The position numbers and the translations under genes were made by a program. The notes below the pieces were generated by a model. It did no database searches, was not told where the DNA came from, and saw only the letters and a list, made by a program, of their open reading frames with translations. From Candidatus Poribacteria bacterium (GTDB lineage Bacteria; Poribacteria; WGA-4E; WGA-3G): a DNA stretch of 64,000 nt. This document shows, in pieces, positions 1 through 64,000 of the stretch (position 1 is its first letter; each line of letters opens with the position of its first letter). The stretch lies in assembly GCA_965215265.1 (NCBI GenBank), contig OZ244048.1, forward strand, positions 992,001-1,056,000. The letters run 5' to 3'.

Positions 1-329
1 GGAAAACACGGCGAAGTCTCGGTGGTACAAGATTCGCCGGACTATCTTAGAACGTTTTCCAAAAGATCCCACAACATCTTAACGATTAATAAGAATTTTC
101 GGGAAGACTAATAAGTAAGTTAAGTGAGGTTTTGTCAATGAATGAAAGCAAAAATCCCAACGAAACTCGAGATTCAGCCGACGAAACTCGAGATTCGGCC
201 AAACTCAATGGTTCACTAGTCAGCGGCGTAATTCCCTCACCGGTGGATCCTATGAATATAGTGAAATTGATCTTGAAAGGATTAATAAGAGTTTTCGGAA
301 AGACTAAAAAGACTAATAAGTAAGTAACG

Positions 330-528
330 ATAAGTAAGCTCGATACTGCCTTTGAGGACAAACACAAGGAGGCAGTTACGGAACTACTGCGGCTAAAAAC
401 CATCTCGTCTACGACAAGACGTGATGGACAAGCCCAAATTGATAAAGAAGTGTCACGGGTAGAAACGATTGACACCCTTCCTCACCAAGCAATTTGAGGA
501 AATCAGTGACGTTGTAGGTGAGGAATAA
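330..528 (+). pseudogene. Remnant of a dynamin-like gene 3' end
   Basis: 412-535 nearly duplicates the 3' end of the 2058..4169 gene (acaagacgtgatgg...caatttgaggaaatcagtga...taaattctga) with an indel; no intact upstream frame. Confidence 0.7.
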
Positions 529-797
529 ATTCTGATGGAACATTACCGAGCGGTGGTGTGTGGAGCTTAGGAAACACGCAATATCGCATGTTAACTTTAT
601 TTTAACCTAATACCGCATAATGCCTCTAATCGGGGTTATACGGATATAAGAAAGGAAATCAATTGTGAATATGAAAATTACTGACCAGCTTTTGACAAAG
701 CCATTGACGACATCAACCCAGACGATGCCAAAAGGGAGTTTAGCTGATTTCTTCCGTTTTGCCTCGCCTGAAACCTCGCCACCTTAAGGAGATTAAA

Positions 798-1913
798 ATG
801 TCACAAGAACGAATTGATAAACTTGCAAACGTGCTCACGACTCACTCCACTAAAGTCCAAACCGGTGAATTTGTGCTTATCGAAGGTATTGACATCCCGC
901 AAGAAATGGTCATTGCCCTTATCCGTGCGGTGCGGAAAGCCGGAGGAATTCCGCTCGTTGAACTGAAGCAAAACCGTATCCAACGTGAAATCATCCTCGG
1001 GGGTGATGACGCAGGAATAAAACGGGTTGGTGAATATGAAAGGTATCGTATGGAACGCGTGCAGGCTTACATCGGCATACGCGGCAGCCATAACATTACA
1101 GAGATGTCCGACGTGCCGGCGACAGCAATGCAGCGTTATGAAAAACTGTGGTTCATGCCTGTTCACATTGATATCCGCGTGCCAAAGACAAAATGGGTTG
1201 TCCTCCGGTGGCCCCTGCCGTCAATGGCACAACAGGCAAATATGAGCACAGAGGCGTTTGAGGATTTCTATTTTAAAGTTTGCACGCTTGACTACAGCCG
1301 AATGGCACGTGCCATGTCACCCCTCAAAGCGCTCATGGAGGCGACAGACGAAGTCCATATAGTCGGCAAAGGCACTGATTTGCGATTCAGCATCAAGGAT
1401 ATTCCCGTTATTCCATGTGCTGGTGAGAAAAATATCCCTGACGGTGAGTGCTTTACTGCGCCAGTGCGGGATTCTGTCAACGGCACGATCCATTTCAATA
1501 CACCCACAATCTATCAAGGGACCCCCTTTACTGACATCCGGCTCCGCTTTGAAAAGGGTAAAATCGTGGAGGCATCAGCGAACAATAGCGACAGGCTGAA
1601 TCAGATCCTCAATACGGACGAAGGTGCACGTTATATCGGCGAGTTTTCTATTGCGTTCAACCCTTACATCACCAATCCGATGCTTGATATTCTGTTTGAC
1701 GAAAAGATTGCCGGTTCATTTCATTTCACCCCCGGGCAGGCTTACGAGGAAGCAGATAACGGAGTCCATTCCGCTGTGCATTGGGATATGGTAATGATTC
1801 AAACGCCGGCACATGGGGGCGGGGAAATGTATTTCGACGGAAATCTCATTCGGAAGGACGGACGATTTGTCCATTCAGAATTGGAAGCGTTAAATCCGGA
1901 GCACTTGAAATGA
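798..1913 (+). CDS. Aminopeptidase, peptidase M29 (AmpS/AmpT-like thermophilic metalloprotease)
   Basis: Motifs [37 protein letters not shown]; RBS aaggag before ATG 798. Confidence 0.9.
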
Positions 1914-2057
1914 GCAGGAAACAACATAGGGTATACGGAGATCTGCGGCGGTTTGAAGTTTCTGAATATAGATGTAAAAGATTAGACCAATCATGCCGTT
2001 ACAGACGCGTAGATGAACACATTAATCTAAGCTACTCCCCAGTTGAGGAGGATTAAA

Positions 2058-4169
2058 ATGTCACAAGAACGAACAGAGAAAGCCATCCAGGCACTCCAAA
2101 ACACGGCGGTATTGATTGGTAAATCTCAATCGCATCCGGTTGTCATTGCTGATGAGGAAGTCATCCCCGGTTTAGGATTAGACAATGATGCCGGTCTGTT
2201 GTTGGACAGTGTGGATTCGCTAAGAACATCCCAGCTACAAATTGCTTGTATAGGCAGGGCAAATAGCGGCAAGAGCACCCTAATTGAGGCGTTCGTAAAC
2301 AAGGAGATAGTTCAGGTACGGATAGTGCCCACCACTGGTGTGATTACCCGCATTGTTGGCGGCCCTGATTCTGATAAAGTCCGGCTCGTTGAAGGCGGGC
2401 GCGAGCGCGTTATTAGTCTAGAAGAATTCAATGATAAGTATTACCTCACAGAGAAAGAAGTCAATTCCATAGATGCCGGAGATCCTTTCCCTTTGCCCGA
2501 ACACATGGCAAAAGTTGATCACGCAACGCTGCAAATAGACTCGCCTTTCTTGAGACAAGGTATTTCGTTGGTTGATACACTCGGTTTTCAGGCGGGTGCT
2601 AAAGCTAAGATAATTACCAACAATTTTATTGACCGCGCAGATGTTATCTTTCTGGTACTCAATACCCGTGCTCTGCTTGATGCCTCCGAATTAGAATTAG
2701 TGAAAGAGATAGTAGGCAAGTGCACTGGTGATTCTACAAAGATGAGAAATATTTTCTTTGTTGCCAACAATTTCGCACTTGACGATGCAGAGAAACTATC
2801 TGTGGAAGAGACGTTGTTACGCCGTTTGAAACCTTACTTCACCGACGCGTCCGGGCAGTTTGATAAATCCCTCTACGATCGTCGTGTGTTTATAGTAGAC
2901 GCTAAGGCTGCCAGAGCCGTTAGACTCACGGGAGAATCATCAGGCGATGTGCTGGAAAAAACGGGCTTCTCGGCACTGAATAACGAAGTTCAGCAACTGT
3001 TTCGCGATAACGAAAATATCTCCCTCATCTTAGCAGGTGCAAGTCGGCGTGCAGCGTCCGCCGTTCAGAACGCACGAGGCACCATTGAAACTAAGAAAGT
3101 AGCCATCTTTCTAACCGAAGAAGATTGGAAAACAGCCGAAGCAGGTTTTAAAGAGCAACTGGATATAGCGCAAAAGAAAAGAGACGACACCGAAGCCACC
3201 ATTGTCAAATTCTTGAATGGGGCGAAAGAGAAATGCACCTTTCATTTTGAGCGCTATGCTACGGATTACTTTTTTGATGATCCGACTAGGGCTCGTACGG
3301 AGGAAAAGTGGCGTGCCCGATGGACAGAAGCATACACATCTACCGGAGTAGTCGGATTATTCGATATTGTAAAGGCCTCCTTTTCCAAAAACAGCCGGGC
3401 AGAATTGGAGGAAAAATTAGGTGTCGCAATCAAGAAAGTCTTTGATAACCTGTTTACCGGGTGGCAAAAAGCGTTTACGACATATCTAGAGGAGGATGAG
3501 GAACTGAAGACTTTGACAGGCGAACTTGAAGTGGAGCTCAAGGACTTCTCGGTAAAGGTCAATGAACTTCAGCGAACGATCACGAACAAGCCCACTGAGC
3601 CCGTTACGGATTTAGGCGAAAATAGAGAAAAAAAATTGCTACAGGCTTGCATAAGTATTCTGACACTTGATCTCAACCAGACAGTAGGACCGCTCATGCA
3701 GAGCAGCTGGAAGGCTACCCTAATACGTACATTGGCTCACGCTATAGGCCCAATCGTGGCAACACTAATAGCTGGGTTATTCGCTACGGGTCCTATAGCA
3801 GTCGCGGTAGGAATTGCCGTGTTAATAGCTGAAACCATTGCTGTGCTTTTGTGGGACCACTCTGTATTTGAGGCAAAACTCGCCAACCGCGTCGGTGAAG
3901 AATTAAGAAAGAAGATAATGCTAGCCATGCCTGATATAAAGTACGCGTTACATAACAAAATAGATGAAACCTTCAAGGACCGTTTGGCTAAGGTCTCACA
4001 ACGCCTGACTGCAGAAATTGATGAAGTAAAGCGTATATACGACACTTCAGTTGAGACAAGACGTGATGGGCAAGCCCAAATTGATAAAGAGGTGTCACGG
4101 TTAGAAGCTATTGACACCCTTCTCACCAAGCAATTTGAGGAAATCAGTGAGGTCGTGGGTGACGAATAA
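2058..4169 (+). CDS. Bacterial dynamin-like GTPase, full length
   Basis: G1 GRANSGKST, G2 PTT, G3 DTLG, G4-like ANNF; helical stalk with a hydrophobic paddle (IVATLIAGLFATGPIAVAVGIAVLI); RBS gaggag before ATG 2058. Confidence 0.85.
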   Translation: MSQERTEKAIQALQNTAVLIGKSQSHPVVIADEEVIPGLGLDNDAGLLLDSVDSLRTSQLQIACIGRANSGKSTLIEAFVNKEIVQVRIVPTTGVITRIVGGPDSDKVRLVEGGRERVISLEEFNDKYYLTEKEVNSIDAGDPFPLPEHMAKVDHATLQIDSPFLRQGISLVDTLGFQAGAKAKIITNNFIDRADVIFLVLNTRALLDASELELVKEIVGKCTGDSTKMRNIFFVANNFALDDAEKLSVEETLLRRLKPYFTDASGQFDKSLYDRRVFIVDAKAARAVRLTGESSGDVLEKTGFSALNNEVQQLFRDNENISLILAGASRRAASAVQNARGTIETKKVAIFLTEEDWKTAEAGFKEQLDIAQKKRDDTEATIVKFLNGAKEKCTFHFERYATDYFFDDPTRARTEEKWRARWTEAYTSTGVVGLFDIVKASFSKNSRAELEEKLGVAIKKVFDNLFTGWQKAFTTYLEEDEELKTLTGELEVELKDFSVKVNELQRTITNKPTEPVTDLGENREKKLLQACISILTLDLNQTVGPLMQSSWKATLIRTLAHAIGPIVATLIAGLFATGPIAVAVGIAVLIAETIAVLLWDHSVFEAKLANRVGEELRKKIMLAMPDIKYALHNKIDETFKDRLAKVSQRLTAEIDEVKRIYDTSVETRRDGQAQIDKEVSRLEAIDTLLTKQFEEISEVVGDE

Positions 4170-4262
4170 ATTCTGAGCGATTAGAACATTACCGAGGTGT
4201 GTGGAGCTTCTCTTCGCGGACGGGCGAAGCACGCCTTGCTTAAATTTAAGGAGCTAACTGCA

Positions 4263-4535
4263 ATGAAAAACATGTTTAGAACCTTAGCTTTACTGATGGT
4301 AAGCTTACTTGCCGTTTGCATGATTGGCTGTGACATGGAAGAGTACTCAAAGGGTATAGAGGTGAAGACGAAGTTCTCAAGATGGTCTATTTTATACTTT
4401 GCAGCAGTCGGCGGCTACCTCCTCTTCAAAGTAATTACCTCTCTGCATAAGTTTACAAAATCGAGCAAGACAAGGAGAGTGGAATTGTCAACGACCCGAA
4501 TGGCCAAACGGCAGTATCCGCCTCCTGAAGTCTAA
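4263..4535 (+). CDS. Small putative lipoprotein/membrane protein
   Basis: RBS aaggag; lipobox-like MIGC; second hydrophobic segment; signal peptide nearly identical to that of 59281..59937. Confidence 0.5.
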   Translation: MKNMFRTLALLMVSLLAVCMIGCDMEEYSKGIEVKTKFSRWSILYFAAVGGYLLFKVITSLHKFTKSSKTRRVELSTTRMAKRQYPPPEV

Positions 4536-4881
4536 CAGCATCATTATTTTACTGATTGTCGTGAAACTTAGTAGAATTCACACAAGTAAGTCGCCTTTCG
4601 GTGATTGAGCTAGCAAGGCAAGGGGGAGGCACTCGAGCACTGCGTGCCGGTGCAGCCGCCTTCAACAGAATAAGGAGATTGAACTACACACACGCGATGT
4701 CGTGGAGAGACCTGGATTGGGCTTGTCAACCTATTAGCTCTTCAATTCCTTGTAAACAAGGGGGGGCAAGCGTTCGAGTGTTTAATACTTAACACCCGTT
4801 ATATTACTGGTTTGGATGCTCCGGGTGTTAAACTACTGGCGGTTCGAAATACAAAGAGGTCAATTAAGGGGGTGATTATTT

Positions 4882-5007
4882 ATGGTTCCTGATGGTGGTC
4901 TTCCTGGTAATGCTGGTGGTGAGGGTTTTGGTTGTCTGGGCACTTTCTTGTTTGTTGTTGGTGTGATTCTTTTGATTGTCTTGCTTACGGTCTTAGGTGT
5001 GTCTTGA
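4882..5007 (+). CDS. Small single-TM peptide (41 aa)
   Basis: MVPDGGLPGNAGGEGFGCLGTFLFVVGVILLIVLLTVLGVS; purine-rich aagggggtg upstream. Confidence 0.35.
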   Translation: MVPDGGLPGNAGGEGFGCLGTFLFVVGVILLIVLLTVLGVS

Positions 5008-5279
5008 TACCCTTTCTCGTTTCGATGGCTCACGTGGGCTTTTTGACGCTTTGTTAACGCTCTTTCTTGCATTTCCCTTTTTTGTTGGTGGCTCACGTGG
5101 GCACCCTGCTGGCTCATGTGGCATCTTAAGGTGTCTCATTTCATGCTCTCTTGGCTGTGCGGTCGCATCGCGACCGTTCATTATGGGAAGCGATGAGTCA
5201 GTGCGTCTACAGGAAAGTGCTGACAGATGCAGAGATACAAGCACGTTTAGACCGTTGCTTAAGGAGAAGGCGAACGCAC

Positions 5280-5512
5280 CACTCGACTGTGCTGGAGCAG
5301 ACTGCAAAGCGATGGCAAGAAGGTATCACTGCGACTGAGGACTTGTCCCGAGAGTAGTTCTACGTCTCTCGGGTTCGTGCACGGACGCATTGGGGGTTGC
5401 GGACGCGTCTGAACAATAAGTTTGGAGCGTGTCTTCTCCGCGCGTTCCTGAATCAATGTTTAGGACACCCCTTAGAAGCCAGGAGATGAAAGGAAAACAT
5501 GATGAACATTAG
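5280..5512 (+). repeat. ~230-bp cassette linker repeated at ~13047-13279
   Basis: Near-identical from ctcgactgtgctggagcagactgc to ggaaaacatgatgaacatta; the last part (caggagatgaaaggaaaacatgatgaacattaga) also precedes 8149. Confidence 0.85.
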
Positions 5513-6301
5513 AATTGTCCCAGAAGGAATGGTGCTCATCCCCGGCGGCACCTTCCAGATGGGCAGCAACGATAACGATGCTGAGGCCTGGGATGAAGAA
5601 CAGCCTGTGCATACGGTGCATGTGGACGCGTTCTACATGGACACGCACGAAGTGACGAACGCCGAGTATCAAAGTTTTCTGCTGGCGAATCCCGAGTGGC
5701 AGAAGGGCATCTTCCGGATTTCCTCCACATTGATTATTACCTAGTGGATTGGAACTGGGACGGTAATAACTATCGTCCGGGTAAGGGGGACCATCCTGTG
5801 GAGAGTATGTCGTGGTATGGTGCGATGGCGTATGCTGCGTGGGCAGGTAAGCGTCTTCCAACGGAGGCGGAGTGGGAGTATGCGGCACGCGGTGGGTTAG
5901 TTGGTAAGAAATACCCGTGGGGAGACACGATTACGCCGAACGATGCGAACTACGGTAAGAATGTAGGCGGTACAAAGGCTGTGGGGAGTTATGCTGCGAA
6001 CGGGTATGGGCTGTTCGACATGGCAGGCAACGTGCCAGAGTGGTGTCTGGATGCGTATAATGTGGATTTCTATTCTCAGTCTCCGTCTCGGAATCCGCTG
6101 AGTGGTGTGTCTGGCAGTACGCTCGCGAATCTGGATGAGATTGTAGATAACTATATAATTATTAGGTCTGATCGCGTGTTGCGCGGCGGTAGCTGGGCCA
6201 CTAATTCACGCTACCTGCGCGCCGCGGCTCGCGGCGGGAATGCCCCGACGTTCACGGACTACGACATCGGGTTCCGGTGTGCGAGGGCTGTAACCCCTTA
6301 A
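5499..6301 (+). pseudogene. FGE-sulfatase/CLec-fold protein copy 1, frameshifted near 5706-5712; DGR-type variable 3' end
   Basis: ORFs 5499..5744 and 5696..6301 are the two halves; cagaagggcatcttccggat is 1 nt shorter than cagaagacgcagattccggat in paralogs; RLPTEAEWE and GFRC present. Confidence 0.8.
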
Positions 6302-6323
6302 ATCTTTAACCCTTTACCCCTTC

Positions 6324-6341
6324 CGAGCTGCGCGCAGCTCG
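6324..6341 (+). promoter_or_regulatory. GC-rich hairpin after the variable region (candidate DGR target-recognition hairpin); also 7231-7248 and 12674-12695
   Basis: Perfect palindrome cgagctgcgcgcagctcg after the conserved tail taaatctttaaccctttaccccttc. Confidence 0.55.
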
Positions 6342-6383
6342 AGTCGCGACACGAAGAATTTGAACAAAGGAGAATTTATCGTA

Positions 6384-7208
6384 ATGATTCGTACCGAAAC
6401 GCAGACACCAATTGTCCCAGAAGGAATGGTGCCCATCCCCGGCGGCATCTTCCAGATGGGCAGCAACGATGCTGATGCCTGGGATGACGAGCAGTGGGAT
6501 GACGAGCAGCCTGCGCATCCGGTGTTTATGGACACGTTCTACATGGACACGCACGAGGTGACGAATCTGGAATACAAACGTTTTGTGCTGGCGAACCCAC
6601 AGTGGCAGAAGACGCTGATTCCGGATGCACTCCAAAGTGTTTTTTACCTAAAACATTGGAGCGGTAATAACTATCCTTCGGGTGAGGCGAACCATCCGGT
6701 GGTATATGTGTCGTGGTATGCGGCGATGGCATATTCCGCGTGGGCAGGTAAACGTCTTCCGACGGAGGCAGAGTGGGAGAAAGCGGCACGGGCACGCGGT
6801 GGACGATCAGGGTTAAAGTATCCGTGGGGGAATACAATCTCCTCTGCGCGTGCGAACTACGATGATAATGTAGGGGATACGCGTCCTGTGGGGAGTTATG
6901 CGTCGAACGGGTATGGGCTGTATGATATGGCGGGGAACGTGTGGGAGTGGTGCCTGGATGAGTATGATGCGGATTTTTATTCTGCGTCTCCGTCTAGTAA
7001 TCCGCTGAGTGGTGTGTCTGGCAGTATGCTCGCGAATCTGGATGAGATTGTAGATGACTATACAAATATTAAGTCTCGTCGCGTGCTGCGTGGCGGGGGT
7101 TGGCTCGATTTTTCACGCGACCTGCGTGTCGCCGCTCGCTCCAAGAATACGCCAACGCTCACGAGCTCCGGCGTCGGGTTCCGGTGTGCGAGGGCTGTAA
7201 CCCCTTAA
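6384..7208 (+). CDS. FGE-sulfatase/CLec-fold protein copy 2 (putative DGR target)
   Basis: FQMGS, HEVTN, HPVVYVSW, RLPTEAEWEKAAR, DMAGNVWEW, RGG.W...GFRC; no catalytic FGE cysteine pair. Confidence 0.9.
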   Translation: MIRTETQTPIVPEGMVPIPGGIFQMGSNDADAWDDEQWDDEQPAHPVFMDTFYMDTHEVTNLEYKRFVLANPQWQKTLIPDALQSVFYLKHWSGNNYPSGEANHPVVYVSWYAAMAYSAWAGKRLPTEAEWEKAARARGGRSGLKYPWGNTISSARANYDDNVGDTRPVGSYASNGYGLYDMAGNVWEWCLDEYDADFYSASPSSNPLSGVSGSMLANLDEIVDDYTNIKSRRVLRGGGWLDFSRDLRVAARSKNTPTLTSSGVGFRCARAVTP

Positions 7209-7290
7209 ATCTTTAACCCTTTACCCCTTCCGAGCTGCGCGCAGCTCGAGTCGCGACACGAAAAATTTGAACAAAGGAGAATTTATCGTA

Positions 7291-8139
7291 ATGATTCGTA
7301 CCGAAACTCATATTGACATCGCGACTCGATTAGACGATATCGCGGTTTTGATTGGAGCAGAACAAGATAAACCCATTACGCTACACACAGGCGACACCGT
7401 GGAGAGACCTGGACTGGGCCTGTCAACCCACTCGACCGTGCTGGAGCAGACTGCAAAGCGATGGCAAAAAGGTATCACCAACATCCCCGTCGTCGGCTCC
7501 GTTTCTGTCGGTAAATCGACGCTCCTGAATGGCTTGTTGGACACGGACTTACCTGCAGGGAAAGGTGCCGTGACGGGGATAATCCTGGAACTCACGGCTG
7601 AAGCGTTTGACGACTTTAGAGTCTTTTATACGGATGGGACGGAAAAGACGATGACTGCCGAAGCATATCGAGACTTTAGTTGCGTATACACAAGAGACCC
7701 TTTCGTAGGCGGTGGGCCGTTTAGGCTCCCGGCGCGTTTGCAAACTGTTCAGTATGCGCGTTTAGGCAGGCTGCGCGGTTTACCGGAAAAAGGGCTCGTG
7801 TTCATTGATACCCTCGGTTTCAATGCGGGAGGTGCCGCCGCGGCGGTGACGCGCGGCTATCTCAGCAATGCGGATATCGTGATAATGGTTCTCAACAGTA
7901 ACCAACTCTTTACAGAGACAGATGTTGAGATGCTCCGGGATATCGTTGCCGGTGGCATTGAAAGAGAGGGCGTGGAAGACGCGTCGATTTTCTTCGTTAT
8001 CAACACTTTCGCTCAGGATACCGATGCGGATAAAGAGGAAGCGCTGAAGCAGGTGTCAGCGAAACTGGAAGGGCTCGTTCCTCCTGAAAAGAGAGACAAT
8101 CGCATTTTCTTGGTAGATGCGTGGACAGCCAGGAGATGA
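7291..8139 (+). CDS. Dynamin-like GTPase domain only (no stalk)
   Basis: GSVSVGKST, DTLG, FFVINTF; collinear with the N-half of 2058..4169; stops at a cassette junction. Confidence 0.75.
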   Translation: MIRTETHIDIATRLDDIAVLIGAEQDKPITLHTGDTVERPGLGLSTHSTVLEQTAKRWQKGITNIPVVGSVSVGKSTLLNGLLDTDLPAGKGAVTGIILELTAEAFDDFRVFYTDGTEKTMTAEAYRDFSCVYTRDPFVGGGPFRLPARLQTVQYARLGRLRGLPEKGLVFIDTLGFNAGGAAAAVTRGYLSNADIVIMVLNSNQLFTETDVEMLRDIVAGGIEREGVEDASIFFVINTFAQDTDADKEEALKQVSAKLEGLVPPEKRDNRIFLVDAWTARR

Positions 8140-8148
8140 AAGGAAAAC

Positions 8149-8988
8149 ATGATGAACATTAGAATTGTCCCAGAAGGAATGGTGCTCATCCCCGGCGGCA
8201 CCTTCCAGATGGGCAGCAAGGATGCCGAGGCCTTAAATGACGAGCAGCCTACGCATACGGTGTATGTGGACGCGTTCTACGACGAGCAGCCTGTGCATAC
8301 GGTGTATGTGGACGCGTTCTACATGGACACGCACGAAGTGACGAACGCCGAGTATAAAAGTTTTCTGCTGGCAAACCCGCAGTGGCAGAAGACGCAGATT
8401 CCGGATGCCCTCCATAATGGTCGTTATCTAAGCCATTGGGACGGTAATAACTATCCAGTGGGTGAGGCGGACCATCCCGTGACGTATGTGTCGTGGTATG
8501 GTGCGATGGCGTATGCTGCGTGGGCGGGTAAGCGTCTTCCAACGGAGGCGGAGTGGGAGAAAGCGGCACGCGGGGGGTTAGTTGATAAGAGATATCCGTG
8601 GGGGGACACGATTACGCCGAACGATGCGAACTACGGTAAGAATGTAGGCGGTACAACGGCTGTGGGGAGTTATGCTGCGAACGGGTATGGGCTGTTCGAC
8701 ATGGCAGGCAACGTGTCAGAGTGGTGTCTGGATGAGTGGGATGCGGATTTTTATTCTCAGTCTCCGTCTCGGAATCCGCTGAGTGGTGTGTCTGGCAGTA
8801 CACTCGCGAATCTGGCTGAGATTGTAGATAACTATACAAATATTGAGTCTGATCGCGTGTTGCGTGGCGGTAGTTGGTACTGTGCTTCACGACTCCTGCG
8901 TGTCACCTTTCGCCCCGAGATTACACCAACGTTCACGCTCTACCCCGCCGGCCTCGGGTTCCGGTGTGCGAGGGCTGTAACCCCTTAA
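8149..8988 (+). CDS. FGE-sulfatase/CLec-fold protein copy 3 (putative DGR target)
   Basis: Same motifs; 42-nt in-frame tandem duplication at 8239-8322. Confidence 0.9.
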   Translation: MMNIRIVPEGMVLIPGGTFQMGSKDAEALNDEQPTHTVYVDAFYDEQPVHTVYVDAFYMDTHEVTNAEYKSFLLANPQWQKTQIPDALHNGRYLSHWDGNNYPVGEADHPVTYVSWYGAMAYAAWAGKRLPTEAEWEKAARGGLVDKRYPWGDTITPNDANYGKNVGGTTAVGSYAANGYGLFDMAGNVSEWCLDEWDADFYSQSPSRNPLSGVSGSTLANLAEIVDNYTNIESDRVLRGGSWYCASRLLRVTFRPEITPTFTLYPAGLGFRCARAVTP

Positions 8989-9080
8989 ATCTTTACCCCT
9001 TTACCCCTTCCGAGCCGTATCCGGAGCGAATGGCACATAGAAGAATTTGAACGATGACTTAAAAAGGAGATTTTATCATA

Positions 9081-9857
9081 ATGAACAGTGCCGAAACTCA
9101 TATTGACAGAGAAGAAACAACCGAACCGCAGACACCAATTGTCCCAGAAGGAATGGTGCTCATCCCCGCAGGCGAGTTCCAGATGGGCAACGACGATCCT
9201 GTGCATACAGTGTATGTAGACGCGTTCTATATGGACACGCACGAAGTGACGAACGCTGAGTATCAAACTTTTGTGCTGGCGAACCCGCAGTGGCAGAAGA
9301 CGCTGATTCCGGATGTTCTCCACAATGGTGATTACCTAAACCATTGGGACGGTAATAACTATCCAGTGGGTATGGGGGACCATCCTGTGACGTATGTGTC
9401 GTGGTATGCGGCGATGGCATATTCCGCGTGGGCAGGGAAGCGTCTTCCAACGGAGGCAGAGTGGAAGAAAGCGGCCGGTGATCTGGCAGTCCCACGTCTG
9501 GGCGATGCGAACTATGCAGCCGGTACAACGGCTGTGGGGAGTTATGCTGCGAACGGGTATGGGCTATATGATATGGCAGGCAACGTGTGGGAGTGGTGTC
9601 TGGATGAGTGGGATGCAGATTTTTATTCTCAGTCTCCGTCTAGTAATCCGCTGAGTGGTGTGTCTGGCAGTATGCTCGCGAATCTGGATGAGATTGTAGA
9701 TGACTATACAAATATTAAGTCTCGTCGCGTGTCGTGTGGCGGGCCTTTGTACGCTGCTCCGTGGGGCCTGCGTGTCGCCAATCTCGGCAGGTATTCTCCA
9801 CCGGCGTTCACGCTCGACTGCTTCGGGTTCCGGTGTGCGCGGGCTGTTACTCCTTAA
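9081..9857 (+). CDS. FGE-sulfatase/CLec-fold protein copy 4 (putative DGR target)
   Basis: Same motifs; RGGSW degenerate (CGGPL); YPWG segment replaced. Confidence 0.85.
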   Translation: MNSAETHIDREETTEPQTPIVPEGMVLIPAGEFQMGNDDPVHTVYVDAFYMDTHEVTNAEYQTFVLANPQWQKTLIPDVLHNGDYLNHWDGNNYPVGMGDHPVTYVSWYAAMAYSAWAGKRLPTEAEWKKAAGDLAVPRLGDANYAAGTTAVGSYAANGYGLYDMAGNVWEWCLDEWDADFYSQSPSSNPLSGVSGSMLANLDEIVDDYTNIKSRRVSCGGPLYAAPWGLRVANLGRYSPPAFTLDCFGFRCARAVTP

Positions 9858-9925
9858 ATCTTCAACCCTTTACCCCTTCCGAGCTGCATGCAGATGGGCT
9901 TGCGACCTAAGGAGAATTTATCGTA

Positions 9926-11605
9926 ATGAATAGGGCAAAAACTTATATTGATATCGCGTATCTATTCAACGATATCAGGGATGCCCAAAGTGCTCTCGCT
10001 GAAGTACGTGCGACAGTGCCGGATGTGCTGAACACGTTTGACAGCCTCGTAGAAAAGATAGCCAGCCATACCTCTACGCTCTTTCAAAACGAATTCGCCC
10101 TAAAACTGGGAGACGGAGCGTTTTGGCGTGAAAAATGGACAAAAGGTGTATGGTCCCCCATCCGTTGGGCTAGTCTTTGGGCTAGTCTTGTGGGATTTGG
10201 TGTTACTAAGGGAGACGTAAACTTAATGATTCAACTGGCCCTAGAACAGGTGGTTCAGTTTAAACTAGATGCGTGGGTGGCAGCACTTCCCGACAAATTA
10301 ACGGAGCACCTCGATGCCCCTAAGGCACAGCTCCTCGTTAGAGATTTGGACTTGGCATTTGATGAGTTCCAGGTGCGTTTGAAGCGGATCGATTTACACG
10401 TGAAAGGCATTGGCAAGATCAATGCCGTCCAGAGTGATGAGATTGCGAATATAAAGCAGCTCATCTCCGACACTATAGGCTGCGGTTTTGCTATACCCGT
10501 AAGTTCTGCTATAGTTGCTGACTCGATTGTGGAGAATACTGTGTACATGCCTACGGCCCGCCTCATGGCCAATCACATCGCGGATGAAGCCAGGAAACAT
10601 TTCAACGCTACGGGTGCTTATATCGGTGCAGAAATTGAGAGAATAATGGTTGAGAATTTCGCTGTGCCTCGTCAAAAGCTAGCGGCGGTGCTTGAGGATG
10701 AAGTAACTAGGACAGAGCACCGTTTGGAGACGCTGGCGAATATCGTCCACGGCGAACTGATAAAAAAGGCGCGATTAGATTTAGAACCAGAAAAACCAAC
10801 CGAGCAGGAGATACGAGCACATCCGCCGGAGACACTAGTTGTTCCGAAAGGGATGGTGCTGATTCCCGCCGGCGAATTCCTGATGGGCAGCGATGCCGAG
10901 AATGACGAACAGCCTGTGCATCCGGTGTATGTAGACGCGTTCTATATGGATACGCACGAAGTGACGAACGCGGAGTATCAAACTTTTGTGCTGGCAAACC
11001 CGCAGTGGCAGAAGACGCAGATTCCGGATGCCCTCCATAATGGTCGTTATCTAAGCCATTGGGACGGTAATAACTATCCAGTGGGTGAGGCGGACCATCC
11101 CGTGACGTATGTGTCGTGGTATGGTGCAATGGCGTATGCCGCGTGGGCGGGTAAGCGTCTTCCAACGGAGGCGGAGTGGGAGAAAGCGGCACGCGGGGGG
11201 TTAGTTGATAAGAGATATCCGTGGGGGGACACGATTACGCCGAACGATGCGAACTACGGTAAGAATGTAGGCGGTACGACTTCTGTGTGCAGTTATGCTG
11301 CAAACGGGTATGGGCTGTCCGACATGGCAGGCAACGCTTGGGAATGGTGTCTGGATGAGTGGGATGCGGATTTTTATTCTCAGTCTCCGTCTCGGAATCC
11401 GCTGAGTGGTGTGTCTGGCAGTACACTCGCGAATCTGGATGAGATTGTAGATAAATATATAAATATTAAGTCTTCTCGCGTGTTGCACGGCGGTAGTTGG
11501 CTCAATCTTCCACGGGTCGTGCGTGTCGCCAATCGCTTCGGGTATACCCCGTCGTTCGCGCTCACCAACGTCGGTTTCCGGTGCGCGAGGGCTGTAACCC
11601 CTTAA
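9926..11605 (+). CDS. Fusion of dynamin-like stalk region and FGE/CLec domain (copy 5)
   Basis: N-terminal ~290 aa align by eye with 14847..16061 (VRATVPDVLNTFDSL/ARAKVPAVLEAFDNL; DLDLAFDEF/DLDRALDEF); C-terminal FGE domain near-identical to copy 3 except the variable end. Confidence 0.85.
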   Translation: MNRAKTYIDIAYLFNDIRDAQSALAEVRATVPDVLNTFDSLVEKIASHTSTLFQNEFALKLGDGAFWREKWTKGVWSPIRWASLWASLVGFGVTKGDVNLMIQLALEQVVQFKLDAWVAALPDKLTEHLDAPKAQLLVRDLDLAFDEFQVRLKRIDLHVKGIGKINAVQSDEIANIKQLISDTIGCGFAIPVSSAIVADSIVENTVYMPTARLMANHIADEARKHFNATGAYIGAEIERIMVENFAVPRQKLAAVLEDEVTRTEHRLETLANIVHGELIKKARLDLEPEKPTEQEIRAHPPETLVVPKGMVLIPAGEFLMGSDAENDEQPVHPVYVDAFYMDTHEVTNAEYQTFVLANPQWQKTQIPDALHNGRYLSHWDGNNYPVGEADHPVTYVSWYGAMAYAAWAGKRLPTEAEWEKAARGGLVDKRYPWGDTITPNDANYGKNVGGTTSVCSYAANGYGLSDMAGNAWEWCLDEWDADFYSQSPSRNPLSGVSGSTLANLDEIVDKYINIKSSRVLHGGSWLNLPRVVRVANRFGYTPSFALTNVGFRCARAVTP

Positions 11606-11696
11606 ATCTTTAACCCTTTATCCCTTCCGAGCCGTATCCGGAGCGAATGGCACATAGAAGAATTTGAACGATGACTTAAAAAGGAGATTTATCAGA

Positions 11697-12653
11697 ATGA
11701 GTCGTACCGAAACTCATATTGACAGAGAAGAACCAACCGAACCGCAGACACCAATTGTCCCAGAAGGAATGGTGCTCATCCCCGCGGGCGACTTCCAGAT
11801 GGGCAGCAACGATTATGATAACGAGCAGCCTGTGCATACGGTGTATGTGGACGCGTTCTATATGGATACGCACGAGGTGACGAACGCCGAGTATAAAACT
11901 TTTGTGCTGGCGAACCCGCAGTGGCAGAAGACGCGGATTCCGGATGTCTTCCACAATCGTTATTACCTATTCTATTGGGACTGGGACGGTAATAACTATC
12001 CAGTGGGTGAGGCGGACCATCCTGTGACGTGGGTGTCGTGGTATGCGGCGATGGCATATTCCGCGTGGGTAGGTAAGCGTCTCCCAACGGAGGCGGAATG
12101 GGAGAAAGCGGCGCGCGGTGGTAATGTAGGGGATACCCGTCCTGTCGGGAGTTATGCTGCGAACGGGTATGGGCTTGATATGGCCGGCAACGTGTGGGAG
12201 TGGTGTCTGGATGCGTATGATTGGGTGTCGTGGTATGCGGCGATGGCATATTCCGCGTGGGTAGGTAAGCGTCTCCCAACGGAGGCGGAATGGGAGAAAG
12301 CGGCGCGCGGTGGTAATGTAGGGGATACCCGTCCTGTCGGGAGTTATGCTGCGAACGGGTATGGGCTTGATATGGCCGGCAACGTGTGGGAGTGGTGTCT
12401 GGATGCGTATGATGCGGATTTTTATTCTGCGTCTCCGTCTAGTAATCCGCTGAGTGGTGTGTCTGGCAGTATGCTCGCGAATCTGGATGAGATTGTATCG
12501 GACTATACAAATATTAAGTCTAGTCGCGCGCTGCGTGGCGGGAGTTGGAACACTGATACCCGTCCCCTGCGCGCCGCTGATCGCACCGGGTGTACGCCGA
12601 TGTTCACGAGCAACGGCCTCGGGTTCCGGTGTGCGAGGGCTGTAACCCCTTAA
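11697..12653 (+). CDS. FGE-sulfatase/CLec-fold protein copy 6 (putative DGR target) with a 64-aa internal duplication
   Basis: Same motifs; exact 192-nt tandem repeat 12030-12221/12222-12413; YPWG segment deleted. Confidence 0.85.
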   Translation: MSRTETHIDREEPTEPQTPIVPEGMVLIPAGDFQMGSNDYDNEQPVHTVYVDAFYMDTHEVTNAEYKTFVLANPQWQKTRIPDVFHNRYYLFYWDWDGNNYPVGEADHPVTWVSWYAAMAYSAWVGKRLPTEAEWEKAARGGNVGDTRPVGSYAANGYGLDMAGNVWEWCLDAYDWVSWYAAMAYSAWVGKRLPTEAEWEKAARGGNVGDTRPVGSYAANGYGLDMAGNVWEWCLDAYDADFYSASPSSNPLSGVSGSMLANLDEIVSDYTNIKSSRALRGGSWNTDTRPLRAADRTGCTPMFTSNGLGFRCARAVTP

Positions 12654-12745
12654 ATCTTTAACCCTTTACCCCTTCCGAGCTGCAGGCAGCTCGGACCGAG
12701 AATGCAATGAAAAGTCCCGAGAAGAAAACACGGAAAAATCCCTAG

Positions 12746-12918
12746 AAAACTCGAGATTCGACCAAACTCAATGGCTCACTAGGCAGCGGCGCAATCGCCT
12801 CACCGGTGAGTCCTCTGACTATACTGAAATTGATCGTGAAAGGATTAATAAGAGTTTTCGGAAAGACTAATAAGTAAGTTAAGTGAGGTTTTGTCAATGA
12901 ATGAAAGCAAAAATCCCT
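12746..12918 (+). repeat. Leader block also present, rearranged, at ~86-310
   Basis: aaactcgagattcg..caaactcaatgg...aggattaataagagttttcggaaagactaa and taagtaagttaagtgaggttttgtcaatgaatgaaagcaaaaatccc occur at both sites. Confidence 0.8.
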
Positions 12919-13124
12919 CTGAAACGCATATTGACATCGCGACTCGATTAGACGATATCGCGGTTTTGATTGGAGCAGAACAGGATAAAGCCATTACGCT
13001 ACACACAGGCGACATCGTGGAGAGACCTGGACTGGGCTTGTTAACCTACTCGACTGTGCTGGAGCAGACTGCAAAGCGATGGCAAGAAGGTATCACTGCG
13101 ACTGAGGACTTGTCCCGAGAGTAG
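12897..13124 (+). pseudogene. Dynamin-like N-terminal leader fragment
   Basis: ETHIDIATRLDDIAVLIG...QTAKRW nearly identical to the 7291 leader, then stop. Confidence 0.65.
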
Positions 13125-13265
13125 TTCTACGTCTCTCGGGTTCGTGCGCGGACGCATTGGGGGTTGCGGACGCGTCTGAACAATAAGTTTGGAGCGTGTC
13201 TTCTCTGCGCGTGCCTGAATCAATGTTTAGGACACCCCTTAGAAGACAGGAGATGAAAGGAAAAC

Positions 13266-13706
13266 ATGATGAACATTATAGCAGAGCATCACAAAGTCAT
13301 TGCAGAGTGTGACAAAGTCATTGCCACGGCAGACGGCCATCGTGGCGAGCTTAACAAAGCACTTGCCCTGGTACACTACGGGCGCGGCAGAGCGAAGTTA
13401 ATCTTGCATAAAACCAAAGACGCGATATGGAATTCTGACCCAGACATTAAATACGCGATAGCCGCATTGGATTTTGACGCAGGCATTAAATACGCGATAG
13501 CCGATTTTGACACAGCCATTCACATCAACCCAAACGCGGCCGAGGCATACTACTATCGCGGCAAGGCGCGTTTAGCCTTGGATCACCTCGACTCCGCGAT
13601 AGCCGATTTTGACACAGCCATTCACATCAACCCAAAATATGTCGAGGCCCACCACTTGCGCGCAGAGGCGAAGTTAATGAGGGAGCGGGTTCCGGCGATG
13701 GTGTAG
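13266..13706 (+). CDS. TPR repeat protein
   Basis: Repeated AIADFDTAIHINP..AEAY..RG TPR units; same RBS and start (MMNI) as FGE copies 1 and 3. Confidence 0.8.
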   Translation: MMNIIAEHHKVIAECDKVIATADGHRGELNKALALVHYGRGRAKLILHKTKDAIWNSDPDIKYAIAALDFDAGIKYAIADFDTAIHINPNAAEAYYYRGKARLALDHLDSAIADFDTAIHINPKYVEAHHLRAEAKLMRERVPAMV

Positions 13707-13921
13707 AAAAGACGCGATTAGCCCGCATAGAATCTACGCTCCGTTCGCAATTCGAGGTGCTGAGTGTGCACGTCTACGGGCGAGTACTGACGGATGCCGA
13801 GATACGAACGCGTATAGAACCGGATCAAAGCAGCAGCGGCGAAAGCAGCGCTGGCTAAGACGAGGATGGCTGCGCAGGTGCGAGCGTGCCGGCGCAGCGG
13901 CTTTCAAGGAGATTTATCAGA

Positions 13922-14764
13922 ATGAGTCGTGTAGAAACTCATATTGACAGAGAAGAAACAACCCAACCGCAGACACCAATTGTCCCAAAAGGAATGGTGC
14001 TCATCCCTGCAGGCAACTTCCAGATGGGCAGCGATGCTGCTGATGCGTGGGATAACGAGCAGCCTGTGCATACGGTGCATGTGGACGCGTTCTATATGGA
14101 TACGCACGAAGTAACGAACGCCGAGTATAAAATTTTTGTGCTGGAGAACCCCAAGTGGCAGCATGTTGCGGATGCACCCGGTGATGATGTTCATCTGGCC
14201 GATTGGATTGGTAAAAATGACTATCCTTGGGGTGAGAGAGACCATCCTGTGACATATGTGTCATGGTATGGTGCAATGGCGTATGCGGCGTGGGCAGGTA
14301 AGCGTCTTCCGACGGAGGCAGAGTGGGAGAAAGCGGCACGCGGGGGGTTAGTTGGTAAGAAATACCCATGGGGGGACACGATAATGCCGAACGATGCGAA
14401 CTATTGGAGCGGCGGCACGGATAAGGATTATGTAGACGGTACAACGGCTGTGGGGAGTTATCCCCCGAACGGATATGGGTTATATGACATGGTCGGCAAC
14501 GTGTCAGAGTGGTGCCTGGATGAGTATAATGAGGATTTCTATTCTGCGTCTCCGTCTAGTAATCCGCTGAGTGGTGTGTCTGGCAGTATGCTCGCGAATC
14601 TGGATGAGATTGTAGATGACTATACAAATATTAAGTCTCGTCGCGTGTCGCGCGGCGGTGGCTGGTGCCTTAATTCATGGTACCTGCGCGCCGCGGAGCG
14701 CGAAGGGACTGCACCGAGTAGGGCCCTCAGCGGTTTCCGGTGTGCACGGGCTGTTACTCCTTAA
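13922..14764 (+). CDS. FGE-sulfatase/CLec-fold protein copy 7 (putative DGR target)
   Basis: Same motifs; shortened variable end. Confidence 0.9.
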   Translation: MSRVETHIDREETTQPQTPIVPKGMVLIPAGNFQMGSDAADAWDNEQPVHTVHVDAFYMDTHEVTNAEYKIFVLENPKWQHVADAPGDDVHLADWIGKNDYPWGERDHPVTYVSWYGAMAYAAWAGKRLPTEAEWEKAARGGLVGKKYPWGDTIMPNDANYWSGGTDKDYVDGTTAVGSYPPNGYGLYDMVGNVSEWCLDEYNEDFYSASPSSNPLSGVSGSMLANLDEIVDDYTNIKSRRVSRGGGWCLNSWYLRAAEREGTAPSRALSGFRCARAVTP

Positions 14765-14846
14765 ATCTTCAACCCTTTACCCCTTCCGAGCTGCATGCAG
14801 ATGGGCTTGCGACACGAAGAATTTGAACAAAGGAGAATTTATCATA

Positions 14847-16061
14847 ATGATTCGTACCGAAACTCATATTGACATCGCGACTCGATTAGACGATATCGCG
14901 GTTTTGATTGGATTAGAACAAGATAAAGCCATTACGCTACACACAGGCGACATCGTGGAGAGACCTGGACTGGGCTTGTCAACCCACTCGACCGTGCTGG
15001 AGCAGACTGCAAAGCGATGGCGAGAAGGTATCACTGCGATTGGGGCCTTGGAACATGCGATGGATAACGGTGTCCTCCGGGCAATAGATGCGGCTTCGCA
15101 GGAGATTGCGCTGAGAAGAAAGGTGCTCGAGATGGGGGCGGCGGCGCGTGAAAGGGCTATCGCGGCCTCGCAAATTTATCTCGCGAAAGCGCGTGCGAAA
15201 GTGCCGGCTGTGCTGGAAGCGTTTGACAACCTCGCAGAAGAGGTGGCGGCACGTGCCGAGACGCGCTTTCAAACGGAAGTGCCGGCTGTGCTGGGAAGAG
15301 CGTATTTGCGTGAAGAGCTGGAAAGAAGGTGGCGTGAAGTAGGGGAAATACTAAAAGCCAGCGTTGAAGAATCTGACGCACGGCACCTCGTCGGCGATTT
15401 GGATCGGGCCCTTGATGAGTTCTGGGCGGTTTTGAAGCGGGGCGATTTACACCTCAAACGCATTCGCCGGATTTATGTCGGCCCGAGTGATGCGACCGCG
15501 AATTGGAAGTGGCTCATCTTCGAAGCTATAGGCCTGGGTCTAGAGGATATCAGTGCTATCAACTTAGGCTATACTGCGGATATCAGTGCTATCAACTTAG
15601 GCTATACTGCGGACTTCCGCTCTTTTCTCAGAGGCGTATTTTTCCTTTGGCCTGAACAGGCATTTTTTTATAGATACGGCGCACAGAGTTTCGCTGCGCA
15701 TCGTGAAAAACTGGAGGCGGCACTTGATGACGAGATAAGTGGCAGAGAGAAACGCTTGCAGACGCTGCGTCAGGCAAACCGTGATGAGACTAACACTCAG
15801 GAAACACAAGCGAGATTAGAGGGCATAGCGTCCGCGCTGCGTTCGCAATGGGAAGCGATGAGTCAGCGCGTCTACGGAAAAGTGCTGACAGATGCAAAGA
15901 TACAAGCACGTTTAGAACCGTTGCTTAAGGAGAAGGCGAACGCATGGCAACGAGAAAAGAGTCGTTCCAGATGGGCGAAACAGAGCGTGAGTAGGCGAGC
16001 GCAGCTGCCCAACGTCCTCTCTATCAAGCACGGACGAAAAAACAGGATGTGGCGATATTGA
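14847..16061 (+). CDS. Dynamin-like protein lacking the GTPase domain (leader joined to stalk)
   Basis: Leader as in 7291 up to RW.EGIT, no P-loop, then a helical region similar to the C-half of 2058..4169. Confidence 0.7.
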   Translation: MIRTETHIDIATRLDDIAVLIGLEQDKAITLHTGDIVERPGLGLSTHSTVLEQTAKRWREGITAIGALEHAMDNGVLRAIDAASQEIALRRKVLEMGAAARERAIAASQIYLAKARAKVPAVLEAFDNLAEEVAARAETRFQTEVPAVLGRAYLREELERRWREVGEILKASVEESDARHLVGDLDRALDEFWAVLKRGDLHLKRIRRIYVGPSDATANWKWLIFEAIGLGLEDISAINLGYTADISAINLGYTADFRSFLRGVFFLWPEQAFFYRYGAQSFAAHREKLEAALDDEISGREKRLQTLRQANRDETNTQETQARLEGIASALRSQWEAMSQRVYGKVLTDAKIQARLEPLLKEKANAWQREKSRSRWAKQSVSRRAQLPNVLSIKHGRKNRMWRY

Positions 16062-16409
16062 TGGCATCCAGGCTGATACAATGAATCTCAACAATGTACA
16101 CGTAGTCTACACTTGGGCAAGACGAGAGGAGGGCAGACAACTGTGAAACTAGTTGGCTGGTTCTTGATAGTACTTGGGTCCGCAGGAGCGTTGGCAGTGC
16201 TGATATGAGGATTTTACAATGATCATGGAATTAGAGTTTTTGCGAAGTTAATATTGCCTAGAGCGTTTTTAGCAGGCTTCTGAAAAAAGTTGAAAAAAAA
16301 AGATTGTGCGAGACTGCAAAACAACGCAATTCCGGCAGTTTACGTTTGAAGAGCCAAACCGTGTAAACTCATTGTGAGCGGAGAGTTCCGTTTTCATAAA
16401 AGTGTTTCA

Positions 16410-16762
16410 ATGATGCCAAAACTCATATTGACATCGCGACTCGATTAGACGATATCGCGGCTTTGATTAGAGCAGAACAAGATAAACCCATTACGCTACA
16501 CACAGGCGACACCGTGGAGAGACCTGGACTGGGCCTATCAACCTACTCGGCCGTGCTAGAGGCGAGTGCACAGCGATGGCGAAAAGGTATCACCACCATA
16601 CCCGTCATCGGCTCGGTTTCTGTCGGTAAATCGACGTTCCTGAATGGCTTGTTGGGGACGGACTTACCAACAAATGGAGGTACAAGGAATCCGCCCTGCT
16701 TTGCAGGGGAAGGGAAGTTCTCCCCGCTTGCGGGGATGAATTCCCATCCTTCTCAAAGATGA
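16410..16762 (+). pseudogene. Truncated dynamin-like gene (leader plus P-loop)
   Basis: GSVSVGKST present; similarity ends at ~16670 beside two GC hairpins; upstream ATGs out of frame. Confidence 0.7.
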
Positions 16763-16858
16763 CAAATGCTCCTTGAACTCACGACTAAACCATTTGATGG
16801 TTCTCAAGTCTTTTTTCTGCAATGAAAAAACCAGAAGAGACGATAGGTGAGGTTCCGA

Positions 16859-18259
16859 ATGAAGAAATGGATGAGCAGTGTGCTATTAGCAAGTTGGTTA
16901 GTAGGAGGAATTGGATTTGCACTGTCTGGCAACGCCCAAGGGCAGTCTCCCGTAATAAACGGAGACGCAGAAATACTGTGGACCGGCAAGGCAGATATGG
17001 ATGAAATCCTCAAGGATATCGGTTATCGGGCGACGCGCCACATCGCCGAAGTGCCTGAGGTAGACGTGGTGTTTGTGGTTGACGGCTCGCTGCAGATGGT
17101 AGGATCGATTGGAATAGTTGAGAGAAACTTCGTTACGCTGCTAGACGCGCTTGAGAAGAAGACTTTAGATTACCGGTTTGCGATGCTCGCGTTTCGGTTG
17201 GTCAAAGGGCAACCGAATGTTAAGTTACTCCCATGGACTTTTGACCGTGCAGCGGTTGAAAAGCAATTGAGCTACATACGGCGTGTTTGGAGAGGCGACT
17301 TTGAGACAGGACACGGGCTAGATGCGCTGATGCAAGGATTAAATGAATTCAGGTTTAAGGCAGACGCAATCACGCAGTTCGTTATCATCACCAATTCGCC
17401 ACTTACAACCATCCGTCCTGAGGATGAAGCCCGAAAGAGAATGATCGAACAAATTATCAACAGTTGCTACCGGGATAAGGTTCAGCTCAACTTTATCGGC
17501 ATCCAGGACAGCGTGCAGATTGAACTGGCCGGCAAGACGGGCGGCAAATGGTATCCTATTATCCACGGGACATCACCGCCCCTAGATCCTGTCCAAATCC
17601 TGGGCATTCCTGATAGGCTAAAGCAACTGCGAGGGCATCCTGATAGGCTAAACAAGACGGTCGATAAAATTTTCGAACAAATCGCAGAATTTCTGATTGA
17701 CGGTGCCCCTAACAAATTGGATATTGTCTTCCTTTTTGATTGCAGTCGAAGCATGAGAAACAGGGTTGATGCCGTGTGTGATGGACTGGATGAGATGGTG
17801 ACGGTGTTGAACGCTGCACGGCTCGACTATCGGTTTGGGGTAATCCGTTTTTGGGCTAAACCGGGGCTCTCTGGACAAAGTACTGTCCTGGTTAGCAAGC
17901 CGCCGCTAAAAGTAGCGTCGGTGAAGAAGCTATTCCGCAGACCGAAAGCCGGAACAGAGCGTTTATTGGATGCCATTGTGGAAGGAGTGCCGAAATTGCG
18001 GACACCGGCAGAGCGTTCGCTGGTCTTGATTATCGTCACCGATGAACCCACGAATAAAGACGACCCAAATATGTGGACGGTAAATAAGGCAATTGAGGTT
18101 TGCCAGGGAGCACAGGCTCGCGTTTATGTCCTCGGAGGTCTTAGCTTTGCAAACGGAATTTTGAGGAGAGATCCATTCCAACGTAGAATCGCCGTATTAA
18201 CCAAAGGGGCGTACTACACGATGCGGGGGGCACCGATGTTCGATTTGCGTCTAGAGTGA
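16859..18259 (+). CDS. Secreted protein with two von Willebrand A domains
   Basis: Signal peptide; MIDAS-like DVVFVVDGSLQM and DIVFLFDCSRSM; IIVTDEP. Confidence 0.8.
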   Translation: MKKWMSSVLLASWLVGGIGFALSGNAQGQSPVINGDAEILWTGKADMDEILKDIGYRATRHIAEVPEVDVVFVVDGSLQMVGSIGIVERNFVTLLDALEKKTLDYRFAMLAFRLVKGQPNVKLLPWTFDRAAVEKQLSYIRRVWRGDFETGHGLDALMQGLNEFRFKADAITQFVIITNSPLTTIRPEDEARKRMIEQIINSCYRDKVQLNFIGIQDSVQIELAGKTGGKWYPIIHGTSPPLDPVQILGIPDRLKQLRGHPDRLNKTVDKIFEQIAEFLIDGAPNKLDIVFLFDCSRSMRNRVDAVCDGLDEMVTVLNAARLDYRFGVIRFWAKPGLSGQSTVLVSKPPLKVASVKKLFRRPKAGTERLLDAIVEGVPKLRTPAERSLVLIIVTDEPTNKDDPNMWTVNKAIEVCQGAQARVYVLGGLSFANGILRRDPFQRRIAVLTKGAYYTMRGAPMFDLRLE

Positions 18260-18449
18260 ATTTGTGCTGACATAAACTCCAAAACAATTCCGGAGACCCT
18301 ATAGGGAAAGTAAATCTTGATTTAGATAAGATACGCCTTCATGCATTGCGTTTATCCCTACTTTAGTTTACATCAAAAATTGTTTCGATTAAGAAAAAAA
18401 CCCGGAACTACGGCTGCACGTTAAGCAAGATGAACATGAAGAAAACGAG

Positions 18450-18752
18450 GTGAAGAGTGTTGTTAAGGATTGGAAAGCCCAAGAACATCACCATATCATC
18501 GGAACATGGGGTGAAGCAGGACTGCATCTATACATAGATGGTGAGCACGTCGGTGTGAACACTAACTTTAAAAGGAGCCCCGAAAACCTTCATGGAGAAT
18601 TTGTGATTAACAATCAAGCTGCAGATCCAAAAGAAAAAGATGCATTTGACAAGCCAACGGGTTGGATTGTCAACAACGTTCGCATTTCTAACTATCAGTG
18701 GGACGCAGCAAAAGTGAAAGCACGTTTTGAGGAACTCCATCCGACTGAATAA
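18450..18752 (+). CDS. LamG/concanavalin-like domain fragment
   Basis: W...HHIIGTWG...LHLYIDG...VNNVRISN pattern; probably N-truncated. Confidence 0.55.
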   Translation: MKSVVKDWKAQEHHHIIGTWGEAGLHLYIDGEHVGVNTNFKRSPENLHGEFVINNQAADPKEKDAFDKPTGWIVNNVRISNYQWDAAKVKARFEELHPTE

Positions 18753-28410: not shown

Positions 28411-31400
28411 ATGGACATACTTCGTGAACTTAATAAAAAACAGAAACAGGCAGTAACCCATAAGGACGGTCCGCTGCTGGTCATCGCCGGGCCTGGGACA
28501 GGCAAAACAAAAGTCATTACACACCGAATCGCGTATCTAATTCGCCAATGTGCAGTCAAACCCGCGAATATTCTCGCCATTACGTTTACCAATAAAGCAG
28601 CACAGGAAATGCAGGAGCGAGTAAACTCAGAAATTGGTGAACCGCACGCCTCCAATGTGCAGGTTTGCACGTTCCACAGTTTTTGCGTAAGACTCCTACG
28701 CGAACATGCTTCTGAAATCAACCTCAGTGAAAACTTCACGATCTTCGACCAAGAAATACAAGATGAACTCTTAACTGAAGCCGTTCGAGAACTGAATCTC
28801 AGTGCTTACGACTACCCACCGTGGTTGCTACGGAACATCATCAGCGATGCCAAGGCAACCTTACAAGTGCCAACCGAAGTTACGAATATAGAACGAAGTT
28901 TGCAAGCCCAAATCGCTATAACAGACCGGTGGAACGGTGCCAGCCTTGATATGTCGACCCGGGTGACGGATATTAGCAGTGTAATTCAGATATATTGCGA
29001 TAAACTTGCCGTGCACAACGCACTTGATTTCGACGATCTGCTGGTGAAAACAGTTTTTCTCCTTGAGCGAGTTCCGGCTGTGCCGGAAATCTATCAGGAA
29101 GCCATCCGCTATATTCTTGTTGACGAATACCATGATGTGAACAGTGTCCAGTATAACCTGTTGGAATTGTTGTGTCCCCCACCAACCGGAAATTTGATGG
29201 TAGTTGCTGATGAAGACCAGGCAATCTATAGCTGGCGCGGTTCAAACCCACAGTATGTGGAACGTTTCAAACTAGCGTTCACGCCACAAATTGTCGAACT
29301 TGATGACCATTACCGATGCAGCGAAAAAATCTTGCGGGCAGCAGAGGAAGTCATAGCCAAGAACGCTGAGCGCGAGAATCGCCACACTCTCAAAACGCAC
29401 AAAGACACCGGACGTGACATATTCCATTACACTTTCCGGGATGCAACAGAGGAAGCACAGGGCATCATTCGGGTTATCCGCAAACTGATAACCCAGCGGA
29501 ACTACTCCTATCGCGATATTGCGGTTTTCTATAGAACACATCGACTCGCAGATGTGTTGGAGGAACAATTACGACAAGAGAAAATTGAATACCAACGCAT
29601 CCGGTCCAAGAACACATTTCAGAAAAAGGACAGCAGTGCAATCCTTTCTTACCTCAATTTTGTACAGTGGCAAATTGCCCGTGATCTGGAACTCGCAATC
29701 AATTTCCCAGAAAAACGGATTGATGACTTAACGTGGGTGCGGCTTAAGTGGCTTGCCCAGCGGAAAGAGATTGGGCTGATCCAACTCTTAGAGAACATTG
29801 AAGACTATCAGCAAGATGTCGGTCCTTTGACACGGAAGAATATCAGCCAATTCTGGTTAGATATAGGAGAACTGAGAACTTACGCACGTGCACAAGGCAG
29901 AGAAAACATCACAAAAATCGTCCGAAAACTGTTTGATATATTGGAACTTGGACGTTCACCCTATCGTAATGAGGAACTAGAACTAATTGAGAAGCAACCG
30001 GATGCCCCGCACTTGTCGATCGGACGTGATGTGCTTTATAGGGCAATTGACGGTAACGAGAAAATTCAGATTACCGCTTGTTACGGGATTGATGAGTATT
30101 GCGCAGCGCACATCATCCATCAAGCCCTAGAAACTTACCTGAATCGGACGGTTGATGTCCAATTTCTCCCAGAGGGTGGCGGTACACCGCAATCGATAGA
30201 ACACGGCGTACATATCCTGATTGGGGATTTTGCCGAATTGAATAAACCAGAAACAGCGTCACATGTTCTTCTCATTGGTACCGTCAATAGCCCTCTGCCC
30301 GAGCAATCTTCGAAAGCGGAAGCCGAGACTGCCCGGTTTGTGCAATTGAACGCAGTCTCTCAAATTAGGAGCCTGACCGCACTTAAACTATGTCAACGTC
30401 TCGTAGGCCGTTTTGAAACCCCTAATATGGCGGAGATGGTTATCTACGACTTGGAGACGACCGGCGTTAACCCGAAGAATGCGAACATCGTTGAACTTGC
30501 TGCACGGCGGCTCAGCGTCCTAGGCGATGAAGTCGAACGATTTTATCGTTTAGTGAAGCCGCCCGGAGGATATATCCCTAAGGCGAGTACCCGCATCCAC
30601 GGAATTGATGAGCACACAGTGAAAGATGCCCCAAGTATTGAGACGGTCCTCCCTGAGTTCTCTGGGTTCATCCAGGACCGGATTTTGATCGGACATAACG
30701 TGGCGGAATTTGATAATCTTATCCTTGATAGGACGCTGCAGACATACTTAAAACAGCGGCTCCAAAATCCGCATTACGATACCTTGGCCACTGCACGAAA
30801 ACTCTATCCGCGCCAACGGTGCAGCCTTGCAGCACTCGCAGAGAAATTTGGAATTGCGTGCAGCAGCTTTCATAATGCCCTACAAGATGTAGAAACCAAC
30901 CAAAAAATCTTTAAACAACTCATCGCGGTGGACTCTCAAAAACGGATGGTGAAATCTTTAACGGAATTTCTACCGTTTGTCGGGCTTGGGGCACTTTCAA
31001 AAGTGAATTTCCAAAACGATACCACCAGCAAGACGTTGACAGAAGTTGAGGCGTTTTTGAATGCAGCGAAACGTTTGGCACGAACGCACGATTCGCTAAA
31101 ACATGTCGCCGAACTGCTACCGTTGGAATCCACCGAAAAGGAACGCGTCTCTGCGTTTATCGAAGAATTGTCCAAGGAAGATGTGACATCGACGCATGAA
31201 GATACAGTCTGGCAACAGTTGCGTGCACAGTTCATGAATGCCGTCCTCCATTTTGAAAGCCAGAACGCTACACCCTTATCGCAACAAGCAGCAATAGATG
31301 AACATCGACTGATAAACTTCTTGGATTACCTAAAATTGATGACAAGCAGCGACGAAAAAGACGAGGGACGTGAGCAACTAACACTCATGACACTTCATGC

Positions 31401-31656
31401 AGCAAAAGGAACAGAGTTTCCCGTTGTCATCATCGTCGGTATGGAGGAGGGCAGTTTTCCCATGTGGAAACAGAACATGACAGCAGAGGAAATTGAGGAA
31501 GAGCGACGGCTATTCTACGTAGGCATGACGCGCGCACAACAGCAACTCTATCTTACCTCTACTGTGTATCGTTTTGATGACCGGGAACGTTTGTCGTCCA
31601 GGTTTATCCGTGAACTCCCTTCTAACTCTATTAACAAGTGGTCATCAATTATATAA
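28411..31656 (+). CDS. UvrD/PcrA helicase with inserted DEDDh (DnaQ-like) exonuclease
   Basis: AGPGTGKT, TFTNKAA, DEYHD, LHAAKGTEF, EERRLFYVGMTRA; exonuclease DLETTG, GHNVAEFD, HNALQD; RBS ggagg before ATG 28411. Confidence 0.9.
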   Translation: MDILRELNKKQKQAVTHKDGPLLVIAGPGTGKTKVITHRIAYLIRQCAVKPANILAITFTNKAAQEMQERVNSEIGEPHASNVQVCTFHSFCVRLLREHASEINLSENFTIFDQEIQDELLTEAVRELNLSAYDYPPWLLRNIISDAKATLQVPTEVTNIERSLQAQIAITDRWNGASLDMSTRVTDISSVIQIYCDKLAVHNALDFDDLLVKTVFLLERVPAVPEIYQEAIRYILVDEYHDVNSVQYNLLELLCPPPTGNLMVVADEDQAIYSWRGSNPQYVERFKLAFTPQIVELDDHYRCSEKILRAAEEVIAKNAERENRHTLKTHKDTGRDIFHYTFRDATEEAQGIIRVIRKLITQRNYSYRDIAVFYRTHRLADVLEEQLRQEKIEYQRIRSKNTFQKKDSSAILSYLNFVQWQIARDLELAINFPEKRIDDLTWVRLKWLAQRKEIGLIQLLENIEDYQQDVGPLTRKNISQFWLDIGELRTYARAQGRENITKIVRKLFDILELGRSPYRNEELELIEKQPDAPHLSIGRDVLYRAIDGNEKIQITACYGIDEYCAAHIIHQALETYLNRTVDVQFLPEGGGTPQSIEHGVHILIGDFAELNKPETASHVLLIGTVNSPLPEQSSKAEAETARFVQLNAVSQIRSLTALKLCQRLVGRFETPNMAEMVIYDLETTGVNPKNANIVELAARRLSVLGDEVERFYRLVKPPGGYIPKASTRIHGIDEHTVKDAPSIETVLPEFSGFIQDRILIGHNVAEFDNLILDRTLQTYLKQRLQNPHYDTLATARKLYPRQRCSLAALAEKFGIACSSFHNALQDVETNQKIFKQLIAVDSQKRMVKSLTEFLPFVGLGALSKVNFQNDTTSKTLTEVEAFLNAAKRLARTHDSLKHVAELLPLESTEKERVSAFIEELSKEDVTSTHEDTVWQQLRAQFMNAVLHFESQNATPLSQQAAIDEHRLINFLDYLKLMTSSDEKDEGREQLTLMTLHAAKGTEFPVVIIVGMEEGSFPMWKQNMTAEEIEEERRLFYVGMTRAQQQLYLTSTVYRFDDRERLSSRFIRELPSNSINKWSSII

Positions 31657-31876
31657 TGAAGAACATTCATATTCTCATTATCTTCATCGTCTGCTGTGGG
31701 GGTTGCTAAAATTATATTCGCGAAAACGCGACATGAGTTCACAGACAATTTCATTGTCAATGCATATAAGGAAATTGCAACTACCTTCACTTTTACACAT
31801 CCGTCTTTTTTTCGAGAAAAATATAGGAAAATACGCCTTTAAACCTATACTATAACTGGGTTCTCAAGCATTTTAA

Positions 31877-31929
31877 AAAAGTTACCAAAAACAGAAAAAA
31901 GTTACCGTACGGTAACTTTTGGTAACTTT
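31877..31929. repeat. Nested palindrome with four GTTACC/GGTAAC boxes
   Basis: Perfect aaaagttaccgtacggtaactttt at 31897-31920 plus flanking aaaagttacc and ggtaacttt. Confidence 0.85.
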
Positions 31930-32091
31930 ACTCGGAGGGAATGACTCCTGAAATTACCAGCAAAACACAAACGATTCGCCGCTCCGATTCGTCCCTGCTT
32001 GCGGTGGTTAGGGCAGGATTGCCAAGCAGGGCAGGGGGCATCCCCTCTTATCCAGCAAATCTATAAATCCTGATTCAGACAACCAAAGGAG

Positions 32092-33267
32092 ATGCCAATG
32101 CAAAACAACGAAGTTCTTGTTGAAGATTACATCCAGACAATCCGGCAAAAGCATCAGATAAAACGTTCTAAGTGGTTACCCCACGGCACTGTTCCGGTTA
32201 TTAGCCAAGGTCGTGAGTTTATTTCGGGTTACATAAATGACACAGAAGGGATTTATGATGGCGATTTACCAGTGATTGTGTTTGGTGAGCATACTTGTAC
32301 CTTAAAATATGTGGATTTTCTATTCGCAATAGGGGCGAATGGGACTCGATTGATACGACCAAAGACTTCAGACTTCGACATCCGTTACCTCTATTATTCA
32401 TTACGAAACTTGCCTTTAGAACCCTACGGTTACCAAGCACATTTTAAGTATTTGAAAACCTCCAAAATTTCGTGTCCTCCGATGCCTGTCCAACATAAAA
32501 TCGCCGCAATCCTCGGTAACTACGACGACCTCATCGCAAACAACATCCGCCGCATCGACATCCTTGAGGAGATGGCACGAATCCTCTACCGAGAATGGTT
32601 CGTCCGCTTCCGATTCCCCGGACATGAGAATGTGAAAATGGTAGACTCGGAATTGGGAAGGATACCACAAGGATGGGAGATAAGAGAACTTGGAGATTTA
32701 GCGGCATCTATTAGGCAACATGTAAAACCGAGTCAGGCTGACCCGAGGACACCCTATTTAGATCTAAGCCATTTCCCCAGAAAATCAATTGCTCTCTCAA
32801 AGTGGGATGTCGTTGATGGCGTTAAAAGTACATCATTGCGATTTAAGAAGGGCGAGATTCTTTTCGGAAAGATTCGCCCGTATTTTCACAAAGTCGGTGT
32901 TGCTCCACTAGATGGTATTTGTTCGCCAAGCACAATCGTGATCCGTTCCCTAAAAAATGAATGGTTTTCAATCGTTCTTGCCTCTGTTTCTAGTGCACAC
33001 TTTATTGATTATGCCACAACTGTTTCACAAGGCGGAACGATGCCAAGTGTTGATTGGAAAGTTCTCGTAAAATATCCTATTGTCATTCCGCCTCTCCAAC
33101 TAGCTCGGCAGTTCAACAAACTCGTCCAAGATAAAGTTGACAACATTCATAATCTAATTTTTCGAAACAGAAACCTCCGCCAAACCCGTGATCTCCTCCT
33201 CCCCAGACTCATCTCCGGGGAGATTAACGTATCCGAACTGGATATTAAGACGAATGGCATCCAATAG
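32092..33267 (+). CDS. hsdS: Type I restriction-modification specificity subunit (orphan)
   Basis: Two TRDs with conserved Q.KIAAIL..YDDLI.NN.RRI..LEEMA..LYREWFV.FRFPG, IP.GW, LRQTRDLLLPRLISGE. Confidence 0.9.
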   Translation: MPMQNNEVLVEDYIQTIRQKHQIKRSKWLPHGTVPVISQGREFISGYINDTEGIYDGDLPVIVFGEHTCTLKYVDFLFAIGANGTRLIRPKTSDFDIRYLYYSLRNLPLEPYGYQAHFKYLKTSKISCPPMPVQHKIAAILGNYDDLIANNIRRIDILEEMARILYREWFVRFRFPGHENVKMVDSELGRIPQGWEIRELGDLAASIRQHVKPSQADPRTPYLDLSHFPRKSIALSKWDVVDGVKSTSLRFKKGEILFGKIRPYFHKVGVAPLDGICSPSTIVIRSLKNEWFSIVLASVSSAHFIDYATTVSQGGTMPSVDWKVLVKYPIVIPPLQLARQFNKLVQDKVDNIHNLIFRNRNLRQTRDLLLPRLISGEINVSELDIKTNGIQ

Positions 33268-33426
33268 ACCGCAGATGAGACAGACATCCCATCTTTATAG
33301 CAACTTTGAAAAAAGAAAAGTTTTCTATTTTCAACGCTCTGCTCCGAAGTTAGAAAACCTCTATCTTCTTACTTTAATATTAGTTGACAGAAGACTAAAC
33401 AGGCCTCTATTCAAAATAAGTTTCAC

Positions 33427-33456
33427 TTGTCAGAAACCTTGTAATTGTGGTATAAT
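33427..33456 (+). promoter_or_regulatory. sigma70-type promoter
   Basis: TTGTCA-18-TATAAT with extended TG, upstream of the sulfatase. Confidence 0.5.
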
Positions 33457-33648
33457 ATTTATCCAACAGAAGGGTTGAGGATGTTTTTCCAGACTTTCGG
33501 TGCAGAATACCAGAAACGACAGAGATGCGTCAGTTTCAGACAATAATTTGTAAGCCCATTTTCGTCCGGCAAGCTCACCTCACCGGCTGCCCGTTCGCAC
33601 AAAAAGAGACACATTAACGTCAATTGGGATTATAGAGAGGAGGCAAAA

Positions 33649-35046
33649 TTGAGCAGACCCAATATTTTATTTATTATGTCCGACGACCACGCGGCACATG
33701 CGATGAGTTGCTACGGGAGCCGTATCAACAAAACTCCGAACTTGGACCGGATTGCAAATGGCGGCATGATTCTCCACAACTGTTTCTGTGTCAACTCCAT
33801 TTGCACGCCCAGTCGCGCTAACATTCTGACAGGGAAGCATAGTCACCTGAACGGTGTCAAAACTTTGGCTGACAATATTGACGGCAGAAAGCCAAACGTT
33901 GCAAAAATGCTTCAAGCTGCGGGCTATCAAACAGCGATGGTAGGGAAGTGGCATCTCGGGCACGGTGGTGTCTCTGACCCGACAGGTTTCGACTATTGGA
34001 ACGTTTTACCCGGACAAGGACTCTATCACGACCCAGTGATGCTTGAACCGGATGGGAAGAAAACGCATAAAGGTTACACCACGGATATCATCACGGATTT
34101 CTCTCTGGAATGGCTGCAGCATCGAGACAGACAGAAGCCGTTTTTCATGATGTGTCACCACAAAGCACCGCACCGCCCCTGGGATTCAGATGAAAAGCAC
34201 GCACAGATGTTTGAAGACCACGATGTCCCGCTACCTGATACCTTCTTTGACGATTACGCAAATCGGGCAAATGCCGCGAAGGAAGCGAAAATGCGGGTCT
34301 TCGGGGATATGAATGAGAGAGATCTGAAGATTGACAAACTTGGACCGCCACCCGACGGTTTATCAGAGGAAGAATTGGCGAACTGGCATTACCAACGTTA
34401 TATCAAGGAATATCTCCGTTGCGTCGCCTCCATTGATGATAATGTCGGAAGAATGCTTGACTATCTCGAGGCTGATGGAGTTGCAGACGATACTATAGTG
34501 ATTTATACCTCCGACCAAGGGTTCTTTTTGGGGGACCACGGCTGGTACGATAAGCGGTTCATGTACGAAGAATCGCTGCGGATGCCGTTTATTGTTCAAT
34601 ATCCGAGAGAAATTCAGCCCAGGAGTTCGTGCGACGCGATGGCATTGAACATTGACTTCGCTGAGACGTGGCTTGATTATGCAGAATGCCCGATTCCAGA
34701 CGATATGCAAGGACGCAGCCTCCGTCCTCTGTTTAACGGCAAAACACCTAACGATTGGCGTACGTCAATGTATTATCGTTACTGGATGCATCTCTCCCAC
34801 CACTACGTTGCAGCACATTACGGGATCCGGACCGAGCGATACAAACTAATTTACTACTACGGCGAGGCACTCGGTACATCCGGATCGGTTGATGAGTCCA
34901 AACCACCGGAATGGGAACTTTTCGACCTGCAGAAGGACCCGCATGAAATGCACAGCGTTTACCACGACACCGCATACGCGGACATTGTCAAGGAATTAAA
35001 AACAGAGTTGTACCGGCTGAAGGCAGAAGCACAGGATGAGGAGTGA
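33649..35046 (+). CDS. Cys-type sulfatase (S1 family)
   Basis: PNILFIMSDDH, CTPSR..ILTG, GKWHLG, YTSDQG, DKRFMYEES. Confidence 0.92.
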   Translation: MSRPNILFIMSDDHAAHAMSCYGSRINKTPNLDRIANGGMILHNCFCVNSICTPSRANILTGKHSHLNGVKTLADNIDGRKPNVAKMLQAAGYQTAMVGKWHLGHGGVSDPTGFDYWNVLPGQGLYHDPVMLEPDGKKTHKGYTTDIITDFSLEWLQHRDRQKPFFMMCHHKAPHRPWDSDEKHAQMFEDHDVPLPDTFFDDYANRANAAKEAKMRVFGDMNERDLKIDKLGPPPDGLSEEELANWHYQRYIKEYLRCVASIDDNVGRMLDYLEADGVADDTIVIYTSDQGFFLGDHGWYDKRFMYEESLRMPFIVQYPREIQPRSSCDAMALNIDFAETWLDYAECPIPDDMQGRSLRPLFNGKTPNDWRTSMYYRYWMHLSHHYVAAHYGIRTERYKLIYYYGEALGTSGSVDESKPPEWELFDLQKDPHEMHSVYHDTAYADIVKELKTELYRLKAEAQDEE

Positions 35047-35168
35047 GGATGGCACCCTTCACTAACAGCCCGCGAAGCAGAGCAAAATGTCTCTATTTTA
35101 GAGACAACTCTAGGAAACCAGCAATCTACTGATGAACTTTATGTAAGTCCTATAAACGGAGGCATAAG

Positions 35169-36185
35169 ATGGAAAAACTGAATCCATTGGAGAACATTGA
35201 GCCCGGGATTAAGGTTACCGCGCAGATGTCCCCGGAACCGAGCGACGCAGATTTGCAATTTGTCAAACAGATGGACGTTGAATATGTCGTTCTCTGGACG
35301 AACGGTGAAAATGCAAATTACGACTATTTTATGAGTCGACGCGAGATTTTCGAGAACGCAGGGCTGAAAATCTACGGATTCGGCAACAGTGATGTTCACA
35401 ATCAGGACGGAATTGTACTCAATCTGGAAAACCGGGACGCGAAGGTCGAACAGTACAAACGGTACATCCGCGATTTAGGTAGAGCCGGCATCCCTTACAC
35501 GACGTACGCCCACATGGGCAACGGTATTTGGAGCACCGAGCGCGAAACAACTCGCGGCGGCGCAAGCGCAAGGGCATTCAACCTAGACACCGCACAAGAA
35601 GGATACTGGGGCGGGAAAACCTATCCCATGCCGTTCTCACACGGACGAGAATACAGCGAGGAAGAGCTGTGGGACAACTATACCTACTTCATCAAGCAAG
35701 CCGCACCTGTCGCTGAGGAGGCAGGCGTTATGATAGGCATCCACCCGGATGACCCGCCGTCTGTAAAACTCGCAGGAATTCCGAGATGCATCTTTAGTAG
35801 TTTTGACGGATACAAACGGGCACTTGAAATCGCGGATAGTCCAAATGTCGGAATGTGCTTCTGCGTCGGGTGTTGGTTAGAAGGCGGAGAATTGATGGGC
35901 AGAGATGTGCTTGAGTCCATTCGATACTTCGGTGAACGTGGCAAGATCTTCAAAGTGCATTTCCGCAACGTCGATCAGCCACTACCACACTTCGTCGAAA
36001 CGTTTGTCGACAACGGGTATCAGGATATGTATCAAGTCGCAAAAGTACTCCGCGAGGTTAACTTCAACGGTGTGATGATTCCGGACCACATTCCACAGAT
36101 GGCCGGAGACCATCGCGTGGGAACGGCGTATACAATTGCATACATGAATGCCCTGGTAAAGCGCGCAAACGAGGAAGTGCAATAG
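35169..36185 (+). CDS. uxuA: Mannonate dehydratase family protein
   Basis: LWDNY.YF, PVAEEAGV.IGIHPDDPP, VHFRNV, F.ETF.D.G, PDH.P. Confidence 0.8.
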   Translation: MEKLNPLENIEPGIKVTAQMSPEPSDADLQFVKQMDVEYVVLWTNGENANYDYFMSRREIFENAGLKIYGFGNSDVHNQDGIVLNLENRDAKVEQYKRYIRDLGRAGIPYTTYAHMGNGIWSTERETTRGGASARAFNLDTAQEGYWGGKTYPMPFSHGREYSEEELWDNYTYFIKQAAPVAEEAGVMIGIHPDDPPSVKLAGIPRCIFSSFDGYKRALEIADSPNVGMCFCVGCWLEGGELMGRDVLESIRYFGERGKIFKVHFRNVDQPLPHFVETFVDNGYQDMYQVAKVLREVNFNGVMIPDHIPQMAGDHRVGTAYTIAYMNALVKRANEEVQ

Positions 36186-36277
36186 CCACTCGTGCCTACA
36201 AAGTGGAGCCGCCTAACCAAATTCCGGGCAATAGCCGCTTTCACGACAGTTAGGAAAGGATTTTTTACCAATTGACT

Positions 36278-36856
36278 ATGGATTTACAACAGATTAACAT
36301 CAAGGTTTTTGCAACCGAAGATAGCCGTATCAACTACACCCACTTCATCAAGGTCTTCAACCGATGGATGGATGAAGGTGAACAAGACGATTACCTTAAT
36401 TATGCCGATTACTCGCACGTTGATGCGGGGCCAGGCGTGCTGCTGATTTCCAAGCGTGCGAATTATAGCATCGATAACGCCTGGCATCAGCCCGGTTTCC
36501 TCTATAACCGGAAGCACAACGTAGATGGCGATAATTCTGAAAAGATTCGCCAAGCCCTTACGAAAGTACTCACCAAATGCAAACAGCTTGAGGCATCTGC
36601 CGAGTTGGAAGATGCAGTACATTTCAACGGCATGGACATCCTATTTATGGTGAACAACCGGCGCATCGCACCTAATACACCAGAGACAGCCGGGGCAATT
36701 CAGACAGCCCTTACCCCAGTGCTACAGCAGATGTACGGTAGTGACGATTTCACAGTCGAACGGACTTCAGAGGATGCACGGGAAAGATTCGCGCTTCGGA
36801 TTTCTGCCAACTGCAATAAATCGATTTCGGAACTTCTCTCGAATTTGGGGGGTTGA
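36278..36856 (+). CDS. Hypothetical protein
   Basis: Clean ORF abutting moeB; ADYSHV..GPGVLL motif. Confidence 0.7.
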   Translation: MDLQQINIKVFATEDSRINYTHFIKVFNRWMDEGEQDDYLNYADYSHVDAGPGVLLISKRANYSIDNAWHQPGFLYNRKHNVDGDNSEKIRQALTKVLTKCKQLEASAELEDAVHFNGMDILFMVNNRRIAPNTPETAGAIQTALTPVLQQMYGSDDFTVERTSEDARERFALRISANCNKSISELLSNLGG

Positions 36857-36857
36857 G

Positions 36858-37664
36858 ATGTTTAATTTCACCAATGAACAAATTGAGCGGTACAGCCGGC
36901 ATATTATTCTGAAAGAAGTCGGGGGGATGGGGCAGACACGGCTGCTTGAATCAAAAGTGCTACTCATTGGCGCGGGCGGACTCGGTTCACCGGTGGGAGC
37001 CTACCTCGCTGCAGCAGGTGTTGGGACACTCGGCATTATCGACGACGATGTGGTTGATTTAAGCAATTTGCAGCGTCAAATTTTGCACGGGACTAGCGAC
37101 ATCGGTACCCCTAAAACCAAATCGGCGGCAGCCACTATCACTGAAATGAATCCGGATGTAAAGGTAATACCGTACAATGAACGAATCAACTCAGAAAACG
37201 CCTTTCGCATCCTGGAACAATACGAGCTAATTGTGGATGGGTGTGACAATTTACCGACACGGTATCTGCTCAACGATGCCTCGGTTATGCTGGGAAAACC
37301 GATTGTGCATGGCAGCATCTTCCAATTTGAGGGACAGGTGACCGTTTTTTATCCGGGCAAGGGACCTTGTTATCGATGCCTTTATCCGGAACCGCCCCCG
37401 CCCGGGATGGTGCCGAGTTGTCAAGAAGCCGGTGTCTTCGGCGTGCTGCCCGGGATTATCGGCACGATTCAAGCCGTTGAAGCGATTAAGATTCTGTTAG
37501 ACATCGGAGACGCTTTAATTGGCAGCTTGTTGCTTTTTAATGCGTTAACGATGGATTTCAAAAGATTAAAGCTACGTCAGGATGAAAAGTGCCCGATGTG
37601 TGGCGAGAATCCGAGTATCCACGAGTTAATCGATTACGAGGAATTCTGTCAGGTCCGGTGGTAA
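36858..37664 (+). CDS. moeB: MoeB/ThiF-family adenylyltransferase
   Basis: RYSRHIIL, GAGGLGSP, DLSNLQRQ, DGCDN, PCYRC, SCQEAGV, CPMC. Confidence 0.88.
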   Translation: MFNFTNEQIERYSRHIILKEVGGMGQTRLLESKVLLIGAGGLGSPVGAYLAAAGVGTLGIIDDDVVDLSNLQRQILHGTSDIGTPKTKSAAATITEMNPDVKVIPYNERINSENAFRILEQYELIVDGCDNLPTRYLLNDASVMLGKPIVHGSIFQFEGQVTVFYPGKGPCYRCLYPEPPPPGMVPSCQEAGVFGVLPGIIGTIQAVEAIKILLDIGDALIGSLLLFNALTMDFKRLKLRQDEKCPMCGENPSIHELIDYEEFCQVRW

Positions 37665-37720
37665 CGAAGCCCGCGGAAACAGTTAGTGGCTCGACGATTT
37701 GGCGGCGTTTTATGCCTCTG

Positions 37721-38482
37721 TTACACCAAAACTCCTCGCCGGATAGACGAATCAATGAACAGCGAGTCTCCACCGTCAATGGTTAATTCCAACCCTGTCA
37801 CCCATGCCGCCTCGTCGGAGCAGAGCCACAGTGCAGCGTAAGCGACATCAATCGGATTGCCGAGTCGTTCTAACCGGGGCGCGCAGGGCACGATTGGCCC
37901 TTCTGGCAGCGGCTCCCAAATAATGCCTGGACATAATGCATGCACGCGGATGTTCTTCTCGTACAGTTCTTTCGCCAAGTTCTTCGCGGCCGCAACCATC
38001 CCAGCTTTCGCAGCAGCATAAGCCGTATTCGCATCTTGCCGGACGCGTTCGCCGGCTGATATCGTAATAAGGCATCCACAGCCTTGTTCTTCTAAAATCG
38101 GAATAACTCTCTGCACAAGGTTGAAAAAGGTTCGCAAATTGTTTTTTAATGCTCCATCCCAATACGTCGGTTCCATCGCAACAATATCGTGCGCGGTAGA
38201 AAAAAAACCGCCAGCGGCGTGGATAATACAGTCAATACCCCCAAACTCAGCCACCGCTGCATTGATGAGAGTATCTACCTGTACCGTGTCCGCCAAATCG
38301 GTTTGATGTGTGAGGACGGCTCCACCGTTGGCACGAATTTGCGCCGCCGTTTCTTCCATCGCCCTTGTTGTGCGTGCTGCGAGCACGATGTTGGCACCCT
38401 CCTGTGCAAACAGGAGTGCTGCAGCTCGGCTCATATTTGAGCCAGCCCCGCCGATTAATGCAACCTTCTCTTTCAAACGCAT
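37721..38482 (-). CDS. Short-chain dehydrogenase/reductase
   Basis: KVALIGGAGSNMS, YAAAK, NIRVHALCPG, VTGLELTIDGG. Confidence 0.85.
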   Translation of the reverse strand: MRLKEKVALIGGAGSNMSRAAALLFAQEGANIVLAARTTRAMEETAAQIRANGGAVLTHQTDLADTVQVDTLINAAVAEFGGIDCIIHAAGGFFSTAHDIVAMEPTYWDGALKNNLRTFFNLVQRVIPILEEQGCGCLITISAGERVRQDANTAYAAAKAGMVAAAKNLAKELYEKNIRVHALCPGIIWEPLPEGPIVPCAPRLERLGNPIDVAYAALWLCSDEAAWVTGLELTIDGGDSLFIDSSIRRGVLV

Positions 38483-38545
38483 GTTTTGATGTTCCTTTGA
38501 CGTTATCATACAAAATGAACTGGAACAAGCGAATATTCTGCGGCC

Positions 38546-39463
38546 CTATCTTTCTTCGACACATGCCCGCAATGCTGGTTCGAGCGTCTGATATTGAAAT
38601 GTATAACCGCTTGCCTCAGTTTTCTCTGGTAGTACCTGTTGGCTAAGTAAGACAAAATTCGCAAACTCGCCCATCATTACCTTTAAGGCAATTATGGGCA
38701 CCGGAAATAGCGTCGGGCGCCTCAGCACTGAACCCAGCGTTTTGGTAAATTCAGTATTTCTAACGGGGGCAGGTGCTGTGGCATTCAGGGAACCGCTTAT
38801 CTCGGGGTTTTCCAAAACGTGTAGAATGATTCCGACAACATCATCAACATGAACCCACGACATCCACTGATTCCCTCGCCCCAATTTGCCACCGACTCCC
38901 ATTTTAAAGGGAGGCAGCACCTGCTTTAACAGTCCACCCTCTCTTCCGAGTACGAGCCCAATCCGTACCAAAACGACGCGAATTCCGAGTGCTTCCGCTT
39001 TCAGTGCCTCCGTCTCCCACTCTTTGCATACGTTCGCGAGAAAATCGCTGCCGGAGGGCGAGGTCTCCGTAAGTTGTGCGTCCCCGCTTTCTCCATAGTA
39101 TCCGATTGCTGAAGCACAGACAAGTACCGCCGGTTTGTTCTGTGCATCCGCCAGCGAATTAACAAGACAGCGGGTTGAGAGAATCCGGCTATCCCGGATA
39201 CGCAGCTTTTTCTTAGCATTCCATCTGCCCGCGATAGTCTCACCCGCAAGATGTACCACTGCTGTCACTTCTGAGGTTGCCTCTGGAGGAAGTAAATCCG
39301 TTGACGCATTCCAACCGTAAACAGTTTTTGCTGCGCTTAATGCGGTGTGTGCGCGTGCTGGATTGCGCGATATCCCTATAATCTCATCGCCTTTTCCCAC
39401 TAACGCATCACAGACACGTTTACCGATAAATCCTGTAGCACCTGTAACCAATACAGTCGCCAT
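38546..39463 (-). CDS. TIGR01777/YfcH-family NAD-dependent epimerase
   Basis: TGATGFIG, HLAGETI, SAIGYYG, VCKEWE, G.QWMSWVH. Confidence 0.9.
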   Translation of the reverse strand: MATVLVTGATGFIGKRVCDALVGKGDEIIGISRNPARAHTALSAAKTVYGWNASTDLLPPEATSEVTAVVHLAGETIAGRWNAKKKLRIRDSRILSTRCLVNSLADAQNKPAVLVCASAIGYYGESGDAQLTETSPSGSDFLANVCKEWETEALKAEALGIRVVLVRIGLVLGREGGLLKQVLPPFKMGVGGKLGRGNQWMSWVHVDDVVGIILHVLENPEISGSLNATAPAPVRNTEFTKTLGSVLRRPTLFPVPIIALKVMMGEFANFVLLSQQVLPEKTEASGYTFQYQTLEPALRACVEER

Positions 39464-39529
39464 AGTTTAGTCCTCCGTTTTGGAAATACGCCCAGCAGGC
39501 AGAGAGAGATTCAGCCTTAAAAGACGCGG

Positions 39530-40258
39530 TTAAGTGAAAAGGTTCTTAATAACAGTTTCGAGTTGACGATAATCGTCAACCACAGCGTCGCTCAGGATAG
39601 TATCCGTTTCGCTTTGGTTAAATCCACAGAATCTAATCGCCTTCATTCCGGCATTCTTCGCACCTATAATATCAGTTCGGACAATATCGCCAATATGCAC
39701 TGCCTCACTCGGTGCAGCACCAAGCTGCGCCAGCGTTGAATGGAATTGCATCACCTCAGGTTTGGTATGTTCAGTTTCATCCGAGAACGTGAACACCTTA
39801 AAGCATTGCAAAATACTATCGCGTTCCATTAACCGACGTGCAAAACTCCCCGGTGTCAACGCCGAATCTGAGATAACGCCAAGCGGATAACACTGGCTGA
39901 GTGCGGCGACAACTGGTTTTACATGCGGAATTAGCAGCGGGGGTGATTCCAAAAACACCTCCCCCAACAGTGAAACCAGGCGCGTTCTTTCTCTTTCATC
40001 GAGCGGAAGGTTTAGCGTCTCAGCAAATCGCACCATGCACGTCTCTACGGAGACTCCTAAATGTTCGTGCCACCGTACACTCGTCAAATCATACGCAGCA
40101 TCAACCCCGACTTGCACTTCATCCAGTGTGCAAGCATATCCTCGGCTAGCCAGATAAGCATGGAAGCGACTTACACGCATCTGCTGCCGTGTGTGCCAAT
40201 TCTCGTAAGAATCTGCATACAGTGTTTGCCAAAAGTCAAACGTTATCGCTTTGAGCAT
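39530..40258 (-). CDS. HAD-family hydrolase
   Basis: FDFWQTL, KP, HIGD...DIIGAKNAGM. Confidence 0.85.
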   Translation of the reverse strand: MLKAITFDFWQTLYADSYENWHTRQQMRVSRFHAYLASRGYACTLDEVQVGVDAAYDLTSVRWHEHLGVSVETCMVRFAETLNLPLDERERTRLVSLLGEVFLESPPLLIPHVKPVVAALSQCYPLGVISDSALTPGSFARRLMERDSILQCFKVFTFSDETEHTKPEVMQFHSTLAQLGAAPSEAVHIGDIVRTDIIGAKNAGMKAIRFCGFNQSETDTILSDAVVDDYRQLETVIKNLFT

Positions 40259-40512
40259 TGAATCTCCCTATTTTCTTGGCAGCCTTGTTTGAAAGGCCCT
40301 TGCATACTACACTCAATTTTTTTTAACTACGTCCGCTTGCGCGCTTGTTTCACCCATCTCTTCATATCGTAGCGATTTCTCAAACGGAATCCTGCTATAG
40401 AAGCACCCCGGAGCTATCGCCTCAGTTCAACTGTCCAGATGTTTTTAATTGTAGCACCATTCTAGGGAAATGTCAATTGACGAAATGCAAGAATGTAAGA
40501 ATAAAAATAAAC

Positions 40513-40541
40513 TTGAAAAGCTGTCTCGAACATGGTATAAT
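40513..40541 (+). promoter_or_regulatory. sigma70-type promoter
   Basis: TTGAAA-17-TATAAT with extended TG. Confidence 0.6.
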
Positions 40542-40600
40542 ATTAATAGAACTAAAATATTTGAGGTATTAAACGAAAACGATTTGTCCAAAGGGATGCT

Positions 40601-42106
40601 ATGTTACGGTTGAATCGTGGAATCATCCCAAGTTATGCGACCGGCCACTTGATGCTAATTTACTTTGTCGTCGGATTGGGGACGCTGATTGTCGCCTTTG
40701 CATATTATACGCGACAAATTGCGCAACTGGATGCAGATATTGAAGCACAAGTTGATATCTTCGTTAACCTCGCAGTGTTGTTGCCGAGCGTAGAAGACAG
40801 AACACTGCAGGAGAAATTGATTCAGATCGTCAAGCAGGAGACGCTCGCAGCAGACAGAACTCGTCAATTTTCATTCATCATTACTGATGCCCAAGGCGCA
40901 CCACTAATCGCGCGAGGTATCAGCCCTGAATTTGATGATAAGGTCAACCAAACTGAACGCATCTCGTTAACAGAAGAGGAGGCACATCTCCTCGAAACAA
41001 CCTTGGAGCGCATGCGGAAAAAGAATCCGCCACGTAAAATACCGCATTTTGTCAAAGATAGAAAGGTATATGGTAAAATCTATTACGGTGATGTCGCACC
41101 GAGTGCGCTTGCACACATTCCGTTTGTACTCACTGATACGACCGGAATGCCACAGAAATGGCAGATCTGGGGTGATATTGTGACAGTAGACAACGCAACT
41201 GACACAGAAATCGAACGTGCACGGATCTTTGTCCAAAATGCCCCGGCGGCTGCAGAGCTGCAGACGACACCGACGCAGCACCAAGGTACCATCTATTATG
41301 AGACGAAGCGATATTACAAGTTAAAGTTTATAACTCCCTTGTTGCTCTGTGTCGCGTTTCCCACTGTCGGTATCGTCTGTTTGCTTATCTATAGACGAAT
41401 TAAGGCTTATGAAACTGCCGCCGTGTGGGGCGGTTTAGCAAAGGAGACAGCACATCAGTTGGGTACACCTATCTCTGCGCTACTTGCATGGACAGAACTG
41501 CTGTGCGAGCGGGGCCGAGAAACACATGATGCCACACTGGCACAACTCGCAGCCGACATGCAAGGAGACATCCACCGGCTGCAGAAAACGACTGACCGGT
41601 TTGGGATGATTGGGACACAACCGCCTATAACCGATGTTGAACTTGAGGAAGTATTTAGCGAAGTACTCGCATATTTTGAGAAACGGCTGCCCCATGCCGG
41701 GAATCGCCGCGTTCAGATAGAATTCATCCCATGTGAGAGCCCGGCAGTGCAAGGCAACGCCCACCTCTTACAGTGGGTCTTTGAAAACTTAATTCGTAAC
41801 TCATTGGATGCCATGGATAAACGCGCCGGCCGCATATCCATAATGCCTCACTATGATAAACGAAGGACAGAGATCGTGGTGAAGTATACTGATAATGGCA
41901 GAGGCATCCCGCGCCGGATCCGACGCAAGATTTTTGAACCCGGGATGAGCACCAAAGTACACGGATGGGGACTTGGGCTAACAGTAGTACGGCGTATCCT
42001 TCACGAATACCATCACGGAAGCATTCGACTGCTTGAAACCGGAGAGTCAGGCACAACCTTTGAAATTCGACTGCCTACCGCGTCTAACTCTCACAATAAG
42101 GATTAA
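40601..42106 (+). CDS. Membrane sensor histidine kinase
   Basis: Two TM segments; H-box ETAHQLGTP; N-box ENLIRNS; DNGRG; GWGLGL. Confidence 0.9.
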   Translation: MLRLNRGIIPSYATGHLMLIYFVVGLGTLIVAFAYYTRQIAQLDADIEAQVDIFVNLAVLLPSVEDRTLQEKLIQIVKQETLAADRTRQFSFIITDAQGAPLIARGISPEFDDKVNQTERISLTEEEAHLLETTLERMRKKNPPRKIPHFVKDRKVYGKIYYGDVAPSALAHIPFVLTDTTGMPQKWQIWGDIVTVDNATDTEIERARIFVQNAPAAAELQTTPTQHQGTIYYETKRYYKLKFITPLLLCVAFPTVGIVCLLIYRRIKAYETAAVWGGLAKETAHQLGTPISALLAWTELLCERGRETHDATLAQLAADMQGDIHRLQKTTDRFGMIGTQPPITDVELEEVFSEVLAYFEKRLPHAGNRRVQIEFIPCESPAVQGNAHLLQWVFENLIRNSLDAMDKRAGRISIMPHYDKRRTEIVVKYTDNGRGIPRRIRRKIFEPGMSTKVHGWGLGLTVVRRILHEYHHGSIRLLETGESGTTFEIRLPTASNSHNKD

Positions 42107-42273
42107 CACGGCCTAAAGCGGCTCTGACGAGATTTATATAGGTGTTATCAAAGCATACGCCTTTATAGTACTTCAGTAGACAAAAAAGGATTAACACGGC
42201 CTAAAGCGGCTCTGACGAGATTTATATAGATGTTATGAAAGCATACGCCTTTATGGTACTTCAGTAGACAAAA
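42098..42273 (+). repeat. 88-bp tandem duplication carrying the ACGAGATTT...GTAGAC unit
   Basis: Two near-identical copies starting at 42098 and 42186. Confidence 0.9.
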
Positions 42274-42276
42274 AAC

Positions 42277-43869
42277 ATGCAAAAAGCACACCAAATTTTA
42301 TGGATCGACGATGAAATAGAGGCACTGCGTCCGCATATCCGGTTTCTCACGGAACGCGGATATACCGTAACTCCTGCCACGAATGGTGAAGATGGTATCG
42401 CTCTCTTAAAACAGAGAGACACCGAATTCAGTGCTATTCTACTTGACCAGGTGATGCCCGGAAAAGATGGCCTCCAAACACTGGAGGTCCTTCGTTCCAT
42501 CAACCGGCAAGTCCCCGTCATTTTTGTCACACAATCTAGTGATGACGCGTTCGTGGATGTGGCACTCGGCAAACAAGTAACCGATTTCCTCGTCAAACCG
42601 ATTGGTGTAGCACAAATTGCAGCCACGCTCAAACGACATCTTGATGCTCAGCAGTTAGTTGATAACTCTATTCCGGGGCGCTATACGACAGATTTTAATG
42701 CAATCCGTGCGATCAAAGAATCCAATCTGCACTGGCAGGAGTGGGTAGACATCTACGTCAAATTATTGGAATGGGACCTGGTCTCGGAGCGACTCGCCGA
42801 GGGCGGGTTAGAGGAAACGCACCTGGAACAAAAGAAGGAGTGCAACACTGAATTCTCTGATTTTGTTGAGGCCAACTATCCAGCATGGATAGCAGGCAGC
42901 TCAGATGCACCGCCACTGTCTGTAAATGTATTAGACCGGTATGTTCTACCTCTTTTACAAGCAGGGAAATCTGTCTACTTCATTGTCGTAGACTGCTTCC
43001 GTTTAGATGGCTGGATGGCAGTAGAACCGCTGCTCAGTCCTTATTTTTCGATTGACCGGCAGTACGCGTTATCAATTTTACCTAGTGCCACTATGTATTC
43101 CCGCAACGCCTTATTTAGCGGGCTCTACCCCGCTGAGTTGGCAGAAAGTTATCCACAGTACTGGAATGAAGGACAGCCATCTAACCGGGAAGCAGGGCAG
43201 AACGTTTCAAGCACCAATAGGTACGAACGGCAGTTACTGGAAGAATACCTAAAAAATAGAGGTCTGTACCTCAAACCCGGCCTCCAGTACTTCAAAATTT
43301 TCGATGCCCGCGGCGGCCAGAAGTACAAAAAGCGTATTGCTGCCGCACCACGCGTGAGTCTCGCAGCCTTAGTGGTTAACTTCGTTGACACTTTGACACA
43401 CCAACGCTCACAATCTGATGTCCTGCAGCAGCTCGCCCCCGATGAAGCAGCCTTCCGAGCACTCGCCCACTCCTGGTTTTCACACTCAGTCCTTTTTGAC
43501 ATCTTGCGACTCATTGCTACACAAAACGCTACCGTTGTCCTTACCAGTGACCACGGCTCTGTGTTTTGTAACCGTGCTACCCGGGCCTATGGAAACAGAG
43601 AGACAACGACCAGCCTCCGGTTTAAAATGGGCTCCAACCTAGGGTGTGAAGAGAACCAAGCGGTGCATCTCCGTGATCCGCGGGCGTACCGGCTCCCGGC
43701 TGAGACGACAAGTAAGAATTATATTTTAGCGAAAGACGATTACTACTTCGTCTATCCCAACGACTTTTATAAATATAAACGCCAATTTCAAGGAGGGTTC
43801 CAGCACGGCGGCATTTCGCTCGGCGAGCTCATAACGCCCGTTGTAACACTAACGCCCCGGCAAAGTTAA
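42277..43869 (+). CDS. PorX-like response regulator (REC plus PglZ/alkaline-phosphatase domain)
   Basis: ILWIDDE, LLDQVMPG; VVDCFRLD, SILPSAT.YSRNALFSG, TSDHG, FQHGGIS. Confidence 0.85.
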   Translation: MQKAHQILWIDDEIEALRPHIRFLTERGYTVTPATNGEDGIALLKQRDTEFSAILLDQVMPGKDGLQTLEVLRSINRQVPVIFVTQSSDDAFVDVALGKQVTDFLVKPIGVAQIAATLKRHLDAQQLVDNSIPGRYTTDFNAIRAIKESNLHWQEWVDIYVKLLEWDLVSERLAEGGLEETHLEQKKECNTEFSDFVEANYPAWIAGSSDAPPLSVNVLDRYVLPLLQAGKSVYFIVVDCFRLDGWMAVEPLLSPYFSIDRQYALSILPSATMYSRNALFSGLYPAELAESYPQYWNEGQPSNREAGQNVSSTNRYERQLLEEYLKNRGLYLKPGLQYFKIFDARGGQKYKKRIAAAPRVSLAALVVNFVDTLTHQRSQSDVLQQLAPDEAAFRALAHSWFSHSVLFDILRLIATQNATVVLTSDHGSVFCNRATRAYGNRETTTSLRFKMGSNLGCEENQAVHLRDPRAYRLPAETTSKNYILAKDDYYFVYPNDFYKYKRQFQGGFQHGGISLGELITPVVTLTPRQS

Positions 43870-44084
43870 GAGCAAAACTCACAGCAAGCCGGTTTATGTC
43901 AATTCCAAATTTTTGTAGGACTCCGTTGCAGCACCGGATTTCTAAAAGAAAGATCCATTACATAAATCGACAGATATCCCAAAATAGGTTTTCGTATACT
44001 AGAGCCCTACAACGCCTGATGCTTTGTTAATGACTGTGTACATCTCGCCAGAGGGATTCTCTGTTTTGATTCAATACATCAGGA

Positions 44085-44345
44085 GGCTCCGACGAGATTT
44101 GTGCTAAGGTTATCAAAGCACCAATTGTTGTTGTGCTCCTGTAGACAAAAGAACGAGATGTACATCGGATTTTACATTGCAGTTGGCAGGTTCGGTATGG
44201 CAGGGTAAGGAATTCTTTGTCTCTCCTTTCAGGAGAGTGGCAGGATAGGTATTCTTTTTCACTCCTGCAAGGAGTGAAAAGATAACCTTTTACCTGCCAC
44301 CCACTGGGACAAGACAGCCTTTGTGGGGTGCCTGTAGACGAAAAA
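44085..44345 (+). repeat. Intergenic repeat-family copy (ACGAGATTT...GTAGAC units) with hairpins
   Basis: ggctccgacgagatttgtgctaaggt is identical at 46201; gtagac at 44141 and 44334. Confidence 0.75.
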
Positions 44346-44446
44346 AGCCGCACATTTTTATAGACTTGATTAACGGAAGTGCCTCTTGTCAGTTGCGAGA
44401 TGGAACCCAGCAAAATGCGTACGACAAGGCACGATAGGAGGTCATA

Positions 44447-46039
44447 GTGGAAAAGGAGATACTTATTTCTGATGACGAATATGAAACGCGCTGCGCGGTA
44501 CTAGAACAAGGAGTGTTAAATGAAATTTACATTGAACGAAAAGAGGTTACTCAAGCCTTAGGCAACCTTTATAAAGGACGCGTCGAGAATGTTCTCCCCG
44601 GAATGCAGGTAGCGTTCGTTGACATTGGTTTGGCACGGCATGCTTTCCTTCATATCTCTGACTTGAAGAGCGAATCTGTTAATGACTACCTGGACAAGAA
44701 TGGGAGTATCAGGGATAACAACAACGGAAGAACTGCGCGCAATAAATCCGCAACCTTGAATTTGAAGGAGAAGCCACCGAAGCAGCCCCGCGGAGGACGC
44801 GGATATCCGTTCCTCATCACTGACCTGATTTCAAAGAATCAGGAAATCCTCGTGCAAGTTGGAAAAGAGCCTATGGGAAGTAAGGGCGCACGCGTCACGA
44901 GCAACATTACATTGCCCGGGCGCTACGTCGTCTACATGCCTAACTCTGCGAATATCGGCGTATCCCGACGAATCGAATCGGATAGCGAACGGGATAGGTT
45001 ACGTAACATGGCACAGGAAGTCAAAGCGGAAGTGGAAGGCGGATTTATCATCCGAACCGCCGCTGAAGGCCTGAACGAAACTGAATTCACTGCCGAGATC
45101 CGTTATCTAATCAACCAATGGAAGCAGATACGCGAGCGCGCAAAACGGAAATCTGCACCCAGCCTTGTCAGTCAAGATTTGAATTTTACCAACCGCATCG
45201 TCCGAGACATGCTGACTAAAGATGTCAAGCAGCTCATCATTGATTCACAAACTGGATATCAGGAGACTTTGGACTATGTTGCATCCGTCATGCCAAACTT
45301 GCGGCCGCGCGTAGCACTGTATCAAGAGAATACCGCACTGTTCAACGCATACGGCATTGAACGTGAACTTCAAAGTGCGCTTAGCGAGAAAATTTGGCTC
45401 AAGTGTGGCGGATATATTATTATCCAACAGACCGAAGCGATGGTTTCTATTGATGTGAACACCGGACGTTTCGTCGGAAAATCGGACCCGGATAACACTA
45501 TTTTGAGTGCGAACCTTGAAGCGGTTGAGGAGGTTGTCCGACAACTTCAATTGCGCGATTTGGGCGGCATCATTGTCGTTGATTTCATTGATATGGAAGA
45601 AGCATCCCACCGAAAACGGGTTTTTAAACTGCTGCAAGAAGCACTCCGAAAAGACCGGGCACGAACGAATATCCTGCATTTCTCGGATCTAGGCCTCGTA
45701 GAGATGACACGTCAACGCACGCGTCCCAGCCTATCTACCTTAATGATGGAGCAGTGCCCATACTGTAATGGACGCGGCAACGTTTTATCGATTGAAACGA
45801 TCGGGATTCAGGTGTTCCGTGCAATAAAAACCGCACACCAGCAAACACAAAAATCCGAATTGAGAGTTATCGCCAATGACGATGTCGTCTTACACATAAA
45901 ATCGGAGATGGCGAACAAGCTACGAGATCTCAGGCGATCCTTGAAACTCGAATTAACGCTTGAACCTGATGTTAACCTGCACCTCGAAGATTACCGTATC
46001 TTTGTAGGAAACGGGGAAGAACTGTTCTTAGACTTTTAA
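44447..46039 (+). CDS. rng: Ribonuclease G/E family
   Basis: GNLYKGRVENVLPGMQ.AFVDIG, LPGRY, IDVNTG, DLGGII.VDFIDM, GLVEMTRQR, CPYC.G.G. Confidence 0.92.
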   Translation: MEKEILISDDEYETRCAVLEQGVLNEIYIERKEVTQALGNLYKGRVENVLPGMQVAFVDIGLARHAFLHISDLKSESVNDYLDKNGSIRDNNNGRTARNKSATLNLKEKPPKQPRGGRGYPFLITDLISKNQEILVQVGKEPMGSKGARVTSNITLPGRYVVYMPNSANIGVSRRIESDSERDRLRNMAQEVKAEVEGGFIIRTAAEGLNETEFTAEIRYLINQWKQIRERAKRKSAPSLVSQDLNFTNRIVRDMLTKDVKQLIIDSQTGYQETLDYVASVMPNLRPRVALYQENTALFNAYGIERELQSALSEKIWLKCGGYIIIQQTEAMVSIDVNTGRFVGKSDPDNTILSANLEAVEEVVRQLQLRDLGGIIVVDFIDMEEASHRKRVFKLLQEALRKDRARTNILHFSDLGLVEMTRQRTRPSLSTLMMEQCPYCNGRGNVLSIETIGIQVFRAIKTAHQQTQKSELRVIANDDVVLHIKSEMANKLRDLRRSLKLELTLEPDVNLHLEDYRIFVGNGEELFLDF

Positions 46040-46200
46040 TGTTTTTTCGTAAAAAGGGATTCCTCCCCGCACGCGGGGTGAATTCTTAACCATCACCGCT
46101 TATGTATTGTTTAATCGCCACCCATTGGGATTACCTTTTACCTGCCATCTATAGATCGGAGACTCCTTAGGTATAGTCTTTTAAAATTAAAACCTAAAAT

Positions 46201-46378
46201 GGCTCCGACGAGATTTGTGCTAAGGTGTTCATTACATCTGTTGTGTTGTGCTCTTGTAGACGAAAGAACGAGATTTGTAAAGTTATTAACATAGCAGCAG
46301 CCTTTAGCGGGCTTCTGTAGACGAAAGAACGAGATTTGTGCGAGGTTTTTGCATTGCCGCAGCCTTTATTGGGCTGCA
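46201..46378 (+). repeat. Three tandem 60-61-nt units of the ACGAGATTT...GTAGAC family
   Basis: acgagatttgt at 46208, 46268 and 46329; tgtagacgaaagaacgagatttgt is exact twice. Confidence 0.85.
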
Positions 46379-46415
46379 CTATACAAAATATGCAGAATAA
46401 GGAGAAGCATCAAAC

Positions 46416-46784
46416 ATGTATGCAGTCTTTACAAGCGGAGGGAAACAGCATCGTGTCTCGGTTGGCAACGTCGTTGATGTCGAAAAACTTGATGCCGTCG
46501 TTGGAGATACTGTTACGTTCCCTTCCGTTTTAGCTGTTGTTGATGACAGCGGACAATTAAAAGCAGGCTCACCGTACGTGGAGAACACCTCCGTTACAGG
46601 TGAGATAATTCAACAAGCACGTGCGAAAAAGACAATTGTGTTTAAGTCCAAACGACGTAAGGGTTACAAGCGAAAGTTAGGACACCGGCAATCTTTTACA
46701 CGTGTGAAAATTACTGCCATTGGCGCGAACAGCAAACTGCGCGATGAAAATGGCATAGAGGAGGGACAAACTGATGGCGCATAA
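46416..46784 (+). CDS. rplU: 50S ribosomal protein L21
   Basis: [30 protein letters not shown]. Confidence 0.97.
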
Positions 46785-47040
46785 AAAAGGCGGCGGGAGC
46801 ACCCGAAATGGACGTGATAGCATCGGAAAACGACTCGGGGCCAAAAGATTTGATGGAAATTACGTCACCGCCGGGAGCATTCTCGTTCGACAGCGCGGTA
46901 CCCATTTCCACCCTGGCAACAACGTCGGAGTCGGAAGGGACTACACTCTTTTCTCAAAAATTGATGGATACGTCGCGTTTGAGAGAAAGGACAAATATCG
47001 CCGCAGGGTGAGTGTCTATACTGAACACCCCACATATTAG
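46774..47040 (+). CDS. rpmA: 50S ribosomal protein L27
   Basis: [26 protein letters not shown]. Confidence 0.98.
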
Positions 47041-47283
47041 ACACCATGGAAAGGTGGAGTTGTGTGTGTGCTGAGTGTGACACCTGCCTCAAGTGAGACG
47101 TGAGAAAACGAGGTGAAATTACACGACACACACACAGACTTTACAGAATTTCGTGCAGAAATTTATTTTATAGTGGATTAGATGAGGTTGGAAACCTCGC
47201 AGAGCACAAGGTATCAGTTGTAAAATCTACGATACAAAAAGATTGGAATCTTTTTATAAAGAAACACGACAGAGGACACATTC

Positions 47284-47733
47284 GTGAAACGGATTATAGC
47301 CCGTGATTTAACAGTCCATTTCGCAATGTGCATCTTTGCTTTTACATCGCTCTTCGGGTGTGGGAACCAACTCCAAACACTCGCAGTGGAAACCATGGAT
47401 AACGCAAAGACTGCACTGAGTGCAGCCAAAAATGCTGGTGCCCCGCAGCTAGCAACGGCCCCCTTACAAACAGCCCAAGAGATGCTCAGCGGTGCTGAAA
47501 CAGCAATGCAAGCAAACGATACCGAGCGTGCTTACCGATTGGCACTCCGGGCATATCTCCATGCCCGCATCGCGACGGAAACCGTGCTGGCAATGCAGCA
47601 CGAAGCACAACTCCAAGAGGCACAAAAGCAATTGGCACAGCACCAACAGCGCACCGCTGAAGCACTCCATAAATTAACGGCTATAAAAGCAGAATATGAA
47701 AAACTGAAGACGCTGAGTGAGGAAAACGAGTGA
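47284..47733 (+). CDS. DUF4398-like helical lipoprotein
   Basis: Lipobox LFGC; A..A.A...A...L..A pattern; coupled to the OmpA gene. Confidence 0.65.
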   Translation: MKRIIARDLTVHFAMCIFAFTSLFGCGNQLQTLAVETMDNAKTALSAAKNAGAPQLATAPLQTAQEMLSGAETAMQANDTERAYRLALRAYLHARIATETVLAMQHEAQLQEAQKQLAQHQQRTAEALHKLTAIKAEYEKLKTLSEENE

Positions 47734-49409
47734 GATTAGGACGGAATTTGCAAGTCTGTTTTGAAATATACATCGTCATCTTCCTCATCGCGTTGTTAGC
47801 GTTTTTCGGATGTGCAGCACCGGAAATCGATGACGTGCTTTTGGAGACACAACTCCAAGGCGCACAACGTTCAATTGCTGGAGCAACAGCATTGGAAGCA
47901 GAACGTTTCGCCGGAGAGGAATTTGTACGCGCTATCAAACTGCTATCTCTTGCACGTGAAGCGCAGGAACATCAAGACATCGCACAGAGTGCCGAATTCG
48001 CATACCAAGCAGAACTGATGGCACAGATTGCTGCCGCCAAGGCCCGACAACAGCAGGCGCAGCAATACCTTGTCAGCACCCGGGAACAGCAATATCAAGA
48101 AATCATAAAAGCACATCAGCATGAACTTGATATTGAGCGCATCCGTCATGAAATCACAAAAGTAGAACTTGCTAATGCGCTGAAAACCATTACAAGTTTG
48201 GAACACAGAACAAATGTGCTTTCAACTGATATCTCAGAATTAAACGACTCCTTGCGGCGAATGGAACTCCGGGTACTACTGACGGAAGCGGAACTCCTCG
48301 TTAATATTGCCCGAGAAACCCATCCTGCACTTGAAGTAACTGCTGACTACGAGAGAGCGCAAGCGACAATCGTGCTGGCTGTCAATCTCATAGCGCGCGC
48401 AGAATTTACGGAAGCGGAAAAAGCCACCACAGATGCCCAAAAACAAGCGAATGGACTCTATGAACTGGCGATAAAAAACCGAACAACAGAGACAGAAGCG
48501 AAAACGGCAGCACGGATTGCAATCGCCAAAGCAGAATCAATTGTGGAAAGGGCCCAATATCTCAATGCCAATCAACACGCGCCGCAGCAATTCCAACAAG
48601 CCAGTACGCACATACAACGTGCTAAAAGACACATGGATGAAAACCAGTACGAATCTGCGCACACGCGAGCCGAACAAGCACAGAAAAGTGCAGATGATGC
48701 TGTTGCAATTGCACTCCTTGCCGAATACCGGCAGCAGGCACAGAGCGAATTAGAGGCACTTGCTGCCGAAGCCCAACAAGTAGTCAATACCCTTAAAGCG
48801 GAAATAGCACAGCAAGCGAAGACTCAAGTCCCGCAGCTTGAACTGCAACTTTATAAGCTCGCCACTGCCGCATTTGCCACAGCTGAAGCCGCTTTGTTAG
48901 ATAAAGACTATTCCGCGGCAATCGAGGCGGCGGCCGAAAGTAACGATTACCTGCAGCGTGCCATAGAAAACCTACGTGCAAAGAACTCAAAGAAAGTGAA
49001 TTTACTTACTGCAGCCAAGCGTATCGCAAACGCCAGTATCATTGAACTGAAAAATGGCGTGCTCATCCGCATCAGTGGTAATCTGTTTGCAATCGGAAGC
49101 ACCCAACTCAATAACCGATTTTTCGCCACCTTTACACAATTAGCAAAATTACTACAGATGGAGAGTTTTAGCTCATATCCTGTCCGGATTGAGGCACATA
49201 CGGACACCATCGGGGCCGCTGATGTTAATCAAAATATTAGTCATGGGCGTGCAAAATCGGTTCAGGAATTTCTCATCGCAGAGGGACGTGTTGACGAAAA
49301 ACGGCTAACCGCCATCGGACTCGGTGAAACACAACCCATCGCTACAGACGGAGAATCCCCGGAAGTGCAGAACAGCAGGATTGATATAATTATCAAAACA
49401 CAAGAATGA
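47730..49409 (+). CDS. Lipoprotein with repeated DUF4398-like helices and a C-terminal OmpA domain
   Basis: Lipobox FFGC; IEAHTD.IG...N..IS.GRA.SV, G.GE..P...QNSRIDI. Confidence 0.8.
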   Translation: MRLGRNLQVCFEIYIVIFLIALLAFFGCAAPEIDDVLLETQLQGAQRSIAGATALEAERFAGEEFVRAIKLLSLAREAQEHQDIAQSAEFAYQAELMAQIAAAKARQQQAQQYLVSTREQQYQEIIKAHQHELDIERIRHEITKVELANALKTITSLEHRTNVLSTDISELNDSLRRMELRVLLTEAELLVNIARETHPALEVTADYERAQATIVLAVNLIARAEFTEAEKATTDAQKQANGLYELAIKNRTTETEAKTAARIAIAKAESIVERAQYLNANQHAPQQFQQASTHIQRAKRHMDENQYESAHTRAEQAQKSADDAVAIALLAEYRQQAQSELEALAAEAQQVVNTLKAEIAQQAKTQVPQLELQLYKLATAAFATAEAALLDKDYSAAIEAAAESNDYLQRAIENLRAKNSKKVNLLTAAKRIANASIIELKNGVLIRISGNLFAIGSTQLNNRFFATFTQLAKLLQMESFSSYPVRIEAHTDTIGAADVNQNISHGRAKSVQEFLIAEGRVDEKRLTAIGLGETQPIATDGESPEVQNSRIDIIIKTQE

Positions 49410-49515
49410 CTCACATAACGCCTTATTTTGATTCATAACATCGAAGGATTTGGGTGAGCGGGTGACGAGATTTGTAAAGGATTGAAAATAGCACTGAAAC
49501 CAGATTAAGAAGGAC

Positions 49516-51069
49516 ATGCAACAAGACACTATTGTGATTTTAGACTTCGGTTCGCAGTATACACAGCTCATCGCGCGGCGCATCCGTGAGCAGAACGTTT
49601 ACTGTGAAATTCATCCGTATACGCTGCCGCTCTCTCAATTAACGGAAATTGCCCCAAAGGGCGTGATTTTGAGCGGAGGACCTGCTAGTGCCTATGAAAC
49701 GGGTGCCCCCAAAGTTGACGCGGAACTCTTCACACTCGGCATACCTATACTCGGTATCTGCTACGGCATGCAACTCATGGCGTATATGCTGGACGGGGGC
49801 CGAGTGCATCCAGCAACCGAACGCGAGTACGGGCATGCGTGTCTCCATGTGAAAAATTCAGAGCATCTGTTATTTGCAGGGGTGCCCCCGCACTTTTCGG
49901 CATGGATGAGTCACGGTGATAGAATTGACGCACCTCCAATAGGTTTCCGAACGCTTGCATACACTCAGAATTCACCCATCGCCGCCATGGGGCATCCGGA
50001 GAAAACCTTTTACGGTTTACAATTCCACCCGGAGGTTGAACATACGCAAGATGCTAACAAGATTTTGCGCAATTTTACCCAAAACATTTGCGGGTGTAAC
50101 GATACTTGGACAATGCGTGCGTTTATCACGCGTACCACGGAACTGATTCAAGAGAGGGTTGGAACCGAACGTGTACTATGTGCAGTAAGTGGGGGGATTG
50201 ATTCGATGGTCCTCGCCACGCTGCTGCATCAAATAATAGGCGACGCACTCGTCCCTGTTTTTGTTGATAATGGGCTCCTTCGCCAAAACGAGGCTCAGAC
50301 TGTCCTAGCAACATGCAGAGAAATCGGATTTCAGATTCAGTTTGTTGACGCAACCGACACCTTTTTGAATGCATTAGTAGGCGTTGTCAACCCCGAACAA
50401 AAACGAAAAACTATCGGAGCACAATTTATTCAAACGTTTAAAGATGCCATTAAAAGCGTCTCACGAAACGGAGAGAGGATTCGTTTCCTCGCGCAAGGTA
50501 CCCTCTATCCGGATGTTATAGAGAGCGTGTCTGTCAAAGGACCGTCGGCTACCATTAAGACACACCACAACGTCGGTGGGCTGCCTTCAGATATGCCATT
50601 TGAACTCGTTGAACCGTTTAGGGAACTCTTTAAAGACGAAGTCCGCGCCTTAGGTGCAGAACTCAACCTCCCGCAGTCCGTCCTTGGAAGACATCCGTTC
50701 CCCGGCCCAGGGCTCGCTGTGCGGATTCTTGGGGAGGTTACACCGGCACGCTTAGCGGTGCTCCGCTTAGCTGATGCAATTTTTATTGATGAGCTTCGTA
50801 CAGCAGGGATGTACGATGACATCTGGCAGGCGTTAGCAGTGCTATTGCCAGTCAAAAGCGTCGGAGTGATGGGGGATGAACGGACTTATGAGAACGTTGT
50901 CGCCCTCCGTGCTGTCACGAGCAGTGATGCAATGACAGCTGATTGGGCAAGAATCCCTGATGAAGTACTCGGGCGAATTTCAGGACGTATCATCAACGAG
51001 GTACAAGGCATTAACCGCGTCGTTTACGATATTAGTTCAAAACCGCCCAGCACAATTGAATGGGAATAA
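49516..51069 (+). CDS. guaA: GMP synthase (glutamine-hydrolysing)
   Basis: DFGSQYTQLIARR, GICYGMQ, QFHPEV, SGGIDS, IKTHHNVGG, KPPSTIEWE. Confidence 0.97.
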   Translation: MQQDTIVILDFGSQYTQLIARRIREQNVYCEIHPYTLPLSQLTEIAPKGVILSGGPASAYETGAPKVDAELFTLGIPILGICYGMQLMAYMLDGGRVHPATEREYGHACLHVKNSEHLLFAGVPPHFSAWMSHGDRIDAPPIGFRTLAYTQNSPIAAMGHPEKTFYGLQFHPEVEHTQDANKILRNFTQNICGCNDTWTMRAFITRTTELIQERVGTERVLCAVSGGIDSMVLATLLHQIIGDALVPVFVDNGLLRQNEAQTVLATCREIGFQIQFVDATDTFLNALVGVVNPEQKRKTIGAQFIQTFKDAIKSVSRNGERIRFLAQGTLYPDVIESVSVKGPSATIKTHHNVGGLPSDMPFELVEPFRELFKDEVRALGAELNLPQSVLGRHPFPGPGLAVRILGEVTPARLAVLRLADAIFIDELRTAGMYDDIWQALAVLLPVKSVGVMGDERTYENVVALRAVTSSDAMTADWARIPDEVLGRISGRIINEVQGINRVVYDISSKPPSTIEWE

Positions 51070-51100
51070 TTTCGGTTTCTTGCCAACCCACTGGGCGGTT

Positions 51101-52291
51101 TCATGAAAGATTCGCCTGAGTTTGATAAATTCGTGCTGCTGCAGATACTGCTGTTCCAGGCTCCACCGTATGACCAGATTCGATCAACAGTTTTTCCAAT
51201 CCGTTTAGCACGAACATGACGTTCTTTTCGTTTGCCGATTCGCCCATCAAGCCAATTCGCCACGCTTTTCCAGCGAAAATCCCTAATCCGCCACCAATTT
51301 CTATACCGTAGTCCGTGATAAGCCGTTTACGGATAGTTGCATCGTCTATACCGTCAGGGATGTACAACGTGGTTAGCATCGGTGCGCGGTAGCCTGCCTC
51401 AGCTGCCGGAACTAACCCGATTGATTCAGCACCTGCGATAAGAGCGTCAGCATGTCTTTCATGGCGGTGGTAGCGTGCAGAAGTACCTTCTTCAAGTACA
51501 ACCCGCAACGCCTCCCGTAATGCATAGATGAGAGACATAGAGACGGTGTGGTGATAACCGCGCTTATCATTGGCCGTCCAATAGTTTTCGAGGAGCGTCA
51601 TGTCAAGATAAAAACTCTGGATTGGTGTTTTCCTATTGCGAATCGCCTCAATAGCCTGTTCACTGAAAGTTATCGGCGATAACCCCGGCGGTGCCGCAAG
51701 GCATTTCTGGGTACAACTGTAAGCAATATCAATCTGGCGGGCATCTATATCCACGGGCTGTCCGCCGAGAGAAGTTACACAGTCTGCAAGAAACAGGGCA
51801 TCGTATTCATGCGCGATATTAATGATTTCATTGAGCGGTTGAAGGATTCCGGTAGAGGTTTCAGCGTGAACAGCCGCAACGAGTTTCGGTTTTGTTTTTG
51901 CGACGGTTTCGGCGACGGTTTCAGCAGGGATATGTTGCCCCCACGGGGCTTCCACTTTTGTGACAAGACCGCCACACCTTGCCGCAATATCTGCTATCCG
52001 TTCACCGAAGTAACCGTTGATGCCAACAACGACAGCGTCCCCGGGCTCAATAACGTTAGCAAGGGCTGCTTCCATACCTGCCGTTCCAGTGCCGGAGACA
52101 GGCAGCGTGAGACGGTTTTGCGTTCCAAAAACGCGTCGCAGCAGCGCGACGGTGTCATCCATTATAGTGACAAATTCACTGTCTAAGTACCCCAGCATCG
52201 GGGTTGTCATCGCTTTGAGAACCCGCGCGTTCGCTTCGCTCGGCCCAGGACCGAGGAGGACGCGCGCGGGTACTATTAATTCATCATACAC
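51101..52291 (-). CDS. Alanine-glyoxylate/serine-pyruvate aminotransferase (class V)
   Basis: LLGPGPS, SGTGTAGMEA, HAETSTG, SCTQKCL.APPG, YHHT, WRIGLMG. Confidence 0.92.
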   Translation of the reverse strand: MYDELIVPARVLLGPGPSEANARVLKAMTTPMLGYLDSEFVTIMDDTVALLRRVFGTQNRLTLPVSGTGTAGMEAALANVIEPGDAVVVGINGYFGERIADIAARCGGLVTKVEAPWGQHIPAETVAETVAKTKPKLVAAVHAETSTGILQPLNEIINIAHEYDALFLADCVTSLGGQPVDIDARQIDIAYSCTQKCLAAPPGLSPITFSEQAIEAIRNRKTPIQSFYLDMTLLENYWTANDKRGYHHTVSMSLIYALREALRVVLEEGTSARYHRHERHADALIAGAESIGLVPAAEAGYRAPMLTTLYIPDGIDDATIRKRLITDYGIEIGGGLGIFAGKAWRIGLMGESANEKNVMFVLNGLEKLLIESGHTVEPGTAVSAAARIYQTQANLS

Positions 52292-52482
52292 TGGTTTAAA
52301 AAACCCTCATCATATTGGAGCAGTAAGCGAGGGTAGTGGCAGGAGGTTCTTTGTCTGTCCTGAAGGACAGACAAGAATATCGTAGATTGATGTCCCGCCC
52401 GGTTCCGGGCAGGCGGGAGTCAACCGAACCCAATGGGCGGACGAATATAAAAATCCATCCACCACCCTCAGAAACTTTGGCG

Positions 52483-55400
52483 TTACTCGCCGCCGGCAAT
52501 ATCCCGTTTCGGGATGTTTTGCTCCTTCATATAGTTTAGAATTGCCTGGACTTGACGCTGTGCATATCTGAGTGCGTTTTGGACCGATGAGTCCACAGGC
52601 GGAGACGTTTCATATTTTGCCCACAGCAAATTAAAGTAATGCAGGGCCTCGTTGAAATACGTATCCTCCTGATCGGTTAGCACCATGTACGCGTCCCCTA
52701 TTTGTCCAAGTCCGAGGTCCCCGTACTTGGTATTGGGGTACTTCTCAACGATTTGTTTGAACGCATCAACGGCAGCTAAGACAGCAGGTTTTTGTTCTTC
52801 ACCGCGCGCTAATTTCGCTTCATTTAGCATTGTGCTTGCCGTATCATACTCGTAATACGCCAATGCACTCGCCGTATCGTTGAGATAGCTCAGTGCTGTA
52901 CCTTTGGATTCTGCACTGATACCCGGCGATTCTAACGCGCGAGAATAGTGATCTATTGCCATCTGATATAGGCTAATACGTTCGCTCTGATCCAAATCTG
53001 CTTCAGAGCCTGCATTGTAATACTTATTCCCGATATTAATCAGGGCATCTGCCGTGTAGATACTATTGGGATAATCCGCTGCAAGCGTCTCATTGGCTGC
53101 AAACAGCCTATCGTACCACTGCTGTTTTGCGTCTTCATCTCCTGCTTTCTCGGCTGCCTCGGCGAGGAGCTGGTAACAGGTTGAGATGGCGTACAACGAT
53201 TCGGCTGCACTCTTATGCGTCTTATTCACCGCCCGGACCTTATCGTACTCGGCAATTGCAGTCTCATATTGCTGTGAGGCATAGTAAGATTCCCCAACCT
53301 GATACTGCCAGAGGGCGGCATCGTTCGCACTCGGATAGCGGCGGACCATATCCCGGAATGCATCCGCTGCTGCGACAAAATAACTCACCGCTTTTTCGGA
53401 CATTTCACCGTCAAGCCCGACTTGCATCCGTCCGAGTTCAAAATTCGCGGAGGCGAGATAAGTCAGGGAGGTCTCCGTGTTTTTGGTTAGATTGGCGGAG
53501 TCAGATTTGGCGAAGAGCCCTTTATCCGCATAACTCACAAATGTTGTTAGCGGTGTCAAACAGCTGATGAGGTCTTCTTGTAAGGTTACGCCGGTCCCCA
53601 CGGAGTAGTAAATTTGTCCGGCTTGGAAGAGCGCGTTCTGAACGTAAGGGATGACAGTCTCTTTATGCGCTTGTTCAACGGGTGACGCGAGGGTATTGAC
53701 TTCAAAAAACGCGCCGGCGGCTTGACGACTGGCATCAATGTACGGTTGCAGGTCGGTGCCAGCTTCTGTTGAGAACAACGAACGTGCTTTGTCTGAATAC
53801 AAGAAGCCCAAATTGTATTGAGCCGCCACCTTTTCGCTGACTGTCGCCTTCGGATTTGCTTTCGTGCGGTCGAGTGCTTCAACCGCCTCAGCAATCGCCT
53901 CATTCAAACGCCCTGTTTCGACGTAGAGCGTTGAACGGCGAATGCCTGCGTCTGCTACCATTGAAGCAATGCTTGCATCCGTTGAACCACTATGTTCGGT
54001 AATCAACGTCTGGAATGCGTTTAATGCCTTGTCAGCCTCTTTGAGTCGTTCCTGATAGGTTAGGCCGATCCGGTAATAAGCTTGAGCTTGAATGATGGGC
54101 TCATTAACTAATTCAATAGCATTCTGGTACCCCATCAATGCTTCAGTATAGTTCTGGAGTTGCTCGTCTAGTGCGAACGCCATAGCGAAATAGGAACGGC
54201 CCTTCAGATTGGTGTTCTCGGTGTTCTCAATAATATATTGATATTCCTTGACAGCATCAGCATGATTGCCGAGTGTGCCGTTAAGTTCCGCGAGTCTGGA
54301 ATGCGCCTGGAAGATGAGAGTTTTCCTGTTTTCATCTTCGGTTTGGCCTTCTAAGGCCGTAACCTGCTTGAATGCATCGGCTGCGCCTTGCGGATCCTCT
54401 AACCCGATTTTTGCCAAGCCTTCGGTGTAGCTCGCGCTGATACGGTTGTCAGCATCGTCGGTGAGAGTTGCGACTTTTTGTGCAGTGCTAACCGTATTTT
54501 GCAGTGCAAGCTGCTTTGTTCCCTGATCTGCTGCTGCTTGTGCGATTTGGTAATAGCAGACGGCCGCCTGATACTGTGCGTTCGCTGCCAATTCACTCTG
54601 CGGGAACGTTTCAACGAAACTGAGGTACTCAGCGAGTGCTTCGTCGTAGCGTTTCGCGCCGTAGTAGGTATGCCCAATTTTGAGTTGCGACCGGCTCCGT
54701 GCCTCTTCCGGCGCACCAACGTTGTCCACGATGCGCTTAAGTGATACGACGAGCGAGTCAATATCAACGTTCTCAGTCGTATTTTCGATTGCAGTGACTT
54801 TAATCAACTCAATCTGTCCGAGCGTGCGCTGAATCGGTTCATTGTCACTCGCCATATATTTTTCGTTGGCTTGCTCAGCGACTTGCATCACGAGTGGCCA
54901 TTTTTCAGTATCGCCATGTTTTTGGGCTGCATCACGATAGGCAAGCGCGAGCCCGTAGTATGCCTCGATGGCATTCGGGCTGTTTTCATATTCGGAGATC
55001 ACGCGTTGGAATGCTGTCTCGGCTTGCGCAATAAACGACGCATCGTCTGCACTTGCATGGTAGTAGCAGAGCCCTACGAGATAGAGCGCGTCGTCCGCAT
55101 ATTCGCCTGTTGGATTCCCATCCACAACCGCCTGGTATTGCAGAGCCGCTTCTTGGTACCGTTTTTCAGCACGGAGCAAGTCTGCCAGTTTAATCTCTGC
55201 CAACGAACGATTGTCGTCATTCGCGAGTTTATCCAAAACCGAGTTGTAATAGTTAATCGCGCCTTCTTTGTCCCCCTCTTTGACGTAGCTGTTTGCAACG
55301 AGGAGTAGTGCACGTTCATAGTATTCACTCGTTTCAGGGATCGATGCGTACCGGTTGCGTGCCTGCTGCCAATCACCAAGCATCTCGTGCGAGAGTGCTT

Positions 55401-57201
55401 CGTTCATGATACAAGCTTCCACTTGTGCAATACGTTCGGGGAAGTCGTCGTAACGTTCTTCTGCCACACCGGGGAGGAATGCGTCGTCGTTAAACATGCC
55501 GATAGCATCTTGATACGCAGCAACAGATCTCTGAAGGTAATCGGTATTGAAATCGGCTTCGGTGTCGCCCTCCTGATAGCCTTCGGGCGTTGCGGCTTCA
55601 TAGTATGAGCGCCCTTCAAAGAATTTGCCCATCAGTTTCACGAGATGGAATTTGGGCAGATTCCGGTACTCCCACAACTTTGCATACTCTTCTGCAGCTT
55701 CAATATACTGTTTAAATTCCTGACGTTTAATATCCGCAAAACGGAGTTGGACCTCTGCTGCGAGGATATCAAATTCGTTGTCGTTCTTGTTTTTGTCAAT
55801 AAACTCGCGTGCGACTGTCTCCAATTCTTCCTTCCGTCCTAAGTCGTTGAGTGCCCAGATAGCGCCGTAGAGCGCGTGGGGGGCAACAGGGTCCTCAGGG
55901 AACTGGTCGATAGTTTTCTGATACCAAGACAAGGCGAGTTCCAACGTTGCGGTTCCCTGTTCAGATTCGCCTGCTTCCCGCTGCTGGGTCCCCAGTTTAT
56001 AATAGGACTCGCCAATCTGATAGGAACAGTATGGAATAAAACCGGTGGAGTCTTTATCCTCGTTATCGTCAGGGTCTTGATGCTCGTTAATGACGCGTTC
56101 GTATGCAGCACTGGCTTCACTCCATGCGTCGAGCCGGAAGTGGCTGTCGGCAATACCGAGTTTGGCTTCGGCAATAAACTCGCTTTCCGGATATTCTTCT
56201 AACAGGGTGGTGTATGATACAATCGCGTTTTCATAGTCACCTTGGTCGTAGTATGTCCGGCCGATTGCGGACTGAATCTCGGATTGGAGGATCCGGTCTG
56301 CGGTATTTTGCAGCGCCAACTCGTAGTTGACACGTGCGTTGTCGTAGTCTTTCTGGCGGGCGTAAATCGCACCTTGGTCAAAATAGGCCGCAGTAACATA
56401 CTGACTCTCTGGGAACTGCGTGATGAAGTTCGTATAGCGTCCAATCGACTCATCATCCCGCCCGAGTTGATTTAGACTATATGCCGCTTTATACATCGCT
56501 TCCGCTTGCAGGTCCGGGTAATTTTTAAACTCCTCCGTAGCAATCTTATCAAACTCCTGGTACGCCTGCTCATAGTTTGTCTCATTCAGGAATGACTGCG
56601 CAATCAGGTGCTGTGCATCGTCCTTAAATTCTGAGTTAGGGAAGCCGTCAAGTACCTGTTTAAAGGCTTGTCTGGACTCTTCATAATTTTGCAGCTTATA
56701 GTTCAATTGCCCGATAGCGTACCAAGCATTCTCCACAAACAGACTGTTCGGAAAGTTTTGAATCAGCTGCATAAATTTCGGCTCAGCGAGTTCAAACTGC
56801 TCTGTTCTGTAGAGAATATGCCCCCAGAGATAGGTTAACCCCTCCTGATGTTTGGGTATCGTTGCTGTCGGGGCAACTTTCTCAATATACTCAATCGAGG
56901 TGTCGTAGTAGTTGAAATCCTCGGATTGTTCGGCAAGTCGTGAGTAGCTTACCGCGATTTTATAGTTTGCCAGCGTAGGGAAATCTTTGTCAATCACTTC
57001 CGTTTTCACGCCGCGTTTGGTTGATTCTTCAAGGGCTTCGCCGTATTTGGCAATAGCACCCTCGTAATCGGCTTGGCCGTAGAGATCCTCTGCGTCTTGA
57101 AAGAGTTGCTCGACCTTTTTGGAGCTACCCATCATAAACGGTGACAAGAGGGCAACAACCAAAGCCACGCCGCCAATAATTCCCAAAAGTCTTGGGTTCA
57201 T
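52483..57201 (-). CDS. Giant membrane-anchored TPR protein (BamD/YbgF-like repeats)
   Basis: N-terminal TM segment; many A...F..VI..YP.S...A TPR units. Confidence 0.85.
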   Translation of the reverse strand: MNPRLLGIIGGVALVVALLSPFMMGSSKKVEQLFQDAEDLYGQADYEGAIAKYGEALEESTKRGVKTEVIDKDFPTLANYKIAVSYSRLAEQSEDFNYYDTSIEYIEKVAPTATIPKHQEGLTYLWGHILYRTEQFELAEPKFMQLIQNFPNSLFVENAWYAIGQLNYKLQNYEESRQAFKQVLDGFPNSEFKDDAQHLIAQSFLNETNYEQAYQEFDKIATEEFKNYPDLQAEAMYKAAYSLNQLGRDDESIGRYTNFITQFPESQYVTAAYFDQGAIYARQKDYDNARVNYELALQNTADRILQSEIQSAIGRTYYDQGDYENAIVSYTTLLEEYPESEFIAEAKLGIADSHFRLDAWSEASAAYERVINEHQDPDDNEDKDSTGFIPYCSYQIGESYYKLGTQQREAGESEQGTATLELALSWYQKTIDQFPEDPVAPHALYGAIWALNDLGRKEELETVAREFIDKNKNDNEFDILAAEVQLRFADIKRQEFKQYIEAAEEYAKLWEYRNLPKFHLVKLMGKFFEGRSYYEAATPEGYQEGDTEADFNTDYLQRSVAAYQDAIGMFNDDAFLPGVAEERYDDFPERIAQVEACIMNEALSHEMLGDWQQARNRYASIPETSEYYERALLLVANSYVKEGDKEGAINYYNSVLDKLANDDNRSLAEIKLADLLRAEKRYQEAALQYQAVVDGNPTGEYADDALYLVGLCYYHASADDASFIAQAETAFQRVISEYENSPNAIEAYYGLALAYRDAAQKHGDTEKWPLVMQVAEQANEKYMASDNEPIQRTLGQIELIKVTAIENTTENVDIDSLVVSLKRIVDNVGAPEEARSRSQLKIGHTYYGAKRYDEALAEYLSFVETFPQSELAANAQYQAAVCYYQIAQAAADQGTKQLALQNTVSTAQKVATLTDDADNRISASYTEGLAKIGLEDPQGAADAFKQVTALEGQTEDENRKTLIFQAHSRLAELNGTLGNHADAVKEYQYIIENTENTNLKGRSYFAMAFALDEQLQNYTEALMGYQNAIELVNEPIIQAQAYYRIGLTYQERLKEADKALNAFQTLITEHSGSTDASIASMVADAGIRRSTLYVETGRLNEAIAEAVEALDRTKANPKATVSEKVAAQYNLGFLYSDKARSLFSTEAGTDLQPYIDASRQAAGAFFEVNTLASPVEQAHKETVIPYVQNALFQAGQIYYSVGTGVTLQEDLISCLTPLTTFVSYADKGLFAKSDSANLTKNTETSLTYLASANFELGRMQVGLDGEMSEKAVSYFVAAADAFRDMVRRYPSANDAALWQYQVGESYYASQQYETAIAEYDKVRAVNKTHKSAAESLYAISTCYQLLAEAAEKAGDEDAKQQWYDRLFAANETLAADYPNSIYTADALINIGNKYYNAGSEADLDQSERISLYQMAIDHYSRALESPGISAESKGTALSYLNDTASALAYYEYDTASTMLNEAKLARGEEQKPAVLAAVDAFKQIVEKYPNTKYGDLGLGQIGDAYMVLTDQEDTYFNEALHYFNLLWAKYETSPPVDSSVQNALRYAQRQVQAILNYMKEQNIPKRDIAGGE

Positions 57202-57273
57202 CTGTTTCTCCTTTTTTGCACTGAGTATAAATGAAAAACCGTTGATTTTCATTTATATCTATTTTAACTATAG

Positions 57274-58230
57274 TTAGATTGAATCATAAACCTCTGTCAA
57301 AGAGAGTGTTTCTAATAAAACCAATTTCCGGGCGAATCCCATCTGCTCAAACCGTGCGTGCAAGCCGTGCCCTAAACTGTCACGCTGTTTCCGCTCATAG
57401 CGATGTAGGATAGGTTCATCACTGATTCCACGCGACACGAAGAGCCAATATGCCTTTTCGTGCAAGAGCATGCCGCGAGACGGAAGCGACAAAGCACCGG
57501 TTGGAATCTCTGCCATAACAAGTAGCTCTGAATTGCTGTCACTGTTTTCATCGCTTCCGAGAGAGAGCACCGTTCCATCTGCAACCGGGGCATCGGTAAT
57601 TCGCCACATATTCGTGTGATGCGGTGTTGGTGTCTTCGTTTCTAACGTAGTGTCTTCCGTTCGCAGAGTCTGCAAACCGCGCGAGACGTGATGCCGCTCA
57701 CTTCCAACAGATTCAGGTGGAAGAACTACCAACTGCTTCTCTCCACCCTGAACCATTGCAGTACCATGCATTGATGTAGGCAAGCGCGAGGATTCTTTTG
57801 TGAGCAGCAGTGTGGCTACACATAGTGTTGCCATGGCTATAGTCAGCGCATATAGAGGTAACGTGCGATTATTTATCAAAACGTCTTGAACCACACGGGT
57901 GCCTGCAAAGCACCGGTAAATGCGCGTCAACAGCAGCCATGCAATACGGGCACCGCCTATATAGACGCGGCGATATAGTACCATCGGTGGCATTTGCTCG
58001 ACGCGCCGCTGAAGCTTCCCGGAAAACCGAACATAGTAATCTTCTGGTGCATCAGGGACAGTATAGAAATCTTCAATCAAGGCACGCGCCCGCTTTAACG
58101 CCGCTAACTCACGACGACATATTGGACAAGCACGCAGATGCAAATCAACTAAAGAGCGCTGCCGCTTCGAAAGACACTCATCCATATAGTCAGAGAAATA
58201 CCCCTGAATCTTATTGCACACTATTTTCAT
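57274..58230 (-). CDS. Anti-sigma factor with zf-HC2 domain
   Basis: C...YMD..L......V..HLRACPICRREL, then a TM segment; directly downstream of the ECF sigma. Confidence 0.8.
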   Translation of the reverse strand: MKIVCNKIQGYFSDYMDECLSKRQRSLVDLHLRACPICRRELAALKRARALIEDFYTVPDAPEDYYVRFSGKLQRRVEQMPPMVLYRRVYIGGARIAWLLLTRIYRCFAGTRVVQDVLINNRTLPLYALTIAMATLCVATLLLTKESSRLPTSMHGTAMVQGGEKQLVVLPPESVGSERHHVSRGLQTLRTEDTTLETKTPTPHHTNMWRITDAPVADGTVLSLGSDENSDSNSELLVMAEIPTGALSLPSRGMLLHEKAYWLFVSRGISDEPILHRYERKQRDSLGHGLHARFEQMGFARKLVLLETLSLTEVYDSI

Positions 58231-58319
58231 TTTTTTATCGTTCCCAAATACGGTTTATTTGGCTGGAATCTCAGCCTGTTGATTGTGCTGGAGATATTCT
58301 CGCCAGTTAACCTCCGCGG

Positions 58320-58910
58320 TTACTCAGGATCTGCACACGCATCTACATACGGTTTAAGCAAAGTCCGAAGTCGTTTTCGTGCATAGTGTAAGCGCGAACG
58401 CACGGTGCCTTCAGAGCAATTCAAAATCGCAGATATTTCCTCGTGTGTAAACCCTTCAAAATCATGCAAAATAACAACAGTGCGATGCTTAAGCGAGAGA
58501 CTCTTTACTGCCTCCGTAACCCAATGCCGTAATTCTGCTTGTTCTGCAAGAAGGTGCGGATCGCTTGCAACGGTGGTCCTGTAACGCTCCACCGGATCGA
58601 TAGCCGCCTCTGTTATCGTCTCAAATGAACATTCGCGGTGCCCATCGCGTCGTTTAACGAAGTTGAGGGCTTCATTCACCGCAATGCGATAAAGCCAAGT
58701 CTCAAAAGCTGCATCTTGACGAAAAGCGTGAATGGACTGATATACCTTAATAAAGGTGTTCTGCATCACATCGTCTGCATCTTCGTGATTGCGGGTAATC
58801 TGCATGGCGAGACGATAAACCTTGCGTTTATACTTTTCTACCAGGACGGCTAATGCGGTTTCATCTCCTTCGCAGAGATCAACAATGAGCAACGCTTCGG
58901 TTCTTTCCAC
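58320..58910 (-). CDS. ECF sigma factor
   Basis: DADDVMQNTF, FETWLYRIAVN, EGF.HEEIS.ILNCSEGTVRSRLHYAR. Confidence 0.92.
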   Translation of the reverse strand: MERTEALLIVDLCEGDETALAVLVEKYKRKVYRLAMQITRNHEDADDVMQNTFIKVYQSIHAFRQDAAFETWLYRIAVNEALNFVKRRDGHRECSFETITEAAIDPVERYRTTVASDPHLLAEQAELRHWVTEAVKSLSLKHRTVVILHDFEGFTHEEISAILNCSEGTVRSRLHYARKRLRTLLKPYVDACADPE

Positions 58911-58968
58911 CGAATTTTTCTCCTTCGATAGTTACACTGAGAAAATGCTTCTACAGGCTTCTGATTCA

Positions 58969-58997
58969 TTAGACAACAACTTTTCAAAAACCGTTCA
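58969..58997 (-). promoter_or_regulatory. Candidate autoregulatory ECF promoter
   Basis: Minus strand TGAAC-N18-GTCTAA about 60 nt upstream of the sigma start. Confidence 0.45.
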
Positions 58998-59280
58998 ATT
59001 TTTTTTGATGTTTTTCAAGATAAGATGGGTGACCTAACATAGGTTTGCAACCGCCCACCTAAATATCAATAATACCATTATAGCATTAATACAAAAATTA
59101 TAGAGAAAAAAATATTTGTACGTACTAACAAAGATGATTTTCTTGGTATGAACGTTTGACTTTCAATCTCGCGTGAGATTTTCTGGCCGGACTAAGCGGG
59201 TTTCAATGAAAATGAGAAGGCAGAAAAAAAGGGCAGTGTATCAAAGATACACTACCCTGGTAAGCGAAATAGCCTCAAAC

Positions 59281-59937
59281 TTACTCTTTACCTTTTGTAA
59301 CAAAGGTGACACTGACTTCAAGTTCATTGCCGGCAGCATCTTTGACTGTCCCTGCGATAACGTAGGTAGTCTCGTTGCCGATTTCTTTGCCTTTGACAAG
59401 TTCAAGTGTGCCTGTGGTACCTTCAACCGTGCCAAGCCAGCCGACATCGTCGCCGCCTTCAGTCTGCAAGGCGATATTACCAGTTACCTCTTCGCTGAAG
59501 GTAATCTCGATCTTAGCATCAGTGTTAATCGCCTCAGGATCGACATCCTTATCACCGTCTTTAACGGTACCGCCTGTGACGGTGGGAGGAGCAGTATCCG
59601 GTGCTGTGACGTTATAATTCAACGTGTGGCTTCCTCCGCCATTTTCCCAAGAAAGTGAGAGAGCAAGTGCCCCAGCGGTAAAGGGGCCGGAAATTGTTCG
59701 GCTTTTCCCCGCACCTGAAACGTCACCAGCACTGGCAGTTACAGCACCCGGATCGTTGTCAAAGACAACCGTAATACTTCCATTTGCTGCAAGGTCACCA
59801 CTGGCTGGTGTTGCACTGACAAACGCTGCATCTTGAACTTCTTCCTCATCATCATCGCTATCACCACCACAGCCAATCATGTAAACGGCAAGAAAACCTG
59901 CCATCAGTAAAGCTAAGGTTCTAAACATTTTTTTCAT
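59281..59937 (-). CDS. Lipoprotein with two bacterial Ig-like (Big_5/SbsA-like) domains
   Basis: Lipobox MIGC, acidic linker; DTAPPTV, I.ITFSE.V, VKDAAGN.L. Confidence 0.8.
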   Translation of the reverse strand: MKKMFRTLALLMAGFLAVYMIGCGGDSDDDEEEVQDAAFVSATPASGDLAANGSITVVFDNDPGAVTASAGDVSGAGKSRTISGPFTAGALALSLSWENGGGSHTLNYNVTAPDTAPPTVTGGTVKDGDKDVDPEAINTDAKIEITFSEEVTGNIALQTEGGDDVGWLGTVEGTTGTLELVKGKEIGNETTYVIAGTVKDAAGNELEVSVTFVTKGKE

Positions 59938-60321
59938 TGCAGTTAACTCCTTAAATTTAAGGTTTATCAAAATGTGCCTATAAGAAATAGGCATCCTAAA
60001 AACTTTCGGTGATTTCCCTTATGGGCCCACACGACGTAACATCGGAAGCCTGCAAACTTCACTTTACATGTACCCATGGGGAAAATTGATTTCATGCCTG
60101 CTATTGCTTGTACAATTCAACAGCAGCGTTAAAAATCATCTATTAATTATATCCTCATAAAGTCGAGTCATGTTGGGCTATTTCGTTTGTTGTCCACTGC
60201 GAGATGCCAGCGGACAAACTGACACGTTGAGAACAAAACTTCGCGAGAGCTGACATTGTTAAAACACCATTGGATTGTCAGTCACCCCGCCCGAAAGTTA
60301 CTATTCAAACGAGTACTTTAA

Positions 60322-60484
60322 AGTTTAGCAAAAACTGCAAACTTTGTCAAGGTAAATTCGTAAGATGGGCTTGAAAAATTCACCCACTTCGGATTTTCTC
60401 AAATAATTATACAAAAATTCTCTATTTTTGTCAAGAGAAAACTTAGTTTGAAGATAAGTTTACCAGAATTTAAAACGTTGTCAA
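60322..60484 (-). promoter_or_regulatory. Three tandem sigma70 promoters
   Basis: TTGACA-17-TAAACT (60350-60322), TTGACA-17-TATAAT (60434-60406), TTGACA-16-TAAACT (60484-60457). Confidence 0.8.
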
Positions 60485-60941
60485 GAGAAAAAAGGTACAC
60501 GTTTTCCCAAATTCGGTTTAGTGACACGTATAACGACTTGTGCTAGTTCGTTTTTTTGTTATACGCTATTTGAGAAATTGATGGCTTCATTCGCTTTGGG
60601 TGACAGTATACCTTAGCAGCAGCGGTGGTGCAACTGAAAATAAACCATGCACCTTTAAGTAACGTTGCCGGTGTTTGTCAGAATATCAGGAAAACGTTTT
60701 ATGGGACTGACTTTCCAACAGCCGCGGTGTGCTGTCCTCCACCCTCGAAATCAACAAAGAAAATATGCATGTATTTTTAGGCGTTACTATAACTAGCGCA
60801 AATCTTAAATATAGTATACCATCATTGAAAATAAAAAGCAAATTTTTCGGATCTGTTTTCAAAAAAGGCTTTTTTGGCATAAGTGTCTGCCTATAGTTAT
60901 TGGCATAAATTTGCTTAGACAGATTTGAAAACTTACCCATT

Positions 60942-61910
60942 TTAATCAAAAAATGTCATTTGCTCACTGGAGACATCATCGATTTGCTTTTCTAAAAGTT
61001 CAGGATGCTTTAAAGCCTCTACAACGTTGGCGGCTTCATTTAGCAAAAACGGCTGCGCGCCGGTATTTATCAGTTCTCGCGGTCCCTCACTGAATTCGTG
61101 CTGCGTTTCCCATTGACAGGCAAATACCGGACATCCTTGGCGCCGTGCGTAGCGCGCCGTGTGCATCGCCCCCCCTGTTTTCTGTGATTCGACGACGATT
61201 GTTGCGATAGAAAGGCCACTGATAATCCGATTCCGCAGAATAAAATTGCCGGGCGACAGCGGAGTCGGAAACGGATGCTCTGAAAAAAGACAGCCCGTCT
61301 CACAAATTCGCGCAGCGAGCTCGCTATTTGTAGGCGGATAAAAAGATTTTGGTGACAAATCTGTCGGCAGCACTGCCACGGTTTTTCCATCTACTGCTAA
61401 TGCTGCATAGTGGGCATTCGTATCAATCCCATCTGCGAGCCCGCTCACAACGGTAAATCCGGAGAGAACGAGGTATGTGGCAAGTTCCAGCGTTAACTGA
61501 ATCCCAGCACTTGTCGGCTGCCTACACCCAACAATTGCAACACATCGCTCGTCGACTTCCGATACTTTGCCGACTCTACACAGAATTGCGGGTGCATCAG
61601 GGACAGCCTTGAGCTGCGCGGGGTAAGTGCGATCTTCAAGACAGAGTACCTCTATATCTTGGCTATTCAGCGTTTGTAGTTTCTCTTGTAACGTTGAGAA
61701 TTTTCGTGACACGGTAAGTATCCGTGTCGCTAAAACAGGATTGAAGGACGGCAATTGTGCGATTTCGGCTAACTCCGCCTCAAAAATGTTCGCTACACTT
61801 CCGAAACGTGCTATCAGCCGTTTTATCCGAATGCTACCGAGTCCATCAACGGAAGCAAGTGCGAACCAGTATTCCAATCGAGCTTTCTCTTTTGCGTGCG
61901 ACATACTCAT
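60942..61910 (-). CDS. dprA: DNA-processing protein DprA
   Basis: YPAQLK...DAP..L, VAIVG.R, VSGLADGID..AH, F..RNRIISGLS, GGAMHTA..A..QG. Confidence 0.92.
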   Translation of the reverse strand: MSMSHAKEKARLEYWFALASVDGLGSIRIKRLIARFGSVANIFEAELAEIAQLPSFNPVLATRILTVSRKFSTLQEKLQTLNSQDIEVLCLEDRTYPAQLKAVPDAPAILCRVGKVSEVDERCVAIVGCRQPTSAGIQLTLELATYLVLSGFTVVSGLADGIDTNAHYAALAVDGKTVAVLPTDLSPKSFYPPTNSELAARICETGCLFSEHPFPTPLSPGNFILRNRIISGLSIATIVVESQKTGGAMHTARYARRQGCPVFACQWETQHEFSEGPRELINTGAQPFLLNEAANVVEALKHPELLEKQIDDVSSEQMTFFD

Positions 61911-62119
61911 TCATATCGTGTAACTATAGTAATTACGAGCAAATTTTGCAACACCAAATCCCAGAATTATCCTTTTTATAGTCGTGCAGGCATTAATATC
62001 GGCAAAAAACGCACTCAGGTTTTCCAGCAATAGTTTGGCACAGGTTCCCAGACAAGCGCCTGCCTTCTAGTGCACCATAGAAAACAGTGTAGCATAATAG
62101 TGAAATCAATTCAACAAAA

Positions 62120-64000
62120 TTAGACTCCTAACCAATATCGACATTTAATCAAAAAGATGTTCTTTCCGTCATCGGTAAAAGTGCTCCGCAATCGGTGCAA
62201 GGGACGAAATTCCAAATCGGCTTCACCAATCTGTTCTAGGGCTGCCTCTCGCGATTGCGCCCACACTACAAACAGTGTGCTCCCAGGACGAAATTCCCAG
62301 CGGAGTACGGTATTGCCACGCAGTGACCTGCGCTGGAAATCACGATTCTCATTCAATGGGTAAGGTTTGAATTGATAAGACTTGGGTTCTACCAATTCCT
62401 TGAAGTTGGTATAATCCCCTACGGTAATGAAGGGTTGCAAGTAGAACTGTAGGCTGAGTGTTGGAGTAAAACTGATGTTCGCGCGTGTGCTGAAGTCAAG
62501 CGTTCGATTTTCTAATTCTCCATAGACGTAGTGTTTTTTTATTTTACCGCTGATATTTTCTTCAATCAAATCAACCCACTGTGCATCGTTCATCTGATAA
62601 CTATAACTCGGTCCTATGCGTAACTCAACGTTAGATGCTGGCCGAATCCGAAGGGAGATATTCAAATTGTAGTCATACGAACTTCTATCGTCATTCCAAG
62701 CGAAAACAGGGTTCAATTCCAATTGAACCATTTTACGGCTATCTGTCGAAAGCCGTGTGAAGACCCACCAGCCTGCAGGGTTCTTAATCAGCGTTCCGCC
62801 GCGCCTTACGTCATCATCATTGAACGATTCCAAGTTACGACCGATCCAAAGATCGTAGTCCCAATAGTTTTTCAATCGGCCGTCTGTCCATATCTCAGAG
62901 TATCGGCTGATACTCACCCTGTTATAATTCCATGTGCGCCAACCGTAAAGCCCAAAAACAACGCGTCGGAAGATGCTAAACGGCTTCTCCTTTCGTGCTG
63001 TAAAATCATAATTCCACTCTATCATATCGGCACGACGACGGTATCCGAGGTCGTTTATCTCTAAATCAGGAGAGAGTGCTCTAAAATCGGTATCAAACCT
63101 TAGCCATCCGCCATGTTTATCAATTTCCAGGTGTGCAAGGTAACCTGATTTACGAGCATCGAGTTCTCCAGCTTGACTCGCAGCGACAGTGCCGGTAATC
63201 TGGTACCGGTCCTTCGCGAATTTCAGATCCCAATCCAAACCGCCGACATAAGCAGAATGGGACGCTTGTCGATTAACAGTTGTCATTATCAAACCGATGT
63301 TGGAATTGCCTTTAAGCACATCTTGCTTGACTCTACCTACAAAGTAGTTGGTTAGGGGTTCAATGAGGTAATCCAGCGTGTTATCTGCCTGTTTAATCTG
63401 TGCGTATTCTGGTGCTGTGACGGCCTCCATGATGCCGAAGGAGGTTTTGCTATTGGTTCTCCCGACAATCTTTGCGGCTCCTAGAATCGTTGTAGAATCT
63501 GGTCTGTTGATTTCCTCTGCCTCTTTGGGGAGTTTAAAATGCCCCGGTCTCCGCCCGATACGTCGGGAATAAAAGAAATTATAGTCGCTGCTTCCGAAGA
63601 TGGATGCCCCTTTGACAAAAAAGGGGCGCCGTTCGTTGAAATACTCTTCATAAGCCGAGAGATTTAGCGTGGCGGGGTCCGCTTCAACCTGCCCAAAATC
63701 GGGGTTGACCGTGGCATTGAGCGTTATGCCCGATGTAAGCCCGTATTGTACGTCGGTGCCAACATTTGCCCACAACGCCGTTTTGCTATTGAGAGTTGTT
63801 CTGCCCATTATATAAGGCACAAGTTCCAAATGGCGAGACGGATGGATATCTTTGATGCCGGTGAGGTCACCGAATCGGGACACCCAGCCGGGCTCACCGC
63901 GCTTGATGAGTCGCCACTGGTCATTTTCTTTTCTCCGGCTAATATCCCGCTGCACCTGTAGCCCCCAAATGTACTCATCTTTTGGTGCAAAACGTAATAC
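62120..64000 (-). CDS. DUF5916-type outer-membrane/carbohydrate-binding protein (5' end outside the window)
   Basis: LNATVNPDFGQVEAD...NLS.YE.YF.ERRPFF, FYSRRIG, beta-barrel-like C-terminus ending YW. Confidence 0.8.
   Translation of the reverse strand, partial: VLRFAPKDEYIWGLQVQRDISRRKENDQWRLIKRGEPGWVSRFGDLTGIKDIHPSRHLELVPYIMGRTTLNSKTALWANVGTDVQYGLTSGITLNATVNPDFGQVEADPATLNLSAYEEYFNERRPFFVKGASIFGSSDYNFFYSRRIGRRPGHFKLPKEAEEINRPDSTTILGAAKIVGRTNSKTSFGIMEAVTAPEYAQIKQADNTLDYLIEPLTNYFVGRVKQDVLKGNSNIGLIMTTVNRQASHSAYVGGLDWDLKFAKDRYQITGTVAASQAGELDARKSGYLAHLEIDKHGGWLRFDTDFRALSPDLEINDLGYRRRADMIEWNYDFTARKEKPFSIFRRVVFGLYGWRTWNYNRVSISRYSEIWTDGRLKNYWDYDLWIGRNLESFNDDDVRRGGTLIKNPAGWWVFTRLSTDSRKMVQLELNPVFAWNDDRSSYDYNLNISLRIRPASNVELRIGPSYSYQMNDAQWVDLIEENISGKIKKHYVYGELENRTLDFSTRANISFTPTLSLQFYLQPFITVGDYTNFKELVEPKSYQFKPYPLNENRDFQRRSLRGNTVLRWEFRPGSTLFVVWAQSREAALEQIGEADLEFRPLHRLRSTFTDDGKNIFLIKCRYWLGV

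What the first reader, a model, noticed from the sequence alone, without database searches (positions are those of the whole stretch)
2058..16762. Dynamin-like GTPase modules interleaved with and fused to hypervariable lectin-fold domains: candidate undescribed adaptive membrane/defence system
Seen: one full dynamin-like gene (2058), a GTPase-only gene (7291), a leader-plus-stalk gene without GTPase (14847), a stalk fused in frame to a variable CLec domain (9926), leader remnants (~4683, 12897, 16410), tail remnants (412, ~5185, ~13740) and a TPR gene, all co-oriented among seven CLec genes. Known: bacterial dynamin-like proteins remodel membranes, often act as pairs, and B. subtilis DynA limits phage spread; DGR CLec domains are ligand binders. 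Inference: diversified binders may co-assemble with dynamin filaments through the shared stalk and give membrane remodelling a tunable specificity. I know of no described system with this pairing.
Basis: partly seen in the sequence, partly recalled or inferred. Interest (0 to 1): 0.85.

Follow-up and report, generated by a model that had tools for sequence, protein, structure and literature searches.

The report
Scrambled dynamin and lectin gene array
A bacterial chromosome region holds one intact dynamin-like GTPase gene, the broken pieces of a second one and seven copies of a hypermutable lectin-fold gene, shuffled together by recombination; whether the dynamins and the lectins work together is open.

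Summary
The array holds one intact dynamin-like protein (BDLP, Dyn1) and seven CLec genes. It also holds a GTPase-only gene, a GTPase-less leader+stalk gene, an in-frame stalk-CLec fusion, and leader and tail remnants.

Most dynamin pieces are fragments of a second BDLP, Dyn2. Dyn2 is full-length in proteins from one 111,151-bp contig of a related organism.

The CLec genes carry DGR variable repeats. These are served in trans by the genome's only DGR reverse transcriptase and template, about 0.41 Mb away. Only the frameshifted CLec1 matches the present template at non-adenine sites; CLec2-5 carry a different shared signature.

Genes in the array start with shared 5' modules placed after a conserved DGR hairpin. 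I read the locus as unequal-recombination scrambling of an Eleos-like (LeoA/LeoBC) dynamin pair by expanding CLec cassettes.

A functional dynamin-CLec link is not excluded. CLec sequence lies within 3 kb of a BDLP in all 4 evaluable genomes of the phylum, as a full gene in 3. Against it, the adjacent CLecs form no dedicated lineage, and no other fusion was found.

No RNA data were available.

The parts
411..525 (+). Tail remnant of a Dyn1-type dynamin gene. It spans two reading frames.
   Evidence: matches P0006 residues 663-700 at 96% and 87% identity; repeat families D16 and D19.
2058..4169 (+). Dyn1: an intact bacterial dynamin-like protein of 703 aa, with a GTPase, a helical stalk, a hydrophobic hairpin and a tail.
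   Evidence: Dynamin_N 56.5 bits. PADLOC LeoBC E 1.7e-15 and LeoA E 2.6e-12; orthologue P0006 at 82% identity.
4663..4734 (+). Dyn2 leader remnant (residues 24-47 only).
   Evidence: 92% identity to P0003; repeat family D11.
5175..5333 (+). A Dyn2 tail remnant followed by a leader-end remnant. It is part of a 231-nt repeat that is 98% identical to 13048-13278.
   Evidence: families D12 and D14..
5499..6301 (+). CLec1: frameshifted by a 1-nt deletion near 5706. Its variable repeat (6172-6284) is the only one in the window that matches the present template repeat at non-adenine sites.
   Evidence: 20/35 adenine and 1/78 other mismatches..
6381..7208 (+). CLec2: an open frame with no signal peptide. 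Variable repeat at 7079-7191.
7291..8139 (+). Dyn2 leader plus GTPase domain. It is cut off where the upstream module of CLec3 begins.
   Evidence: aligns to P0003 residues 1-287; family D7, 8127-8231 is 96% identical to 5477-5581.
8149..8988 (+). CLec3: open frame. Its variable repeat has a 6-nt insertion relative to the template repeat.
9081..9857 (+). CLec4: has an internal deletion. Its variable repeat is degenerate, with 12/78 non-adenine mismatches and gaps.
9926..11605 (+). Chimera of a roughly 20-aa leader stub, a partial Dyn2 stalk lacking the hydrophobic segment and most of the tail, and CLec5. The junction lies near 10830. Variable repeat at 11476-11588.
   Evidence: The junction is bridged by contigs of 3 studies.
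11664..12653 (+). CLec6, carrying a perfect in-frame 192-nt tandem duplication (12030-12413).
   Evidence: family D13..
12897..13121 (+). A leader-only open frame of 74 aa. Its first 10 codons are copied from the small ORF at 138, and it stops right after the GIT junction.
   Evidence: P0137.
13266..13706 (+). TPR gene. It begins with the same 5' module (KENMMNI) as CLec1 and CLec3.
13658..13855 (+). Dyn2 tail remnant, out of frame with the TPR gene.
   Evidence: 82% identity to the last 50 residues of P0004.
13886..14764 (+). CLec7: open frame. Its variable repeat is shortened relative to the template repeat.
   Evidence: only 75 nt align.
14847..16061 (+). Dyn2 leader plus stalk with the GTPase domain precisely deleted. 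It also has further in-frame deletions, an 11-aa duplication and a read-through tail.
   Evidence: 52% identity to P0004 over 431 columns.
16415..16816 (+). Dyn2 leader plus P-loop remnant, truncated after about 90 residues.
   Evidence: 60% identity to P0003 residues 4-113.

Best explanation
**What it is.** A recombination-scrambled gene array built from two ingredients.

1. A pair of paralogous bacterial dynamin-like GTPases of the LeoA/LeoBC (Eleos, formerly 'Dynamins') antiphage type. Dyn1 is intact. Dyn2 is full-length in a related organism but here survives only as pieces.
2. Short CLec (FGE-sulfatase fold) cassettes without signal peptides, drawn from the genome's pool of roughly 40 DGR target domains. 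Each ends in a variable repeat, a conserved 3' sequence and a hairpin. The genome's single DGR, about 0.41 Mb away, serves them in trans.

**How it arose.** Six junctions carry the same module after a CLec stop: hairpin, ribosome-binding site, ATG and a 'TETHID'-type leader. Three other genes share a second 5' module. I infer that unequal homologous recombination between these modules and between the CLec bodies duplicated and deleted segments. That process produced the GTPase-only gene, the GTPase-less gene, the leader-only and tail-only remnants, and one in-frame stalk-CLec chimera.

**What probably still works.** Dyn1 and some of the CLec genes. I read the Dyn2 pieces and the chimera as by-products.

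**Shown versus inferred.** Shown: the domain identities, the fragment map, the shared modules, the trans DGR and the presence of the arrangement in several samples. Inferred: the recombination history and the lack of function of the fragments.
For: - The fragments align collinearly to the full-length P0002/P0003 and together cover leader, GTPase, stalk and tail.
- The Dyn1 orthologue P0006 (82% identity) and P0002-P0004 all report the same longest contig of 111,151 bp. This suggests an ancestral Dyn1+Dyn2 locus.
- Truncation points coincide with repeat boundaries. The GTPase gene ends where the 96%-identical CLec upstream module starts (D7).
- Three leader copies (window 14847 and 12897, and P0004) break at the same 'GIT' position, and the leader-end remnant at 5280-5333 duplicates the 12897 break.
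- Shared 5' modules are shown.
- Signs of decay:
  - CLec1 is frameshifted.
  - CLec6 has a 100%-identical 192-nt duplication.
  - CLec3, CLec4 and CLec7 have indels in their variable repeats.
  - 14847 has extra deletions and a read-through tail.
- The related organism also has truncated forms, P0004 and P0135.
- The window's CLecs are interspersed with CLecs from other loci in a tree: 6 window rows need 4 changes.
- Dyn pieces occur nowhere else in this genome.
- PADLOC gives LeoBC/LeoA matches.
Against: - Every indel in 14847 is in frame, and it stays open for 404 aa.
- Genes in the array keep ribosome-binding sites and start codons.
- Window CLecs show dN/dS of 0.23-0.58 outside the variable repeat, in 15 of 15 pairs. 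That is not neutral decay over their whole history.
- CLec sequence within 3 kb of a BDLP recurs in G004, G014 (12-nt spacing, same strand) and, as a remnant, in G120. The chance expectation is about 4-5.5% per gene in G000.
- The GTPase deletion removes exactly one structural domain and is shared with P0004. A retained GTPase-less isoform would look like this.
Confidence: 0.55

Rival explanations
1. A working, undescribed conflict system. Cytoplasmic DGR-diversified CLec proteins without signal peptides sense an invader. They couple to an Eleos-like dynamin pair that seals or remodels the membrane. The stalk-CLec fusion and the GTPase-less stalk protein act as adaptors that co-assemble through shared leader and stalk helices.
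For: - CLec sequence lies within 3 kb of a BDLP in all 4 evaluable BDLP-bearing genomes of the phylum. This covers three distant BDLP lineages at 26-30% identity. It is a full CLec gene in 3 of the 4 and a decayed remnant in G120. Background is about 4-5.5% per gene.
- In G014 the CLec, which has no signal peptide, starts 12 nt after the BDLP stop.
- Window CLecs lack any N-terminal hydrophobic segment, unlike the dockerin or multi-domain CLecs elsewhere in the genome.
- Distant members of this stalk family are fused to TIR, Hsp70 or DUF4145, and one SIR2-bearing protein gave a short match.
- FGE-sulfatase/CLec domains are proposed sensors in other conflict systems (PMC7159879 and PMC10907252, passages read).
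Against: - In G004 the CLec neighbours carry a signal peptide or a lipobox.
- The G120 orthologue of the G014 BDLP has only a decayed CLec remnant, and three other G120 BDLPs have no CLec within 6 kb or more.
- BDLP-adjacent CLecs do not cluster together.
- The partner Dyn2 is broken in this genome.
- The fusion is unique: one search found 4 proteins, the window's own fusion plus three ordinary dynamin relatives. None of the 10 atypical-length family members scanned has FGE-sulfatase.
- Both gene kinds may simply share variable islands.
Confidence: 0.25
2. A contingency locus. The modular breaks at domain boundaries (leader, GTPase, stalk, tail, CLec) and the shared 5' modules would serve programmed or selected cassette shuffling. 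This would generate new dynamin/CLec combinations, as in antigenic-variation gene families.
For: - Breakpoints recur at the same 'GIT' position in three leader copies, plus a duplicated remnant.
- 14847 and P0004 are mosaic: a stretch of about 57 identical residues is followed by a region whose similarity brings overall identity down to 52%.
- The related organism also carries several variant copies.
Against: - No recombinase was seen: the array ORFs scanned with Pfam and 10 of the large ORFs in 24-64 kb gave no integrase or transposase match.
- Public contigs from three studies show the same arrangement at the unique segments.
- Frameshifted and degenerate copies fit passive decay better.
Confidence: 0.1
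3. An assembly artefact: repeat collapse or mis-joins in a repetitive region created false fusions and fragments.
For: The region is highly repetitive. Short-read contigs break inside it and give many ambiguous joints.
Against: - The unique segments are found with 0 differences in contigs of three studies. These include Dyn1 (1914-4297), the 9926 stalk through its CLec junction (9674/9877-10963) and 15164-16448.
- The genome is a single 4.83-Mb contig.
Confidence: 0.03

Closest known systems
Eleos (formerly 'Dynamins') antiphage system, LeoA + LeoBC
   Same: It is built on two paralogous dynamin-like GTPases. Dyn1 matches the PADLOC LeoBC and LeoA models (E 1.7e-15 and 2.6e-12). The 7291 GTPase matches LeoA at E 2.1e-14. 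Eleos is described as a two-gene dynamin-like antiphage system in bioRxiv 10.1101/2022.12.12.520048 (passages read).
   Different: The matches are distant. The second partner is fragmented here. CLec genes are interleaved, which is not part of the system as described in the passages I read. P0003 itself gave no PADLOC match. No phage test exists.
DGRs with remote or multiple CLec targets (for example the Thiohalocapsa PB-PSB1 loci)
   Same: - The CLec C-terminal variable repeats show adenine-biased mismatches to a template repeat.
- Diversification in trans by an RT and template elsewhere in the genome is proposed in PMC10907252 (passages read).
- Tandem CLec domains also occur there.
   Different: - Here one RT and one template face about 40 variable repeats, which fall into three sequence classes.
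- The N-terminal partner is a dynamin stalk. The word 'dynamin' occurs 0 times in PMC10907252 and in PMC7159879.
GTPase-centric conflict systems with HSP70 (Kaur et al. 2020, PMC7159879)
   Same: Paralogous GTPases linked to HSP70 and to DGR/FGS components are a stated theme of that paper (passages read). BDLPs in G014 and G120 sit beside Hsp70-like genes, and family members are fused to Hsp70.
   Different: Those systems use other TRAFAC GTPases, and dynamin is not mentioned in the paper. No HSP70, MoxR or tubulin gene was identified in the array. Its ORFs of 95 aa or more were scanned with Pfam; two small ORFs gave no match.
Structurally characterised bacterial dynamin-like proteins (Nostoc BDLP, B. 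subtilis DynA, Campylobacter DLP1/2; names recalled, not from a call)
   Same: The domain order matches: N-terminal helix, GTPase, helical stalk, hydrophobic hairpin and C-terminal helix.
   Different: Similarity exists only at family level. The fold search of the 9926 stalk model gave 0 matches at E <= 0.001; 5owv_C ranked 19th at E 0.74.

Membership tests
Bacterial dynamin-like protein (Dyn1, 2058-4169) | Dynamin_N GTPase domain scoring above the Pfam cut-off | tested here: met
   56.5 bits against a cut-off of 27.
Bacterial dynamin-like protein (Dyn1, 2058-4169) | Helical stalk domain (PF21808) | tested here: inconclusive
   25.9 bits, below the 28.3 cut-off. The precomputed Pfam column does list PF21808 for the same protein.
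Bacterial dynamin-like protein (Dyn1, 2058-4169) | GTP hydrolysis and membrane binding | not testable with these tools
   The sequence shows a P-loop and a hydrophobic hairpin.
Dynamin stalk (N-terminus of 9926) | Homology to the stalk region of full-length Dynamin_N proteins | tested here: met
   P0002 at E 1.6e-53 and P0003 at E 1.7e-51; aligns to P0003 from about residue 363 onwards.
Dynamin stalk (N-terminus of 9926) | Stalk-like fold | tested here: inconclusive
   an all-helical model with mean pLDDT 67; 0 PDB matches at E <= 0.001.
Eleos/Dynamins defence system | Matches to both the LeoA and LeoBC models | tested here: met
   Dyn1 matches LeoBC at 1.7e-15 and LeoA at 2.6e-12; the 7291 GTPase matches LeoA at 2.1e-14. 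The matches are distant.
Eleos/Dynamins defence system | Two intact partner genes | tested here: not met
   the second dynamin exists only as fragments in this genome.
Eleos/Dynamins defence system | Protection against phage | not testable with these tools
DGR target (the seven CLec genes) | C-terminal variable repeat homologous to a template repeat, with mismatches concentrated at template adenines | tested here: met
   13-26 of 21-35 adenines mismatch, against 1-12 of 54-78 other positions.
DGR target (the seven CLec genes) | RT and template repeat present in the genome | tested here: met
   one RT at C1:1420096-1420737, with the template repeat at C1:1421034-1421146. Both lie outside the window.
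DGR target (the seven CLec genes) | Conserved 3' element and hairpin after the variable repeat | tested here: met
   the element is conserved across window and non-window targets. The hairpin is altered after CLec3, CLec4, CLec5 and CLec7.
DGR target (the seven CLec genes) | Ongoing diversification by the present template repeat | tested here: inconclusive
   CLec1 has 1 non-adenine mismatch. CLec2-5 share six non-adenine differences at template positions 13-55 (CLec3 and CLec5 carry five and four of the six). Population data were contigs only.
Complete DGR cassette within the finding's coordinates | RT and template repeat in cis | tested here: not met
   neither lies in the window.

The most novel reading that the evidence does not exclude
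Some members of this phylum (homologues' source names say Candidatus Poribacteria) couple an Eleos-like dynamin pair to cytoplasmic, DGR-diversified CLec sensors. This would be a GTPase-centred immune module with a hypermutable recognition subunit. Stalk-CLec and GTPase-less stalk proteins would act as adaptors. Recombination at domain boundaries would keep generating new dynamin/CLec combinations.
Probability: 0.2. Interest if true: 0.8.

Novelty: new variant of a known kind. Interest (0 to 1): 0.45.

Why it matters
If the dynamin-CLec link is functional, it would be the first case I could find of a DGR-diversified binder attached to a membrane-remodelling GTPase. A search for 'diversity-generating retroelement' plus 'dynamin' found 2 papers, and neither title nor abstract start concerns such a pairing. 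The word 'dynamin' occurs 0 times in PMC10907252 and PMC7159879. It would also suggest what the poorly understood Eleos-type dynamins respond to.

Even under the ordinary reading, the locus is useful. It shows how an expanding DGR target family can invade and dismantle a neighbouring gene pair. The genome as a whole, with one RT, one template and about 40 variable repeats in three classes, is an unusually large trans-acting DGR network.

Tried and rejected
**Retrieving the related 111,151-bp contig.** This failed by every route.
- The genome-contig scan with P0003 found no relative.
- The metagenome-contig scan with alignment A2 found none.
- As a proxy I searched CLec7 homologues for that contig length. 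None of the 120 rows listed, out of 1965 hits, had it. That is not conclusive.

**Synteny.** Genes from -20 kb to +30 kb around the array start were searched against the M29 neighbourhoods of G001 and G120. Only M29 itself matched, so no empty site could be defined.

**Promoter and terminator scan.** Counts equalled shuffled expectation.

**Fold search of the 9926 stalk model.** There were no significant matches.

**RNA.** No RNA holder was listed.

**Laid runs.** All were contigs, so they say nothing on expression or on adenine-site variation within populations. The many joints lie in repeats with short sides, and I did not use them.

**Short BDLP contigs.** Five contigs of 2.6-4.4 kb (G097, G109, G153, G173, G174) show no CLec, but their flanks are too short to count.

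**Rows dropped**
- The tree used 39 of 54 G000 tblastn hits, those of 230 aa or more and above 45% identity. Frameshifted CLec1 was therefore excluded. Four BDLP-adjacent CLecs from G004 and G014 were added. Two of those sit on long branches, so their placement is unsure.
- The dN/dS analysis excluded CLec1 and the last 48 codons of each gene.

**Not run.** Complex prediction was not run, because I do not claim binding.

**Closed or unseen.** Supplements of the papers were not seen; the domain tables of PMC7159879 and PMC10907252 could list a dynamin association that the main texts do not.

Full report
**What is there**

The window is G000:C1:992001-1056000 of a single-contig 4.83-Mb genome. 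Source names attached to 2 of the 120 listed CLec homologues say 'Candidatus Poribacteria'. I take that as the likely phylum, not as a direct identification.

Pfam matches are:
- Dynamin_N plus a sub-threshold bacterial dynamin helical domain in 2058-4169 (Dyn1, 703 aa).
- Dynamin_N alone in 7291-8139.
- FGE-sulfatase (the CLec fold) in seven genes, ending at 6301, 7208, 8988, 9857, 11605, 12653 and 14764.
- CLec preceded by 300 unassigned residues in 9926-11605.
- TPR in 13266-13706.
- A P-loop stub in 16463-16762.
- Nothing in 14847-16061.

The region holds 20 direct-repeat families, including 7-copy families of 300 nt.

**The lectin genes are DGR targets served from afar**

- The genome has one reverse transcriptase match. 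It lies about 0.41 Mb from the array, next to a CLec gene and an accessory-size ORF.
- A 113-nt adenine-rich template repeat lies at C1:1421034-1421146.
- About 40 sites genome-wide align to it, with mismatches concentrated at template adenines. In the window the figures are 13-26 of 21-35 adenines against 1-12 of 54-78 other positions.
- All targets share a conserved sequence and a hairpin after the stop codon.
- The 36 well-aligned variable repeats fall into three classes by their non-adenine bases.
  - Class I agrees with the present template (0-4 differences). In the window only CLec1 belongs to it.
  - Class II shares six differences at template positions 13-55. It includes window CLec2 and CLec4 with all six, CLec3 and CLec5 with five and four, and CLec6 in part.
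  - Class III has 19-20 differences.
- No second template was found. At least the 5' half of the CLec2-5 repeats has therefore not been rewritten from the present template since the classes split.
- CLec3, CLec4 and CLec7 also carry indels in the repeat.
- CLec1 is frameshifted.
- CLec6 holds a perfect 192-nt tandem duplication.
- Outside the repeat, the six open CLecs show dN/dS of 0.23-0.58 in all 15 pairs. That indicates moderate constraint over their history.

**The dynamin pieces are fragments of a second dynamin**

- The 9926 N-terminus found only four proteins among 5.8 billion: itself, P0002 (691 aa), P0003 (722 aa) and P0004 (436 aa). P0002 and P0003 carry Dynamin_N. All three reported one 111,151-bp contig.
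- The alignment and tblastn map place the window's pieces on P0003 as follows.
  - 7291-8139 corresponds to residues 1-287 (leader plus GTPase). It ends where a 96%-identical CLec upstream module begins (D7).
  - 9926-10840 is a short leader stub joined to residues of about 363-683. It lacks the hydrophobic segment and most of the tail, and runs in frame into CLec5.
  - 14847-16061 is leader plus stalk with the GTPase domain removed at the same 'GIT' junction as P0004. It has further in-frame deletions, an 11-aa duplication and a 45-aa read-through tail.
  - Leader-only, tail-only and P-loop remnants make up the rest.
- The related organism also has truncated forms, P0004 and P0135.
- None of these dynamin sequences occurs elsewhere in the genome.

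**How the array was built (inferred)**

- After six of the seven CLec stops the same module follows: hairpin, about 25 nt, AAGGAGA, ATG and a 'TETHID'-type leader. This holds whether the next gene is a CLec, the GTPase gene, the fusion or the GTPase-less gene.
- A second module ('KENMMNI') precedes CLec1, CLec3 and the TPR gene.
- The 12897 leader ORF borrows its first ten codons from a small ORF at 138.
- The M29 peptidase and Dyn1 share their ribosome-binding site and first five codons (D20).
- Unequal recombination among such modules explains the duplications, the truncations at module borders and the chimera.
- In a tree of 43 CLec domains, the six window rows are interspersed with CLecs from other loci and need 4 changes. 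The BDLP-adjacent CLecs of other genomes do not join them. Two of those rows sit on long branches.

**Is it real DNA?**

Contigs from three studies reproduce the unique segments with no differences. They include the stalk-to-CLec junction.

**Does the pairing recur?**

- In 176 genomes of the phylum, full Dynamin_N matches occur in 8 at E <= 1e-9. G014, at 1.3e-9 in the order-level search of 151 genomes, makes a ninth.
- The same-genus genome G001 has none.
- Flanks could be read in four genomes.
  - G000 is this window.
  - In G004 a 723-aa BDLP lies between two dockerin-CLec genes, an orphan variable repeat 75 nt past its stop, and a further CLec.
  - In G014 an 856-aa BDLP is followed after 12 nt by a 300-aa CLec with no signal peptide.
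  - In G120 the 82%-identical orthologue has only a decayed CLec C-terminal remnant 1.2 kb away. Three other BDLPs in the same island have none within 6 kb or more.
- These BDLPs are 25-30% identical across lineages.
- In G000 a 2.1-kb gene has a 3.8% (1.5 kb) to 5.5% (3 kb) chance of lying that close to a CLec locus.
- The other genomes hold 19-43 FGE-sulfatase matches each.
- The recurrence is therefore more than uniform chance predicts. Three points limit it: the genomes are related, both gene kinds may favour variable islands, and the G004 neighbours are secreted or lipoprotein CLecs.
- The G004 neighbours have adenine-biased repeats against that genome's own template: 16-19 of 31-33 adenines against 7-9 of 83-86 other positions.

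**Family context**

- A leader+stalk profile found only 45 proteins among 1.84 billion representatives.
- Of the 10 atypical-length members scanned, none has FGE-sulfatase. Three carry Hsp70, one TIR, one DUF4145, and one SIR2/AAA/TPR protein matched over a short stretch. P0009 also carries Hsp70.
- Dyn1 and the 7291 GTPase match the PADLOC LeoBC and LeoA models. Together these form the two-gene Eleos ('Dynamins') antiphage system (bioRxiv 10.1101/2022.12.12.520048, passages read).
- FGE-sulfatase domains linked to DGRs are proposed sensors in other conflict systems (PMC7159879 and PMC10907252, passages read). Neither text mentions dynamin.

**Verdict**

My best reading (0.55) is an Eleos-like dynamin pair whose second member has been dismantled by recombination with expanding, trans-diversified CLec cassettes. 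On that reading the fusion and the split genes are by-products.

A functional dynamin-CLec module remains possible (0.25). It is supported mainly by recurrent adjacency and by the tight G014 pair.

The structure model of the stalk was all-helical, of modest confidence, and matched nothing significantly. No RNA evidence could be obtained.

Noticed in passing
Whole genome G000. RT at C1:1420096-1420737, template repeat at C1:1421034-1421146 (locus L001).: One DGR reverse transcriptase and one template repeat face about 40 variable repeats spread over roughly 20 loci. By their non-adenine bases the repeats fall into three classes. Only about a third agree with the present template, and no second template was found.
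   Followed up: partly
window 12030-12413: A perfect (100% identical) in-frame 192-nt tandem duplication inside CLec6. It looks like a very recent event.
   Followed up: partly
window 775-821 and 2035-2081: The M29 aminopeptidase gene and Dyn1 share their ribosome-binding site and first five codons (MSQER). The shared stretch is 47 nt at 79% identity, with 16 exact bases at the start codon.
   Followed up: no
window 138-323 and 12747-12925: A small ORF begins MNESKNP. Its upstream region and first ten codons are duplicated in front of the leader-only ORF at 12897.
   Followed up: partly
L016/L017 (G120:C1:1674000-1711000): An island holds four dynamin-like genes, including a tandem pair, together with Hsp70-like ATPase genes and repeated small genes. 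It resembles the GTPase plus HSP70 conflict systems of PMC7159879. G120 has 31 FGE-sulfatase matches, but no DGR-type RT was found with the G000 RT as query.
   Followed up: partly
L015:1905-2018 and L015:4492-4607 (G004): Orphan variable-repeat cassettes of about 115 nt, with the conserved 3' element but no CLec body. One lies 75 nt after the BDLP stop.
   Followed up: partly
proteins P0163, P0175, P0144, P0151, P0158: Distant members of this dynamin stalk family are fused to TIR (C-terminal), DUF4145 or Hsp70 (N-terminal). This points to an immune or conflict role for the family.
   Followed up: partly
window 28312-31656 and 32092-33267: A UvrD-type helicase with an inserted RNase_T exonuclease domain, and a lone type I restriction specificity (HsdS-like) gene. 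No adjacent methylase or nuclease was among the ORFs scanned.
   Followed up: no
window 4197-4535: A small ORF directly after Dyn1 has a lipoprotein-like signal (hydrophobic stretch ending in a Cys) and no family match.
   Followed up: no

Follow-up and report, generated by a model that had tools for sequence, protein, structure and literature searches.

A complete DGR with dozens of remote targets, probably recently active, in a Poribacteria-like genome

The tandem array of C-type-lectin genes

The window, a stretch of 64,000 nucleotides (positions 992,001 to 1,056,000 of contig OZ244048.1), contains an island of dynamin-like GTPase genes and FGE-type C-type-lectin (CLec) genes. A complete dynamin-like gene (2043-4169, + strand, 708 aa) stands at the head of the island. 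It matched Dynamin_N with an E-value of 4.5e-15 and Dynamin-like_hel_bact with 7.1e-06, the latter under the cut-off of that model. A dynamin-type GTPase together with a helical domain was found at this locus only; most of the island's dynamin-like genes are fragments. A second paralogue is represented by a GTPase-domain fragment of 290 aa (7267-8139, + strand) and by further pieces at about 12918-13100, at 14823-16061 and at 16415-16681, all of which are fragments. The array probably grew by unequal recombination, in which each unit paired a dynamin-like GTPase gene with a CLec gene.

All seven CLec genes are on the + strand, and each has a VR core that can be aligned with the template repeat (TR) described below. 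Copy 1 (5499-6301; VR core 6194-6268) carries a 1-nt frameshift near 5706, which divides it into the ORFs 5499-5744 and 5696-6301; the missing base was seen by alignment to copy 3. Copy 2 (6360-7208, 282 aa; VR core 7101-7175) is intact and matched PF03781 with an E-value of 1.3e-61. Copy 3 (8149-8988, 279 aa) has a 14-aa tandem duplication close to the N-terminus and, in its VR core (8875-8955), a 6-nt insertion that the TR lacks. Copy 4 (9081-9857, 258 aa) shows internal deletions, a 3-nt insertion in the VR core (9747-9824) and TTG in place of the W codon. Copy 5 (9926-11605; VR core 11498-11572) encodes a 559-aa fusion of an FGE-type CLec domain to a helical segment, which is related to the broken dynamin-like paralogue. 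Copy 6 (11664-12653, 329 aa; VR core 12546-12620) has four Pfam stretches and an internal duplication of about 63 aa. In copy 7 (13886-14764, 292 aa), the VR core (14663-14731) lacks 6 nt relative to the TR. A common constant C-terminus closes each of the seven genes at the last gene coordinate given for it. Between the constant GGGTTC block and a point 80 nt beyond the stop codon, the genes are 71-99% identical, and the distance from the end of the VR core to the stop codon is 33 nt in 7/7 copies.

PF03781 was matched by the five copies scanned out of the seven, with E-values of 1e-61 to 1e-74. In addition, copy 2 matched the TvpA chain 2y3c with an E-value of 1.1e-09. TvpA is a lipoprotein. 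Unlike TvpA of Treponema denticola, the window copies have neither a signal peptide nor a lipobox, although many targets elsewhere in this genome carry them. A catalytic FGE was considered and rejected: in the alignment of copy 2 with 6s07, the two-cysteine segment of the latter, which we take to contain the catalytic cysteines of formylglycine-generating enzyme, faces a 3-residue gap and variable residues. Since the enzyme cysteine pair and a signal peptide are both absent, the window products, judged from their sequences, are probably FGE-fold C-type-lectin domains of about 260-290 aa that serve as cytoplasmic binding modules.

The DGR cassette outside the window

The genome is a single Poribacteria-like contig of 4.83 Mb with a completeness of 95.4%. 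The sequence-only reading had found no visible TR or RT, which is correct for the window but not for the genome. A single RVT_1 match is located outside the window at genome positions 1420096-1420737, and the TR, about 117 nt in length, at about 1421033-1421149; the latter is the sole adenine-rich copy of the repeat. The RT is an intact ORF of 354 aa. Its best solved relative is 8ub7, presumably the Bordetella phage bRT, with 215.9 bits, against 77.5 bits for the best group II intron RT; no NCBIfam RT model matched it at the cut-off. The nearest relatives are three sequences from two MAGs (83% and 64-68% identity), followed by mostly cyanobacterial ones at about 51-60%. The RT adjoins an Avd ORF, which matched PF22296 (bAvd; E-value of 2.6e-23) and NCBIfam NF033474 DivGenRetAVD (120.2 bits; cut-off, 80).

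In the cassette, two targets are followed by avd, the RT and the TR, after which comes a conserved stretch of about 170 nt. The cassette shares chromosome and strand with the array and is located about 415-425 kb downstream. In a classical cassette the targets adjoin the RT; the array does not, whereas the two targets within the cassette do. The RT is present in only 3 of 41 related genomes, a point against the reading favoured below. No near-identical relative was found among the 41 genomes of the order, in which the best foreign match was 70-72%.

A template had been predicted from the codon pattern of the seven genes, and it was found in the same genome beside the Avd gene and the RT. When the predicted template and the real TR were compared by eye, 5 of 87 bases differed and the ambiguous letters were compatible. 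These differences affect five of the 29 codons (codons 5, 15, 18, 20 and 25), by one base each; the last of them, codon 25, matches the TR of a related genome. This case shows that the codon pattern by itself suffices to recognise an array of DGR targets and to predict nearly every base of the template.

Adenine-specific differences from the template

When the seven VR cores are compared with the TR, 151 of 227 adenines and 28 of 292 other bases are altered (Fisher p about 1e-43), which bears out the DGR adenine signature claimed for these tandem genes. The W (or TTG) codons are at 6194, 7101, 8875, 9747, 11498, 12546 and 14663, and codons 1, 2, 3 and 6 after them, as well as the later NNG followed by NNT, read as the sequence-only reading had listed them. 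The description of copies 3 and 5 as almost identical upstream was roughly right: their identity is 94.5% over the 400 nt before the VR and 60.5% in the core. The template has 12 AAY (AAC or AAT) codons. At these codons, altered bases number 116 of 164 for positions 1 and 2 but only 3 of 82 for position 3, and all three of the latter belong to copy 7, in which the core has a 6-nt deletion.

The copies differ in how well they agree with the TR. Altered adenine and non-adenine sites amount to 20/33 and 1/42 in copy 1, 22/33 and 4/42 in copy 2, 23/33 and 5/42 in copy 3 (with six gap columns), 25/33 and 6/42 in copy 4, 23/33 and 4/42 in copy 5, 20/33 and 1/42 in copy 6, and 18/29 and 7/40 in copy 7. 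Among the seven, only copies 1 and 6 agree with the present TR at the non-adenine sites. The cores of copies 2-5 and 7 have 4-7 non-adenine mismatches, and three of them have indels.

Hairpin elements and template states

A 16-nt constant block is common to the TR and the VRs, beyond which their sequences differ (IMH versus IMH*). A hairpin element follows the VRs, and none is present after the TR. The hairpin is intact in 3/7 window copies: copy 1 (6323-6342, + strand; a 7-bp stem and a 4-nt loop, with a DNA fold of -7.1 kcal/mol for the 20-mer), copy 2 (7230-7249) and copy 6 (12675-12694; an 8-bp stem, fold -8.2). It is disrupted in copy 3 (9010-9029, fold -3.0), copy 4 (9879-9898, fold -1.1), copy 5 (11627-11646, fold -3.0) and copy 7 (14786-14805, fold -1.1). 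Genome-wide, the two arms co-vary, and the hairpin exists in a G:C version (10 copies) and a T:A version (4 copies).

Where the present TR has GCC GCT, those of two related genomes have GTC GCC, and so do window copies 2, 4 and 5. Copies 2-5 share bases with these two TRs; therefore, an older state of the template seems to have written them. Copies 1 and 6, which retain the hairpin, were written from the present TR and are likely still receptive. Copy 2 retains the hairpin in combination with the older template state. Copies 3, 4, 5 and 7 combine loss of the hairpin with indels or older template states and are likely retired. This status is unproven, since live targets with non-adenine changes and indels are reported in the text of Wu et al. 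2018. Altogether, the array is likely a mix of live and retired targets. Since copy 1 is frameshifted and copy 6 is internally duplicated, the two best-matching copies might not yield a working protein.

As sources of population variants, four runs of one study, which contained 68-73% of the words, and one raw-read run were identified. The unique parts of the array (for example, 9877-10963) were identical in three sequencing runs; the contigs break at the repeats, where about 40 paralogues are indistinguishable. Joints in the runs, such as that of 6196 to 6264, could represent variant VRs or paralogues. The raw-read run gave unrelated reads only, with 0 of 282 at 99% identity and 196 under 90%. 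When metagenome contigs were scanned with the 300 aa at the N-terminus of copy 5, which are unique, 139 stretches matched, but no relative was among them.

VR-like segments in the whole genome

A blast search with the TR gave 42 rows. The self-match of the TR was dropped and the pairs 1263656/1263742 and 3264285/3264320 were merged, which left 39 sites. These VR-like segments are spread over about 27 genes or gene remnants, and the Fisher p is below 1e-3 in 37 of the 39; here, as in the window, the mismatches fall mainly at template adenines, as had been expected. At most one non-adenine mismatch to the TR is seen in 11 of the 39, including window copies 1 and 6. One more 3' end of an FGE domain, at about 1794041, has no TR match and is outside this count.

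The TR-perfect paralogues are only 66-90% identical across the 400 nt upstream; therefore, their non-adenine identity to the TR is due to recent copying and not to shared ancestry. Four of these paralogues sit 375 kb to 3.4 Mb from the TR, which shows action at a distance in this genome. Recurrent non-adenine differences, common to many VRs genome-wide, are located between fully diversified adenine sites. In the three-domain proteins, the hairpin is present at the last domain only, and the first-domain segments are nearly identical across five paralogues. These five segments, evidently undiversified, show the adenine bias as well, so that the bias alone is weak evidence for any single copy.

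Proposed mechanism and alternatives

The observations above make it very probable that the seven genes are targets of one chromosomal DGR, that of the downstream cassette. By analogy with studied DGRs, the TR would be transcribed, and the RT and Avd would make a cDNA in which the template adenines are read at random. This cDNA would replace the last 100 nt or so of the coding region in any gene whose 3' constant block (IMH) matches, and a GC-rich hairpin that follows some 55 nt later would make the step efficient. These homing steps are modelled on the studied systems. A stop codon, an IMH-like block and a hairpin site are present in every one of the seven genes; therefore, each was probably written separately. 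As a whole, the system is probably a complete and recently active DGR with dozens of remote targets. The earlier idea of a seven-target array served in trans thus holds as to the remote DGR, but the live part was overstated: only copies 1 and 6 match the present TR, the hairpin is lost in 4/7 copies and several genes are damaged.

It is also conceivable, though unlikely, that the whole window array is a fossil and that service is now confined to targets with the T:A hairpin, the cis target among them. The four VRs with zero non-adenine mismatches all have the T:A hairpin, which no window copy has, and three of these four share an identical downstream flank. The disruption of four of the seven window hairpins, the frameshift in copy 1, the rearrangements in copies 4 and 6 and the fragmentary dynamin-like genes point in the same direction. 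However, copies 1 and 6 have one non-adenine mismatch in 42, their G:C hairpins are intact, and their gene bodies are just 77% and 67% like the cis target. Copies near-perfect to the TR within such divergent bodies must have been written after the TR reached its present state.

The GTC GCC copies (2-5) might instead be served by a second template or a second DGR that is missing from the assembly or present in part of the population, which we consider improbable. The recurrent non-adenine differences shared between diversified adenines mean that a template with those bases once existed, and the completeness of the assembly leaves some room for it. The genome is nevertheless one contig with a single RVT_1 match, and no other adenine-rich copy of the repeat is among the 42 blast rows. 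Since the same bases occur in the TRs of two related genomes, an ancestral state of one TR is the simpler explanation. An explanation without a retroelement, in which the paralogues simply diverged under diversifying selection or by gene conversion, would suit variable sites in a ligand-facing loop region, where paralogues often diverge, but it is refuted by the adenine bias and the AAY counts: position 3 is kept in 79 of 82 cases while positions 1 and 2 are mostly altered, the reverse of usual codon divergence, and the unchanged bases are those of a non-coding adenine-rich repeat beside the RT and Avd genes.

Comparison with known systems

The DGR with remote targets that we favour is a known kind of targeted hypermutation system, and it is notable for its target number and its host lineage. 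The antibody-like repertoire suggested earlier is not a new principle, because remote multi-target DGRs are already known; remote targets are described as an accepted DGR variant by Wu et al. 2018 (PMC5758913). The largest target counts in the text of that paper are eight in tandem and seven non-adjacent, and its supplementary tables may exceed these. By its own account, the largest metagenome survey was unable to find remote targets (Roux et al. 2021). Literature searches, judged by title and the start of the abstract, gave no DGR in Poribacteria or sponge symbionts; a hit for Poribacteria concerned cold-seep viruses. A broader interpretation can be offered tentatively: no single DGR described so far would have as many targets as this one template (39 segments, 11 of them matching), the differing bases would form a dated stack of writing events, and the leaderless CLec modules of the window, interleaved with dynamin-like GTPase genes, would be a set of cytoplasmic receptors diversified by a DGR, in a lineage of sponge symbionts without a reported DGR.

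The Treponema denticola DGR, which comprises TvpA and remote targets, likewise has the VR at the C-terminus of an FGE-type C-type-lectin fold (PMC5758913). The present genome has far more TR-like segments (39, of which 11 match the present TR), with seven in one tandem array. Cyanobacterial DGRs, as described by Vallota-Eastman et al. 2020 (PMC7517822), share CLec targets, remote targets, intragenomic target duplication as paralogues and mostly cytosolic products. That class is reported there as 58 DGRs with 90 targets in 52 genomes, compared with one DGR and 39 VR-like segments here. The cyanobacterial targets often have kinase or orthocaspase domains (PMC7517822), whereas those of the window consist of the CLec domain alone or of its fusion to a dynamin-like helical fragment. 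The present host is Poribacteria-like, not cyanobacterial; the nearest RTs after those of the MAGs are mostly cyanobacterial.

In Thiohalocapsa PB-PSB1, some targets are apparently no longer diversified, as seems to be the case here (Dore et al. 2024, PMC10907252). In that bacterium, several DGR loci are described, each equipped with an RT, and diversification was measured in metagenomes (PMC10907252), whereas the present system has a single RT and is known from the genome sequence. With the DGR of Bordetella phage BPP-1, as presented in the text of Wu et al. 2018, it shares Avd, RT and TR, adenine-specific mutagenesis, a GC-rich constant block, the distinction of IMH and IMH*, and an inverted repeat, rich in GC, that follows the VR but not the TR. 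In contrast to BPP-1, the present DGR is cellular and not phage-borne, its order is target-avd-RT-TR, it has dozens of targets, and the hairpin begins about 55 nt past the last variable codon. The template-perfect, older-state and hairpin-less copies constitute a natural series on what keeps a remote target receptive.

Location of the DGR cassette

The genome of this Candidatus Poribacteria bacterium (G000) is one contig of 4,833,177 bases, in which the window is G000:C1:992001-1056000. Below, positions in the array and its island are in window numbering and all others in genome numbering. A profile search of the whole genome gave one RVT_1 match, at 1420096-1420737. The match belongs to an intact RT ORF of 354 aa, and close to it are an ORF of 118 aa and two FGE-type genes. 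The shorter ORF encodes Avd (PF22296, E 2.6e-23; NCBIfam DivGenRetAVD, 120.2 bits, with a cut-off of 80). The best solved relative of the RT is 8ub7 (215.9 bits), which we take to be the Bordetella phage enzyme; the best group II intron RT scored 77.5. An adenine-rich repeat copy, the template, lies about 90 nt after the RT at approximately 1421033-1421149, about 415-425 kb downstream of the array. Its core of 75 nt includes 33 adenines, and 12 of the codons are AAC or AAT.

The sequence-only reading had reconstructed a template from the seven window genes and had proposed searching the rest of the genome for it beside a DGR-clade RT and an Avd gene. All three were found together in the same genome, and the reconstruction, compared by eye, has five single-base differences from the real template over 29 codons. 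The seven genes do form a DGR target array, whose RT and template, absent from the window, are now located elsewhere in the genome; the DGR mechanism itself is already known.

Directly 3' of the template, at approximately 1421466-1422236 (2871-3641 of L001, the G000 stretch around the template), is a gene for a putative transposase of the YhgA-like family (PF04754, E 1.3e-27). When the template regions of the three RT-bearing genomes are aligned, about 170 nt 3' of the template (approximately 1421170-1421340; L108:2790-2960) are more conserved than the template itself. This stretch may form a structured 3' region of the DGR RNA; at its end are a terminator-like inverted repeat and a T run. An element with a terminator-like inverted repeat is common to the 3' side of the template and several targets (near 212079, 762319, 1264586, 4143598, and 4393899).

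Adenine-biased divergence of the window copies

The coordinates and codon lists first noted for the seven copies were exact on re-reading. When their cores are aligned with the template, mismatches fall mainly at adenines, as had been anticipated: 151 of 227 template adenines are changed, versus 28 of 292 other bases. In the 12 AAY codons, the first and second positions are changed at 116 of 164 sites and the third at 3 of 82, all three in copy 7, whose core has a 6-nt deletion. Ordinary codon divergence would give the opposite pattern, so plain paralogue drift is ruled out. Codon 20 is NTC in all six scorable copies despite AAC in the template, a hint that the products came under selection once they had been written.

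Architecture of the target genes

The seven plus-strand genes, from 5499 to 14764, encode the Pfam FGE-sulfatase domain (E 1e-61 to 1e-74 in the five copies scanned). The last ten residues and the stop are identical in all seven, and between the constant GGGTTC block and a point 80 nt beyond the stop the copies are 71-99% alike. The approximately 75 nt preceding this constant end are strongly divergent. None of the seven has a hydrophobic N-terminus. Copy 1 is frameshifted by 1 nt near 5706 (+), copy 3 contains a tandem duplication of 14 aa, copy 4 has deletions and lacks the tryptophan, copy 5 is fused to a helical segment, and about 63 aa of copy 6 are duplicated. Contigs from three sequencing runs suggest a tandem-duplication variant of 12747-12917, in the spacer that follows copy 6: they connect 12917 back to 12747 through 25 other letters.

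In alignment with a solved enzyme, the segment bearing the two cysteines of the enzyme is replaced in the target by a gap and variable residues. A catalytic FGE enzyme is therefore rejected, and the copies are predicted to be binding modules.

Target-site element

A 16-nt GC-rich block 3' of the core is common to the template and targets, which diverge beyond it. About 55 nt after the core lies an inverted repeat whose 7-8-bp stem encloses a 4-nt loop. Counted by hand over the genome, hairpin versions with both arms changed are intact in 10 copies (G:C) and 4 copies (T:A), and three copies are altered on one arm only. Three of the window copies (1, 2, and 6) retain an intact hairpin; in the other four (3, 4, 5, and 7) it is disrupted.

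Targets across the genome

The template matched 39 VR-like segments genome-wide, with an adenine bias of p<1e-3 in 37. Eleven have at most one mismatch among about 42 non-adenine sites; window copies 1 and 6 and the target beside the RT are in this group, as are targets at distances of 375 kb to 3.4 Mb. Since the template-perfect paralogues are just 66-90% alike over 400 nt upstream, their non-adenine identity to the template must stem from recent copying. This is the best evidence here of DGR action at a distance.

Many targets elsewhere resemble lipoproteins, and in seven cases two or three FGE domains are encoded by a single ORF. Those with three domains (925-1139 aa; 1261694-1264594, 1562231-1565029, 1664327-1667746, 1793068-1795965, 4140853-4143630, and 4441382-4444186) have the full downstream element and hairpin after the last domain only. 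The first-domain segments, which lack this element, hardly differ among five paralogues and so provide an internal control for the importance of the downstream element. Five of the six ORFs start with a hydrophobic lipoprotein-like segment and the 1139-aa ORF with a signal-peptide-like one; second-domain segments are nearly the same in four.

Two remote VRs (4150258-4150365 and 4795102-4795218) are template-identical at all non-adenine sites, and small indels in them shift the C-terminal reading frame. Remnants at 2998809-2998873, 4393837-4393918, and 4394984-4395033 have only the constant 3' block and downstream element (with the hairpin in two) and no recognisable VR core.

Probable layering of template history

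Non-adenine differences from the template recur identically in many VRs. Copies 2, 4, and 5 have GTC GCC where the template has GCC GCT, and copy 3 has GTC ACC. Because GTC GCC is present in the templates of G005 and G025, the only two related genomes with this RT, the simplest source for copies 2-5 would be an earlier state of the G000 template. Core indels are found in copies 3, 4, and 7. Copies with indels or non-adenine changes might be regarded as dead; this is countered by apparently live DGR targets with both kinds of change, described in passages of Wu et al. (2018).

Dynamin-like island around the array

The array lies within an island (2043-18259) that includes a complete dynamin-like GTPase (Pfam scan), fragments of a second, a TPR protein (domain search), and, at its end, a 470-aa VWA-domain protein (16847-18259; E 2.6e-12) with a hydrophobic N-terminus. 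The fragments, N-terminal stretches of 60-100 aa and helical pieces of one paralogue, are repeated through the island (12918-13100, 14823-15047, and 16415-16681; 10310-10744 and 13709-13825); a whole-genome search found none outside it. Growth by unequal recombination would fit this arrangement, because the FGE genes and the dynamin-like fragments have the same leader and first codons.

Relatives

What is new is the number of targets, the layering of template states, and the lineage of the host; the first is relative to counts in main texts, and supplementary tables may list larger ones. The nearest RT (83% identical) is on the chromosome of an uncultured Poribacteria bacterium that the genome search assigned to the same family. 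In that genome, a template of its own is accompanied by 15 VR-like segments. Non-adenine mismatches to that template number zero in two segments and two in five. Among the 41 genomes searched, the RT was found in 3 and FGE-like DNA in 38.
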